From positions 15,543,881 through 15,607,880 of the forward strand of contig NC_092678.1 in the NCBI RefSeq assembly GCF_964355755.1: a stretch of 64,000 nucleotides of DNA, written 5' to 3'. The position numbers and the translations under genes are program-made. Each line of letters starts with the position of its first letter. Position 1 is the stretch's first letter. Positions 1 to 64,000 of this stretch are shown here, one piece after another. The DNA is from Antedon mediterranea. Its lineage: Eukaryota; Animalia; Echinodermata. The notes under the pieces were generated by a model. The model was not told the origin of the DNA, ran no database searches, and worked only from the letters and a program-made list of their open reading frames with translations.

Positions 1-327
1 GCTGTAGAGTGAGCTAAAAGGTTATCCAACGAGCCCAATTAACTATGTAACCATACGTTTATTGATATTGGTAATGGAATAAAATGTATCAGTATTACAT
101 TCCAAAGATAACATGGATGACCAGATTTAGTGTGGAACCTCGGCCGTCTTGAAATACAAGATGGCGGCTGAAGAAGTGGTTGACAAAATGGCATCTAACT
201 GTTTTGGATTCATGAGCATCTGAAGAATAACACAATTAGCTAAAAAATATATTATGTCTTCGAGCTGGAAGACATAATAATTCTTACTACATACCTATGT
301 GCAATAAACAATGACTTTGTGTTGGCG

Positions 328-489
328 GTCAACCTAGGCCAGGTAGCATTGCGCGGGCGGGTATAATTACCGTCTGTATATGTCAACCTAGGTCAGGTAG
401 CATTGCGCGGGCGGGTATAATTACCGTCTGTATATGTCAACCTAGGTCAGGTAGCATTGCGCGGCCGGGTATAATTACCGTCTGTATAT
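328..489 (+). repeat. 54-bp tandem repeat, 3 copies
   Basis: GTCAACCTAGG(T/C)CAGGTAGCATTGCGCGGGCGGGTATAATTACCGTCTGTATAT starts at 328, 382 and 436; one diverged partial copy at ~48975-49012. Confidence 0.9.
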
Positions 490-1369
490 AATTATTGATA
501 TTATTTGTCATAGAAATTGTGTTTTTGGGTATGTGTTGGTCACTCCTACCTTAGGGAGTAACGCCCCAAACCCGGAATATGCATAGTACTATAGTTTAGT
601 AACAAGATTGATATGATTTGTTGTATACAGTATAGGCCACAAACTTTGTTCTGAAATAAAAGTTGATTAATTAATTGATTGATTAATTGATAACCTAAAT
701 CAACTAGAGAAGGTCGAAGGACAACCGAATCCAATCATAATACACATCCTAAAAAACGTATGTATTTAATCCCCGATACGCTATAGGCTAATTAATAGAG
801 CATTTCAGACTATATTTTACTACTACTACTACTACTACTGATTGTCAAACCAAAACAATTGATAATAAATCATTATTTCTTAAATTATTAGGAAGAATAT
901 AAATACAAAAAGCATATTTTATTGAAGAAAGAACAAAATCTAATTAAAACTAAGTAAGTAAAAATGGAGCGGAGTTTTTTGTAAGAATATTTCTTTTTCA
1001 CTGTAGTGCTTCGTTGTTGTTTTAACATCGTGCCTGATACTATGCTGCGTATTCTACAATTTGTCACCACAGCATGAATCCTTTTCATCACCAATACGGG
1101 ATTATACAACACGATTACGAAATTCGCATCGGTAAGAACCCAATGCTACATTTTGAAATATAAATTTAAATTAAATACTGTAAGCAAAAACGTATGATGA
1201 CATTGACTCTATTAGTTAAAAAACGTTGGGTTTTTTTTTTGTCCTGATTACTTAATTGGGTGAATAAACTGAAAATTATAGTTTGAATAGCAATAACACA
1301 ATAATTTTACATTATAGTATTGTATTTTATTTTAATTTGTTGTGGACGAAACATTACTAATGGAATTAT

Positions 1370-1737
1370 CTTATCTTGTTCAACGGAAGTTTGTACGATT
1401 CTTGTCTTATAACTGTGTTAATTTTGCCTTTTCCATTGATTCTGTCAGCAATCGTCGAACGATATCTGATATGGTTTTTTTATATAATAATATTTTAAAT
1501 TCTAAATATGACTGTTCATTAATTTCACTATTTAGTTTAAATGTCCCTGGTCGTACACGAAATAAACATTTAGTGCATATTCCTTTTAGCCGTGTCGACT
1601 GTACTAAAAGGGGAATTTTTCATAGACTACCATATACATTTAATAATCTAAATAGCAATCATATTGATATTTTTAATGATAGACTTGGTTATTTTAAGAG
1701 GACGATTATGTGTTCACTTCTTGAACAGCCTGCATAA
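1370..1737 (+). mobile_element. 3'-terminal fragment of a non-LTR retrotransposon ORF2 (CR1/Jockey-like C-terminus)
   Basis: LVQRKFVRFL...RRTISDMVFLY..ILNSKYDCSL...NVPGRTR...IPFSR...DIFN resembles the post-RT C-terminal region of LINE ORF2; absent from the duplicate segment at ~52560. Confidence 0.65.
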
Positions 1738-1789
1738 CCTGTTAATATAAATTTTAAATTGAAATTGTTTATGGCATGCCGATCTATGT

Positions 1790-1820
<31 letters not shown>

Positions 1821-2121
1821 TATATATAAACAAATCAGGCAAAGAACAGTAATTCTAAACCGCCCGGTGACATACTGAAATTTAATTAATTAATTTTATA
1901 CGATAAAGATGAGGAAATCTGTGAGAATGAGAAAAAGTCGCCCCAACCCAGATATTTTATTTGTATTTTATTGTTAACCGTTTTTGATGTTGTATTGTTT
2001 TATGTTTCAAACCTGTTAGTGGCGGTATTTATCGCTGTTGGTTTTGACTGAATAAAATTAAAATAAAATAAAATAAAATTGTACGTGTGTTTATTAGTTC
2101 TTCCAGAGTAAGTGTTTTTTA

Positions 2122-2397
2122 AAGGTCTGTCTACACTATCATAATGTATGGGACAAAAAAATGTGATGTGCCCATATCTGGACATGATGACGTTCATTAC
2201 TACCATATTTCGGAATATCACTAACATTATTAGTCGCGGGAAAAACGACTCTATAGCTCTATATGTCGGTCGGTTGGTCGGTCGGTCGGTTGGTAAACAC
2301 TTAATCAAATTTGAGCACGCGACTGCAGCTATGTATATGGCCTTGTTTGGACACATAAAACTTCTTTGTCAAGCTAGTTTGATAGTGTAGACAGAGT
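2122..2397. mobile_element. MITE (TIR TCTGTCTACACTATCA) containing a Helentron/DINE-like insert at ~2229-2347; second copy ~52607-52885
   Basis: TCTGTCTACACTATCA ... TGATAGTGTAGACAGA; insert has AGTCGCG..CGACTCTA / ACGCGACT sub-TIRs, a (GGTC)n microsatellite and a GTATATGGCCTTGTT end. Confidence 0.55.
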
Positions 2398-2434
2398 TTT
2401 TGTAATGCGAGGCAAAGGTTACCACATCTGCTGA

Positions 2435-2730
2435 ATGAATATGAGTTAGTGTTTACCAACCGACCAACCTACCAAAAATTGCTAAAAAATGTTTAAAAAT
2501 GTTGAAAAAGTTTTAAAAACATTTATAATTATTTGCCTCCAATTATTAATATCCAGTGTCAAAATAACGAAAAAATCATGAATATGAGTTAGTGTTTATC
2601 GACCGACCGACCAACCGAAGTTGCTGAAAATATTTAAAAAAATGTTTAAAACATTTATATTTGCCTCCAATTATTAATATCCAGTGTCAAAATAACGAAA
2701 AAATATGAATATGAGTGTTTATCGACCGAC
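2435..2730 (+). repeat. ~135-bp tandem repeat (short array)
   Basis: GAATATGAGTTAGTGTTTA(C/T)CGACCGACC...TTTGCCTCCAATTATTAATATCCAGTGTCAAAATAACG repeated; longer array at 53050-53915. Confidence 0.8.
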
Positions 2731-2769
2731 ATAGTGAGCGATGGAGAGTCACGTATAGGCCTACCCTTT

Positions 2770-3401
2770 TCTGTTGCCCAATAAAAAATACCGTATTTTT
2801 TTTACCTGCGACATGAGGTCAAGATCGTGTTTTTATTTTCTGTCGCTGTCAGCTGTTTTACACACGTGTATAGATATATTCGGCGAAAATGTGGAGCGAA
2901 GACGTCACAGTAGTTACTATATAAATCTGTGTGGGGAAGAAGAGGGTGGGGAAGCTAAAATGTCCAACCAACTAAAAGGTAATAAAAGGGACAACCAAAT
3001 TTATAAAGACATTTATAAAAAATAAAGCAGGAGTACGGAATAGACTTGTCTCCAAAGTAAGTAAACTCAAAGCTGAAGAGCCTGCAAAAGCAGTACAACA
3101 TTGCAAAAGACAATAACTCGGGCAGGGAACGAATTACATTGTCCCCATTACGACGTTTTCTGTGCTCTCACAACATCTCTATCACTAGGGCAAGGCTGTT
3201 GAAAGTGAGACGTAAAACTTCCTTTATTGCGATTTTTAATTATCGACCAAATAAAATGAATGGCAATTTGTGTAAAAAGGATGAAATTTAACACAACCAC
3301 CCAAGAAGTATTGTTAGCAGAAACGGGGTACTAAAAAATACCGTATTTTATATACCGTGTTTTTATACCGTATTTTGAGCAGTTGCAGCAGAATCAGGCC
3401 C
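2770..3401 (+). mobile_element. Truncated PIF/Harbinger derivative with a Myb/SANT-like ORF remnant
   Basis: Reverse complement of 39350-39920; ends GCAGCAGAATCAGGCCC; remnant LKGNKRDNQIYKDIY...VNSKLKSLQKQYNIAKDNNSGRERI. Confidence 0.7.
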
Positions 3402-3438
3402 TTAGGTGTTGGATGATGCCGGGGGATGGCTGGGTGGG

Positions 3439-3792
3439 AAAGATTGAAAAGTTTGTAAAACTATCGAACGGCTAATTTAACAATGAAGTGTGCTAGTATG
3501 CATCTTAGTAAACAACTGAAAACACACTGAATTTCCATTGGTTGCCAATTAGAAATTAGCCTATCCTACATTGTTGTGGTTCCACTATTAGATATACCCG
3601 TTGGTCTATAGAAATACATTGTCAATTACTGTGGTTGGAACTTTGATAAAGTGTCTCCCTTGACTACTAACATTCCGTTTTAATTACCTGTAAAAACAAT
3701 ATACCATTCATCCTAACACTTCTATTACTCTGAAATCTACCCACATTTATATACCACATCCTTAGTTAAAAGAAAGTACTTGTGCTGTGTAT
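3439..3792 (-). repeat. Ngaro split direct repeat A2
   Basis: AAAGATTGAAAAGTTTG...ACTTGTGCTGTGTAT, near-identical to 15178-15531. Confidence 0.9.
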
Positions 3793-5020
3793 CTATATAT
3801 AAATTTACGTAAGGGCAAAATTCGGTAAATCGCGCCTTACTTCTAGAATTTTTACTCGATGGTATGTAAAGTTGGTTCGTACTTTCGGTACTGATTTTAA
3901 ACACCTGATGTAACCCTGTTTACTAATTAAATTAAGTTAGATAATTAGTTATTGACGATTAAAACGAATTTAGGTTCAACGATTTGCCCCAAATAGGGGT
4001 GTTTTCCGATCGTGGTATACACTGTCTAATGGATGTCCATCTTGAAAAATACCCGCCACAAAAATGCGAGGAGGCTTCTTATTTTCCTATCTCCTCCTAC
4101 GATAATTATTTTTAATAGCTGAAAACTGGTTGAACAGCTCGAGTACAGTATCATAATGTTGAAGACAGGCCGATTTTCTTAAAAAAATACTATTTTGATA
4201 GATTTAATATACGATTATACAAATGTATTGATTTGCGATGAATGGAACATTCCAATCTCTGTTCGACAAGTTTCTCTCTGTTCCACAAGTGTCTATTCCC
4301 TCAGGCGTCGTAAAGGCAAGTACTGTATACTCATAACAGAAATTCGATCCATTTTTTTTTCAATCTGTGCTGCCGAGGTTGGATATACAGTAATTTTTTT
4401 TTAAACGGATAATGAGTTAGCGTTTTCACTCGCCGTATATTATGTAAAAATCTTTATTATTGCAGTTAAACCACCCACATCATCACCCTTCCCTCACTGG
4501 CATGAGTTGTAGTAGTAACTAATTAAGTTAAGTTAGATAATTCAATATTTATTGACGATTAAATCGAATTTATGAATTGCCCCGAATAGAGGTGGTTTTC
4601 ACAAATTGTTTTACATTATATAAACATATACACGTCGTAGTGATGTATCGTTACATGTACTGTACACTTTCAATCGACTAGGACGGTGATAGTTTCAACA
4701 AAGTATTACATCGCAATGTTTTACTGTGTTTAGTGGTATATTATTTGTAATATTTCCTTACTAAATAGATAAAGAATATATTTTTAAATTGTTCCTCCTT
4801 GCACCCATCCTCTTCCCCATCCCTCAACCCTAATGTTACATACAAAACACAACTTATTAAGTTTGTTTAAATTTGACTTAAACAATTTTAAACAGTTTCT
4901 CTTGCGGAAGGAATTCCCAGGGTGCTAATTTTAGTTGAGTACATAAATCAAAGTGTCTATTTATTCGTTCCTGCGGTACGTACATTTGAAATCGCCAGTT
5001 TTTTAACGCTGAAATTATCC
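3792..5020 (+). mobile_element. Helitron-like interspersed repeat (5' part); other copies ~48020-48680 (+) and ~50520-51556 (-)
   Basis: Two copies begin A|TCTATATATAAATTTACGTAAGGGCAAAATTCGG, matching a Helitron 5' TC after a host A; no TSD or TIR seen; canonical 3' CTRR not located. Confidence 0.55.
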
Positions 5021-5185
5021 AATGGAAGATAAGCGCTCCCCTAGTTGAACATGTGTATTTGGATGAAGATTCATTTTTTTTTTTTTTTTACATGAAGCAA
5101 CAGCAGGGAGGCCAGGATAATTGGATGAAGATCCAATGGGAGGAAAAGCACTACCCTAGCCGAACATATGTATTAGGATGAAGAT

Positions 5186-5221
<36 letters not shown>

Positions 5222-5480
5222 CATGAAGCAGTGGCAGGGAGGTCTTTGAGAATTGGAGGAAGATCCAATGGGAAGATAAGCGCTCCCCTAGTTGAACATG
5301 TGTATTTGGATGAAGATCCATTTATTTTTTTTATTGTTTTTCACATGAAGCAACAGCAGGGAGGCCAGGATAATTGGATGAAGATCCAATGGGAAAAGCC
5401 CTCCCCTAGCCGAACATGTATAATATTTGGATGAAGATCCTTTTTTTTTTTACATGAAGCAGCAGCGGGGAGGCCTGAAT
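5017..5480 (+). repeat. Tandem array of ~110-130-bp alternating units in the Ngaro 3' region
   Basis: ATCCAATGG...CCCTAG(TT/CC)GAACAT(G/A)TGTA..TGGATGAAGAT.C(T)n..CATGAAGCA occurs 4 times as an ABAB pattern. Confidence 0.8.
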
Positions 5481-5539
5481 GAAGCAGTGGAAATGAGCAA
5501 GTGGTGTGAGAGAGGGGAGGAGGAAGGAACGGGACGTTC

Positions 5540-6530
5540 TCACATGTCATTTTGTGCTTGTTTAACTACTTCTAGATTTGTTCTGATGTACCTAATATAG
5601 CAGTTGGATGTCCAACGACACATTGTTTTAATAATATGATCCTCCACTCCTGCAGCCGCAGCTGATGTTGCCGCCCCTATTCTAAACGAATGTCCGTGAA
5701 AATGTTGATAATGACCACATATTTGTAGTATATCATGAAGCCAGGATAAGAAAGTTACTCGTGATAAGGGCTCCGTACTAGATTCGTTCTTTAGAAAAAG
5801 TGGCGCTAGTGGAGATGCCCCTTGTCTTAACCTAATAGCGATGTAGTTAGACATCGTTCGAACGGGACTTAAATTATCGTTTTCAAAAATAGGTATTTCT
5901 ACCCCTGTTCTAAATGGGTCGGTTTTAGATGCCTTTAAACGAAGTAAAAAACATTGTGATTCGGGCTTTAATGTAACATCATTAATTTGTAGGTATGCAC
6001 CTGACCCTCTTATACTTGTAAATTCGCCGCATCTTAAAAACCCATAGAAACCTAATTTATAAAAATACATTGTAACATAATATCTATGAAAGGTGTAATT
6101 ATTGTCCTACCAACAGAAAGTATGGCGCACATTTCGCTCAGGATTGCTGACGTTATCGGGGCGCGTTTTGCCTTACAGGTGTTTTGCGACTTCTTAATCC
6201 CTCGTAACACATAGTGGAGTCTGTTTGCCCCCACTGTAACATCTCGTAAACCTGCTTTAATATAGTGGAAACGTATTCCCGCCAGATACAAGTTGATTGT
6301 TTCAAATTTCAGATCTAGCGCTTTTTGGGCAATGGGTAACAAAGTATATAAGTTGGTCCTCGTCAATTAGCGGAAGTGTTGCTTTCTTTACTGGTACGCC
6401 TGACATGGTCAAGAATGTTAGGAAACACCGCAATGCAGATTTATATACTCTCTTCGTAGAATCAGAAATAGAGTTGTCCCATAACTGTTCAACTTGTAGT
6501 TTCAATTCATTAGAAGCTCTGAATGGTGTA
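5540..6530 (-). pseudogene. Ngaro tyrosine recombinase, frameshifted (fragments 6302-6505, 6052-6366, 5540-6070)
   Basis: SAM-like N-terminal part (TKRVYKSALRCF, LYLAGIRFHYI) plus catalytic motifs GFLRCGEF (R), SKTDPF (K), GHSFRIGAAT (HxxR), RWTSNCYIRY (W, Y). Confidence 0.92.
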
Positions 6531-9258
6531 TAGTCCAGTAAAATATCACCTTCACCATTGCATAACGTTAGTAGTCAACGAGATTCTCACCGTAGGTTCT
6601 AAACATTATGTAAAGATCATTTATATATGTTGCGTCGCGTAAAAGTTGGGATTTGTGGAGAAAATGAAGTTTTTATACGCAGTTTTTGCTTCCTTTCGTC
6701 GTGGTTTGTTTTCATCGAAAAATGACGTCATGGGGCATAAGTGAATGACACGCCATTGTCGACATTTGCGTTCGTATTAAAAAGTGAATTTTAAATGTAC
6801 GAATATGGTATTAATTATCTGTATTACATTGTATTATTATGTATCGCATATATAACAAGTCATTTTGATAAAAAATAAGTCAAATAAATATGAAAAACAA
6901 AAGAAAATTGTGATTTTTGCATGTCATCTGAAGTGACCTTCCATACAATGTGATAGCGCCCTCTATAAGTATTGATACACTCGCACTTCAAACTGCAAGC
7001 TTTTTGTTGTTATAAATTCATTCATTCAGAAATACAATTTAAGGAAGGAATCGAATCAAGGGCATTATTACTTGGTTTACTATATATTTATGATGTTTTC
7101 CCCAAAAATAATTACTACATTTTGCGAATTGTAGATGTACCGGCGGTATGAAATTAAAAAAAGCTGTTTATGCGGTCTGTAGCCTAACGATATAATAATA
7201 ATTATATGTATAAAATAATTGTTACTTTTTTCTGATAGATCAGTATGAATAATAATGTTTACTTAACGCTGCTTTAAGCACCATATTTAAAAAAAAGAAA
7301 CAAATTGATTTAAGCTTACTTTTTGTCACGTTTTCTGTAATTAATCGTCTTCTTCGCTCTCACTATCTGATTCGTCACTGTTCTCATCATCCGATTCTGT
7401 TTGAAGAGGCCCCAGCAAATCGTTATCGCCAACGCACCATCCGTTATTGTCTTGGGGTTTCGGCAACTCTTAAATCGGCGTTAGTGCGAGCTTCCAGATC
7501 ATGACCAAGATAGTTCGATCGTGCGTCGTATATGTTGATGCAAGCATCTACGCGACGGTGGAAAGTTAGCTAAATCAATGTTTTTTAACACTGATTATCC
7601 GTCTTTTTCCTTGCATTTCCTGCGAAGAAAGTAAAATCTAAGTTCATCGGTACTCCTTGCTTTCGATCGGGATCCATATAAGACAGCGATGTTTTTTTTT
7701 TTATATTGTTACATTTTGTTTCGTCCATTATTGCAAAAGTCCTATTCGATACAGGCAGTGGCAGGAATCGACGAATAACCAATCTCACCAGTTTAGCCAC
7801 CACTGAAATCACCCCAAGTCGATGTAATGCCATTCTAGGGCTGCATGCGTTCACAAAGTGCAGCACGACCAGCGCTTTCAAGGGAAAAGGAAAATTAAAG
7901 GCCATTAAACTTGTCGAAAAATATCCAAATTTGAAGAGGTTTTCAAGAAAGTAGGAGAAAGTTGGAAAGGAGAAGAAGAGTTAATGTTGGAACTGGAATA
8001 GTTCACGTGCCTGTTATTATTATATGGATTCCGTTCGAAAGCAAGGCGTAGGCCTACCGATGAACTTAGATTTGACTTTTTTCGCAGGAAATGCAAGAAA
8101 AAAACCCCGGAATAATCAGTGTTAAAAAAACATTGATTTAAAAATTAGCTAACTTTCCACCGTCGCGTAGATGCTTGCATCAACATATACAACGCACGAT
8201 GATCGAACTATCAAGTCAGGATCTGTGGAGGCTCGCACTAACACCGACTTTACGAGTTGCCGAAACCCCAAGACAATAACGGATGGTGCGTTGGCGATAA
8301 CGATTTGCTGGGGCCTTTGTGGTGTGAAAGCGAGATTCTTCCAACAGAATTGAACGGGCGATTGCTGAGAACGACTCCTTTAACTCGGATGATGAGAACA
8401 GTGACGAATCAGATAGTGAGAGCGAAGAAGATCGACAACTAATTACCGAAAACGTGACAAAAAATAGGCTTAAATCAATTTGTTTCTTATCTTTTTAATA
8501 GGGTGCTTAAAGCAGCGCTAAGTAAACATATTCATACTGATTTATCAGAAAAAAGTAACAATTATTTTATACATATAATTATTATTATATCGTTAGGCTA
8601 CAGACCGCGTAAACAGCTTTTTTTAATTTCATACCGCCGGTACATCTACAATTCGCAAAATGTACATACTAGTAATTATTTTTGGGGAAAACATCATAAA
8701 TATATAATAAACCAAGTAATAATGCCCTTGATTCGATTCCTTCCTTAAATTGTATTTCTGAATGAATGAATGAATATAACAACAAAAAGCTTGCAGTTTG
8801 AAGTGCGAGTGTATCAATACTTATAGAGGGCGCTATCACATTGTATGGAAGGTCACTTCAGATGACATGCAAAAATCACAATTTTCCTTTGTTTTTCATA
8901 TTTATTTGACTTATTTTTTATCAAAATGACTTGTTATATATGTGATACATAATAATACAATGTAATACAGATAATTAATACCATATTCGTACATTTAAAA
9001 TTCACTTTTTAATACGAACGCAAATGTCGACAATGGCGTGTCATTCACTTATGCCCCATGACGTCATTTTTCGATGAAAACAAACCACGACGAAAGGAAG
9101 CAAAAACTGCGTATAAAAACTTCATTTTCTCTACAAATCCCAACTTTTACGCGACGCAACATCAATAAATGATCTTTACATAATGTTTAGAACCTACGGT
9201 GAGAATCTCGTTGACTACTAACGTTATGCAATGGTGAAGGTGATATTTTACTGGACTA
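6531..9258. mobile_element. Academ-type DNA transposon derivative with ~1.15-kb inverted arms
   Basis: Termini TAGTCCAGTAAAATATCACC / GGTGATATTTTACTGGACTA; 3-bp TSD GTA (6528-6530, 9259-9261); removing it restores the Ngaro RNase H end PTPCVHHSELLMN*. Confidence 0.85.
7706..8442 (+). pseudogene. C-terminal remnant of an Academ transposase (XPG/H3TH-like region)
   Basis: DTGSGRNRR...AILGLHAFTKCSTTSAFKGKGKLKA (cf. HAFTGCDTTSAFxGKGK), then frameshifted ANFPPSRRCLHQHIQR and PKPQDNNGW, followed by an acidic tail. Confidence 0.75.
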
Positions 9259-10750
9259 GTACGCATGGTGTCGGAAGAGCATTGGCTGTTGGTACAAGCC
9301 GTCGAAATTTCTGCATCTGGTGGCGAGAAAGAGCATCAGCTATAACGTTATGTTTCCCTGCAATATGAGTAGCGCATATATGATAATTATGGATAGCAGA
9401 ATGATATGTTAGTTTCCTCATCAATTTCATAATATCAGGTATTCTGGACCTACCTTTGGAGACCATTTCAACCGTGGCCATATTATCGCAAAAGAACATT
9501 ATTCGTTTCCTAGACCAATTATTACCCCATAATACACATGCCATGACGATGGGATAAAGTTCAAAGAACGCCATGGACGTCTTGTCCGTAAGGTATATTT
9601 GTGGGAAATTTTCCTGAAACCATTCGTTCCGATATATACCACCAAACGATGTGCGTGTTGCATCGGTGTACAGCGAAATGTCATTAGCAATTGTTATGTT
9701 ATCATTTAAAAAGAAAGATACACCATTCCAGTGTTTTAAAAACAGGGACCACATCGCTAAATCGGCCCTACAATCTTTGTTGATACGGATATGATGGAGT
9801 AGTTTCTTAACTGTAGTTTACAGGCTGATTAAGTGCGATACAAATGAACGGCCAGGGTGTATGACCCTACAAGCAAAATTCAGATGCCCCAAGAGACTCA
9901 GTAATTCTCTTTTTGTACAGGAGGCACGCTTACTGAATTTCGTTGTAATATTTTGAATTCTAGCTATTTTTTCTGTTGGTAGTCTCGCTTCCATGTAAAT
10001 CGAGTCGAGGTATATACCAAGGTATTCTAACGACGTAGAAGGTCCTTCTGTTTTCTTTTCTGATAGCGGAATACCAAGGGTTTTAAACATATCCAGAAAA
10101 CGTATTTTGGTTGACTGTGCGTTTGCCGTCGGAGATTCAATTACAAGAAAATCGTCCAGAAGATGAAGAATATTATGAATGTTATAAGCGTTGGAAGCTA
10201 TCCAACAAACTGCTTGGGATAGTGTGTCAAATATTTTTGGACTTGAACGACAGCCAAAAACAAGTTGTTTAAAAAAGTAATATTGTTCGTTCCATTTAAT
10301 TCCATGGTAGCATCTGAGTCCGGGGTGGATGGGTATTATTTTGAATGCGTCGGTTATATCTGTTTTTATCAATAATGCTCCACGACCTTGATTTTTAATA
10401 ATTCTAATAGCGTCGTCTATTTTGACGTATTGTAGTGAATACTGCTCTTTATCTATAAGTTCGTTCAAGCTCGGGTTGTTAATATCATCGTGCGGAGCGG
10501 ACAAGTCAACGATTAGTCTCTTTTTGTTTGAATATTTACCTTCTGCGATGCCAATAGAGTTTATGCGATATTGATTGTATGAAATAACGTTGTATGGGCC
10601 TAATAAATATCCCTTGGTAACTTCTGTTTTTATCAATTCGGCAACCGTATCGAGTTGCCTTGTAGCCGATTTTAAGTTCTTACATTCAATCGATTGCTCT
10701 GGAAATGATTTGATACCTGTAGAAAAACCATGTACCAACCCGTCTAACAA
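9259..10750 (-). pseudogene. Ngaro reverse transcriptase-RNase H with one in-frame stop (TAA at 9818-9820); N-terminus lies at ~13661-13740 beyond the LINE
   Basis: KKRLIVDLS, KTDITDAFK, VFGCRSSP, HLLDDFL, YLGI; RNase H LYTDAT, FELYPIV, FCDNMATV, IADALSR; the frame continues through the stop as TTVKKLLHHIRINKDCRADLAMW. Confidence 0.92.
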
Positions 10751-13660
10751 ATAATAATAATAATAAATGAAAACTTATATAGCGCCGGTATCCTCCACCC
10801 ATGTGGCGCTCATGGCGCTTTGTGCATTAACAACGTGCGAGAACATCAGCGAATAGCGACGTCTTTAGGTTGGTCTTGAAACTGTTTAGACTAGTTGAGC
10901 ATTTAACTGTTGCTGGTAAGCTGTTCCATACACTTGCGGCCGCAATGTAAAAAGATCTCTGACCCCACTGATTTTTTGCTCTACGCTCTTGAAGAAGGTT
11001 TTGTGACAATGATCGTAGGCCTCTGCGGGATGATTCGTAACGATCCACAAGGTCAGATAAATAAGCAGGAGCACTGTCATTTAGGATCTTGAATACAAAC
11101 AACGCAAGTTTGTACTTAATACGTTGTTGAACAGGCAACCAATGCAAATCCATCAGAACAGGAGTTATGTGAGCGTTTGATTTTGCATAAGTTACAATTC
11201 TAGCTGCCATATTTTGCAAGCGCTGCAAACGTTGTATTTGAGATTTTGGTATGCCAAACAACAAGGCATTACCAATGTCAATTTTAGAAGTGACAAATGA
11301 GTGTACAATCAATTCAGCTGTTTTCTTGTTAAGATTACCGCGAATACGACCAAGGTTCCTAATCGATATGCATGCTGCTTTGGATACAGTTGTTATTTGT
11401 GCTTCCATAGTGAGATTACTATCCAGCATGATTCCCAGATTCCGGACCACCGATGAGGGAGCGATGTTAGAGTTTCCGATTCTGATATGTGTGATGTTGA
11501 TTTTGGAGATGTTACATTTAGACCCGACGATAATAAACTCTGTCTTTCCATCATTCAACTTTAGGTAATTTGTTACTAGGTAATTGCGAACATCTTATAT
11601 ACAGGCTTCCATCTTACTGATTGCTGCAGCAACATCCCTTTGCACTGGATTTACTGACACATAAATCTGTGTATCATCTGCATAGAAATGGAAATGTAGA
11701 CTGTGTTTGCGAATAATGTCACCAAGGGGAAGCGTATAAATGGAAAACTGGCCAGGCCCAATTACTGACCCCTGTGGTACACCATATTCCAGGCAAGCTT
11801 CATCTGAGAATGCATCATTGATACAGACTAGCTGACGTATTCCTGTAAGATATGACTGGAACCAGTTAAGAGCAACACCATTTATGCCAATGCGATTTCT
11901 CAGACGGGTTATCAGTCTTTGGTGATCAACTGTATCAAACGCTGCTGACAAATCCAACAACACCAACAGCGTTATTTTCCCATCATTCATTCCTTGTAAC
12001 AAATCATTCTGTACCTTTAAAAGGGAACTCTCCGTGCTATGACATGCACGATATGCCGACTGGTAATTCTCATTTAAATTATGCTTTTGAAGATATGGAG
12101 TAATGCGTGATGTCACTACACGCTCCAGAGTCTTTCCAAGAAAAGAAAGATTCGACACCGGGCGGTAATTTTTCAGCGTGTTATGATCCAAGTTTTGCTT
12201 TTTTATTAAAGGACGAACGTGAGCAATTTTCAGTTCATCTGGCACTATGCCGGTATTAAGAGAATGGTTAATGATTTCCGTTATTATTGGAACGACTGCG
12301 TCTATACACTTCTTCAGTATAGAAGTAGGAACTGGATCTAACCTGCATGATTTTGTTGGTGATTTCATCAGAATGTTGCGGATCTCATCTTGAGATGCTG
12401 GTGTAAATGTTGTGAGATGCTGATGAACAGCTGTCACAGGCTCATTAAATGACATGTCATCAATCTTGAAGTCGTCTCTGATGATCTTGATCTTGTCTGT
12501 GAAAAACTGACAGAACCTGTTCGCAAGATCTAAGTCAGAAAGACTATCTGGGAGAGGTGATACCTGGCGATGATGAAGGAGTTGGTTAACAATTTTAAAA
12601 AGTCCTTTCTGATCTGCTGCATGTTCTTCACACAAGCCAATGTAGTAGTTGGCCTTTGCCTTTCTTAACATGGAATTTACATTCCTCTTCTGTGCAATGT
12701 AAGCTTGACGATCTATTTCCAGATGAGAGATTCTCCATTTCTTTTCAAGCTTACGCTTTGTTCTTTTCTCAGCATAGATGTCACTGTTATACCAACTAGT
12801 GCTTGGTCGGACCTTTACTGTTCTCTTTTTCGGTGGTGCGTGTTTGTCAAGAAGTTCACTCAAAGTGGTGACATATAGTCGTACTTTACTTGATAAATCA
12901 AGATTTGAGAGCGAAGTTCCGAGATCAGACTGTGTGATATCTTTACTTAATGTCTCAAAATTTATAGCATTCCAATGACGAGTTTCGATGGATTTAGTGA
13001 TTACGGGTGGCTTCTTGATAAGGAGATTACATGTGATTGCATAGTGATCTGATATACCATCAATGACATTAAGGTTTGAGAAAACAGGAGGATCAGATGA
13101 ACGAGTGATCAGCAAGTCTAATGTGTGACCATGTCGGTGTGTAGGTGTAGACACATGCTGTTGAAGACTGCTTGCTACAAGTAGATTCTGAAAATGAATT
13201 GCATCTGCATCATTTGGCATATCCACATGGATGTTAAAGTCTCCAACGAATAGTATGGGAGCCGGCTTCAATACATAGTGATCAACCAAAGTTGAGAATT
13301 CTTCAGTGAAAACATTGAGACTGCAACCCGTTGATTTGCTTTGAGGACGATATACTGCTACGAGGAAAACTGAGGATGCATTGCTGACTATTTCCACATT
13401 TAGCAGTTCAAATGATTTTGGTAATAATCCCGTGTCATAACATTTAACCGCTATGCTTTCCTTGTAAAGAAGTGCAACTCCACCACCTCTTTTAGTACCA
13501 GCACGGGGAGCATGTTTGAGAGAGTATCCGTTGGGTGTAATATTTCCTATAACTGATGTGTCTTCTGGTTTAAGCCACGTTTCCGAAAGGGCAACAACAT
13601 CCAGATTATGTTCGATAACGAAATCCACAAATTCTGTTGTTTTGTTCCGAACGGATCTTG
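10751..13660 (-). mobile_element. 5'-truncated L2-clade LINE inserted into the Ngaro RT
   Basis: APE + RT ORF2; 3' end AAAGCGCCATGAGC...GGCGCTATATAAG followed by an (ATT)n tail, typical of L2; TATTT at both junctions. Confidence 0.9.
10827..13658 (-). pseudogene. LINE ORF2 (AP endonuclease + reverse transcriptase) with one nonsense codon at 11595-11597
   Basis: RSVRNK, LSETWL, VYRP, GDFNIH, GHTLDL, SDH; YRPVSNL, DLSAAFDTVDH, GVPQGSVIGP, YADDTQ; ORFs 11595-13628 and 10827-11558 are in the same frame (I*DVRNYLVTNYLKLNDGK). Confidence 0.92.
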
Positions 13661-13736
13661 TATAAATAGTTCTTTAGATACGTGTATGGACACAGTGCCA
13701 TATGCTTATGTAGCTGTTCAATATTTATAGGGGTGG

Positions 13737-14937
13737 TTATTGTTGTTGTCCGTTTTTTGACCACCTGCACGCTGACTGTGAGTGGCCGCCTTTACATAAC
13801 AAGCAAATGTGAGCTAAATTGCAGTTTCTCTTTACACACCCTCTATCACCGTTATAATTGTTGCAGATTTCTCTGCCTTGATGAAAGACGCGTCGTCGAC
13901 CATACCAGTCGTTGTCTGCGTTAGGGATGGTCGTATTTCTAGTAGCTTTCTTAGGTAAGTTTTCGGATATATCGCAGAAGGCTGTGTAGTGTGCTGCTGC
14001 AATAGTTGCATGTGTTAGGGCGACTATTGGCAAAAATGTTACAGAAAAGCGTGTTATTTCGTATGGACCAGTCGACAAGGACATTGTTGTATCTCAAATG
14101 TGAAGCCGCAATTAAGCTAAATTGTTTGTGATATTCATAAAAACCCTTTCCAGGGTATCGAGAAGCCATGTCTACAATGTCCCTTTCGTATTTGTCGAGC
14201 TCCTCTCTCCGCTGGGGGTGGGCAGTGCACATGATATTTTTATAAATCCCAAAGGCTATATTGAGGGATTTTGCCAATCGTGGATCGTGTTTGAACAAAT
14301 TAAGTTCATCTTTATTGTCTCGGGGTGAAGCATTGAATGAAGGAATTAATAGAGAAGCAAGATTAATGTTCCTACCTGATAATATTTTTTGGCGGATTGC
14401 AGGTGATATAGTTTCCACCATGGGCAGTGATTCCGCAGCGTATCCAAACCTGGTACGTATGTGTGTTCCTCTTTGTGAGGATTCTTCAACAACAGTTGCC
14501 GACGTACTAGGCCGTTCGAATGACTCGACTGCTGAATGAATGGAGAATGGCTCCAGTGTGATGTCCTCACTTGTCGGTGCTCTAGAGCTAGTGGCAGTAT
14601 TATTGATTAGTGAAGGACTACCAACTGCCGGCTGTTGTTGAGAGCTCATCGAACTCACTTTTTGTGTCAATGATGCCACATTTTGTTGCAGATTTTGAAC
14701 TGTTGTTGACAACTTAGAAACTAAGTCTATCAGTACCCTGTTTGTAGGATTTCTACTCTCGGCAGCTTGAGGTTCGATTGCTGGCCGAGCAATAGTGGCT
14801 TCATTGAATAAGCGCAACAACTGTGCTTTTGTGGCCTTTGATGAGTGTCCAATTCCAAGTTTCTTAAGTTCACCTTTTAGTTTCGCTACTGACCAATTAT
14901 CATACGGCGCTGGGCGTTTGCTTCTTGTTGGAGCCAT
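13737..14937 (-). pseudogene. Ngaro gag-like ORF1, frameshifted near 13980
   Basis: N-terminal SAP/HeH-like WSVAKLKGELKKLG, coiled coil, AFGIYKNIMC...ELDKYERDI...FYEYHKQF core, C-terminal CNNYN..GC...CNLAHICLLCKGGHSQSAC zinc fingers. Confidence 0.85.
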
Positions 14938-15177
14938 TTTAATAATATCAGTACAATTAATGAAACTGCCGTTGAAGTATAATAAATGAAATTGTGTCTC
15001 GAATAAATTGATTACAGATTCGCTTGAAATGTTCTGAAATACGCACAGTAACCAAAATGATACAATAAACCGTTGTATAAATACTCCAAGTAAGATGAAC
15101 GTTTTGATGAAGGTTGAACGATTCCTATTATGGAAAATTAGTACTGAGATTCAAAGTAATATATCCACAAAGTATCC

Positions 15178-15531
15178 AAAGATTGAAAAGTTTGTACAAC
15201 TATCGAACGGCTAACTTAACAGTGAAGTGTGCTAGTATGCATCTTAGTAAACAACTGAAAACACACTGAATTCCCATTGGTTGCCAATTAGAAATTAGCC
15301 TATCCTACATTTTTGTGGTTCCACTATTAGATATACCCGTTGGTCTATAGAAATACATTGTCAATTACTGTGGTTTGAACTTTGATAAAGTGTCTCCCTT
15401 GACTACTAACATTCCGTTTTAATTACCTGTAAAAACAATATACCATTCATCCTAACACTTCTATTACTCTGAAATCTACCCACATTTATATACCACATCC
15501 TTAGTTAAAAGAAAGTACTTGTGCTGTGTAT
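15178..15531 (-). repeat. Ngaro split direct repeat A1 (5' end of element)
   Basis: Near-identical to 3439-3792, upstream of gag on the - strand. Confidence 0.9.
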
Positions 15532-16378
15532 AAACTATAATTTATTACTTTAAATTTCCTTTTATATTCTTCTATACGTTTCAACGTCAATATAGACATT
15601 GACGTACTGACGTAGCCTTGTAAGTAGAAACACAAACTGAACTAGAATATCTTGTGAAAAAAGTCTGAATTGAGAATAAGAAAGTAGAATTATTTCTTAA
15701 TGTAACAAAAGCGATGCTGATCTATAAAACACAATCAGAAAACTAATTTCAACTATCAGTAAACTACAGAAATATTGGAGTAGTGGCCAATTCAATTATA
15801 TCGGTTTCATGATCAATGTGAAACTCAATGGCAGCGCAAACGCAAGCTGGTGGTGGTCCAGCATGAACGTCAGGCTAGTTATCGGGAGTTTCCACCGGAG
15901 GATAAATTACAATTTTTTTTTCAGTGTTCTCAATGAACATAGTATAATACAAATTTACGTCAGAGTAGGGCAATTGTATTACCAATATTCAACACCATGA
16001 CACAAAGATATTCCACAGTATTCAAATACAATTATCACATGTCGATACAGTACTGCTTACTTGGTTCACCCTTAGCCATCAGCGCAATCATGGTCAATAA
16101 TATGAGAGACAACTGCTCAACGTCTGCTCATTGCAGGCTGTAGAGAAGGGACAAAACTGAATAAATCAATGGGTACCGGTTAGATCAAGAAACAAATTTG
16201 CGCTGATTACTAGCTGTATTATTATGGGAGTTTGTTTCCATACGTCTAAGCAATGACCTGGTAATAATATATGCAGCAAAACTGAGAGCTTACTAATGGG
16301 CTATAAGAATGAACTATTATTATCAACAATGGCGTCGTCTGTCAAATCATGGATTGACTCTCATGTTGAATATCTTAA

Positions 16379-17770
16379 AGATGCATTTTCCCTTGAAACA
16401 CAAAAAAATGAAGGTCAAAATATTATAAGTTTAAATTGGCCATATCAAAGTAATATTAAAGTTATTCACTTTAAGTCGAAAATTCAAGCCAAAAGCAACA
16501 AGTTTACGTAATTAATAGGTAAATTAGTTTGTTTACATTTCGTCTGGAAAATCGTCGCGAGCGAAAGTAAACAAGGATTTCAAACCACGAGTACGCATTA
16601 TGCATTATGCTAATTACAATTGTTTACAACTCGTCACGGTTGGGAAGGTATTTTCACACAGATCGTGAGGAAGTTTTATGATTATGCATACAGAGTAGCC
16701 AAACAAGCGCGTTTCATTATGGGATATGTTTTGATCGAAAGCTTTTTCTGGAAGTCAAAGTTATTTTTTTAACAAAAAAACGTCTGTATTTCAGTTAAAT
16801 TATTTTTTTTGCGCGATAAATTTTTGGTGATAGCAAAGAATATATATCACAAGAATGAGTATTCCGTGATTTTTGCATGAGAAATTTGTAACAGAGAGCT
16901 CCAGAGAGTGATTCCCGCCCTCATAAGGGCGGATGTATACATACAAATAAGACTTGATTTAATAGATATTATACATGTCACATTAAATAGAATTATGATA
17001 ATAGTTTTGCAATTGTAAACTATTTTATAATACATATTTATTAACAAACTAGTGTACATTCACTTTTACAGACAATTATTTACTAACATGCTAAGTTAGT
17101 TCACAAAAAAGGCCTATTACAGAAACACCTAAAGTCAACGAATCGTTACTCAGCACGGCCTATTCTTTACCATTGCCCGTGTACTACTCTACGCCCGGTA
17201 AATTAAGTATTGTTTTTATGATATAAATTAGTATAAAATACATGTTATTAATAGGAAAAAATGTTAAATGTCATTAACATTTATTTGTTTTACCAGAAAC
17301 AAGTTAAATATAGGAATATTATTAAACTATCCTACGTGAAAACGCGTAAACACCAACACGCCCGGTCACGCTATTGTAGCGCCCGGTTGATAAAGCAAAC
17401 TGTTTATACGGCAGTTTTTACTAAATAAATTGCATAAAACGAACAATTAAATATCCAAATAGTATTTAACATGATGTTGGCATGTAGTTGACAACAGTTT
17501 TTATCATGAAAATACTACCGGTGGTCCAGCCTTTGATTAGTGAAACCGTCACAAAAAGTTGCATACATCCCAGATACATCCACACTTATGGCGGCGCCCT
17601 ACCACATGGACAATATTACTGTTACAGGGAAAATCGCGGATTACTCATTCTTGTGATATATATTCTTTGGTGATAGTTAATAACTATTATGATACTTCAA
17701 AATGACCCACCTTTTTTCGAAATCTGTTATTTTCTATTTTTTTGGAATTAGTCAAAGGGACAATACATCT
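16379..17770 (+). mobile_element. Non-autonomous Kolobok element (copy 1) with a nested P-like element
   Basis: TTAA-AGATGCATTTTCCCTT ... AAGGGACAATACATCT-TTAA; same family as 34451-34991 and 49727-52497. Confidence 0.8.
16834..17669. mobile_element. P-element-like non-autonomous transposon
   Basis: TIR CAAAGAATATATATCACAAGAATGAGTA / TACTCATTCTTGTGATATATATTCTTTG; 7-bp TSD GTGATAG (16827-16833, 17670-17676). Confidence 0.8.
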
Positions 17771-18315
17771 TTAACGAGAAAATTTTACTAGAATTTTAAG
17801 AATATGTTATTACCCCACATACTTTAATCGTATAGCTTTAATACCTTCTTAATGTTGATATAGCGTGGGTAGTTTTAAACAACAGTCTTTCTGACTATGT
17901 TATTGACAACATTGGAATTATACTTTTATATTTTATTGACCTTTCCCATTATGTTGCTAATTAACTCAGGAGAATGAATATGGTGGTTTTTTATTTCAAA
18001 GTAAAATTATACTCAATTAACTTTTCTAGTTCATTAATTAAATTAAAAGGCATGTGTGACCAACCCAATTATAATAAGGTACTATCAATACACTCATCTT
18101 GACCAACTTAATTCTCGATCCTTACATACAGTATACAGATCAGAATGTCTTAAAAACGTAGCATGGATAAGTAATTTCACTCTTTCGTGGTAATAGACAC
18201 TACACGCAATGTTCCCGGAACCACTCAATACTTTCGTAGGAAAAATCAGGTAATTACATAAAATGTCCCAGATATGTATTGTAGCCAACATTTTTACATT
18301 GTATCTCACGGAACG

Positions 18316-19966
18316 GTTCTAGGACACCTACCCCCTAGACAGTTACCCCCCGGATGTTTACCACCCGGACAACTACCCCCTTAGGACAACTACCCCCCGG
18401 ACAACTATCCCCCGGACAACTACCCCCTTAGGACAACTACCCCCTTAGGATAACAACCCCCCGGACAACTACCCCCCGGACAACCACCCCCTTAGGACAA
18501 CTACCCCTTAGGATAACTACCCCCCGGTCAACTACCCCCCGGTCAACTACCCCCCGGTCAACTACCCCCCCCCCCCCCCAATCCAAAAGTAGACAAATAT
18601 ATAGGACCGGTTTCTGTAAAAATGAAATCATCTGTTTTTAACGGGTGTTTCGAAACTAGAGACCCGAGACCAGAGACCTGACACGAGACCCAATACGAAA
18701 AGAGAGACCTATATTTGGGTCTCCATTTTCGTATATTAGGGTCTCCCTTTTTGTATAGTGGGTCTCCCTTTTCGTATATTTAGGTCTCCCATTTCGTATA
18801 TTTGGGTCTCCCTTTTCGTATATTTGGTCTCCCTTTTCGTATATTTAGGTCTCCCTTTTCGTATATTAGGTTCTCCCTTTTCGTATAGTGGGGTCTCCCT
18901 TTTCGTATAGTGGGGTCTCCCTTTTCGTACGTGGGTCTCCCTTTTTGTATATTTAGGTCTCCCTTTTCGTATTGGGTCTCGGGTCTCTGGTCTCTGGTCT
19001 CGGGTCTCCAGTTTCGAAACACCCGTTTTTAACCGATTATTCTGTTTAACAGCACGCTAGACCCTAGATGTGCTAGATTTAAAGTACCGTATTTATTGAA
19101 AAAACGGCCTGGGCTGTTTATTGTTTAGGTGGTTTTTAGGTGGACATTTATTGGAAAAAAGTTGTTTATTCAATGGGAGGGGGTATAATCTAATGGAAAT
19201 AGACGCCGATTATTCCATATGATGTTTCATGGGAGTGACATGGTCACCGTTTATTTGAGGGGAATTTATTTAAAGATCGACGTTTATTCGGTGAGTGAAC
19301 ATTGAGGTCAAATATCAAAAGTGATATTATTCTTCAAGTGTACAAAAATACATATATGACAAATTTGAGACAAAAATTAATTCTTTTAAGACCAGTGGTT
19401 ATCGAAGCATTGTCCTGACGCAAAAATTATTATTATTATTAGCGAACCCAGTCTTTACAGTAAATACATGGAGTACTATATAATACGTTCGACTATCCTA
19501 TGATCATGTGTGACAATCTTTAGTTTATACCACCAGGCTATATTTATGTTCAATCTTTTACTTTTGTTTACAATAATGAATAGCAATTCGTCAAAGTAAC
19601 GAATTAAAATATAGTTATTAATTAATAGTTGCAGAGTCAGGTTGTTGAATGGTCTGGGTGGTTAGGGTGTTCTAAAGGGATAGTTTTCTGGGTGGTAATT
19701 GTCCGGGGGGTAATTGTCCGGGGGGTACCGTAATTGTCCGAGGGGTAATTGTTCCTAGGGGGTAATTGTCCGGGGGGTAGTTGTCCAGGGGGTAGTTGTC
19801 CTAAGGGGGTTGTTGTCCTAAGGGGGTAGTTGTCCGGGGGGTATTTGTCCGGGGGGTAGTTGTCCTAAAGGGGTAGTTGTCCTAAGGGGGTAGTGGTCCA
19901 GGTGGTGGTTGTCCGGGGGGTAGTTGTCCGGGGGGTAAATGTCCAGGGGGTGAATATCCGGATACG
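18316..19966. mobile_element. MuDR/foldback-like element with GGACAACTACCCCCC tandem arrays in both arms
   Basis: Arrays at 18316-18580 and inverted at 19680-19966; 9-bp TSD CACGGAACG (18307-18315, 19967-19975). Confidence 0.8.
18643..19024. mobile_element. Nested MuDR-like MITE with a ~21-bp internal tandem array
   Basis: TIR GGGTGTTTCGAAACT.GAGACCCGAGACCAGAGACC; 9-bp TSD GTTTTTAAC (18634-18642, 19025-19033); (GGTCTCCCTTTTCGTATATT)n. Confidence 0.8.
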
Positions 19967-20253
19967 CACGGAACGCCTTAGAATGGTTTAAAGAGGGTTG
20001 AAAACGCTGTAAAACATACGAACTAAAAATTTGAGCACAAAAATGAATTTTCTGATTCCATCAATAACTTGTGACGTCACAGAAAACTTCATCTTCGGCA
20101 TGTCTTCGGAAACAACCTCTTCGAAAGCATCGGGATGCTTGGAAATGTCATCCAAATTTAAAGTTCAAGAAAAGATGTCAACCCTGTTCTGATTGGTCGG
20201 TTAAAATTCGTATGTATAAGGTGTGTTATATTCATTCATATACAAAGTAAAAC

Positions 20254-20581
20254 CAAAGAACTTATAACACAAGAATCTCCTGTTCTTCAATTTGCATTCA
20301 AAACACAGTATCAACAGGGTTAAAACAGGGTTAAAAGGTCAAACTGGGCGACGCCATTTCACAGCATGGAACAGCACCCCCTCCAAACTAGGAAGTCAAT
20401 TGCTATACCCCCTAGAGTATTAGCAGATCCCCTCTATGATTTTGACTTTCTAATTTGATGCGGGCGCCCTACTCCATGGCTCACAATGGCGCCACCCATA
20501 GCTCTATTCTATCCCACAATGCCTTTCGAAATTGTTACCCGCTTCGGACGAACAGGAGATTCTTGTGTTATAAGTTCTTTG
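20254..20581. mobile_element. P-element-like MITE
   Basis: TIR CAAAGAACTTATAACACAAGAATCTCCTGTTC, perfect at both ends; 7-bp TSD GTAAAAC (20247-20253, 20582-20588). Confidence 0.85.
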
Positions 20582-21439
20582 GTAAAACCCAATTGGATCG
20601 ACGAGTTGGATCGTCCAGTTGGCTTGTGGGTTAGGTTTTTAATAATTAGGACGAGTTTTATTATTTATGTTTTTCATTAAGACAAGTTCATAGTTGATAA
20701 ATCTAAGCCATCAGACAGATAGATGCACTATTAGACGACGATACATGACCAATGTGAGTACAGACATTATCCCAACATTCACTTCCAAAATCAAAATCAG
20801 TAGGTGAGAGGATTCATTCTCCGTATGGGTAATGGATTCTCACCACCAGAATCATTCATCAACTACAGTCATCCTCCAAACACAGGAACATAACACAAAA
20901 GTATGAGCAACATCAAATCAGTTCAAGACATGTACTTGTGCTGACCTCACGAGCTTTGCGAACCGTCAACCCCGCTATTCAGTAGATAAATCCAATCCCC
21001 GACAAAAAATACTGCAACAAAATAACTTGTTGACTTACTCTTTCATACAGCAAATTCAGCCATAAACAGGGTGAACTGAAATTAAGCATACTTAAATCCA
21101 GCTCCAAATAGTATTAATAAACATAACATAACTAGAAAACTATCTGCAAAACAGATCAAACGTAGCACCCTCTTACGAAGGTGTACATGTGTAAACAAGG
21201 TATCAAATAATCAACAGTGCCCTAATACGGGCATGGCTAATTCTATAGATACATCATACATAATAGAACAGCGCCCTCTACACGAAGACTGTGTTTATCG
21301 TATATACAATTCACTAGCAATTAATACCCACCCCAGGGCGGGTTTCAAAATTAGTTTAAAGGCTTCTCAGTATAACACCCAACGCCAGTATGTCCCTATA
21401 CTATGGCACGCCAGGACGGACATAACTATGACAAGTTGA

Positions 21440-21760
21440 CCTCGCTCGTGTTATGTAGACATCGCTCGTGTTGAGTTTAACACATCGCTCGTGTTATGGA
21501 GGCATCGCTCGTGTTGAGTTTACACATCGCTCGTGTTATGGAGACATCGCGCGAGTTGAGTGTATACACATCGCGCGTGTTGAGTTTATACACATCGCGC
21601 GTGTTGAGTTTATACACATCGCGCGTGTTGAGTTTATACACATCGCGCGTGTTGAGTTTATACACATCGCGCGTGTTGAGTGTATACACATCGCGCGTGT
21701 CGAGTTTATACACATCGCGCGTGTTGAGTTTATACACATCGCGCGTGTTGAGTTTTACAC
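21440..21760 (+). repeat. Left subterminal array of the IS3EU-like element (19-24-bp units)
   Basis: (ACACATCGCGCGTGTTGAGTTTAT)n and CATCGCTCGTGTTATG variants. Confidence 0.92.
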
Positions 21761-21848
21761 GATATAATCATGGCCGCCGGGGGTTGAGGGCGTTCTCAGC
21801 TGCGCAATCATCAGCAGGGAATTCCCATCAGCAGAGCTGAGAGGAGAA

Positions 21849-22027
21849 ATGGCGTCTACTGAAGGAATCTTAGATCCATTGGGACGAATTTATTAGATTA
21901 AATGATTCATTCGTTCATCGGACACAAATACTGTTGAAAGAATACTATTATGGGAGGAACAGTGTAGGACATTCATCATCTAGGCCTAGCCTACATAATT
22001 GTTGCAATAGTAGTAGTACAGTAGTAC

Positions 22028-22059
<32 letters not shown>

Positions 22060-24500
22060 CTAGGGCCTCTTAGGCCTAGGCTAGTAGTAGTACTAGTTAG
22101 TAGTAGGGGGAATCTGACCTAGCCTAGCTAGGCCTAGCCCTATGTATTATACTCTAGCCTAGGCTAGGTCTAGGCCTGGCAGACCTTTAAGTCTTATTAT
22201 ATGTCCAGGCCCAGCCAGCCTAGAAGGTCTAGGCCTAGGCTTAGTGTAAAATCAGGATAGGACAGGATAAAAATCTAGCCAAGCTAGGCCTGACCCAGTC
22301 TCATGACAGAAATTATGCATCTAGCTAGGACCAAGAGGAGGAGGCAGGGACGGCCTAATAATAGTAGACTAGGCTAGGCCTAGCCCACACCCAGCTAGGC
22401 CAACACTAGTCTAGGCCTAGAGTTACTTAGCTAGTACTACTAGTAGTAGAAGTATGGGCCCTAATAATGGAATACAGATCAACCCGTACACATACCAACT
22501 CGTATCCAAATGTTGGCTCACTCGTACCCAACATTTTTTGGCTTACCCCTACTACCATCATGTAGATAATACAATCATATAGGTCCAGAGCCAACGGACT
22601 AGCCTAGGCCTACTGCTATGCAAAATCTAGCTACAGGCCTACAGTACCTAGTCTACTTTCTACTCCTGATTATTGATAGTCTGATTTAATGGTACTGAGC
22701 TATTAATTATACTAAAAGCCTAATAGAGGGTACTGTAGTAAGGTACAGTGGTATGTCAAACTTTGGTACATACAGAGGCATAGGTAGCCTTGGTTGGTTG
22801 TCCTCGGTAGGCTTTTGTTTTTCTTTTGACAATCTAATAAGGGACTGGGGAGGGAGAAGGAATGAGTTAATCAGACTTAAATGTTTTAGATATAAACCGA
22901 GAGTAATATGCAAAGTATTTATAAATGACAATTCCACTACGATTCGACTGTAGTACAGCATTCATGTTGTACAGTAGTTCACATTATGAAACTAGAGTTC
23001 TTCATTTTGTATTTAATAGTTATATAATTTATGTTGATTTAATGAATTTAGACATTTTGGGTCAAATCATTACAGACACTTCAGCACCTGACTCATCTAG
23101 TGGCAGACATACTCAAAATACTGCTTGATATTTTGCGAGGTATTGGTCATCGTTTAGAAATAAAAGTACCATGCAAACCCACTTTGGTCAGGTCATACAG
23201 GGCGTCCCAGGTATTGTATGTGTTTAAATAAATGATCCTTTAAAAATCATGTAATAAAAAAGGTAATTTTTTTTATATATATTTAAAACATCAGTTGGTT
23301 CAATGTTTCCTGTCAAGGTTAGGCCATTGGAGAAGATTTTGAAAATAAATTGGCCCAGAGTATAAAAAAAACTGCTTGATACTCAATTGGATTTGTCTAT
23401 GAGCCTGTTGGTTCTGTCTATCTCAAAGTAATATATCCTCTAATAAAATAAGAATCAACCAAATTACACTATAGTTTTAATTAAATACAAAAATTATTAA
23501 TTTTTAAAAATATTTTTATTATGCTATAAGTTGATTTTCCCGATTACACTATAGTTTAAATTAAATACAAAAATGTTTAATTACTTATTTATACCCTTAT
23601 ATGGCTGGTATTGTTTTGATTTATTGTAACACACTGCCGTACATGATTTTGTACTAATGAATGAAAAATGAAAATTTTCATAATACTGTAGTTAATAATC
23701 ATGTAACCTTGCAAACTTGACTATTACATTTGTTTTTTTAGGTTGAAAAAATATTTGTTCCATATTTGATCCTGTTGAACGAGCTTTGCGATGAAGATCC
23801 ACAATTGTGAGAAGAACCTACAATGTAACTGTTCCAAATCAACTATGGTATGTATGCATCTCCATGGGTTTTACTATGATATTACTTAACTCAGTACTTG
23901 TATGCAAATGTAAGGCATTATTCAGGGCGTTTATATATGGTTTATATAAAACGATCTGTTTAATTAATGATATCTACAAACAAAACTGTAACTACCCATA
24001 TTAAGCTTGTTGAAACCTAATCAACTTTCATTAGTTTACTTAAATGTTAGATATTTCTAGATATTTTTAGATTTAAGACTTTTGTCTGCATAAATAAAAG
24101 CATTTATATAAAGTCATACAGACAGACATACATATATTTTATTTGACCTTTTGGTAATAAATAGACATTTTGTATGTTATGCGATTTTACCTTTTTTTTT
24201 TTTTGTGCAAAATAATTAGTACCTGTACAGTTACACATTTTTTACTAAAATGAATTTTGTTAATGATAAACTAACTGTGCGCAATGGTTTGAAAGCCAAT
24301 GCACCTTGGCAAAATGTAATTTATCTTTTCTGTTTTTTACAGGCACATAGATTCCAACCACAAACTTATCTCATGGAGGTTTGTCTTTCATGGATGTATT
24401 GATGGGGAAACAAGATGTGTAATTTATTTAAAAGTTGCATCAAACAACACGGCAGGACAAATTTTAAAGTATTTTGAAAAAGGTTGCACAGACTTTAGTA
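21849..24500 (+). pseudogene. Decayed inverted copy of transposase exons 1, 2, 4 and the start of exon 5
   Basis: Exon-1 relic ATGGCGTCTACTGAAGGAATC; exon-2 relic 23076-23210; exon 3 missing; exon-4 relic 23742-23848 with a deletion and TGA; exon-5 relic [51 protein letters not shown] ends ~24497. Confidence 0.88.
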
Positions 24501-26099
24501 CTTTTTGTATTTTTAAGAAATCTATTCTTCGTACTTTTAGATGTTGTATTTTTTTATTTTGAAATATATATAAATATACTGTATTTTAAATTTAAGAGGT
24601 TGTGTCAAAATGCTTATTAATATTATAATCTTATTTATAATACTAAATTTTGATGTTTTAATATATAAGTGTATAAACAATTTTTAAAACTGTATCCATA
24701 CTTTTATATATCTATGTATCTATGTCACTTTTTGTCTGTCTTGATGTATTTATGTAAAGCGCCTTTACATAAATTAAATAAAATAAAATATAAATAAAGT
24801 AAAGTATAAAAGTAGGCCCAACGTCAGCCATAGACTTGTTTACCTGTTTATTTCCGAGTTGTTAGAAATATTTTTTTATTTAAAAAAGGCGGAAATGTGG
24901 CATGACAAATTTCAGAAAAGTGGGCTAGGTACAAAATAATAGTATAACTAGGCCCAGATATTTTGATATATAATTTACAGTATTTTATAGTAATATGAAT
25001 AAGCTGTTGTTGAAAAATAAATATATATATTTAATAGCATGATTTCCAACTTTATTAGATATTGAATGTTACACTAATGGCCCAGTTGATTATTATATTC
25101 TTGTGAAATATGCACCAACATGCATTTAAGATATATTGCCCTCCTTAACATTTTTTAATTGTTTTCACATATGCCATTTTAATGTTATATATTATTCACT
25201 TTGACGAATAATTGGATCAAGAAGAAAAAAAATTTCCTTGAAAAAACTGTAACAAAATTGACCAAAACAACAAATATTAAGTGTATATTCATACTTGAAA
25301 ATTTATTGTAAGAATGGAACAAATGTATGAAAAAAAAAAGTATTTCTTGTAAAATAAAAGACAGAATATGTCATATAATTATAAATAAAAATATTTTAAT
25401 GATGTGGAATCATCAGTGACTAGGTCTCAATGAAATACAAATAAAATAAGCAAAAAGCTTAAAATTAAAATTAATTTATGTTCTAAAAAACTGTTTTTTT
25501 TCAGGTAGGCCTAGATAATTTTTTTTTCACTTCTTTTTTTCGTCTGTACCTTTTATATTTGAATAAACTTTGAAATGTAAGTTTTGTAATAATTTAATTC
25601 TCTTAATTCTTAATTGCGTTCAACAACAACAAATACATGAATTACAATTAAAAATTATTTAAATTTAAAGATAAGAGTATTCAGTAGTCATTCTTGTAGT
25701 ATTCAGTTGTCATTCTTGTAGTATTCGTCTTTTGCCGCATATTGAAAGAAATGTAACTACTGACAATTTGTTCTATTGCATTCATAAACATTTTGTATAA
25801 TATTGAAGTTTGTGGGGGAGGGGCATGTCACAATAGCTAATATATTGACAGTACAGAAGATACTGCTAGTGAAAAAGGTCAACATTTTTTAGGGGGAGGG
25901 GAATTGGTTAGGGGGTCCATGGCCCCAGCAGCATTGCGCCCGGTATTTGTTCAGAGTCTTGTGTTAATGATCTCTGATAAAAAAAAAATTGCAGCATTTT
26001 TTTTATCTGCCCGATACCCAACACCTATATCAGATGACACATTCCCTAACACAGGCAGACTAGCACTGGCAGTGATACAATTACAGGAGTATCCTAAAC

Positions 26100-29000
26100 A
26101 TGTCTCAGCAAAATGAATTAACCAGGTTATTCAGCATTTTAAATCGCCAAAGAGAGATAGAAGATATATTTGGCCAATCTTCAAGGTATCTATATTTGAA
26201 TATTTGTTTTCAACAATATATTTTATGAGCATTTGCCTAGGTCATGTTCATAGGCCTATGACTAGCCCATAGGCTATATATTCACCTCCCTGCCCTAACT
26301 AAGTTTAGCTAATTCCAGCATGGTCCTACTGCAAATTTGGGACTGTACAAACAATCCATAAAAATCCAAAACGGCCTGAAGAGACCAAAACGCCCCTGAA
26401 ATCTACAACAAAGACGAATGGGCATGTGAATTATAAAATCTCTCAACAAAAAGATTATATGGAATTATAATTTGTATTATTAGGATTTTCAAGAATCATG
26501 CTTATGAGCTATGTAGGCCTATGGTGCGCATCAAATGTCAAAAGTGGCATTTCTTTGGGTTAAATGGATTTGATTAATTTTTTTTTTTTTTGTGGATTAA
26601 TTTGGTTAATTGTGACATTTCATTTATTTATGTAAACATAACATAATTAAAAAATTTATTTTAAAATAATATTTATCTAATGATGAAATTCTTTAAAATG
26701 TCAATTGGTTTAGGCACCAAAAATCCCTGTGGTAAAATATAGTATGATTAAATGTGGTAAATTATTTGTGCAAAATAAGAATTTACAGTGGTTTTATACA
26801 GTGTTAAATAATAGTTATTCAAGAAGCATTTTAAATTTTGATGGTCTTGCATTTATTTATTCTTATACTTTTTCCACAGGCCAACTACTGCAACTGTGGC
26901 TTCTACTACTTCCAACCCTTCTTCTTCTGCCCCTTCTACTTCCAACTATTTTACATCTGCCCCTTCTACTTCAAACCCTTCTACATCCACTGTGACTGCA
27001 CCGGTTGTACCAAGATATCAATTTCAGGCAAACTTTAGACCTTCCAACACAAACAGAAGAAGAAAAAGAAATAGAAATGATGTGTAAGTGGTTTTTGAAC
27101 AATTTATTCAATGTTGATAATGTCAGAATTAATCGTACCTTTCTCATTTTTAAAGATGTACCTCCCAAACATTAACATTAAGTTAACCAAAAAAAAAGAA
27201 CATACCAAACAATGTTTTATAATGAATAAATTTACTTATAGTGGAACAAAATCCTTTTATTTATCATAAAGCAAGGGTAGTAGTGGACCATACTTCAGGG
27301 AAGTTGTCCTTGTTTCCGGGCCAGAAGTCAACACAGTGCCAAGACATGGTTCAAAACTGTTTCTCGCTCAGCATGGACATGTCAAAACAGGAGTGCGTTT
27401 TATGAAAGAGTGGGATGATCAACAGATTGTATCTAAACTCAAAGACCTTTTTCCAAGCCTTGGTGATGTTAAGTGAGCTACTTTACAAAATTTTAATTGA
27501 AAAAGTATTTACACTTATTGATTAGTTTATTGCATTAAAAATGGTTTATTTGTGTTTGGTAATTGTTTAATTGTTTCACTATTATTGATTCAGATTCGAA
27601 ATACTCTACAGCATAGGGCAGACTTTGGTAAAACCCCAACTTGAAAATGGACAGAAGATATCAGGATTCATTCTTTCCAAAATGATCAAGTACACTAAAC
27701 CTGTATATCTACGACCTGAGCGGGTACTAATTGAAGGGATGGAACAAGTGGTATGAATCTTAAAATATTGTCTTAAGATATCAGGCCTTAAGTTTTTTGT
27801 TTTTTTTTAATATGTTTTGGCAAAATAATGTTTTTATTTACAGATTGAAAGAGCAAAAAAGAGGTTGCCATCTCCACCGATGTTATCGGATGATGATATG
27901 GATTTCATGCCTTCAGAAAATATTTTTCCATCAACACGTATGTAAATCATAACAATTAACATAGAATTACAACTATTATGTATTATGTTTATCACATTTC
28001 CAATACTACGGACTAGAAAAATGTGGCATTGTCCACTTAATGAAAACAAAATTAGGATGGGGTGGCTTATTTTTATTTATTTTATTGGTGTTAAACATCA
28101 TTTTAAAAATTATGTAGTATTTATATAAAAATATTGTTTATTAAAGCATTAAAAAATCAGTCAGAATGTTGCTTTCTACTAAATTGATATATTAAACCTT
28201 TATGATCTTTTTATATTTTGTCACTATTTTAGTTGCTACTTCACTGTCGACTGTTACATCTACACCAGCCTCAACAGATTGCGCAGTTACATTATCATCA
28301 ACCGCACAATTGTTACCTACACTGCCATCTGTAACTACCATACCATCATCAACACCTTCTTCAAGTGCAGGAGTTCCATTTTGCTCTTCAGCTCCAACAA
28401 CTTTCAGAGTGTATGACAGGTTAGTATTGGATTTTAGATTTATGAATTGTATGTACCTGTTATTGTTCGTTGTTCAGATGAATGCCAGCACCATATGCAT
28501 ATAACCACAACCCTTGTTTTCATTCAATTCTTATTTTAGTTTATTTGTTGAAGACACCGACTTTATCCAGTGTGTAATTAGTGATGATGATGATGATGTA
28601 GAAGATGCTAATGTCTTGTAAGTATTTTTTTTAAACGTTTTTAAGATAGCTGTACAAACAAGATAAGAATTACAGTTGTTTATCTCATTACATTTAGGCA
28701 AGATGATACATTGCTGAGCGACATTCTGGTAGAATTGTCAGGGAAAATAGACTACAAACTTCCACGGAATCTGTTCAATATCTGGAGAGGAAATGTGTGG
28801 GAAGGAGCGAAAATTGGATTTAACCGAAAAAGGTTCAACCCTTGTGCCCAGTTAGATGTGGTGTTTGCAGACAGCACATTGAATGTCGAATTTAGTGCGG
28901 AAGGGGCTGTGGACCTTGGAGGTCCCACAAGAGAATTTTTGACGCTTTGTATGAAAAGCATGCAGGAAGGACGTTGTTTCATCGGAGATGAAAAACTTCT

Positions 29001-30675
29001 TACTAGAGATGCTGAAGGTGTGTTGCAATAATATACATCATATAGAATCCTCCTCTTCTATATCATATAGATGGAGTCAAAAACATACACTAATGCTATT
29101 AGAGAAAACAGCGTCATTGTTTTGTAAGATTTTTTGTGTCAATGAAACCGTTTTTACACTTGAATTCTAATAACAGCCACTGAATTTAATTGGTTTTTAC
29201 TGATATTTTTTTTTTCGCAGCCATAGCAGCACAAGATTATTTGTTATGTGGAAGAATAATCGCCACCTCACTGGTTCATGGTGGACCAGGTCCACATTTC
29301 ATAGCTCCGATTTTATTTGAAGCGATTGTCAATGGGCCAGAAAAGGTGCATGTACCTTTAGAAGCACTGCCACCAAGTGAAGTGAAGGAATCACTGCTTC
29401 AGGTACAAACTAACATCTGCCTCATTCAATATGGAAAATGTGTCAAAGGATTCTTTTTAGTGCAAAATGAAATGTATGAAAAGTTAATTGGCATTTTATC
29501 TTAGGTTTTTTTTAGATATCTTACCTTTTCCCAATCCATTCCACTTATTTTGTGTTTGTGTACAAGGGCTGCAGGTTGTTAAACATTGAATTTTGTCTTT
29601 GATTTAAAGCTAAAAAATCTAACAGTAGTGCAATTTATTGAAGCATTGGATATGCCAACGCACAGTGCTTTGGCTACTACCATCGACAATGCCGGTAGTA
29701 TGGTCAACGTAAAATCTGTCGAGGACATAGAAACTGTGGTACAGAGAACAGCACAATACTTTCTCTTTGGAAGGACAGCTGATTGCTTAGATCAGTAAGT
29801 ACTGCATTACAGTATTTGTTAACTGGACAAATTTAACCAGCCCCTCACAGTTACAGAAAGTACAACTAAATAAAACAAATACAAAACGATACCAAAGAAA
29901 ACAAGGCAATTTTTGTTTTAAATTAAGTTACTATTTTGCAGGTTCAAATCAGGTCTATCCACACTTGGTGTTTTAGAAGCTATGCGACAACACCCTACAG
30001 CCTTCAAACAAGCATTTTTAAGAGAAGAAGCAACAATTGATTTGAGGTTGATGAACAAACTGTTCAAGACAAAGATATCAGAAGATGATGACAAAAAAAG
30101 TACTGAAATGCGTGTCCTCAACCAGTGGAGGCAATTTCTCCAACAAATTGATGGTAATGAATGACAATTTTTAGCTAGATTACTATAGTACATAAACATT
30201 TAGCTCAGCATTAGACCAGACCAGATAATTTGTTTTATAACAGGAAGACAATAACTGTATATTCCCACACTTTTTCTAAAATTGTGTGCAACAATAAAAA
30301 TAGAGATGTGTACACACACATTTTGACAGCCTACTTTTCTAAGTTGAATACTTTCATATTATTTATTGTCATACCTGTAGTTACTATAGTTCTTGTTTAT
30401 GCTATTAACAAAACATTTCTAATATAGATGATGAATGCACAACATCATTCCAAGACATTTTGATGTTCGCAACAGGACTGCGGACCCTCCCTCCTATGGG
30501 ATTTCAACCTGGCAAGCCAGAAATTCATTTCTTACATGGAGATGCCAGCAAGTGGCCAAAGGCAAATACCTGTAGCTCTGTGCTACTGCTACCCGTAGTG
30601 CACAGCTCATTTGCACCATTCAAAGAGGCCATGTCTTTTGGCATTGGTAATGCCCAAGGCTTTGGTTTTGCCTAA
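26100..30675 (+). CDS. HECT-domain E3 ubiquitin ligase (G2E3-like HECT), 12 exons, ~717 aa, inside the transposon
   Basis: GT-AG exons 26100-26185, 26880-27083, 27272-27472, 27594-27750, 27844-27937, 28233-28419, 28540-28617, 28698-29017, 29221-29402, 29610-29794, 29942-30153, 30428-30675 join in frame (2154 nt); motifs EGAVDLGGPTREF, GRIIATSLVHGGPGP, QFKSGLSTLGV, LMFATG..PPMGF, PKANTC (catalytic Cys), terminal GFGFA*; first exon and start are least certain. Confidence 0.85.
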
Positions 30676-31223
30676 AGTTGGTTGGTTGGTTTTTTTTTCG
30701 TTTTGATTTCTGTTACAAAATATTTGATTTATGTACAATTAACCAGATATTATATTTCAAATTCATGCCTGTACCTCTGCTTTAAAACCTAGATTTGTGA
30801 TATTGTGTTTTTACTTTTTTTTTAATGAACAATCTTTCTCCTCTATGTCAAGGATGACTGATAGAAATCTTCAGATTGTACTTTATATACATTTATAAAA
30901 ATATTTTTCACAACTTTAGATTTATTTATATATATATGCATATATGCTAGTGTTGCCCGAAAGCTCTGCTAACTTTTCTAGCTGTTTTACTTTATCGTTT
31001 TGATTTAGCTTTTCGGTTTTTTTGTATCTCCTTTGAGATCAAGCCACCCATACCCCCACAGCATTGTCATTTTTTCAGTAATTTGCCTTTGGATTTATAT
31101 ACAGTACATATATAAATCAATGTGTTGCGTAGCACTGTGTAAATTATCGCAAATTAGCTATGCTCGACGCGATTATGAGATCATGTTCCGAATATGAGAA
31201 CTGTTTCTATAATTTACAGTATG

Positions 31224-31263
<40 letters not shown>

Positions 31264-32050
31264 CCAAAGATAAACACATCAGGCAAAGAACATTTATTAT
31301 AAACCGCCCGGTGATATACTGAAATTTAATTATTTAATTTGAAATGATAAAGATGAGGAAATCTATATAAATATAGCCATTCTTAGTAACATAAGTATAA
31401 CAAGGTTTAATTTATTAACACAACTCTAGTATGACAATATCAGTATGACAGCGAAAATCATGGTTTTACAGGCAGCATTGTTTAAATAAGAACTTTTTCC
31501 ATGACATCATGCAAAGGGGTGACACATATATTCAGACTTTACTGTGTATATACATTTGTAAAAATATGTTCTGCAACTTTTAGATAATATATAAATATAT
31601 AGCCATTTTAAGTAACAAAGTTTAGTTTTTTAATTATAAATGACTAGTTTTACAGGCAGCCTTGTTTAAATGCAGTAGAGTAGTGCAGCATAATAATAAT
31701 TCCAACCTTCAATTAGCAATTTGTCTATAATGTTCACATATCTTGATTTCTCTAATTAACAATTTAAACTATATACCCTCAATTATCAGTATAAAAACAA
31801 TAAACTAGATTTAAACGAACTTGTCATCATGGCAACAAAAAATACACTAAGTGTATTTAAAATATTTATCATACTGTACTGCAACTGTGTTATTGAAACT
31901 TGTTACACAAATATTGTTATATTGCATTTTCTGTAGATGGATGGTATTCAATTTACTATCAAAGATTAAAGGAAAGGTAATTTTTGCAGTTTGAGACATT
32001 TTGAAGTTTGCTGTGTATTTTATATTATCCATTACAACCACTCCATTAAA

Positions 32051-35000
32051 TTATTCATGTAATCTCAATGTCTCCCTTAATTGAACATAAAGGTCAATAC
32101 CATAGTTACCATCATCATACAATGCATTAAAGTTGTCAAGTTCCTGAATAACTTGCTCATTTGGTTGAAAGGTAATCTGAGGAACACAAACATTATTGTT
32201 AGTTTGAATTTCAGGTACAGGACCATCATAATCAATCCCAAAATTATCAACATCCTCATTAAACAATACATGATAATTATTTTGTAATGTACCTCCAAGC
32301 CACAATGCCAAAGGAGATTGACCATTCATTGTACGCAGTCCATGGTGATTCCACATGGAAATAAATTGATCTAAAGATTGCTGAATCCTGGGTTGGTAAA
32401 CACTATGGAGACAGAATAGATCAAGGTCATCTGTCGAACAAAGCAGGTTATTATATTCTAAAAAACAAAATATATCTTTGTATAACCAGGAAACAACTCT
32501 GTTTGTTTCAGCCCAAAGTCTTTCAATACGCTGATTATGGACGCTACGGCCAGCAATGAAACTACCTCTGTCTCCACCTCTATTATCTACCATAAATCTA
32601 GCTACATCAACATTTTCAGTTCCATGGTCTCCTCTCACTCGTGAAGGTATACCAAAGTCTGTGCAACCTTTTTCAAAATACTGTAATACTTGTGCTGCCG
32701 TGTTGTTTGATGCAACTTTTAAATAAATAACACATCTTGTTGCCCCATCAATACATCCATGAAAAACAAACCTCCATGAGATAAGTTTGTGGTTGGAATC
32801 TATGTGCCTGTAAAAAACCGAAAAGATAAATTACATTTTGCCAAGGTGCATTGGCTTTCAAACCATTGCGCACAGTTTATCATTAACAAAATTCATTTTA
32901 GTAAAAATTGTGTATACTGTACAGGTATACTATTTTTTTGGCCCAAAAAAAAGGTAAAATCGCATAACATACAAAATGTCTATTCATTAGCAAAAGGTCA
33001 AATAAAATGTATGTATGTCTGTCTGTCTGTATAACTTTATATAAATGCTTCTATTTTTATTTATGCAGACAAAAGTCTTAAATCTAAAAATATATAAATA
33101 AATGTGTGCCTCTAACATTTAAGTAAACTAATGAAAGTTGATTAGGTTTCAACAAGCCTAATATAGGTTGTTACAGTTTTGTTTGTAGATATTAATTAAA
33201 CAGATCGTTTTATATAAACCATATATAAACGCCCTGAATAATGCCTTACATTTGCATACAAGTACTGAGTTAAGTAATATCATAGTAAAACCCATGGAGA
33301 TGCATACATACCATAGTTGATTTGGAACAGTTACATTGTAGGTTCTTCTCACAATTGTGGATCTCCATCGCAAAGCTCGTCCAACAGGATCAATAATATT
33401 TAGACGTTCTCTAATACGCGCACGTGGAACAAATATTCTACGACCTAAAAAAACAATTTTAATATAGTCTAGTTTGCAAGGTTACATGATTATTAACTAC
33501 AGTATTATGAAAAAAATGAAAGCGCAAATAATTTCTAGTTTTGTAAGTAGAGTAGGACAATTACGTGTCATCACTATCAACCCTCGCATGCCAAAAGTAT
33601 CGACCTTTTACGAAAAGCAGTACAAAATCATGAACGGCAGTGTGTTATAATAAATCAAAACAAGACCAGTCATATAAGGGTATAAGGTATGAATTTGTCC
33701 TCTAGCTTAACTGAAAAACCGAGGAAATTCAGATTAGGCCCTCCAGGGACCCACCGCAATCAGCAGTGCAATATATAATATAATAATAATACAACTTCAT
33801 GAAGTACATTTTTATGACATAGTTATATAAAATGATACAAAAAAAAAATGAACAACCTCACCTCTAAGCCCACCTATTACATATGTTTCACCAGACTGTG
33901 GTGCCAGATATAAAATATCAACTATATTTTGGTCCAAATCCTCATCAGATATGGTAGTGTAAGGATCATCAGGAATTCCAAGATGACTCCTATGTCTTCG
34001 TAGTGTCTTTGCAGAAACATGAAGACATTTTGCAATGTCCTTCCATTGCATCCCAGCTTCCCGAAGTTGTTCGATTTGGGCTTTGGTTATGTCATACCTG
34101 CACGAATAAAAAAAAAAAAACTTTTATTACATTTGTGGCTACTATTAGGAAAATCAACTTATACTGTAACATAATAAAATTATTAAAAAAAATCAATAAT
34201 TTTTTTATTTAATTAAAACTATAGTGTAATTTGGTTGATTCTTATTTATTACAGGATACATTTCTTTGAGATAGACAGAACCAACAGGCTCATAGACAAA
34301 TCCAATTGAGTATCAAGCATTTTTTTAATAATCTGAGCCCATTTATATCAAAATCTTCGCCAATGGCCTAGTCTCGACAGGAAACATTGAGCCAACTGAT
34401 TAAATGAATATTTAAAAAAAATAAAGCAACCTTCATCCGACTTCTTTTAAAGATGTATTGTCCCTTGAAACACAAAAAATGAAAAAAAAATATTCTAAAT
34501 TGAAATTGGCCATATCAAAGTAATATTAAAGTTATTCACTTTAAGTCGAAAATTCGAGCCAAAAACAACAGTTTACGTAATTAACAGGTAAATTAATTAG
34601 ATTACATTTCGTCTGAGAAATCGTCGCAAGCGAAAGTAAACAAAGATTTCAAACCATGAGTATGCATTATGCATGATGCTAATTAGGATTGTACAACTCA
34701 TCACGGTTGAGAAGGTGTTTTCACACAGATCGCGAGGAAGTTTTATGATTATGCATAAAGAGTAGCCAAACAAGCGCATTGCATTATGGGATATGTTTTG
34801 ATTGGAAACTTTGACTGGAAGTCAAAGTTATTTTTTGAACAAAAAAACATCTGTATTTCGGTTAAATTTTTTTTTTTTGACTATTTTTTGGTGAAAGTTA
34901 ATAACTATTATAATACTTCAAAATGACCCACTTTTTTTCGAAATTAAAAAAAAAAAAACTTTGGGGAATTAGTCAAAGGGACAATACATCTTTAAGGAAA

Positions 35001-38000
35001 AAGAATGACCTTTTTAAAGGATCATTTATTTTTCCACATACATTGCAATACCTACCTGGGACGCCCTGTATGACCTGACCAAAGTGGGTTTGCATGGTAC
35101 TCCTCACTGCCTCTGATTTCTAAACGATGACCAATATCTCGCAAAATATCAAGCAGTATTTTGAGTATGTCCTCCACTAGATGAGTCAGGTGCTGAAGTG
35201 CCTGTAATGATTTGACAAAAAAAAAAAATGTCTACATTTATTAAACCAACATAAATTAAATAATTATTAAATACAAAATGAAGAACTCTAGTTTCATAAT
35301 GTGAACTACTGTACACAACATGAATGCTGTAGGCCTACTACAGTCGAATCGTAGTGGAATTGTCATTTATAAATATTTTACATACTCTTACTCTCAGTTT
35401 ATCGAATCTAAAACATTTAAGTCTGATTATCATCATTCCGTCTCTCTCCCCAGTTTTGGAGGGTCCCTTTTAAAATTGTCAAAAGAAAAACAAAAGCCAA
35501 GGCTATACCTATGCCTCTGTATCATGTAAGTTAGACCTACACTACAGTACTCTATGCCTTTAGTATAATAGCTCAGTACCATTAAATGAGATTATCAGGA
35601 GTAAAGTAGCCTAGACCTAGGCCTGTAGCTAGGCATCAGTAGGCTAGTCCGTTGGCTCTGGACCTATGACTACGGGTAAGCCAAAAAATGCTAGGTACGA
35701 GTGAGCCAAAATTTGAATACGAGTTGGTATATGTACTTGTATTCCAGTATATTAGTTAGGGCCCCTAGATAAAATAAGTAGCTCTAGGCCTAGGCTAGTA
35801 GTAGGCCTAGCTGGGTGTGGGGCTAGCTAGGCCTATACGTAACCTCTAGCCAGGGCCAGGCCTACCAGCCTAGTAAATAGGTCCTCCCTGCCTATTATTA
35901 GGTATCCCAATGTAAAAATTCAAATTAATGATGGTACTTTTTCTTTCAGTTAATCAGAAGGAACTTACTGAACATAAACTTTTGCAATTTAAATGATTGA
36001 AATCGGATTATCCATTCAAAAGTTATGGTCCATTAAAGTGCCCAAAAAACAGTGATTTTTGCTTGAAAAACGGCACTTTTTCTAATTATATTTGAACCCA
36101 TTTTTGAAGGGTTATAACTTTTATACTAATAATTTTAAAGTTCTTATTTTTTCCAAACCCATAGATACAACAGAGTTGTACAAGAATTTTTTTTTTTGGG
36201 TGTCCTCGACATTTTTTTTTTTAGATATCGCCCTCCAAAATTCGTCCGAGGGCTTTTTACGCGTGATTTTCCCAATGTCTCAAAAATGCCCAAAAAGTTC
36301 CTGTCTTTAAATGATTCATAACTTTTGAACCAATGTGTGAATTAACTTCTTTTTTTTTGCATTGCATAAAATTTAATATGTATTTTAGTAAGGTTATTTA
36401 TATTGACAGGTAGGTAATTCTGAAATACAACATAAAATATTGTTAAAAAATGTTAAAATGTGAAAAAAAAAAATAATGCGTTAAAAAACTGTGTGGGTAT
36501 TGTTTCTTTTCATTAAATATTATTTTTCGTAAGTATACATTTTTTTTTTAATTCTAGTATTTAAAGTTATATTTATAATCATATATTATTTTAATTGATT
36601 TTCGAACCGCCAAAAATAAGAATTAAGCCCGTGCTTATTATGTGTTCGATTCCATTTGGAGCGCCGGGCCGAACGTAGACTCGGCCGCGCCTACTACAAG
36701 TTAAGTTATATAGGCCCCTAAGACTAAGGTCTAAATAAAAGCCTGGCGCTAAATTCTGCCTAAGACTAAGAAATATCGGGAAGAAATTTTTTATTTAACA
36801 AAGTAATTACCTCAATGGTATAATTGTAACATGTTTAATTTTATTTCCCTTTCGATTATTCTAACCGAAAGTTGCACTTTGAATTGAAATATACGGAATA
36901 AAATTTAGGCCTAGAAACAGCGTAGACATACAACGGCAACACAGGCCAAAGCGCGTTTCGGCCGCCTACATAGAATGGCTTACGGCCGCTGCATAGCAAA
37001 ATCAAAGCTTCTTAAATTTCTTCGGTACATTTCTTCCTAACGTACTTGCTTTATATAGTAGATTTATAAATATTCCACTTATTAAATAATTTAATAAATC
37101 GGTAAAATTGACGTTTCGAAGCAAATATTCCATGAGAGGCGACATTTTTCGACATGCCTCGTGTGCGGCGAAGACTAGTTCAGAAAATGGAACAGTCCAC
37201 TGCAGGGGTTATCCAATCATTAATTAACGCGCTAATACATGCATACCATGCACATTGTCTGGGCGACGGTAATTTAGTAATAAGCGGAGAACTGAATCCC
37301 CCCCGTAAGGAAAATGGTAAACACTGATATTTTTGGTAGGGATTATTTTTTTCAGTGGTTGGTCTTGTTGGCCTCTTCGCACGAGGTCCACGCAAAGTCA
37401 AATAAAACGATGTGGTTTATCAAACAAAAATATAAATTAGCTTCAATTCAATACTAAATTAGCCAAATTTTGATAATGAGAAAGACTAAAAAATTCAATT
37501 TTTATCGTTAAAATTGACATTTGAGGCGGATGTACATAATAATAATAACCGATTTACATATCAAAATAAAGAGTATTTAAAGCCTGATAACATGCAACAA
37601 AAATTACTCCACCACCTATTATGGACCTCGTGCGATCGTGTTTTGAAAATGGGTAGGTGTTTTCCAAAGTTATTTTTAGCGCGCGGATTTCGGCTCGCCG
37701 GCTTTTGTACCTCATTTTTAACTCGAGTTTTCTATTAAAATATTTAATAAACATAGATTAAAAATATATGAAAATAATCCCTTAAACAAGATCTTTCCAG
37801 ACATATAATTTTTTTTCACATGTGTATATAAGAAATAGTATATTTTTAACTTCAAAGACACGTCACTTTTTGAAATTTCACGAACGTGTTAAAATCGCGG
37901 TAACGAAAATCCGCTTCATTGGGATACCTACTATTATAGGCCTAGGCTTATCCTGATTTTAACACCAGGCCTAGGCTGGCTGGGCCTGGGCATAATATAA

Positions 38001-38299
38001 ATAATGGGCTAATAATATAGACTTGGGTCTGCCAGGCCTAGACCTAGGCTATAGGTAGAGTATAATAGATAGCTTTAGTATATGCGTCGGATTCCCCCTT
38101 TATAGGCCTACTAGCTAGGGCTAGGCCTAGGTCTACCACCTACCTCGACACTGACTACCATTGCAACAATGTAGATGAATATCCTACAATGTTCTTCCCA
38201 TAACCTCTGTATTCTTTCAACATTGTTTGTGTCCGATGAATCATTTAAAAATTCACCCAATAGATCTATGATTCCTTCAGTGTATTCATTAAACGCCAT
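32051..38299 (-). CDS. DDE integrase-core transposase with N-terminal HTH, 5 exons, ~475 aa
   Basis: Exons 38299-38144, 35201-35056, 34097-33862, 33444-33312, 32807-32051 join in frame (1428 nt); [42 protein letters not shown] (D), [12 protein letters not shown] (D), [13 protein letters not shown] (E), WNHHGLRT. Confidence 0.9.
34451..34991 (+). mobile_element. Non-autonomous Kolobok element (copy 2, uninterrupted, 541 bp) in transposase intron 2
   Basis: TTAA-AGATGTATTGTCCCTT ... AAGGGACAATACATCT-TTAA; absent from the left-arm copy of this intron. Confidence 0.85.
35899..37930. mobile_element. Non-autonomous DNA transposon (hAT-like TAG..CTA ends) in transposase intron 1
   Basis: 14-bp TIR TAGGTATCCCAATG / CATTGGGATACCTA; flanking direct repeat CTATTAT (7 bp); absent from the left arm. 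Confidence 0.7.
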
Positions 38300-38394
38300 T
38301 TCTACAGTCTGATTTCTCTCACTTTCTTTGACAAGAGAGAGAATTGAAGAAAGGACGAGAACCGGAAATTCTAGCCACGCCTCATCTCTCGATA

Positions 38395-38760
38395 TGCGCG
38401 ATGTGGAAAAACTCAACACGCGCGATGCGTAAAAACTCGACACGCGCGATGTGCAAAAACTCAACACGCGCGACGTGTATAAACTCAACACGCGCGATGT
38501 GTATTCACTCAACACGCGCGACGTGTATAAACTCAACACGCGCGATGTCAACATAACACGCGCGATGTCAACATAACACGCGCGACGTGCAAACTCAACA
38601 CGCGCGATGTCAACATAACACGCGCGACGTGTAAACTCAACACGCGCGATGTCAACATAACACGAGCGATGTACAAACTCAACACGAGCGATGCCTCCAT
38701 AACACGAGCGATGTGTTAAACTCAACACGAGCGATGTCTACATAACACGAGCGAGGTCAA
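38395..38760 (-). repeat. Right subterminal array of the IS3EU-like element
   Basis: (AAACTCAACACGCGCGATGTG)n and ACATAACACGCGCGATGTC variants, inverse of 21440-21760. Confidence 0.92.
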
Positions 38761-39245
38761 CTTGACATAGTTATGTCCGTCCTGGCGTGCCATACTATAC
38801 TTATCACACCCCACACTGCTTTTTTGAAAACAAACGCTTCCCAGAACAAATTCAACTTCTAATGAGAAGAGTATACATAGCTAAGTATAGGCCTATAGGG
38901 TATAAGTACGTTGTAAACTTTGTAAATGAATAGGTGTCATATAGGCTGATAATTAAAATATCTAATTTTGATCTGCGGGACCCCAGCCTTCTTTCTCCTC
39001 TCACCATCCCAGCCACAATTAACAAACCTTAACAACTCTACCCCTGTACAGTTCGAATTTAGTAACTTTTCCTAGTAAAATTCCAATCATATATACTTCA
39101 TTACGCCAGTATTTCGGCTACGCTCTTCCTTCCTCCCAACACACCCCAGATAATGGGTGATGTGTTTATAAGACGGTTCCAGTACAAATTATGTTAGCCA
39201 TCCAGGGCCGTAGCCAGGATCTGTCAAGGGGGGTTCGGACACTAA

Positions 39246-40186
39246 ATCGTGGTTCCCACTAGCGACGCAACACAAGGACGTAACGCAACGCAAGTGAATT
39301 GACCAATCACAAGCGATGGCTTATTCGCTTGTGATTGCAAACTGTCTATGGGCCTGTTTCTGCTGCAACTGCTCAAAATACGGTATAAAAATACGGTATA
39401 AAATACGGTATTTTTTATACCGTATTTTTTAGTACCCCGGTCTGCTAACAATACTTCTTGGGTGGTCGTGTTAATTTGGTCGATAATTAAAAGTCGCAAT
39501 AAAGGAAGTTTTACGTCTCACTTTCAACAGCCTAGCCCTAGTGATAGAGATGTTGTGAGAGCACAGAAAACATCGTAATGGGGACAATTAATTCGTTCCC
39601 TCCCCGAGTTATTGTATTTTGCAATGTTGTACTGCTTTCGCAGGCTCTTCAGCTTTGAGTTTACTTGCTTTGGAGACAAGTTTATTCCATATTCCTGCTT
39701 TATTTTGTTATAAATGTCTTTATAAATGTGGTTGTCCCTTTTATTACCTTTTAGCTTCCCCACACACATTTATTAAGTAAAACTGTGACGTCTTCGCTCC
39801 ACATTTTCGCCGAATATATCTATACACGTGTGTAAAGCAGCTGACAGCGACAGAAAATAAAAACACGAATGTTCCCCTTTTGTCATGTAAAAAAAAAATA
39901 CGGTATTTTTTATTGGCAGCAGAAACGGGTACAAAAAATACGGTATAAGTTTGTAAATACCGTATTTTATCCACAACTTTTGTGGGGAAAATACGGTATA
40001 CAAAATACGGTATATTTTTTATGAGCGCAGTTTCTGCTGCCAAAAATATACTGTATTAAAAAAATACCGTATAATATATGGTATTTAGTTGGCAGCAGAA
40101 ACAGGGCCTATAACTTCGCTTGTCATTGGTTAAAACGCTTGCGTTGCGTTTACGTCATTGCGTTACGTTCTAGTGGGAACCAAGCT
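39246..40186. mobile_element. Harbinger-like MITE (TGGTTCCCACTAG TIR) hosting a second Harbinger; partial copy at 59535-59666
   Basis: TGGTTCCCACTAGCGACGCAAC ... GTTACGTTCTAGTGGGAACCAAGCT, flanked by TAA/TTA. Confidence 0.65.
39350..40108 (-). mobile_element. PIF/Harbinger derivative with a Myb/SANT-like ORF remnant (39524-39769)
   Basis: TIR GGGCCTGTTTCTGCTGC / GCAGCAGAAACAGGGCC; 3-bp TSD TAT; KLKGNKRDNHIYKDIYNKIK...KQVNSKLKSLRKQY...NNSGRERINCPHYD; subterminal AAAATACGGTAT repeats. Confidence 0.78.
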
Positions 40187-40531
40187 TTAGTATTTGGGTC
40201 ACTGTCCCAAGCCCATCCCCCCCCCCCCCCCGGTGTGGTCTGAGGCGAATTTTGTTAAATGACACCCCTTGATTGCCGGAAATGATAGTCTCGCACATAA
40301 CATTCAAAAACACTCTCATGCAGCATGCTACCATTGAACAAAACGATTGTTTGATCATTCACTCGGTATTTTGTTTTGCGTTCAAGTTACAAGCCCCAAA
40401 GCAAAATTTGGGAGAGAAGGCAAATTCAATGCTTATTATAGCCAGGGGAGGACCCAGGTAAAGTAGTTACAGAGTTGCAGGGCATTTTATCATTGTTGAA
40501 TGTTTTGATATTAGTCTAATTGTTAAAACGA

Positions 40532-42043
40532 CCTTCACAACCAAAATATTTCTTTGTAATAAAATTTATTTATCTGATTTATCAGAGCATGCATACCTAA
40601 TAACCAGACAAGAACGTATCTTTATTATTTTTACTATCAATCTATTTTCATGTCACGCAATCCATTTTTCAACAATATAGTAGTATAATAACATTTTGAT
40701 TGAATAGTGAGGGATTAGTTACAGTTTGACTTTGAATAAACCATTGGTAATTTACTGAAAATCCAAAATGAACTTGTGACTTGTGTTATAATACAAAAAA
40801 AATTATTCAATCAAAAAAACGCTCTACTACACATGAGAAATAGATGTCGGTCGATAAACTTCCTTCACAACCAAAATATTTCTTTGTAATAAAATTTATT
40901 TTAAATGGAACGCTACAAAAATAATCCTCTGCTTTATCAGAGCATGCATACCTAATAACCAGATGTAACAGGGTAACAGGTATGCTTATACCCAAATACT
41001 TGAATGATTTATCTGCTGAATCTGACTTGAATCTGAGAAACCTTGTGGGACCCATTAAAGTAAAAGCTGGAATGATAAGTGACCATGCTATAAATAGATG
41101 AGTCACCTCATCCAAGTGGCGGGAAAATAGTCATGAATATTTAGTGTATAATGTTTCAGTATGGGTCAGTTCATAAATGGACAAGGGATTTTGTTAATTG
41201 ATTTGCATTTTTAATAGTTTCTTTTTTTGTATAACCGAACTTTAAATTGATAATTACATGTGTATGACTCGAGTTACAATACAATCCTTCTGTAAACTAC
41301 GAAATAACGTTATGGTAAATGTATGTACCATCGGTTAAAAATTGTCATAGTACCCAACTGGGAATGGATGACACTTACTAGTGCCTAGCCCAAAGTGAAG
41401 GTTTTCATCTCCTTCCGACTGGTTACTAGGTAAGCATCTATATTTTTATCTCTCTTAAATTTAGAATTGTTTTACTATAGTTAATATAGTTGATTAGTTA
41501 TTTGATGTTATACTATAGTTAATATAGTTGATTAGTTAATTGATTGTTATACTAGACACAACGCAATAGTAGCCTATACTGTCGTTAATGATACGATCGA
41601 TCGATCACTGATATTTTATCTTAAATAGTAACACTGTTTTTGTTCTATCTCCTTCCGACTGGTTACTAGCTTCAATAAAAGAATTTAACTTTTCCAAACC
41701 AAGAACTGTCTCTGTGGATGATTTTATTGTGTTTGTGCCAGTGCTGCAGCTCCGGATCTTTTTTATACCTCCATGGTAGTACGAACCTGTTACACAGACA
41801 AGAACGTATCTTTATTAATTTTACTATCAATCTATTTTCATGTCACGCAATCCATTTTTCAACAATATAGTAGTATAATAATATTTTGATTGAATAATGA
41901 GGGATTAGTTACAGTTTGACTTTGAATAAACCATTGGTAATTTACTGAAAATCCAAAATGAACTTGTGTATAATACAAAAAAAATTATTCAATCAAAGAA
42001 ACGCTCTACTACACATGAGAAATAGATGTCGGTCGATAAACTT
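40532..42043 (+). repeat. Internal direct duplications
   Basis: 40606-40860 matches 41796-42042; CCTTCACAACCAAAATATTTCTTTGTAATAAAATTTATTT at 40532 and 40862; TCTCCTTCCGACTGGTTACTAG at 41408 and 41648. Confidence 0.75.
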
Positions 42044-44509
42044 CTGACGACGACTAAAACAACGACAATCTTGTTACATTTTTCACATTACCGGACTTCC
42101 CTCTCCTCTCGCAATGAACGACAGTACAGATCTTCCCTATCTAGGCTCGTGTATGTAGCATACTACTACGTTATTCACAAATTACCCACGCATAGTGACT
42201 AGAGCCATCACAGATTACCTATAATGGATCAATCATTCACACATGAATTAAAAAATTCATCGACAAACGAAATATAGCCTATATTCATTCCTTTTAAATA
42301 TTAGGCATATTGCCAATCGATTTGTCCATAATTATTGCGTTTTGCCAATTTTTAGGCCAAATCATAATTGTGCGTATAGTGTTGTATTTCCGATGCGTGT
42401 AGTACCCTATTTATCTTCATTTCCGTACGTTCGTCGTAAATAGGCCGAATTTCCGTAGTAATTTATAGACGTTCCAAAATTTGAACCGTGTTATACCGGT
42501 AACAGAGCAACGTTTGCTTCTTTCTGCAAATGTCCTCTCATTATTTTCTTTGTTTTATTTGGAGTGTGGTTTAAAAAAACACTTTTGTAAAGTTTATAGT
42601 GGATAAATGAAAATGAATTTTTGGAAAATTTGGTTTTAACATCTGACTTTATTTAGCATTTTGAAATGAATTAAAATTCCAAATTATACAATTTAACCTT
42701 TTGCTCAATATATTTATAGAAACAGCTTCATATTTTTTGTACAACTTTTTAAAATTATTAATTGATAATTAATTTACATTAATTATGTACAGTTATTAGA
42801 ATGTATTACCGTACCAAAAGTACCTTAATCGGAGACTTCCCCGTGACGTTTGCATTGAACGAAAAAAAAAATATTATAAATTTACGTGCGAGAGTACTAT
42901 TTGCGGCCATCTAGGGGTGTCATTTAACAATTTGCTTGCTCAAATACTCAGTGTCTACAGCCCTGGAGTCTTTAGGCAAACCTCTTAAGATAGTCCTGCG
43001 ACCGCCCCTGATAGCTTTATCTATATTTATTTACAGGAATGTGTTGAGGAAACTAAATATATCAATGTAAATAGGTGGTATTGATACAGTTGAGTATAGG
43101 CCTACGTATCGGCTGGTGGTCTACTGTAGAAAAAAATAATCGAATGCTATAGGCCTAATGTAAACTACAGTACATGATATCATAGATATTATAGTTTAAT
43201 ATATTAAATTCACTATAATCCTCTATGATGATGATACACTATACTTCATAGCCACACATAAATATTGTAGGTAACCGCAGCGTTCCATTTTTTTATGTAC
43301 GTCGGAAGGCTATATACTTTATAAATGCTGACTGCCAGTGATCGAAACAATAGGTACGCGGTTGTCTAGCGGTGTTCTTTGTACAACTCGTTCGTGCCCA
43401 AGCTCGCGTCAATATCATGTTACATCCTGGGACCAAAAATTCATATTATTTTTCAGGTGAAAATCGGCAACCAATTCATTTGTTTAACAAATAAGGTATG
43501 AGTTATTCACGAACGAGTTTACGAATTTTTCAATTTACAAACAACCTTTTGTATTGTGGGGCACGTATTTGGAGGATGAGGTATTGGGGATGTCGGGGAT
43601 GGGGGTTTGCAGTCGGTTAAGGGGGGTGGGGGGTCGTTGTAAAGGGGGGGTTCACCCGAATCATAAAAACCCCCCTGGCTACGGGCCTGCCATCACTCCC
43701 ACTTTCAAACAATTTCCTACCACAATTCTGGTCAATTTGATAACCTACTACACCTAGCCTAAGGCCACTATTCCCTGAACCCCAACTTTTACACCCTTTT
43801 ACACATCTCTCAACCCCCCTCTCCCACCAATTCCCCTTCCCCCTTTTTGAAATGTAGTTTAAAACCTTCCCGGTACAATTGCAATCATTTTGATACCCTA
43901 TATGTATGGTTACGTGCAGAAACAGAAATTTGTTGTATAACGAACAAACATCGAAAGTGGGGAAAAGTGATACTGCGGTCCACCAGCCTTCTGTCTCCTT
44001 TCACCACCTCACCATCAACAAACCTTAACTCCTCCCCTGGACAGTTCAAATATAGTAACTTTTCTTAGTACAATTCCAATCATATAGGCTACTTCATTAC
44101 GCTAGTATTTCGCTCCTCCTCCGCCTACAAATACACCCCAGATACACTGGATGATGTGTTGAAGACGGTTCCAGTACAAATTATGTTAATATCACTCCCA
44201 ACCCATACTCCCTCAGTGGCAGTTTTCAAATGTAGTTTGAAACATTCCAAAATACAGTTTCGGTTATGGTGATAGGCCTACATCCCCACCACAAACTCCC
44301 AGCATCTTCCCAGGGATAATTATATACTTTAAAATTTTTCAACCACAATTCTGGTGTAAGCAAAATCCCCACTATCCCCTGAACCCCACTCTCCCACAAT
44401 TGAGTTGTATCTATATACGCCTTGCTGAGGATAATTAAAATACTGTAAAACTTTTGTAGTATAATTTTACAATTCGATAGCCTACAACCCCGAGCCCTAG
44501 CAAAAAATG

Positions 44510-44935
44510 ACATCACAAAACACCTCTCGTAAAGCAACCACCTCTCTTAACGACCACACAACTATTAAAGACCACCTCTGTTAAAAACAACCAACTCTCG
44601 TAAGGGAACTCTTTTTACAGTCGACCACCTCTCGTAAGTGACCACCTCTCTTAACGACCACATCTCTCGTAAGTGACCACCTCTTCTAAGGGACAACAAC
44701 CTCTCTCTCAGACGAGAGGTGTGGTCGTTAAGAGAGGTGGTCGATTATGACAAGCGGTTCCTTAACAGAGACGGTGATCGTTCAATAGAGGTGGTCACGT
44801 ACGAGAGGTCGTTGTTACAGGAGATGGTTGATTATGAGAAGCGGTCCCTAAAGAGAGATCGTAGTCCTCTAAAAGAAGTTGTCACTTACGAGAGGTGTGG
44901 TCTTAAGAGAGGTGATCGATTATGAGAGAGACTGA
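44510..44935. mobile_element. Degenerate Tc1/pogo-type MITE with GACCACCTCTC repeats
   Basis: Tandem GACCACCTCTC(T/G)TAA units followed by inverted GAGAGGTGGTC units; ends GACTG. Confidence 0.55.
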
Positions 44936-47900
44936 TAGCTAAGTAACAAGATGCAATTGTACATGATTCAGACAAATATATAATATTAGCTAGCGATAGC
45001 AACTACATTAGCTGGGAGGCACTATTCGTTACTACATTAGCTGTTGACAATTCTACAATAGCTCGTGTTGATTTTGCATTTATTACTACATAAGCTGTTG
45101 GTGTTTCTACATTAGCTGAAGGTTTTACTACATTACCGGTGAATTGTTCTACATTCGGCTGTTTTGACATTAGCTGGCGTTTTGTACATTTGCGGTTGCA
45201 ACCTACCATTACGATTTTCATAAAACTCGAAGGTGTGTTTGTTAAAGCACGTCTGCATAATGTGAAGACTTATATATTTGATTTACAGTATAATTGTATT
45301 ATAAATTGTATTCGTGACACGTAATAGTAGGCTTAGGAGGTTTATATTCTTTGTACTCACTTTTTAAACACGGTGAAATCATATTATATTGTGGAAATTA
45401 TGAATCTATTCAAGGTAATGTAGCTTCCTTTTTATTCATCAGAATACCTTTTTTTACTCAGGCTGAGCACTATGGTTCTGGTGGTTTGCTTTGTAACGTG
45501 AACGACATACTAGTCATATTAGAGCAATCTATCTCACTTATACGCATTTACATTTTACATATACGAACACGGTTGAATTCATATTATTATTTAGAAAAAA
45601 TAATTTAGATTCGGTTGGAGAGCTATAATGTGTAGCTAGCCAGTTTCATCGGCGCATCTACCCTAAGCCTGGCCAAAATGTTTACTTTTTTTGTCGTTTT
45701 TATGAAGTCGTTATACTAAAACTCTGTTTGAATTTTCTTTTCTTAATCTATGTTTAAGTTATGGTGGTAAAGTGTTATCTTTGCCGCGTTTAACAACTTA
45801 ATTTTCAACGAATAAATCTTAAACGTGTGAAATACAATCGGGTATAGTACGTCGAGACGCATATGTAGCCTAGCACGCGATTTTTACCCATAACTATATG
45901 CATACGGTGGTTGCCCTGCCTATTTGACGTACTTTATACCCCTGATGTCAAGAGTTGCTGATGGTATGATGTGTCGTCAATGGTTTAATAACCGTATTTA
46001 TTTTTCCAGATTTAGGGATAATCGGATTTATATATATATATAGGTTTCAAATTAAACGTAGCTTCAGTTCTTCGTTGAACGATGAAATGAAACTAAAACA
46101 ATCCATCCGCAGCAACAGTGCCAAGCTTAGTATCTCAGAAGGAACAGTTTTAGGCCTATCTTAGAGGCTACATTATCAAACAAACATAAGTATCACGATA
46201 GGAGAAATCTTTGCCTTGGAACTCATTTGCATGGACAAAAAGGCTTAAGGCAAAGTCTGTCTAATACGGTTTACCTAAGATTCGAAAACAGACACGACAC
46301 AAAAAGTGACAATATAAAGCAATAATGGCACTGGGCTTTTTTATGTCTCTATGTCTCCAAACTAACTAAAGCACACTATAACCTTACAAACAATAATATG
46401 TTAAATGTGTTTACAAATAGAAAATATGCTCTTTGTGTCAATAAACATGATGAAATAAAAACTGCATAATAAAGAAATTCTGTTAATTTTATAAAGAAAA
46501 AAAAACCACTTTATTTGACCAAACGCTAGAGCAAAGTTATGTAAGTAGAAGTTGTAGACTTGATAGTATAGTACCTTTGGTGATCTAGGGTGTTAACCAC
46601 AGCGCGGTGTATTAGAACTATGCATGTATTACACATTACTACTGTAGTCCAGTCCAGATAAGTCAAAAGTAGGGTGAAGCTACTAGAATAAATTGAATTG
46701 AAACAAAATTTGCTTTGTCTGAAAAACATTTTTCAAATAAACATCATATTCAAAGTTTACCAAAGTCGGACATCATTGGAAAGTGGGTTAATAAGAATAA
46801 ATCCAAAATGGCCGCCATTTGCTATTTTGAAGTACATATCTCTGTAACGGTTGTATTTAGACCAACTAAGTGCATTACAAATAAATATAAATGTGATATT
46901 AAACATTCTAATTAGCATATCTAAATTCCCATATGATGTACCTATGACGTCATATGGTAGTTGTGACGTCATACACATGTTATAACTGCTTTGACAATGA
47001 CATTCTACTATGCAAACAATTTAGGATCTGCAGGAAAGTTTTTTTTTTTTTTTATTCATTTCGGCAATAAACATAAAATAATAATTACAAAAACATAGAA
47101 ATATATATATGAAGTACAAGACACGAAGCCGAGGAGAGACAAAAGCATTACACAAAACGCTGTCACCGGTAAGATGTGTCTCTCCAACTAACAACAACTT
47201 AACATTCTCCTTGGTGTAATGAACATCATTTCCAAGGTTTACCAAACTCGGAAGTCAGGAGGTGGATTAAAAATCATAAATTCAAAATGGCTGCTATTTA
47301 CTATACCATTTTGAAGTTCCGTATCTCCTTAACGGTTGGTTTTAGACCACCTAAGTGCATTGCGGCTAGATATAAATGTAAGTTTAAACTTTCCAAAAAC
47401 GTGTTTTTGCGTAGTAATTTTTTGAAACACGCAAATGGTCTAATTCATGCTCTAAATTGATCAAAACGTAATTTTGAGTTTTTTTAATATTTAACGTAGC
47501 AATTTAACGTGCCTGACTTTGAACGCGTAAGTTTTTATTTGCTAATATTTTTACCCTTCACCTGAACTTTACATATAGTGAATTTTATTGATATTTTATG
47601 ACGAGTTATGCAGATATGATTGATAATGTGATTTCACAAAATGGCGTATAAATATCAAAGACAATATTTTTTTATATTTTCTTTTACCAATTTGAGATGA
47701 AGTTCTAAAAGATATCGTTGTAGGAAACACAAAACAAGATGTGTTCGTGAGTACAAATCAGTTGCGGAAATAGTAAATAAATTTTAGCAAAAAGTAAAAT
47801 GTAACATTTTATGACATCACATTTACCATTTATGATGTCATAGGTACGTCATGATATTTTAAATGATAACTAAAATTTCAACATTGCAAATAGCGGGCAT

Positions 47901-48019
47901 TTTGAATTTATGCTAATTAACTCACTTCCCGATGTACGATTGTGGCCAACTTTGAACATGATGTTCATTTAGACCATATCAACCAGCATTAGCAGTTTCA
48001 AAGATTTTCCCATATACAG

Positions 48020-49012
48020 TATATATCAATTTACGTAAGGGCAAAATTCGGTAAATCGTCCGTTACTTCTAGAATTTTTACTCGATGGTATATAAAGTTG
48101 GTTCGTACTTTCGGTTCTCATTTTATCAACTGATGTAACCCTGTTTACTAATTAAATTGAGTTCGATAATTATTAGTTATCAACGATTTGCCACACATAG
48201 CGGTGTTTTCCGATCATGTTATACACTGTCTAATGGATGTCCATCTTGAAAAATACCCGCACACAGTAATACGAGGATGCTTCGCATTTTCCTATCTTCT
48301 CATACGATAATTGTTTTTGATGGCTGAAAACCGGTTGAACAGCTCGAATACAGCATCATAATGCTGAAGACAGGCCGATTTTCTTAAAAAAACACTATTT
48401 TGATAGTTTAATATACGTTTATACAAATGTATTGATTTCCGATGATATAAACGTTGTAGTGCTGTATCGTTACATGTACTGTGCTATTTCAATCGACTAT
48501 GACAGTGACAGTTTTAATAAAGTATTAAATTGCAAATGTGTTACTGTATCAAGTGGTATATTAATTAATTAATAATTCATCGTGTCTATTCGTTTCTGTA
48601 AACGAACATAACTATTATAGTCCACTCCTGCGGAACGTACATTTGAAAAAAAACCACCTTTTTTACGCTGAAATTGCTGTGTATTCGAGTACCACCTGGA
48701 GGGAATAATTCATGTTAATATTATGTCTGAAAATACAATGTTAGACTAACATTTTAAACATATATATTATTTTAGTGTCAAATTCTTAATCAATTTCATT
48801 TACACTCAATTTGTGAGTGTTTGTGCAGCTAGCAGCGCGAAGACAGATCATTTTCAATTACCGCTTGAAAACTATTTTCAGGGCTTGCCGTCACATCATG
48901 AATATTCATGTATGGATTCAGGCCCTCTATAGTTTCTGCCTTAACCTAATAGGAAAAATATAATAATCCGGCCGGCTAGCATTGTGGCCGGGTATAATTG
49001 CCGTCAGGGTAT
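48020..49012 (+). mobile_element. Helitron-like repeat, diverged copy, possibly with its 3' end
   Basis: Homologous to 3792-5020; terminates in GCCGGCTAGCATTGTGGCCGGGTATAATTGCCGTC, a hairpin-like motif shared with the 54-bp array at 328-489. Confidence 0.5.
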
Positions 49013-50074
49013 TATTGATTTTATTTGTCAATTTATAGAAATTGTGTTTTTGGATATGAGTTGGTCACTCCAACCTTAGGAAGTAAGGCCCCCAACCCGG
49101 AATATGCATAGTATTATAGTTTAGTTATAGGATTGATATGATTTGTTCTATACATTATAGGCCACGACTTTGTTCTGAAAAAAATGGTGATTGATTGATT
49201 CCTTAATTGATTAGCTAAATCAACTAGAGAAGAAAAACTGAAGCCAATCATAATACACATCCTCAAAACATCTATGTATTTAATCCCCGATACGCTATAA
49301 TTAATAGAGAATTTCAGACTACTACTACTACTACTACTGATTGTCAAACCAAAATAATTGATAATAAATCATTATTTCTTAAATTATTAAGTAGAATATA
49401 AATAAAAAAGCATATTTTATTGAAGAAAGACCAATATGTAATTAAAACTAAGTAAGTAAAAAATCGAGCAGAGTTTTTTGTAAGAATATTTCTTTTTCAC
49501 TGTAGAGCTTCGTTTTTGTTTTAACATCGTGCCTGATACTATGCTGCGTATTCTACAATGTGTCACCACAGTATGAATCCTTTGCATCACCAATACCAAT
49601 GTATAATACAACACGATTATGGAATTCGCAACGGTAAGATGCCAATGCTACATTTTGAAATATAATTTTAATTGGGTGAATAAACTAAAAATTATAGTTT
49701 GAATAGCAATAACACGATAATTTTAAAGATGTATTGTCCCTTTGAATTGACTAATTCCAAAAAAAATAAAAAATAAAAGATTTCGAAAAAACGTGGGTCA
49801 TTTTGAAGTATCATAATAGTTATTAACTATCACCAAAAATTTTTCGAAAAAAAAAATAATTTAACTGAAATACAAACGTTTTTTTGTTAAAAAAATAACT
49901 TTGACTTCCAGTCAAAGTTTTCATCAATCAAAACATATCCCATAATGAAACGCGCTTGTTTGGCTACTCTGTATGCATAATCATGAAACTTACTCGTGAT
50001 CTGTGTGAAAAAACCTTCTTAACCGTGATGAATTGTATACAATCCTAATTTAGCATATGCATAATGCGTACTAA

Positions 50075-52286
50075 AGGCTGGTTTCCTGTCGACGTAAGAA
50101 CATCACTTTTGTTGCGACTACGTCGATTTGTCGTAAGAAATGCGGATTTTACAGGAAACCGATTACGATCGAAAATTTATAAAATCGACGCAACGTAAGA
50201 AAAATGGTAACGACAAACGATTTTACAGGAAACCGATGACCTAACAATTGTTGCGTTACGACGTTTTCTTCCGATTTTACAGGAAACCGGGATTTTTTAT
50301 CTTACGCTTGAATGAACGCCCTTGCGTCACGTTTCTTACGTCTCTTACGAAAGTTGACTTGAAGTCAACTTTCGCAAGAGACGTAAGCGCAATCGTAACA
50401 AGCAACCAATGAGCGACAAGAGTTATGACGTAATGTGTATGTCCTTATAGTGAAATAAAGCCGGACAATAACATTTGTATGTATTTACTACTATAATTTT
50501 AGCCTAATCATGTTCTAATCAGGGAGTTTTAGGGTTGAGGGATGGGAAAGCGGATAGGTGCAAAGAGGAACAATTTTTAAATATATTCTTTATGCACTCA
50601 GTAACGAAATATCTTTTTCATGTTTTATAGGCCTATAAATAATATACCTCTAAATATATACAGTAAAACATTTGCGATTTAATACTTTGTTAAAACTGTC
50701 ACTGTCATAATCGATTGAAATATAGTCACGATACACCACTACGACGTTTATATTTTTGGTAATTATTAATTAATACAAACGTTGAGAAGGAACTGTCAGT
50801 ATAGTTTATTTTTATATAATAATGTGTTTATATATCTAACAGTAGAGCCTATCCACAATCTCAGTAATAAGTTTATTTGTATATATTTTTATATTACATC
50901 TAACAGTACGAACATTCACAGTAAGAAATGTTCGATTCAAATGAGGACCAAAAATAGGTAATTATAATAGGTATTTACAGTATTGTTCAAGTTTATTCTC
51001 AAAGGGCCCATATATTTACCTACCGTATGTGTTAAACCAAGGGCTCATAAATTTACCTACTTGTGTTAAACCAAACTCTGGCAGACTGAGAGATTGGGAT
51101 GTTCCATTCATCGCAAATCAATACATTTGTATAATCGTATATTAAATCAAAATAGTATTTTTTAAAGAAAATCGGCCTGTCTTCAACATTATGATGCTGT
51201 ACTCTAGCTGTTCAACCGGTTTTCAGCTATTAAAAACAATTATCGTAGGAGGAGATAGGAAAATGCGAAGCCTCCTCGCATTTTTGTGGCGGGTATTTTT
51301 CAAGATGGACATCCATTATTAGACAGTGTATACCACGATCGGAAAACACCCCTATTTGGGGCAAATCGTTGAACCTAAATTCGTTTTAATCGTCAATAAC
51401 TAATTATCTAACTTAATTTAATTAGTAAACAGGGTTACATCAGGTGGTTAAAATCAGTACCGAAAGTACGAACCAACTTTATATACCATCGAGTAAAAAT
51501 TCTAGAAGTAAAGCGCGATTTACCGAATTTTGCCCTTACGTAAATTTATATATAGATTATAGGCCTGTAAATAATGGGTATCTTACTGCGGTAGTACTAT
51601 CTCATGCTCGATTAGATATGCTTATAGGCCAATAGGCCAATGCCTAGTCTAGGGCCTGGGTAGGTCTATTAATAATAGGAATCTCGAAATGATTTGCCTT
51701 TTTTTAATTTTGAAAACTATTTAAGGCTAGGCCTAGAGGGCCAGGATAATTAATTCATATTTTGATTCATACAAATAATACATAGGCCTACTAGCCTAGG
51801 CTAGTTTGATTATTTGGTCAAATCAATTCCTATTAGTACGGTACCGTACAGTATTAATTAAGTATTTTACTAATACTAGGGCCTAGCTTATCTACTGAAA
51901 ATAACATGTTGGTGTGCTGCACTGACAGGTAGGCTACAATAACAACATTCAACATTTTGCGCGAAAAATGATAAAACCCGCTCTAAAAAGAAACACCAAT
52001 CAGAGATGTTGTTTCAAATACGTCATAAATCCGACCGACGTAAGAAAAAAATTTCAACTTTCGTAACAACACTAAAATCGACGTAAGCATACGACGTGTG
52101 TTTCACAGCCAGAATTTCAACTTTCGGGAGCAGCATAACTACAGATGTTTCTCTGCGGCCCGACACGATCTTGACTAACGTCAACGACGTCAATTTTTTC
52201 TCAACTTTCGTAAGAGACGTAAGAAACGTATGAAACGCAAGAATCGTTGCAAAATTCGACTTCTTACGTCGACAGGAAACCAGCCT
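50075..52286. mobile_element. PIF/Harbinger non-autonomous element
   Basis: 26-bp perfect TIR AGGCTGGTTTCCTGTCGACGTAAGAA; 3-bp TSD TAA (50072-50074, 52287-52289). Confidence 0.85.
50520..51556 (-). mobile_element. Helitron-like repeat, reverse copy of 3792-4835
   Basis: ...CCGAATTTTGCCCTTACGTAAATTTATATATAGA|T is the reverse complement of A|TCTATATATAAATTTACG. Confidence 0.6.
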
Positions 52287-53049
52287 TAATGGTTTGAAAT
52301 CTTTGTTTACTTTTGCTCGTGACGATTTTCCAGATGAAATGTAATCAAACTAATTTACCTGTTAATTACGTAAACTTGTTGTTTTTGGCTCGAATTTTCG
52401 ACTTAAAGTGAATAACTTTAATATTACTTGATATGGCCACTTTAAATTTAGAATATTTTGACCTTCATTTTTTTGTGTTTCAAGGGACAATACATCTTTA
52501 ACTAATTGTATTGTATTTTATTTTAATTTGTTGTGGACGAAACATTACTAATGTAATTATATTGTACATGTGTTTAGACAGTACTTCCAGAGTAGGTGTT
52601 TTTTAAAGGTCTGTTAACACTATCATAATGTATGGGACAAAACAGTGTGATGTGCCCATATATGGACACGATGACGTTATAACACTACCATATTTCGGAA
52701 TATCACTACCATTATTAGTCGCATGCAACACAACTCTACAGCTCACTATATGTCGGTCGCTTGGTCGGTCGGTTGGTTGATTGGTCGGCCGGTAAACACT
52801 ACATAAACGCGACTGCAGCTATGTATATGGCCTTGTTTGGACACATAAAATTTTTTGTTAAACTAGTTTGATAGTTTAGACAGAGTTTTAGTAATGCGAG
52901 CCAAAGGTTACCAAATCTGTTGTTACCATTATCTTTTTAAGAAAATATTTTTGATAATAATAATCAATGCTTAGCGCTATTAAGTTAAATACATTGTCCC
53001 CTAAATGTTTTTTTTTTAATTTTGTGTTGAATTTTTTTTTAAAGAAACA

Positions 53050-53915
53050 TTTATATTTTGCCTCCAAGAAGTATTAATATCTACTGTCAAAAATAACAAA
53101 ACAAAATGTGAATGAATATGAGTTAGTGTTTACCGACCGACCAACCTACCGAAATTGCTAAAAAATTTAAAAAAAATGTTGAACAAGTTTTAAAAACATT
53201 TATATTTGCCTCCAAGTATTATTATCCAGTGTCAAAATAACGAAACAAATATGAATATGCATTTGCTGAAAATGTTTAAAAAACATTGAAAAATGTTTTA
53301 GAACATTTATATTTGCCTTCAAGTATTAATACCCGGTAGCAAAATAAATAAAAAATATGATTAATAGTTAGTGTTTACCGACCGACCGACCAACCGACCA
53401 AAATTGCTGAAAATGTTAAAAAATGTTCAACAATTTGTAAAAACATTTATATTTTCCTCCAAGTATCAAGTGTCCAAATAACGAAAAAATATGAATATGA
53501 GTTAGTGTTTAGTGACCGACCGACCTACCGACCAAAATTGCTGAAAATGTTACAAAATGTTCAACAATTTTTAAAAACATTTATATTTGCCTCCAAGTAA
53601 TAATATCCAGTGTCAAAATAACGAAAAAAATATGATTATGAGTTAGTGTTTACCAACTGACCGACCAACCGACCGAAATTGCTGAAAATGTTAATAAATG
53701 TTCAACAATTTTTAAAAACATTTATATTTGCCTCCAAGTATTAATGTCCAGTGTCAAAATAACGAAACAATATGAATATGAGTTAGTGTTTACCAACCGA
53801 TCGAAATTGCAAAATGTTAAAAAATGTTGAACAATAAAACATTTATATTTGCCTCCAAGTATTAATATCCAGTGTCAAAAAAACGAAAAAAATATGAATA
53901 CGAGTTATTGTTTAC
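53050..53915 (+). repeat. ~135-bp satellite-like tandem array (about 6-7 units)
   Basis: Repeated AACATTTATATTTGCCTCCAAGTATTAATATCCAGTGTCAAAATAACG...GAGTTAGTGTTTACCGACCGACC. Confidence 0.88.
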
Positions 53916-54194
53916 GACGTCTATGATGCATTTCATTTTTATTTTTTTAGGTTTTTATAAGTATATCATTAATTTTAACAACCTATGACATTTGAAATTT
54001 TGTCCATAACTAAAATGCACTAATATTTTGTAACGATATCTTTGAGGAACGCATACTGGTACTTTATGTTAATACTATCTTTTTGAAAATTATCAGAATA
54101 CAAATTGAAATAATTTTATTTTCTTTCGTTTTGAAGATTTTATATTTTCTTTCACTTCACAGTCACTTCCACTTCTTCTCTAACTATGAACTTA

Positions 54195-54435
54195 GTAGAT
54201 GCTTAATTTTGTTTAACGTACTCTTATGCTTAATTTGTAAACGTACGTAGAAGCAATTTATAAACGTACGGAGATACTACATTTTCAAACGTACATAGAA
54301 GCAATTTGTTAACGTACGCAGATGCAATTTTTAAACGTACGCAGATGCTTAATTTTTAAACGTACGTAGATACTTAATGTTTAAACGTACGTAGATACTT
54401 AATGTTTGAACGTACGTAGATACTTAATTTTTAAA
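54195..54435 (+). repeat. Minisatellite, ~22-24-bp unit
   Basis: (AAACGTACGTAGATACTTAATTTT)n variants. Confidence 0.75.
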
Positions 54436-54676
54436 GTATCCATGCCAATTTCGTATCCTATTCCATTTTCCCAATTTTAGTTATGTTTGTATTACATATT
54501 ACTTTCTTCTTCGATCTTATGGAATTAAAATGCATAAAAATGTATTAAAACTTATAATTTTTATATAAAAGCAAATGCAGAACCATCTTTTTAACGTTCT
54601 GTCTGCACATAAACTAGTTGCAAAACGTTTACTCAACACTAATTCATTATTTAAATAAACTAATAGTCTGCGCTAC

Positions 54677-55813
54677 ATGGAATACAATCATAAACAATTA
54701 TTCTCTCTCAATAGACCTACGATTGAAGTTCCAAAATGCAGCCCAAGACAAACTATAGTTTTCCTAAAGACTCACAAGACGGGTGGTACAACTCTTGCAA
54801 GACTCATTGAGTTGTACGGATACAAACATTCACTAACGTTCGTGAGGAAAATAGGACAAAGGGGATCAATTCATTTCGGTAATCGAAATTTTAATTATAA
54901 ATCTCATAAGATGTTTCTACCACCTCCCAATGTAACTAAGGGAGATTACTCAAACTATAAATACAATATATTTGCATTGCATGTTCGTTATAATCGATCA
55001 GTGTTAAATACATTCATGAAAAAAGATCCTGTTCACATTACAATAATAAGAGAACCATCTGCACAGTTAGAATCGTCGTTTATGTTTTTCCATTTGGTAA
55101 AATACGTTAACAGCACACCAGAAGGTATTCCGCCCTTTGAAGCGTTTGTTTCTAACCCGACCAAATATCGTAAAGCTGCGTCTTCTATCATGGGTTATAA
55201 CGACCAAATATTTGATCTTGGGTTACCAAGGAAGAGTTTTCTTAATGAAACAATAATAAATAAGACAATAGCTAGACTTGATCAAGATATGGACCTAGTC
55301 CTCATAAACGAGTTCTACGACGAATCTTTAGTGTTACTAAGTAAACTACTTTGCTGGAGTCTAGAAGATGTATTATATCTTCCAAGAAATATGAGACCAA
55401 CATCTAAAAAAAACGCTATGTCTGAGGAGATTCGTGAGAAAGCTCGAAAACGGAACCATGCCGATACACTGCTGTATAATCATTTTCTAAAACGACTACA
55501 TGAACGCATAGTTGACTACGGACCATCGTTTGAAGCAGATCTTTGGCGATTCCGTAATATGACGTCAAAGTTGCGGCGTAAATGCGTCGACGGGCAGGTT
55601 ACCGGTAAGAAACGTATGAAGTATACAATACGCAATTTTAGCAAGGAATGCCAATATCATACAGAAGCACCACAACAGATGAACAAACGAATTAGAAAGA
55701 TGATGCTAAACGGGACAATCCCCCTGAACGGGACAATCCCCCTGAACGGGACAATCGTTAACAAGAAAAAAATGAGAAGAAGAAGAAGAAGAAAAAAAAC
55801 GCTAAAAATATAA
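54677..55813 (+). CDS. Galactose-3-O-sulfotransferase (GAL3ST/cerebroside sulfotransferase family), catalytic exon
   Basis: IVFLKTHKTGGTTL (5'-PAPS loop), HVRYN, ITIIREP..QLESSF (3'-PB), NDQIFDLG, DLVLINEFYDESLVLL..LLCW, DTLLYNHF; no TM anchor in the ORF; possible acceptor AATAG at 54662-54666. Confidence 0.9.
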   Translation: MEYNHKQLFSLNRPTIEVPKCSPRQTIVFLKTHKTGGTTLARLIELYGYKHSLTFVRKIGQRGSIHFGNRNFNYKSHKMFLPPPNVTKGDYSNYKYNIFALHVRYNRSVLNTFMKKDPVHITIIREPSAQLESSFMFFHLVKYVNSTPEGIPPFEAFVSNPTKYRKAASSIMGYNDQIFDLGLPRKSFLNETIINKTIARLDQDMDLVLINEFYDESLVLLSKLLCWSLEDVLYLPRNMRPTSKKNAMSEEIREKARKRNHADTLLYNHFLKRLHERIVDYGPSFEADLWRFRNMTSKLRRKCVDGQVTGKKRMKYTIRNFSKECQYHTEAPQQMNKRIRKMMLNGTIPLNGTIPLNGTIVNKKKMRRRRRRKKTLKI

Positions 55814-56342
55814 ATATTTAGGTGTTTGGTGACGAGACAATTTAAAATGGAATGTTAACACAAATATGATTAGCATGTCAATCAATGAATATTCTACCAC
55901 AAATATAAATGTGTTGTAATACAATATTGTATAAGTATGCACGTGCTAGTATGCTAGTACTGTTGTAGCAAAGATAGCACAGCGGCATGTTCTCTCTATT
56001 GTTCTCTTTCTCCCCTCAGGATCTTGGTGTATATCTGTGTTTATAGTAGTAATCGTAGTAAATAATAATAATAGTACTACTATAGATTTAGCCTACTATA
56101 TTCTTGTACTTCTTTTCTTATAAGGTTACATATTCAAAAAAAGAAAAAATACAAACAAAATACATAACTCACTTTGACTGATTCATTGTGCATAGTTTTA
56201 TAACAAGTACAAACTTAAAGTGCTTGTGTAAAGCAAGACAATTTAACATTTTGTTGAGAGTGAAAACATTTTCCCCCGTTTAAGACACCTCCGAGTTTGT
56301 TTGTGATGGTTACTAAAAAGTGTTGCCAAGATATAATATGGG

Positions 56343-56407
56343 TATATCTTATGCGCGTGTGCGTATATCTTATGCGCGTGTGCGTATATCTTATGCGCGT
56401 ATGCATA
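56343..56407 (+). repeat. 21-bp tandem repeat, 3 copies
   Basis: (TATATCTTATGCGCGTGTGCG)x3. Confidence 0.85.
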
Positions 56408-57260
56408 TAAGCAGCGAGTAACAACCAACGTGTTCCACAGCAGATAGAGGTCAAATTTTTCAGACTGTAACAAAATGTCAAATTGTTTAATTTTAATCCC
56501 ATCGGTAGTAATTTTAAAGTAGAATATACAAATGATCAATGGTGAACAACATACTATGATATTAAAGACACGTTCCTACGTTTTTACAATCTAATTTAAG
56601 ATCACAAACTGCTTTTATGTCAAATTAAATACAATGGATTATTGAAATAATGTTCTTTGTCATTAGGGAGTTTTCGCAATTAACACGAATACGCTTGACG
56701 AATATGAAATGGGGATCAGATCAAAACTTTCACAAATGTGTGACGTATCCGTTTTCGTAAGATTGCAAAAACTCCCTATTAATACAGTAATACCAAATAC
56801 CAGCATGTATTGCGTGCGGATTGATATTTTCGTTTTCCTTCTGCGATTAACCCACTTTTGATTGATCGTGAAAAATGGAGGAATCATATTTTCTTTAAAA
56901 ATATCGGGTTTTCCCCAATTTGTATTAACAGATTATGCAAATAAATGTACATTTACTGTAAGACAACGAATGACCAGGTTTAATATTTTTCAAGTAATAT
57001 TTACAAAATGTCAACAAATGTGGGGATAGTAGGCCAGAGAGGTTTAGGTACATTTATGAATACTATAACAAAACCTGATACGTCACACATTTGTGAAACT
57101 TTTGAGATGCTCCCCATTTCATATTCGTGTGTATTCGTGTTCGAATATCACCACCAGTCATGTCAACTACAAAACGAGTATAGTTTTTGATCTATTTTGC
57201 ACATTTTGCATTTGAATCAGGAATGATTCATGATTATATAATTATAGATTTATTAAAATA

Positions 57261-57732
57261 AGCGGAGGTCCAAGTGCCAAAATGATGCTTCGTTAACACG
57301 TCCCATTGCCATGTTTCTACACACTCAGCACACCAACTTTTTTTGTTAGCTAATACCCTGAGACAAAATAATCACGAGGTGTGCCGTTGCAAATTTACTG
57401 CGGTCACCTTGAAATCCAAAAAAGGTAATTTCATTACAGTAAAGTTAAAATAAAATTATTTTATTAAACAGATAATGTAATTAGCTATTAATCAACATTA
57501 TTTTCAACAAAATACATCAAATATTTATTAAGTTATGGACAATAAAGTGCATCACTATAAAATGGCGGCCATTTTTTACGCCTACTTGGATTTCAAGGTG
57601 ACCGCAGTAAATTTGCAACGGCACACCTCATGATTATTTTGTCTCAGGGTATTAGCTAACAAAAAAAGTTGGTGTGCTGAGTGTGTAGAAACATGGCAAT
57701 GGGACCTCTCTACAAGCTATTGGACCTCCGCT
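57261..57732. mobile_element. Palindromic MITE
   Basis: TA-AGCGGAGGTCCAA ... TTGGACCTCCGCT-TA; inner ~120-bp near-perfect inverted repeat (57300-57420 vs 57586-57705). Confidence 0.75.
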
Positions 57733-58347
57733 TAAAAGTAATTTACTAAAATGCTAGGTTGATTTTGAAAAATAGCACTTTGCTGTTACGCTAGGCTAAG
57801 GCAGCCAAGCAACACATACCTGCACTTTGTTAAAATTTACCTCAGTATTTTGGACGGCAGACTCAATAAATATAGATTTATTGAAAGTAATTTCTAAAAG
57901 TAATTTACCAAAACGCTAGGTCAATTTTGAAAAATAGCGCTTTGTTGTAATACAAGCCAAGCAACACATACTTTTGGACGGCGGCTTCAATATTTTGTTA
58001 CCATGCGAAACAGATTTTTACTGGCTTAAACGAATACGTGTGCATGTGCGTATCCGTTTTTGTTATCGTATTCGTAGAGTTACGAAACCTCTCTATTGTC
58101 TTTAAGTAAACAAATTCAATGGTAAGAAAGAAGAAAACTATTATAATATTAAAATATTTAAACTTTTTCCTCCAACTCATTGATAGGTTTCAAAATGTGG
58201 GTAAAATAACTACCCTCTACTGACAGTGGTTTAAAAATGTCAATGAAACAGTTTTCCTGCAGAGTAAACTAATGAATCAGTATAGGACTACATTCTTATT
58301 GATAAATATCTTTGATTTACGGCCCCATTTTTTTAGTTTTCTTCACT

Positions 58348-61300
58348 TCACTTCTTTGCTTGAGCTTGCGCTGCTTTCTTAGCTTTTATCAATTCCACAA
58401 TTTCCTAATATAAATAGAAAAAAAAGATAAAAAAATATTAAAAGTATTTTTTTTTTTAAATTATTTTCTATTCTCTCGGAAAGTTTGTTTCCGACAAAAA
58501 AACGTCATAAATAAACAAAGCATTGTCTCACTCTTTCTAGATATAAGTACAGTATGTGGATTAATATTGTAAGGTGATGTTAGATCTGTATGAAGCACTT
58601 TTTACTAATATATTTTTTAAACTTCAACATACTACTATACAAGATTTATTCTAAAATAACCTTGTAACACTCACACTACTTCTATGTAAGCCTTGACGGT
58701 CAAAAATGTGTTTCATACAAATTGCATATAGAATACATTAGGTTGATAGACTTTTAAAGATGGAAGAGAATGTCGGCCCAAAATAGTGTTTAAAAATACT
58801 TTTAGATATAATATCAGAAAACCTTAATGATTTACACTCAAAATATAGATTTCTATGAATATATTAGATGAATGTATTATTATTGATGTTATAATATTGA
58901 AAATGACAAAAACACAGAATGGGCAGCTCATATAAAAGCACCAATAAGAGATCTATCAATTTCCAACTTGAATAATAATAAATAAGTATTAATAATTCAA
59001 GCTTACATGGAAATAAAAAATAAACTGTTTTTTGAAAATGACCATGTTTTTTGTGAATTGACCGATCTCAAGAGCTACCTCATAAATATACTTTTTGTGT
59101 TGTGTAAAACTTAGATTTTCACTGTATAATTATTTGTAATGTTGACTTAGAGAAATGGGGATTTGTAGAGCTTAGATTGGGGGCGGGGGTTGTGGAAGTT
59201 GGTGGGCTGTACATAGTAGGGCACAGCTTGGTTGTCATTTTTATTATTAATTTTATAAATGTTATTGTTAACTTTGTTGCATTGTAATGCGGTTGCTGGT
59301 AAACATTGTAGTTTAAGAGAACGCATCTTCATGTTGAAGTGTGCCGTTGTTATAAAAGTGTATGTTCAATACATTTTTATTATTATAGTAGACATTAAAA
59401 CAATTTTAAAGGTATCAGCTTTGTCTGTTATTGGTTAAATTACCAGTTATTTGTCAGGCTAACAATTTTTACGGTAAACACACATATGGAAGGAATGACA
59501 AGAGCTTAGATTTTAGATATTATATTTTATATAATAAGACGTAACGCAACGTAAGTGATTTGACCAATCAAATACGATGGATTATTCAAAAAGTAGCTTG
59601 TCATTGGTCACCTCGATTGCGTGGTGCGTACGTCCTTGCGTTGCGTCTCTAGTGGGAACCAACCTTGAAGGGGAGGGGGAGCTTATGTTGACACCGAACT
59701 GAATGCAACTCAACTGTGTCAACATAAGTGCTCCAGGAAATTGAATGAAACAAAAATATGTCGACATAGGTGGAGTTGTGTTGATTTGTGTTCTATGGAA
59801 TTAAACTAAATTTTAAATCATCCTCATTTTGATTTTTAAAAACGAGCATTCTCGGTTCCGTTCTAGTGTTGAAATGAGCACTCGCACATTGGTTCCAATC
59901 AGGTTCATTCAGTAGCTCAAAAAATGCTTTTGTGTGACTATTATAGTTCCACTCAGTTGCTGTGTCAAAGTAAGCCACGCTTAAGAGCAATTACTGTTAT
60001 TTCAATAAGTCTGATTGTCTGTGTGAAATCTGTACCTACCTTGTATCTCTTCATACATTCTTTCTTCGTTCTACTTGGCACAGCTTCAGCTATTTTATCC
60101 CATCTGTCCGCTCCATAATCTTTAGGGTAAGATTTTAATGCTTGTTCTAAACTTTTCTGCTCTTCACTAGTCCAAGCTTTTGGAAGATCAGCTTCGAAAT
60201 AAACCAAAAATAATATAGGTCACATGATATTTGTTGCTGCTGAATGCTAATAGGGACTTTTAGATTTTGTACCAAGTTCTTTAACTTGAACTATTATGTA
60301 CAAAGGACCAACGGCTTTGGGTGATGCAATGAAAGCAAAACATATTGCTTGATGCAACCAGTATGGTACAGATACCTATCACATGCTAGTCCAATATTAC
60401 CATTATACCATCACTCTCTGGTATATACAGCAACCACCACAATTCCCAGACGTTCCCATGCAGAATGAAACCAGGTCCAATACTAGGCTTCGGCAATCTG
60501 ACGAGAACCGGTGTTTCAATGAATTATGACTGTATAAAAAAATATATGACGTCCCACCATCTTAGTTGACCTAAGAGATCTTTTAAACACTGAAGATCTT
60601 TTCAATGTTTATTTAAGTTGCATATGTATTATGGTATTGGTCATGAACTGATTTATATATTAACATTAAGCTCTGTCTGCACTATCAAACTTTATGTGAC
60701 AAAAACAATGTTATTGACATGATGATGTCATATCCATATACCATATTTGGGCATATCATATTTGATTGTGTAGACAGAGCTAATAGGTAAAATTTAAAGT
60801 TATAATACACACCATCAGAACGTTCAGAGGGATTTGAAATGTCTGCCTTTTTAGTCTTCTGCACCGACTGCTCAAACTTCTCAAACGCATTCTTGTTAGC
60901 CATTTGTTTCATATCTAACAAATTTGGGGAAAAAATAAAACTCTAATGTAACATTATTTCATTTCATTTCATAGTAACATTTATTTCCTTCATAATATAC
61001 AAAACAAATAATATAATACAAAATTCATGACGAGAAGAAAGATAGTTAAAACAATACAATTTTTTTTTTTTTCTCATCCTTAAAATGAATAAAACAATAT
61101 TATGAAGGAGGCACAATTTCTAAAAAGCAAAAGCTTGTGTTGAAAGTGCCTGAACAAAACAGTATACTGTGAAAATCAACATATACAATTCATTTCAGTC
61201 CTTGACTGTAGTTTTGTAATATATTTTATATACCGAATAAATAAATAAATAATTCGGAACAAAAACTGGCTTCTCATCTTATTTTTGTACAATTTTGTGG

Positions 61301-63926
61301 AAAATTCGCATTATGCAAACCTGGTTACAACTTGATACATTTTGCAGATGTGAAAAGATCAATCAATCAATAATCTAATTAATCCATACACCATATTAAT
61401 CTAGGAACAGTTAATAATTCAATAAAATTGTAATATGATCAATTAATCAATGCACTCAATAATAAATTATCAATACAAAACAGCCAATCAAAATCAGTCA
61501 GCTATCAAGTCAAACGATCAACCAAACGTACACAATAATATTACCCATAATGCAATACATCATAAAAACTATGCATAGTGAGTGGCCGAGCGGTTAAGAC
61601 AGTGGAACCGTAATATGTAGCCGTAACATCAGCAAGAGTTCGAGGCTCAGTCGATCTATGGTTCTGGTGGTAGAATGATCTTACAAGGACTGTTGGTCAA
61701 GTGTACACATCTAGCTCATGTGAACCTACAGTAGTACATCCTTCGAGATGAGTAGGGGGGGGGGGGGGGTGGGTTACCCCGGTGTGGTGTACTAGTACAT
61801 CACAGCCATAGCTGGGCCATTTGGGAGACCAGTTTTTGACTGAAGAGGTCGCCCAGTATAAATAATAAAAAGTTACAACAATACACTTACCAACTTTCTG
61901 TAAATTTTTCGCTTTCTTCAAAACATCTTTAGCAACTCTTGTGACGCCAGAGGTGGAATGTTGATTGATGAAACTGGCTATCACCTCCCACCTACAGGTA
62001 ATAACAATGTGTAAATAATATGGAGAACAAGAACACAGGAATGAGTGATATTGCCAAACCTGACATAAAATAAATGTACTCAATGCTTAATTTGTAAATT
62101 GTGAGATTGTGGTTAACTATATTTCGCAGTTGTCCTTGTTTTATTTTATTTTCACAAAACCAACAGCTATCACAAAACTAAACAATTACCGTACTGATGC
62201 GGGTATAAGCCCACCCCCCTTGAACATGAAATCACGTCAAGTTTGGGGGGTGGGCTTATACCCGAGGATCCAAAAATGCAGATCGTCAAAAACAGCACAT
62301 GTACACTGTGTGTATTCCACCATGCGAGCGAGTGCCCTCACGTGTACGACGTTGCCTCTAAAATACACGAGGTGTAGAGTATCGGAAAATTAAGCTTATA
62401 GTTCGTGTAATTTATCGTAGAATATCTTATTTTAAACATCAATTGAACAAGAATTTATCAAGCAGGAAAGCAAGTATACAATGTTCGTTAAATAGAAATG
62501 TACCAAAGAAATTTAATAAGCTTGTTTATGGCAGCCGATACCAAATAGTGGTTTTCCGTTTTGGCGACTTGTAGCGTCGTGTGTGAAGCGATCTTCGACC
62601 GCGATGGAGTGTATACAAAACAGGACCGCTAGGCCTCATATGGCCTAGCGTATATTAGCCTAGCTTGGTTATGATCAAAGGTAGGTGTATTCGGTGTATG
62701 GACGTCGGCAAATACAAAATAATGTATTACGACACACACTGTAGATCTTCGAATTAATGGGTGGGCTTATACCCGAGTGCCTCATTTTTCATGAAAATTA
62801 GTCAAAAGTCGGGGTGGGCTTATACCCGAGTATGGGCTTATACCCGCGTCAGTACGGTAAATGATGAGAAACCATGTTTTCAAAACCAAGTCCTTGAGGA
62901 ACTGAATTCCTTTTATATCAAGTATACTTCAAGTTCAGGTTCAGGTTCAGATTTATTCACATAATGCAAATACATACAAAAATATAATAGATACAAATGG
63001 TTGGAAATTAAGTAAAGTAATAGTTGCATTATGCCTGGAGAATACCATTTAAACTCCAAGAGGCTTTGAGCCTGGATCCACCAGAAAGAATAAAGTAGAG
63101 TTAAAAATAATAATAATAAGCATTGTGACAGAAAGGGACGGACATGTACGACGATACAAACACAACAGGAAGGACAAACAGTATTTATATGATTCGCTTA
63201 ATTAAATTTAATTTTAGTATTAATATGATCGAAATAATTAATTTACTTTATATTTTGATATTAGATAAGATTTGTAGTTTATTTTTAGAGTATTATTTTG
63301 TTTTGCTATTAGTTATTGACGGATTAAGAGAGTTCCAGAGTAGGGGACCGGTATGTAGTATAGAGTTGTTAAGTATTTGCTTACTATTATAGTTTTTAGA
63401 AATGTAGTTGTTTGCGTTCCTAGTGTTATATGTGTGTAGTTCGTTATTTTTAGTGAAGAAACCGTTGAAAGCAATTGGAAGTTTGTTATTTGAGTACCTA
63501 TACATGAACTTAAATTGTTTATTATAAAATAAAAACCTTTGCAACAACATTGATAATAATCTCATTTGTTTTTCGACATTGTTGAGCAGAATGAGAAAAT
63601 TGAGATAAAAGTGGTGTTACAAGAATCTAATTCCTTATTATATTTAGTTACAAAGGTTCAAAGAATTTTGTATAACATATAAGAAACAGGAATTTTAAAC
63701 AGCTAAGCTTTGACATTAATTTGGCAATCAAGTAATCTGAAGCCTACCTGGACACCGTACCAGCTGGAAACAGGTTGTTAGCCTTGATAAGAAGCTGTAA
63801 GTCTTCATTGTTCCAAGGAGATGAGTCACTTCCTCCTCCTGTTGCTCCTTTGCCTGCAGATAGTTCTTGCTGTCGTTTAAGCTCCTTTTCTCTCTCTTGT
63901 CCAATCTGTTCAGTTACCTCTTTCAG
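58348..63926 (-). CDS. DNAJC2: DnaJ homolog subfamily C member 2 (ZRF1/MPP11), last five exons with two SANT domains; 5' part outside the window
   Basis: Exons 63926-63748, 61991-61891, 60914-60813, 60191-60040, 58404-58348 are in phase: [46 protein letters not shown]...[53 protein letters not shown], closely matching the DNAJC2 C-terminus. Confidence 0.95.
61575..61870 (+). mobile_element. tRNA-derived SINE (MetaSINE-like core) in a DNAJC2 intron
   Basis: A box TGGCCGAGCGG, B box GAGTTCGAGGC, core ...TCGAGATGAGTAGGGG..TTACCCCGGTG, AT-rich tail. Confidence 0.65.
62189..62857. mobile_element. Tc1/mariner (pogo-like) MITE
   Basis: TA-CCGTACTGATGCGGGTATAAGCCCA ... TGGGCTTATACCCGCGTCAGTACGG-TA; internal GGGCTTATACCCG repeats. 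Confidence 0.85.
62934..63530 (-). mobile_element. 3' fragment of an L2/Crack-type LINE
   Basis: [27 protein letters not shown]...GPLLWNSL C-terminus, 3' UTR, AATAAA and (CTGAAC)n tail on the - strand. Confidence 0.75.
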
Positions 63927-64000
63927 CTGTAATGAGATAGTTTATAAGTACGTTTCTTTTTATTTTATTATTATAATTCAGCACACACAAAAAAACCCAT

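Follow-up and report, generated by a model that had tools for sequence, protein, structure and literature searches.

A predicted HECT ubiquitin ligase encoded opposite the transposase of an IS3EU transposon from Antedon mediterranea

A DD34E transposase binds the ends of its element, excises the element and inserts it with a 6-bp stagger. Ulp1 and OTU protease domains, which cleave modifiers off and frequently form one polypeptide with the transposase, occur in MULE, Zisupton, Ginger1 and Helitron elements, and the composite transposons Tn5 and Tn10 carry their cargo between two inverted transposase copies, one dead and one live. In a HECT domain the Cys receives ubiquitin from an E2, and the domain then hands this ubiquitin on to a substrate. 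Elements of the IS3EU/GingerRoot superfamily are defined, in the accessible portions of two papers, by TA..TA (TAYGG..CCRTA) termini (PMC10045372, PMC12730594), and an accessible passage of PMC8232023, citing Kojima 2019, has them encoding two proteins. No HECT ligase is named as the second protein in the searchable papers, outside the Repbase entries. TET+ IS3EU elements of rust fungi have TAYGG..CCRTA ends and an alpha-kinase gene opposite the transposase, and the TET/JBP genes of transposons group according to the genus of the host and not by transposon, the cargo being exchanged between elements (accessible sections of PMC12730594). A survey of HECT proteins attributes the divergence of class IV to missing constraint, and the word stem "transpos" is absent from its accessible text (PMC3673628).

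The window analyzed here is a 64,000-nucleotide stretch of A. mediterranea DNA. An IS3EU/GingerRoot DNA transposon of 17.4 kb spans positions 21402-38794; it starts with TATGG and ends with CCATA, following the TA..TA (TAYGG..CCRTA) pattern of the superfamily. Near-perfect termini and a perfect 6-bp target-site duplication had been claimed in a sequence-only reading of this DNA, and both are borne out. The two ends agree in inverted orientation at 29/30, 59/60, 119/120 and 165/180 nt (the superfamily has terminal inverted repeats of more than 30 bp), and CTATAC, of the 6-bp length characteristic of IS3EU, stands at both flanks (21396..21401 and 38795..38800). Two proteins are encoded, a transposase and a HECT ligase, again as in the superfamily. 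The left terminal inverted repeat (21402..21760, plus strand) has CpG-rich subterminal tandem repeats of 20-24 nt with a CpG observed/expected ratio of 1.85, which are likely to be transposase binding sites; the right one (38385..38794, minus strand) has subterminal tandem repeats as well. A long non-coding frame running across the terminal repeats was discarded as an artefact of the tandem units. When the 30-nt element end was searched with up to 8 mismatches, there were only two matches in total and no third one inside the window.

The transposase gene (32051..38299, minus strand) has five exons (38299-38144, 35201-35056, 34097-33862, 33444-33312 and 32807-32051), which join across four GT-AG introns (4/4) into a 475-aa frame without a stop. 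Its intron 2 holds a 541-bp nested non-autonomous element (34451..34991) with AG..CT ends and a TTAA duplication, which we take to be Kolobok-like. The catalytic residues are D227, D284 and E319, with a D..E spacing of 34 (DD34E). Pfam returned rva_4 (E 5e-68) and, under the cut-off, HTH_23 (E 7e-5), and the core agrees motif for motif with Repbase IS3EU cores such as IS3EU-3_DR (Data S3; judged by eye). By the rva_4 match, the DD34E triad and this comparison by eye, the protein is assigned from its sequence to the IS3EU-lineage DDE enzymes, and the five-exon HTH-DDE transposase described earlier holds up.

Convergent to it lies the HECT E3 ligase gene (26100..30675, plus strand), with twelve exons (26100-26185, 26880-27083, 27272-27472, 27594-27750, 27844-27937, 28233-28419, 28540-28617, 28698-29017, 29221-29402, 29610-29794, 29942-30153 and 30428-30675), GT-AG introns in 11/11 cases and a 717-aa frame without a stop. 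The splice sites were picked by eye, so the open exon chain alone is no proof of the model. Residues 229-717 (exons 5-12) are identical letter for letter to RefSeq XP_071959901.1, the only protein matched in a single-exon search. The RefSeq model begins at Met229 and leaves exons 1-4 outside its coding sequence; the case for these exons is therefore one of homology only, with residues 7-210 being 34% identical to full-length homologs (E 4e-26). A basic patch at residues ~87-94 (27056..27083, plus strand), similar to patches in the homologs, is a candidate nuclear localisation signal. Exons 3-4 (27272..27750, plus strand; residues 100-209) encode a predicted ubiquitin-like, beta-grasp domain, which is a new finding. 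The N-terminal domain of a sturgeon homolog was ubiquitin-like by structure comparison with Z of 5.3-6.7 (the tool's own mark is 8), and the window's model matches the profile of that sturgeon domain at E 1.4e-30. In the zinc-ribbon and UBX subgroups the N-terminus was not matched by the same profile, and an Atlas structure search with the ligase N-terminal domain returned unnamed clusters only. Of 20 proteins scanned, two have UBX domains above the Pfam cut-off.

Exons 8-12 (28698..30675, plus strand) encode a complete two-lobed HECT domain. Cys684 sits 33 residues before the end of the protein, within the ~30-35 residues usual for the catalytic Cys of HECT ligases, and Phe occupies position -4; the twelve-exon gene, catalytic Cys and C-terminal Phe of the earlier reading thus stand. 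The fold predicted for HECT protein P0001 has a pLDDT of ~90 across most of residues 111-482, and its best matches are the HECT domains of Smurf1, Smurf2, ITCH and HUWE1 (E 1e-12). A PDB sequence search with the ligase matched UBR5 (class IV) only. Could the protein be selected and yet non-catalytic, a decoy or scaffold that binds ubiquitin or E2, like mammalian G2E3 with its non-functional HECT domain? The Pfam HECT scores are modest (E 1e-13), and the closest Atlas structural cluster is G2E3, whose HECT domain is described as non-functional in the accessible part of PMC3673628. We nevertheless regard this as improbable, the Cys and the C-terminal aromatic residue being kept across homologs ~30-40% identical; of the 34 homologs aligned, 30 have the catalytic Cys, three are truncated and one is divergent at its end. 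The three N-terminal RING/PHD-like fingers of G2E3 orthologs gave no Pfam match in the 12 exons, and the N-terminal domain here is beta-grasp-like. A complex prediction for transposase exon 5 (251 aa) and P0001 residues 75-489, made without alignments and with both N-terminal regions left out, scored 0.05 against a mark of 0.34.

The pairing of the two genes recurs in relatives. Where metagenome HECT relatives have 2 kb or more of downstream sequence, a transposase faces the ligase at 20 of 22 loci, in 9 of 10 families; the pairs are invariably convergent, and the upstream control gave 0/27. Three complete relative elements have distinct 6-bp duplications (L070, 8,852 bp, GATGTC; L078, 13,077 bp, AGATTT; L086, 7,307 bp, CTACAC), L070 and L078 being copies of one related family with different duplications. 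In a tubeworm, the ligase-transposase pair LSAT2_008744/008745 is consecutive on a single contig. Sturgeon ligase copies at least 90% identical, often truncated, occupy eight chromosomes, on three of which (3/8) ligase and transposase accessions are 1-4 numbers apart; neighbouring accessions were not found in rainbowfish, cichlids or a second sturgeon transposase cluster. These results speak against a one-off capture and against a single-copy host gene, two of the outcomes that would have undone the sequence-only reading. Its question whether other copies lack the HECT gene has a divided answer: the pairing recurs, and the ligase is not universal in IS3EU. A convergent ligase accompanies the transposase at 4 of 13 transposase-anchored loci, and the other nine have no convergent HECT match; some of these ligase-free loci may be decayed. 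Pfam showed no other recurrent cargo near the transposase loci (58 of 83 listed frames), and viral contigs contained no transposase locus and one marginal HECT locus that gave no match on re-check.

The left 3.1 kb of the element (21402-24500) is a decayed inverted copy of its right end through transposase exon 5, a feature absent from the earlier reading. Within it, at 21850..24500 (plus strand), alignment to the right arm reveals the transposase gene's 5' two-thirds in inverted, dead form. In this copy exon 1 has a frameshift plus a stop, 11 nt are missing from exon 2, exon 3 is gone, exon 4 is partly deleted and has a nonsense codon, and exon 5 breaks off after ~51 codons; the aligned blocks are 92-96% identical, counting substitutions only. 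The nested 541-bp element is not present in this copy. An arm of this kind recalls composite transposons, and a host HECT gene might have been trapped once between two inverted simple elements, the ligase being a passenger. No inner end was found on the left copy, which is cut within exon 5, and with two end matches only in the window we rejected a composite of Tn5/Tn10 type. The same pair is already found in relatives whose arms have the ordinary length of 150-430 bp, and for the window's ligase and its transposase alike the closest relative is the one in the tubeworm pair. A composite one-time capture is largely refuted by the recurring convergent pairs and the complete relative elements, and we give it next to no credence. 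Long inverted arms are likewise no family trait, since the arms reach 146-428 bp in five two-ended relatives. The right-end copy would have come to stand at the left in a later rearrangement within this element's family, and the element would have transposed afterwards using the rearranged ends.

Selection on the ligase was assessed in relatives, not in the window's gene. In 16/16 pairs with dS of at least 0.07, which are non-independent, dN/dS is 0.18-0.31, and the neutral evolution that would have counted against the earlier reading is not seen. Purifying selection by itself is silent on whose benefit is served. The ligases might be kept by host-level selection, as domesticated or beneficial cargo that the element merely spreads, and a HECT grouping independent of the transposase would fit a host function. 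The copies, however, are dispersed, near-identical and often truncated, the ligase is nearly always beside a transposase, and dN/dS is near 1 in two of the three near-identical pairs having any change (few changes), as in transposon copies; host-level selection is thus highly improbable in our estimation. The ligase is very probably selected cargo of the element.

The comparison of ligase and transposase trees had a split outcome: co-divergence at the tips, none at depth. At the tips, the two genes co-diverge between the window and the tubeworm, between L009 and L013, and between L007 and L015 with L021. Over 17 pairs, ligase and transposase distances are uncorrelated (Mantel rho -0.05, p 0.68). 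A HECT clade of seven rows (support 97/96) has partners in both deep transposase clades, and AU tests of the disagreement gave p 0.0015 and 4e-6, for gene trees spanning 20-50% identity, a range where trees can mislead. Strict co-inheritance was rejected on this deep disagreement, from which we infer that the ligase module moves between transposase lineages. Distant transposases seem to have exchanged the ligase, which is a new finding; the clustering of rust TET/JBP genes by host, in the accessible text on those elements, offers a precedent for such exchange.

What, then, would the ligase modify? One candidate is its own transposase, ubiquitinated either as a dose limit or so that p97/proteasome strips the strand-transfer complex off DNA, as ClpX strips the MuA strand-transfer complex. 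The convergent layout is fixed in relatives, the genes co-diverge at the tips, and the UBX domains of relatives and the ubiquitin-like domain here hint at p97/proteasome contacts. Against this, the single well-supported HECT clade serves both deep transposase clades, whose members are ~30% identical, and many elements seemingly have no ligase; we consider a transposase-directed ligase rather unlikely. Co-divergence at the tips is equally expected of such a ligase.

A host-encoded target is favoured over transposase turnover because the module lacks deep co-divergence with the transposase, survives exchange between ~30%-identical transposases, and is missing from some elements. Purifying selection on the relatives' ligases, together with the apparent swapping, suggests that the ligase likely acts on a host protein, a reading to which we lean with modest confidence. 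The two genes would be expressed inward from the element ends, the basic patch would carry the ligase into the nucleus, and the N-terminal part, which varies (ubiquitin-like in this ligase, UBX or zinc ribbon among relatives), would select the substrate or link to p97/proteasome. We favour somewhat the proposal that the ligase of this intact element, with its HECT domain and predicted ubiquitin-like domain, is nuclear and modifies a host protein, probably one involved in silencing or chromatin, and so eases expression or transposition. The working accessory of the earlier reading is supported by the recurring pair and purifying selection; its suggestion of transposase turnover is disfavoured. 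The ligase is best read as a likely optional, host-directed accessory of the element, with an activity predicted from sequence.

The second protein of animal IS3EU elements has been little studied, and these results give it a name in many of them; they also offer a testable example of a transposon predicted to encode its own ubiquitin-writing enzyme. This locus adds the module swapping, the ubiquitin-like domain predicted in the ligase, and the duplicated arm. It is likely that many genes now labelled "G2E3-like" are cargo of transposons, and the multi-copy annotations of this kind in fish and marine invertebrates could be re-read as transposon genes, which bears on how E3 ligase expansions are counted and on the explanation of class IV HECT divergence as "unconstrained". 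The substrate of the ligase would be a lead to a host factor that restrains IS3EU elements. A more tentative extension, which we doubt more than we believe, is that IS3EU keeps an interchangeable slot for an anti-host protein-modifying enzyme (in animals a HECT ligase, in rusts an alpha-kinase). The "G2E3-like"/GL-Metazoa ligases of animals would then be largely mobile, pass between transposase lineages far removed from each other and, like viral E3 ligases, degrade silencing factors of the host, and the HECT domain of vertebrate G2E3 may be a domesticated relic.

With Tn5 and Tn10 the element shares cargo between dead and live inverted transposase copies, but here an inner end is missing from the left copy, and the cargo is older than the duplication. 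Elements bearing Ulp1 or OTU domains (MULE, Zisupton, Ginger1, Helitron) likewise encode an enzyme of the ubiquitin/SUMO system; here it is a stand-alone writer. The divergent HECT domain is common to G2E3/GL-Metazoa class IV proteins, as described in the accessible text of PMC3673628, and both the RefSeq label (G2E3-like) and the nearest Atlas cluster (G2E3) agree with this, whereas the ligase here has no PHD/RING fingers, keeps its catalytic Cys, is multi-copy and lies inside transposons. The rust TET+ IS3EU families, so far as the accessible text on them goes, share the ends, a protein-modifying enzyme opposite the transposase and swapped cargo; here the host is an animal, the cargo is a HECT E3, and no TET or kinase gene was seen. 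With the IS3EU/GingerRoot superfamily at large (Repbase; PMC10045372; PMC6839031), the element has in common the TA..TA ends, the 6-bp duplication, the transposase core and the two proteins. It differs in its 17.4-kb length, in a 3.1-kb arm with a dead transposase copy, and in a second protein that is a predicted ubiquitin-like and HECT ligase.

The window contains a real, intact IS3EU transposon with a conserved, exchangeable HECT ligase. The element spans positions 21402-38794 (17,393 bp), has termini TATGG..CCATA and is flanked on each side by CTATAC. The near-perfect termini and 6-bp duplication claimed from sequence alone are borne out: the first 120 nt of the two ends are identical at 119 positions in inverted orientation, and at each end 20-24-nt tandem repeats come after the inverted termini. 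DDE cut-and-paste transposition with a 6-bp stagger is well established, as is the chemistry of HECT ligases, and the perfect target duplication shows that the element transposed with its present ends.

That sequence-only reading was correct on the genes and ends but overlooked a dead, inverted transposase copy in the left arm. The left 3.1 kb (21402-24500) repeats the right end in inverted orientation as far as transposase exon 5, and the two align in six blocks with 92-96% identity by substitutions alone; in the left copy exons 1 and 2 are frameshifted, exon 3 is missing, exon 4 has a nonsense codon and exon 5 is cut. Since the arms of five relatives having both ends measure only 146-428 bp, the long left arm is a rearrangement within the family of this element and not the source of the HECT cargo. 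A 541-bp TTAA-flanked insertion sits in transposase intron 2 (34451-34991) and is missing from the left arm, so the copy in that arm probably arose before the insertion. The CpG observed/expected ratio is 0.32-0.51 within the element body (21800-34100; 0.38 and 0.45 in the coding sequences); the flanks have 0.83-0.86 and the terminal repeats 1.85-2.1, a pattern that suggests long-term methylation of the body and not of the ends.

The insertion belongs to the TTAA-flanked AG..CT non-autonomous elements of the window, which we take to be Kolobok-like, with at least three further pieces (16375-16833, 49723-50072 and 52289-52501). On the minus strand, the region 5543-15150 encodes a tyrosine recombinase (5543-6106), a reverse transcriptase (9821-10774) and a frame containing HeH (13954-15150), which suggest a DIRS/Ngaro-type element. 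Two insertions would interrupt it: one is an endonuclease-RT LINE (10830-13673), the other measures 2.7 kb and has inverted arms of 484 bp (6531-9258). Also present are a short element (18320-19963), in which arrays of 15-17-nt repeats stand in inverted orientation and a 22-nt tandem array lies inside, and a single-frame galactose-3-O-sulfotransferase gene (54659-55810, Pfam E 2e-51).

Outside support for the gene models matters because their splice sites were chosen by eye. The HECT gene (26100-30675, plus strand) has twelve exons, GT-AG sites at 11 of 11 introns and 717 codons. Residues 229-717 are identical to RefSeq XP_071959901.1 (Antedon mediterranea, labelled G2E3-like), which starts at Met229; support for exons 1-4 comes from full-length relatives, to which they are homologous (34%, E 4e-26). 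Cys684 and the Phe at -4 are both present, in line with the full HECT domain proposed. Of 34 aligned homologs, 30 keep the catalytic Cys and three are truncated; a non-catalytic role for the protein is improbable. The claim of an intact transposase likewise held: the convergent gene (32051-38299, minus strand) has five exons, 4 of 4 GT-AG introns, 475 aa without stops, catalytic residues D227, D284 and E319 and a Pfam rva_4 match (E 5e-68), and aligns over near full length with intact homologs at about 50%.

The AlphaFold model of a HECT protein, P0001, is a complete two-lobed HECT fold (mean pLDDT 77, about 90 in most blocks of 111-482) with Smurf1, Smurf2, ITCH and HUWE1 as top structural matches. 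The conserved N-terminal domain, modelled on the sequence of a sturgeon homolog (pLDDT 80-93 across residues 31-140), matches almost exclusively ubiquitin-like beta-grasp domains, at Z 5.3-6.7, below the tool's mark of 8. Residues 100-209 of the window HECT match the profile of this domain (E 1.4e-30). UBX exceeded the cut-off in 2 of 20 scanned proteins, in other HECT subgroups, where zinc-ribbon matches were weak. Structure neighbours in the Atlas include Neuralized + HECT and UBX + HECT clusters and feature neighbours an unnamed Basidiomycota cluster, hinting at further N-terminal modules.

The pairing recurs in other genomes. In Lamellibrachia the best HECT homolog (LSAT2_008744) and a transposase homolog (LSAT2_008745) lie on the same contig. 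Their gene models share nearly the same first 45 residues, which suggests either an annotation artefact or an arm of that element in which the first exon of the other gene is repeated in inverted orientation, mirroring the left arm here. The 15 listed members of the 23-member sturgeon HECT cluster lie on 8 chromosomes; among the matches listed, three of these chromosomes have a transposase accession 1-4 numbers away from HECT, two have one that is not adjacent, and three have none. With accession order as a proxy for DNA position, such adjacency was not found in rainbowfish, cichlids or a second sturgeon transposase cluster.

Among the best 80 of 180 metagenome HECT loci, 21 have a convergent transposase. 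When the count is restricted to the 22 loci that extend to the HECT C-terminus and at least 2 kb beyond it (58 short or incomplete ones fall away), 20 of 22 are positive, as are 9 of the 10 families formed at 85% clustering. A single family from one assembly accounts for six of these 20. The upstream control gave a transposase in 0 of 27 loci. The proposed recurrence inside elements with distinct 6-bp duplications was also seen, as L070, L078 and L086 are complete elements holding both genes, with perfect duplications that differ between elements. Another locus (L071) has both ends with unlike flanks, and L045, L066 and L080 have one end each. At L078 (746-14986) the HECT-bearing element seems to sit within another element, whose inverted repeats are longer. 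It is very improbable that the HECT gene is a one-off capture.

In the reverse search, 19 transposase loci (L082-L100), some with HECT genes, were found in contigs of 8 prokaryotic MAGs; these contigs are most likely DNA of animal hosts that was binned with GTDB genomes. For the 13 with at least 4 kb downstream, four have a convergent HECT, two a HECT upstream on the opposite strand and seven none or a weak match; the ligase is common in IS3EU elements and not universal. One of the loci (L096, 9195-10854) is a 1.66-kb IS3EU element with an internal deletion; its 6-bp duplication is perfect, it gave no HECT match, and its first 12 nt equal the ends of the window element.

Selection was measured on relatives, in 20 unsaturated pairs drawn from 18 loci where a single exon encodes the HECT domain; the HECT gene of the window element has no close relative. 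As anticipated for a working gene, dN/dS of the relatives' ligases is 0.18-0.31 in the 16 pairs with dS of at least 0.07 (p 2.5e-3 to 2e-29); near-identical pairs gave 1.05, 1.80 and 0.29 on few changes, and one further pair is identical. Two transposase pairs gave 0.13-0.15. That the ligase is selected cargo of the element is well supported and, in our view, very probable; retention for the benefit of the host is distinctly unlikely, somewhat more so than a non-catalytic role.

The transposases of 17 HECT-transposase pairs form two deep clades, about 30% identical, both of which are included in the Repbase IS3EU cores (alignment in the supplement of PMC10045372). The proposed comparison of trees gave a mixed outcome. 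At the tips they agree: in either tree the gene of the window element groups with that of the tubeworm (support 100/100 for HECT, 75-83 for the transposase). At depth they conflict: a 7-row HECT clade (support 97/96) is partnered with both transposase clades, Mantel rho is 0.03 (-0.05 with core columns), and AU tests reject a tree for either gene that is forced to contain the group of the other (p 0.0015 and 4e-6). Tip agreement with deep conflict indicates that over short spans the HECT module has apparently descended together with its element, and that over long spans it has been exchanged.

The ligase could act on the element's own transposase, which is possible but rather unlikely, as the module is swapped between distant transposases and some elements lack it. 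For these reasons we lean towards a host protein, on which the ligase would act somewhat more probably than not. The non-catalytic, host-benefit and one-off-capture explanations are weaker than either of these.

The pairing was not found among the papers listed for IS3EU, GingerRoot, G2E3 and transposon-encoded ubiquitin ligases. Repbase entries and Kojima 2019 may already name the HECT domain, although we consider it the less probable case. HECT is unmentioned in the main text, as available, of the transposon papers PMC10045372, PMC12730594, PMC11934779, PMC8232023, PMC6839031 and bioRxiv 2021.09.26.461848, and the word stem 'transpos' is absent from the available text of the HECT surveys PMC3673628 and PMC2837046.

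In comparison with known systems, the window ligase differs from G2E3, which has PHD/RING fingers that the Pfam scan did not find here. The available text of PMC12730594 describes TET/JBP cargo of fungal IS3EU elements grouped by host genus, and an alpha-kinase encoded opposite the transposase, which makes the fungal elements a parallel to the window element with another cargo enzyme facing the transposase.

What the first reader, a model, noticed from the sequence alone, without database searches (positions are those of the whole stretch)
21402..24500. Left arm of the element is a 3-kb inverted, decayed copy of the transposase promoter and 5' exons, aimed at the HECT gene
Seen: 21402-24500 is the reverse complement of 38794-32655, minus exon 3 and the two intronic insertions. 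It stops after the first catalytic Asp and has indels and a TGA. Identity is near-perfect in the outer ~120 bp and lower inside. Inference: the element replaced its true left end with a copy of the right end, so both ends carry the same inward promoter. The left one could drive the HECT gene 1.6 kb further on, with dead transposase exons as 5' UTR. Read-through across the element would give a kilobase-scale hairpin, a possible source of self-limiting small RNAs.
Basis: partly seen in the sequence, partly recalled or inferred. Interest (0 to 1): 0.7.

Follow-up and report, generated by a model that had tools for sequence, protein, structure and literature searches.

The report
Transposon with mirrored dead transposase arm
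A 17.4-kb cut-and-paste jumping gene, likely from a feather star, carries a broken mirror-image copy of the front of its own transposase gene behind its left end; this pushes its intact ubiquitin-ligase gene 4.7 kb inward, and that gene is likely still read from the left end, while a self-silencing hairpin RNA remains untested.

Summary
The inverted copy is real. It lies in an IS3EU/GingerRoot DNA transposon (21402-38794, TATGG…CCATA, 6-bp TSD CTATAC) with an intact 475-aa transposase and an intact, convergent 717-aa HECT gene.

Two corrections. (1) The left end was not simply replaced: its first 355 bp are an ordinary TIR, and the next 88 bp are unrelated to the right end (p≈0.5). The copy runs from the transposase start motif (21845) to mid-exon 5 (24496). 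(2) Divergence is highest in exon 1/intron 1 (9.3%) and lowest near the breakpoint (3.6%), with a 172-bp identical tract.

Contig depths in one sample suggest about three haploid copies share arm, junction and HECT gene. In four relatives with both ends, the partner gene starts beside the TIR. CpG richness only at the TIRs, and an intact HECT frame beside a frameshifted arm, favour HECT transcription from the left TIR; no RNA data tested this. Hairpin small RNAs are untested.

Closest known: Galileo TIR extension, Mu killer. Weak parallels: contig L080 and a tubeworm protein pair. This scan noted IS3EU+HECT on other DNA before, but no look-up returned this arm. New variant; modest interest.

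The parts
21402..38794 (.). Whole IS3EU/GingerRoot-type DNA transposon, 17.4 kb, termini TATGG...CCATA
   Evidence: termini and TSD as in PMC10045372 and PMC12730594 passages
21396..21401 (+). Left target-site duplication CTATAC
   Evidence: chance about 3.4e-4
38795..38800 (+). Right target-site duplication CTATAC
21402..21756 (+). Left TIR with 20/24-bp minisatellite; CpG-rich (o/e 1.68 with spacer); likely promoter region
   Evidence: promoter role inferred from relatives
21757..21844 (+). Left-specific 88-bp spacer, unrelated to the right spacer; holds a 5-codon uORF (MAAGG)
   Evidence: one exact contig at the lowest depth step
21845..24496 (+). Inverted, decayed copy of the transposase gene from its start motif to mid-exon 5: exon 1' from 21849, exon 2' 23076-23210, exon 3 deleted, exon 4' 23742-23847, exon 5' 24343-24496
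23795..23966 (+). 172-bp tract identical to the right arm; likely gene-conversion tract
   Evidence: permutation p=0.0018 within the inner segment
24497..26099 (+). 1.6-kb AT-rich, CpG-poor gap (o/e 0.46) with A(A/T)TAAA cluster at 24773-24798 and short repeated pieces
26100..30675 (+). Intact HECT E3 ligase gene, 12 exons, 717 aa, 11 GT-AG introns, catalytic Cys motif PKANTC; residues 229-717 equal RefSeq XP_071959901.1 (Antedon mediterranea)
32051..38299 (-). Intact transposase gene, 475 aa, exons 38299-38144, 35201-35056, 34097-33862, 33444-33312, 32807-32051; PF24764 rva_4
34447..34995 (.). TTAA-flanked TIR element inserted in transposase intron 2 of the right arm only (Kolobok-like; label recalled)
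35899..37930 (.). 2.0-kb CpG-rich TIR element (TAGG...CCTA, 7-bp TSD CTATTAT) inserted in transposase intron 1 of the right arm only
38305..38394 (-). Right-specific spacer between TIR and transposase ATG
38395..38794 (-). Right TIR with minisatellite; CpG-rich (o/e 1.96 with spacer)

Best explanation
This is an IS3EU/GingerRoot transposon in which a 2.65-kb inverted, non-coding copy of the transposase gene (start codon to mid-exon 5) sits behind what is likely the element's native left end, probably copied from the right arm during break repair, and the intact HECT gene 4.7 kb inward is likely still transcribed from the left TIR through the dead exons.

SHOWN: boundaries, TSD, two open gene models, extent and decay of the copy, unrelated spacers, divergence gradient.
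INFERRED: (1) copying began at the AAATGGCG start motif found at both ends of relatives (template switch or NAHR, as proposed for Galileo); (2) the arms kept exchanging sequence, most recently near the breakpoint; (3) the structure was propagated, with about three haploid copies in one sample; (4) the left TIR drives HECT with a long uORF-containing leader. The arm is most likely a tolerated by-product, not a selected silencer.
For: TSD CTATAC on both sides and TATGG/CCATA termini. Homology begins at AGAAATGGCG, with ATG 448 bp from the left end. In relatives the partner ORF's ATG lies 74, 268, 489 and 455 bp from the end (L015, L038, L058, L065), so TIR + own spacer + ATG is the native design.

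The left exons decay neutrally: 9 nonsynonymous to 2 synonymous codon changes in the ungapped parts of exons 2', 4', 5', plus indels. The HECT frame has no stop or frameshift in 2151 nt. At the rate seen in exons 2', 4', 5' (2-4 lesions in 392 nt), 11-22 would be expected. Its N-terminus resembles relatives'.

CpG o/e is 1.68 and 1.96 at the two ends, but 0.32 in the arm, 0.46 in the gap and 0.37 in HECT. This fits echinoderm methylation: low at promoters, high in gene bodies (PMC12550476 passages).

Contig depths step about 1:2:3 (X1 123/258/400; X2 21/48/72). The junction contig is at 413/65 and differs from the window at 3 or more sites; right-type exon 2 letters are at 124/28. There is a 172-bp identical tract (p=0.0018). 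Galileo extends TIRs by recruiting internal sequence (PMC3573991).
Against: No transcript evidence of any kind. A(A/T)TAAA hexamers at 24773-24793 follow the strong exon 5' acceptor and could end a left transcript, although such hexamers are common here: 20 in 21760-26100. Acceptors just upstream of the HECT ATG score 4.2 or less against 6.9-15.9 for the gene's own (PWM from only 15 introns). At least 13 ATGs lie in the spacer and exon copies. The RefSeq model lacks the first 228 HECT residues.

CpG loss may reflect repeat methylation. Copy-to-copy HECT changes are 5 nonsynonymous to 1 synonymous, so extant copies show no constraint. The intact-frame argument fails if the arm was taken from an already decayed copy.

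The spacer/exon 1' region is at one-copy depth only, so other copies do not share the outermost part. The junction contig's span is inferred from table columns and has 30 letters left of 24497, one short of the tool's bridging rule. The tool warns that depth is no copy number, and X1/X2 may be the assembled sample.
Confidence: 0.55

Rival explanations
1. Composite element: the left arm is the transposase-side end of a second, older sister element lying in inverted orientation. A deletion fused it to a copy that lost its left end, and the two outer ends then moved as one unit. Later conversion homogenised the TIR tips and the inner part.
For: Outer part is more diverged (9.3%) and the spacer unrelated, as expected for a sister subfamily. 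Spacer/exon 1' is at one-copy depth only. About 25 contigs carry related TIRs in X1 and X2. Chimeric Galileo and heteromorphic Mu elements are described.
Against: No sister sequence with this spacer was seen in the window or by extra depth. Exon 1' is about 89% identical while the adjacent spacer shows no similarity, an abrupt edge at the start motif. The matching TSD excludes two independent head-to-head insertions.
Confidence: 0.22
2. The arm is inert baggage: a left-TIR transcript, if any, ends at the poly(A)-like cluster near 24800, and HECT is silent or uses a new promoter in the 1.6-kb gap.
For: Hexamer cluster after the exon 5' acceptor and weak acceptors before the HECT ATG. Many uATGs. 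5'-truncated RefSeq model. Nonsynonymous-rich differences between copies.
Against: No CpG-rich stretch in the gap: 13 CpG in 1602 bp. HECT frame intact beside a frameshifted arm. Relatives start the partner gene at the TIR.
Confidence: 0.25
3. One reading: the whole left end was overwritten by the right end, both ends carry the same promoter, and read-through yields a hairpin that makes self-limiting small RNAs.
For: 1385 of 3096 left-arm bases lie in perfect 21-mers shared with the right arm. Mu killer and Ac composite insertions silence through inverted duplications. Few copies, and apparently one intact right arm, in the sample.
Against: Spacers are unrelated. A left transcript is sense to the transposase mRNA. 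A hairpin needs more than 11 kb of read-through past HECT and A(A/T)TAAA sites at 31799-32360. Unlike Mu killer, the copies point inward around an 8-kb loop, and the transposase is intact.
Confidence: 0.1
4. Assembly artefact (mis-joined or duplicated haplotype).
For: Large inverted repeats can be mis-assembled (general knowledge). No listed contig spans the whole stretch.
Against: Arms differ by 4-9% with many indels. Left-specific letters are in contigs of two runs of one sample, including an exact match over 21726-22000. The TSD matches.
Confidence: 0.02

Closest known systems
[quoted passage not shown]
   Same: TA..TA (TAYGG..CCRTA) termini, 6-bp TSD, integrase-like DDE transposase without HHCC, convergent second gene. 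A complete relative (L058) has the same TIR-minisatellite design, TSD TTTCCC and a HECT gene.
   Different: Inverted homology reaches 3.1 kb and into coding exons, against 100-150 bp in GingerRoot and 55-380 bp in four relatives with both ends. The HECT start lies 4.7 kb from the end instead of under 0.5 kb. 'HECT' occurs 0 times in the three papers' main texts.
Galileo TIR extension in Drosophila mojavensis (PMC3573991; passages read)
   Same: Internal sequence next to one TIR reappears inverted next to the other; tandem repeats in TIRs; repair from the opposite end proposed.
   Different: Galileo recruits non-coding F1/F2 sequence, TIRs reach about 1.26 kb, and the longest were in non-autonomous copies. 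Here four transposase exons are copied, an end-specific spacer interrupts the homology, and both genes are intact.
Mu killer and Ac composite insertions of maize (PMC3440606 abstract and introduction; bioRxiv 10.1101/2020.01.07.897926 abstract)
   Same: Two partial or full copies of the transposase 5' part in inverted orientation; MuDR also has two convergent genes with promoters in the TIRs.
   Different: Mu killer is internally deleted, has both TIRs from the mudrA end and is a demonstrated silencer. Here the arms are 8 kb apart around an intact second gene, the transposase is intact, and no dsRNA or siRNA is shown.

Membership tests
IS3EU/GingerRoot | TA..TA (TAYGG..CCRTA) termini with TIRs | tested here: met
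   TATGG at 21402, CCATA at 38794; 118/120 identical
IS3EU/GingerRoot | 6-bp target-site duplication | tested here: met
   CTATAC at 21396-21401 and 38795-38800
IS3EU/GingerRoot | Integrase-like DDE transposase, first D 100-300 residues from the N-terminus, no HHCC | tested here: met
   PF24764 E=3e-68 and HTH hits; first D near residue 227 of 475; aligns with 25 homologues; no HHCC seen by eye
IS3EU/GingerRoot | Phylogenetic placement with Repbase IS3EU references | not testable with these tools
   No Repbase sequences held; placement rests on termini, TSD and Pfam
Galileo-type TIR extension (works-like, not family membership) | Continuous extension of the TIR by adjacent internal sequence | tested here: not met
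   An 88-bp unrelated spacer separates TIR and copy; it works like TIR extension but is not continuous
Mu killer-type silencing locus | Inverted duplication of transposase 5' sequence | tested here: met
Mu killer-type silencing locus | Both ends derived from the transposase-side end | tested here: inconclusive
   TIRs are alike, as in any member; spacers are unrelated
Mu killer-type silencing locus | Hairpin transcript and siRNAs that silence the family | not testable with these tools
   No raw RNA or small-RNA data could be laid
HECT E3 ligase | HECT domain with C-terminal catalytic Cys | tested here: met
   PF00632 above cut-off; PKANTC motif in last exon (motif identity recalled)

The most novel reading that the evidence does not exclude
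IS3EU elements repeatedly copy the first exons of one gene to the opposite end (seen here, in contig L080, and mirrored in the Lamellibrachia HECT/transposase pair). In this lineage the kilobase arms would work as a built-in governor: they feed dsRNA against the transposase, or let a crossover flip the HECT plus transposase-3' core so that the catalytic exon joins dead 5' exons, while the dead exons tune HECT translation as a uORF leader.
Probability: 0.12. Interest if true: 0.65.

Novelty: new variant of a known kind. Interest (0 to 1): 0.35.

Why it matters
If the best reading holds, an apparently autonomous animal transposon tolerates, and has likely propagated with, a kilobase inverted copy of its own transposase exons. 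That is the kind of structure thought to start silencing in maize. It would be a natural test of whether such duplications trigger small RNAs in an invertebrate. It also shows that some host-annotated 'G2E3-like' genes are transposon cargo, and offers a route by which long-TIR or foldback derivatives arise from IS3EU. Without RNA evidence it remains a structural variant of a known superfamily.

Tried and rejected
No whole genome is held, so other copies and flanks could not be read.

Run search: no RNA holder listed among 6 runs; this is no evidence on expression. 4 of the 6 runs were laid (X1, X2, X5, X6). X6 ('RNA?') showed intron-containing pieces and no spliced joint among the rows displayed, so it was treated as DNA. 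X5 (organism B) covers a left-type intron 1 piece and HECT exons 2-6, but not the transposase exons or the junction; this cannot be placed on an arm and was not used. The empty site could not be confirmed: no second copy of the target repeat in the window, and 21214-21264 is uncovered in X1/X2.

Viral contigs: 11 pattern matches, 0 relatives. No protein carrying transposase exon 2 was found among 14 candidates (weak). No in-frame fusion of arm exons with HECT was found by inspection of frames. The L080 minus-strand ORF had no hit in Pfam, the loci, the Atlas or 151 HECT-like proteins, so it is not called a HECT partner. Of 120 transposases plus the window's model against 151 HECT-like proteins, only P0075/P0122 share an N-terminus; one other weak hit (E=7e-4) was set aside.

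Errors corrected: the exon 4 comparison was off by one base and was discarded (one search used instead). Early gene models had wrong boundaries, fixed. The donor PWM included one wrong donor. An early idea that 24500-24810 is a high-copy LINE tail was dropped, as only short pieces are repeated.

Paper searches listed nothing on inverted transposase copies in IS3EU. Only listings were seen for most hits, and supplements and Repbase entries were not seen. Look-ups of earlier findings by place, sequence and arm-related words returned nothing.
Full report
OBSERVATION. A self-comparison of the window shows the segment from 21397 to 24500 as the reverse complement of 38799 to 32650, in collinear blocks. 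The unit is bounded by TATGG at 21402 and CCATA at 38794, with CTATAC on both sides (chance about 3.4e-4). These are the marks of IS3EU/GingerRoot elements (passages of PMC10045372, PMC12730594 and PMC6839031). The minus strand encodes an open 475-aa transposase in five exons, with PF24764 at E=3e-68 and full-length agreement with 25 aligned homologues. The plus strand encodes an open 717-aa HECT protein in 12 exons with 11 GT-AG introns. Its residues 229-717 are identical to RefSeq XP_071959901.1, named as from the crinoid Antedon mediterranea, so the window likely comes from that species.

ANATOMY OF THE LEFT ARM. It has three parts. (1) 21402-21756 is a TIR with a 20/24-bp minisatellite, 118/120 identical at the tip and about 90% in the array. 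(2) 21757-21844 is a spacer no more like the right spacer than shuffles are (p=0.50 and 0.48). (3) 21845-24496 is the transposase copy, from AGAAATGGCG to mid-exon 5, past the first catalytic Asp and before the second. Exon 3 is deleted. Exon 1' has several indels, exon 2' an 11-nt deletion, exon 4' deletions and TGG>TGA at 23791. Codon changes in ungapped parts are 9 nonsynonymous to 2 synonymous, so the copy is dead as coding sequence. The two 'intronic insertions' are later TIR elements in the right arm with their own duplications. An X6 contig with right-type letters lacks the smaller one.

DIVERGENCE. Substitutions are 70/752 in exon 1/intron 1 and 27/742 from exon 4 inward (Fisher p=8e-6; rank correlation over 12 segments -0.68, p=0.015). 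A 172-bp identical tract at 23795-23966 exceeds permutation (p=0.0018); a second segment tested showed no such tract (p=0.32). A single untouched duplication would not give this pattern. Later exchange between the arms, stepwise growth, or two donors would.

RELATIVES. Of 80 fetched loci (best of 487), 11 have a HECT hit by tblastn, 10 of them convergent and downstream; L015/16/17 and L021/22 are near-duplicates. L058 adds a complete element with TSD and a HECT gene above the Pfam cut-off. In the four loci showing both ends (L015, L038, L058, L065) inverted homology is about 55, 170, 380 and 360 bp. The partner ORF starts 74-489 bp from the end, in three cases at AAAATGGC; L015 and L038 end at contig ends. 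TIR + end-specific spacer + ATG is thus the native design of both ends. The window's left end has that geometry (ATG at position 448), except that the ATG belongs to the transposase copy. HECT's first coding exon, which resembles relatives' N-termini, lies 4.7 kb in. Only 32 of the 80 loci are long enough to be informative at all.

PARALLELS. Contig L080 carries a 350-bp, 88%-identical inverted copy of transposase 5' intron and exon sequence that breaks off inside a coding exon; the ORF it points at could not be identified. The closest HECT relative, P0122, and a transposase of the same tubeworm, P0075, share 43 of their first 49 residues. This is the only such pair among 120 transposases plus the window's model versus 151 HECT-like proteins; both are gene models on different contigs. 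Both parallels are leads only.

COPIES. No genome is held; 4 of 6 listed runs were laid as contigs. In X1 and X2 (one sample, possibly the assembled one) depths step about 1:2:3: 123/21 for 21726-22000 (exact match), 258/48 for 25902-26753, about 400/72 for the HECT body. Unrelated long contigs lie near 270/45. Right-type exon 2 letters are at 124/28. A contig inferred to span about 24467-24665 is at 413/65 and differs from the window at three or more sites. Left-specific sequence at 22554-22577 is at 261/36 with two differences. I read this as about three haploid copies sharing the inner arm, junction and HECT gene, one intact right arm, and a private outermost left part. Limits: the tool states that depth is no copy number, a filter drops records, and the junction contig has 30 letters left of 24497, one short of the bridging rule. 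Whether the copies are alleles or separate insertions is unknown. About 25 contigs carry related TIRs, with 9 different flanks displayed in X2.

EXPRESSION. Nothing direct. For left-TIR transcription of HECT: CpG o/e is 1.68 and 1.96 at the ends against 0.32 (arm), 0.46 (gap) and 0.37 (HECT), matching low promoter and high gene-body methylation in a sea star (PMC12550476 passages), though repeats are methylated too. The HECT frame has no disabling lesion where 11-22 are expected at the arm's rate. Acceptors of exons 2', 4', 5' and donors of 2' and 4' keep AG/GT. Against: a hexamer cluster at 24773-24793, weak acceptors before the HECT ATG, at least 13 upstream ATGs, 5:1 nonsynonymous copy differences, and a RefSeq model lacking 228 N-terminal residues.

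HAIRPIN. 1385 of 3096 arm bases lie in perfect shared 21-mers, so dsRNA is possible in principle. But a left transcript is sense to the transposase mRNA, and pairing needs over 11 kb of read-through past A(A/T)TAAA sites at 31799-32360. A further inferred consequence is that a crossover between the arms would invert the core and join the catalytic exon to dead 5' exons; no read showed this.

COMPARISON. The element is an IS3EU/GingerRoot member by termini, TSD and transposase. The arm works like Galileo TIR extension (PMC3573991 passages), but copies coding exons in an element with both genes intact and is interrupted by an unrelated spacer. It resembles Mu killer in layout (PMC3440606 abstract and introduction; Ac composite insertions, bioRxiv 10.1101/2020.01.07.897926 abstract; heteromorphic Mu, PMC10401008 abstract), but the defining silencing feature could not be tested. 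Ten paper searches listed no report of this arrangement in IS3EU; supplements and Repbase were not seen. Earlier notes of this scan report IS3EU+HECT on other DNA (unchecked AI notes), so the gene pair is not new to the scan.

VERDICT. Observation largely right, with two corrections; interpretation partly supported. A new structural variant of a known superfamily; interest 0.35, up to about 0.65 if RNA data show a regulatory role.

Noticed in passing
window 3439-15531 (-): Likely DIRS/Ngaro-type tyrosine-recombinase retrotransposon (label recalled): 354-bp direct repeats at 98% (3439-3792, 15178-15531), ORF 13951-15150 with a weak HeH hit, RT 9818-10774, integrase-family hit 5540-6106, interrupted by an endonuclease+RT LINE (about 10827-13673).
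   Followed up: partly
window 6531-9258: 1.2-kb inverted repeat pair (89%) nested in the element above; foldback-like.
   Followed up: no
window 18320-19961: Element with inverted minisatellite arrays at both ends.
   Followed up: no
window 34447-34995, 16375-17781, 49723-52501: Several copies of a TTAA-flanked TIR family (Kolobok-like; label recalled), some interrupted by insertions.
   Followed up: partly
window 21316-21401: The transposon sits in a high-copy repeat whose consensus continues up to the target duplication (loose ends).
   Followed up: partly
window 25490-25512: Acceptor immediately followed by a donor (TTTTTTTTCAG|GTAGGC), like a recursive splice site (motif recalled), in the gap before HECT.
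   Followed up: no
window 54659-55813 (+): Galactose-3-O-sulfotransferase ORF, 384 aa, PF06990 E=2e-51; likely a host gene.
   Followed up: no
L080:89-417 and 3283-2932: Inverted 88% copy of transposase 5' intron/exon sequence beside an IS3EU-type transposase; possible independent parallel.
   Followed up: partly
P0122 and P0075 (Lamellibrachia satsuma), residues 1-49: A HECT-like protein and a transposase share their first 47-49 residues (43/49): a HECT-type first exon in front of a transposase.
   Followed up: partly
L058:4778-13563 and L065:8316-15868: Complete IS3EU elements with 6-bp TSDs (TTTCCC, CGGATC) and minisatellite TIRs; L058 carries a HECT gene.
   Followed up: yes
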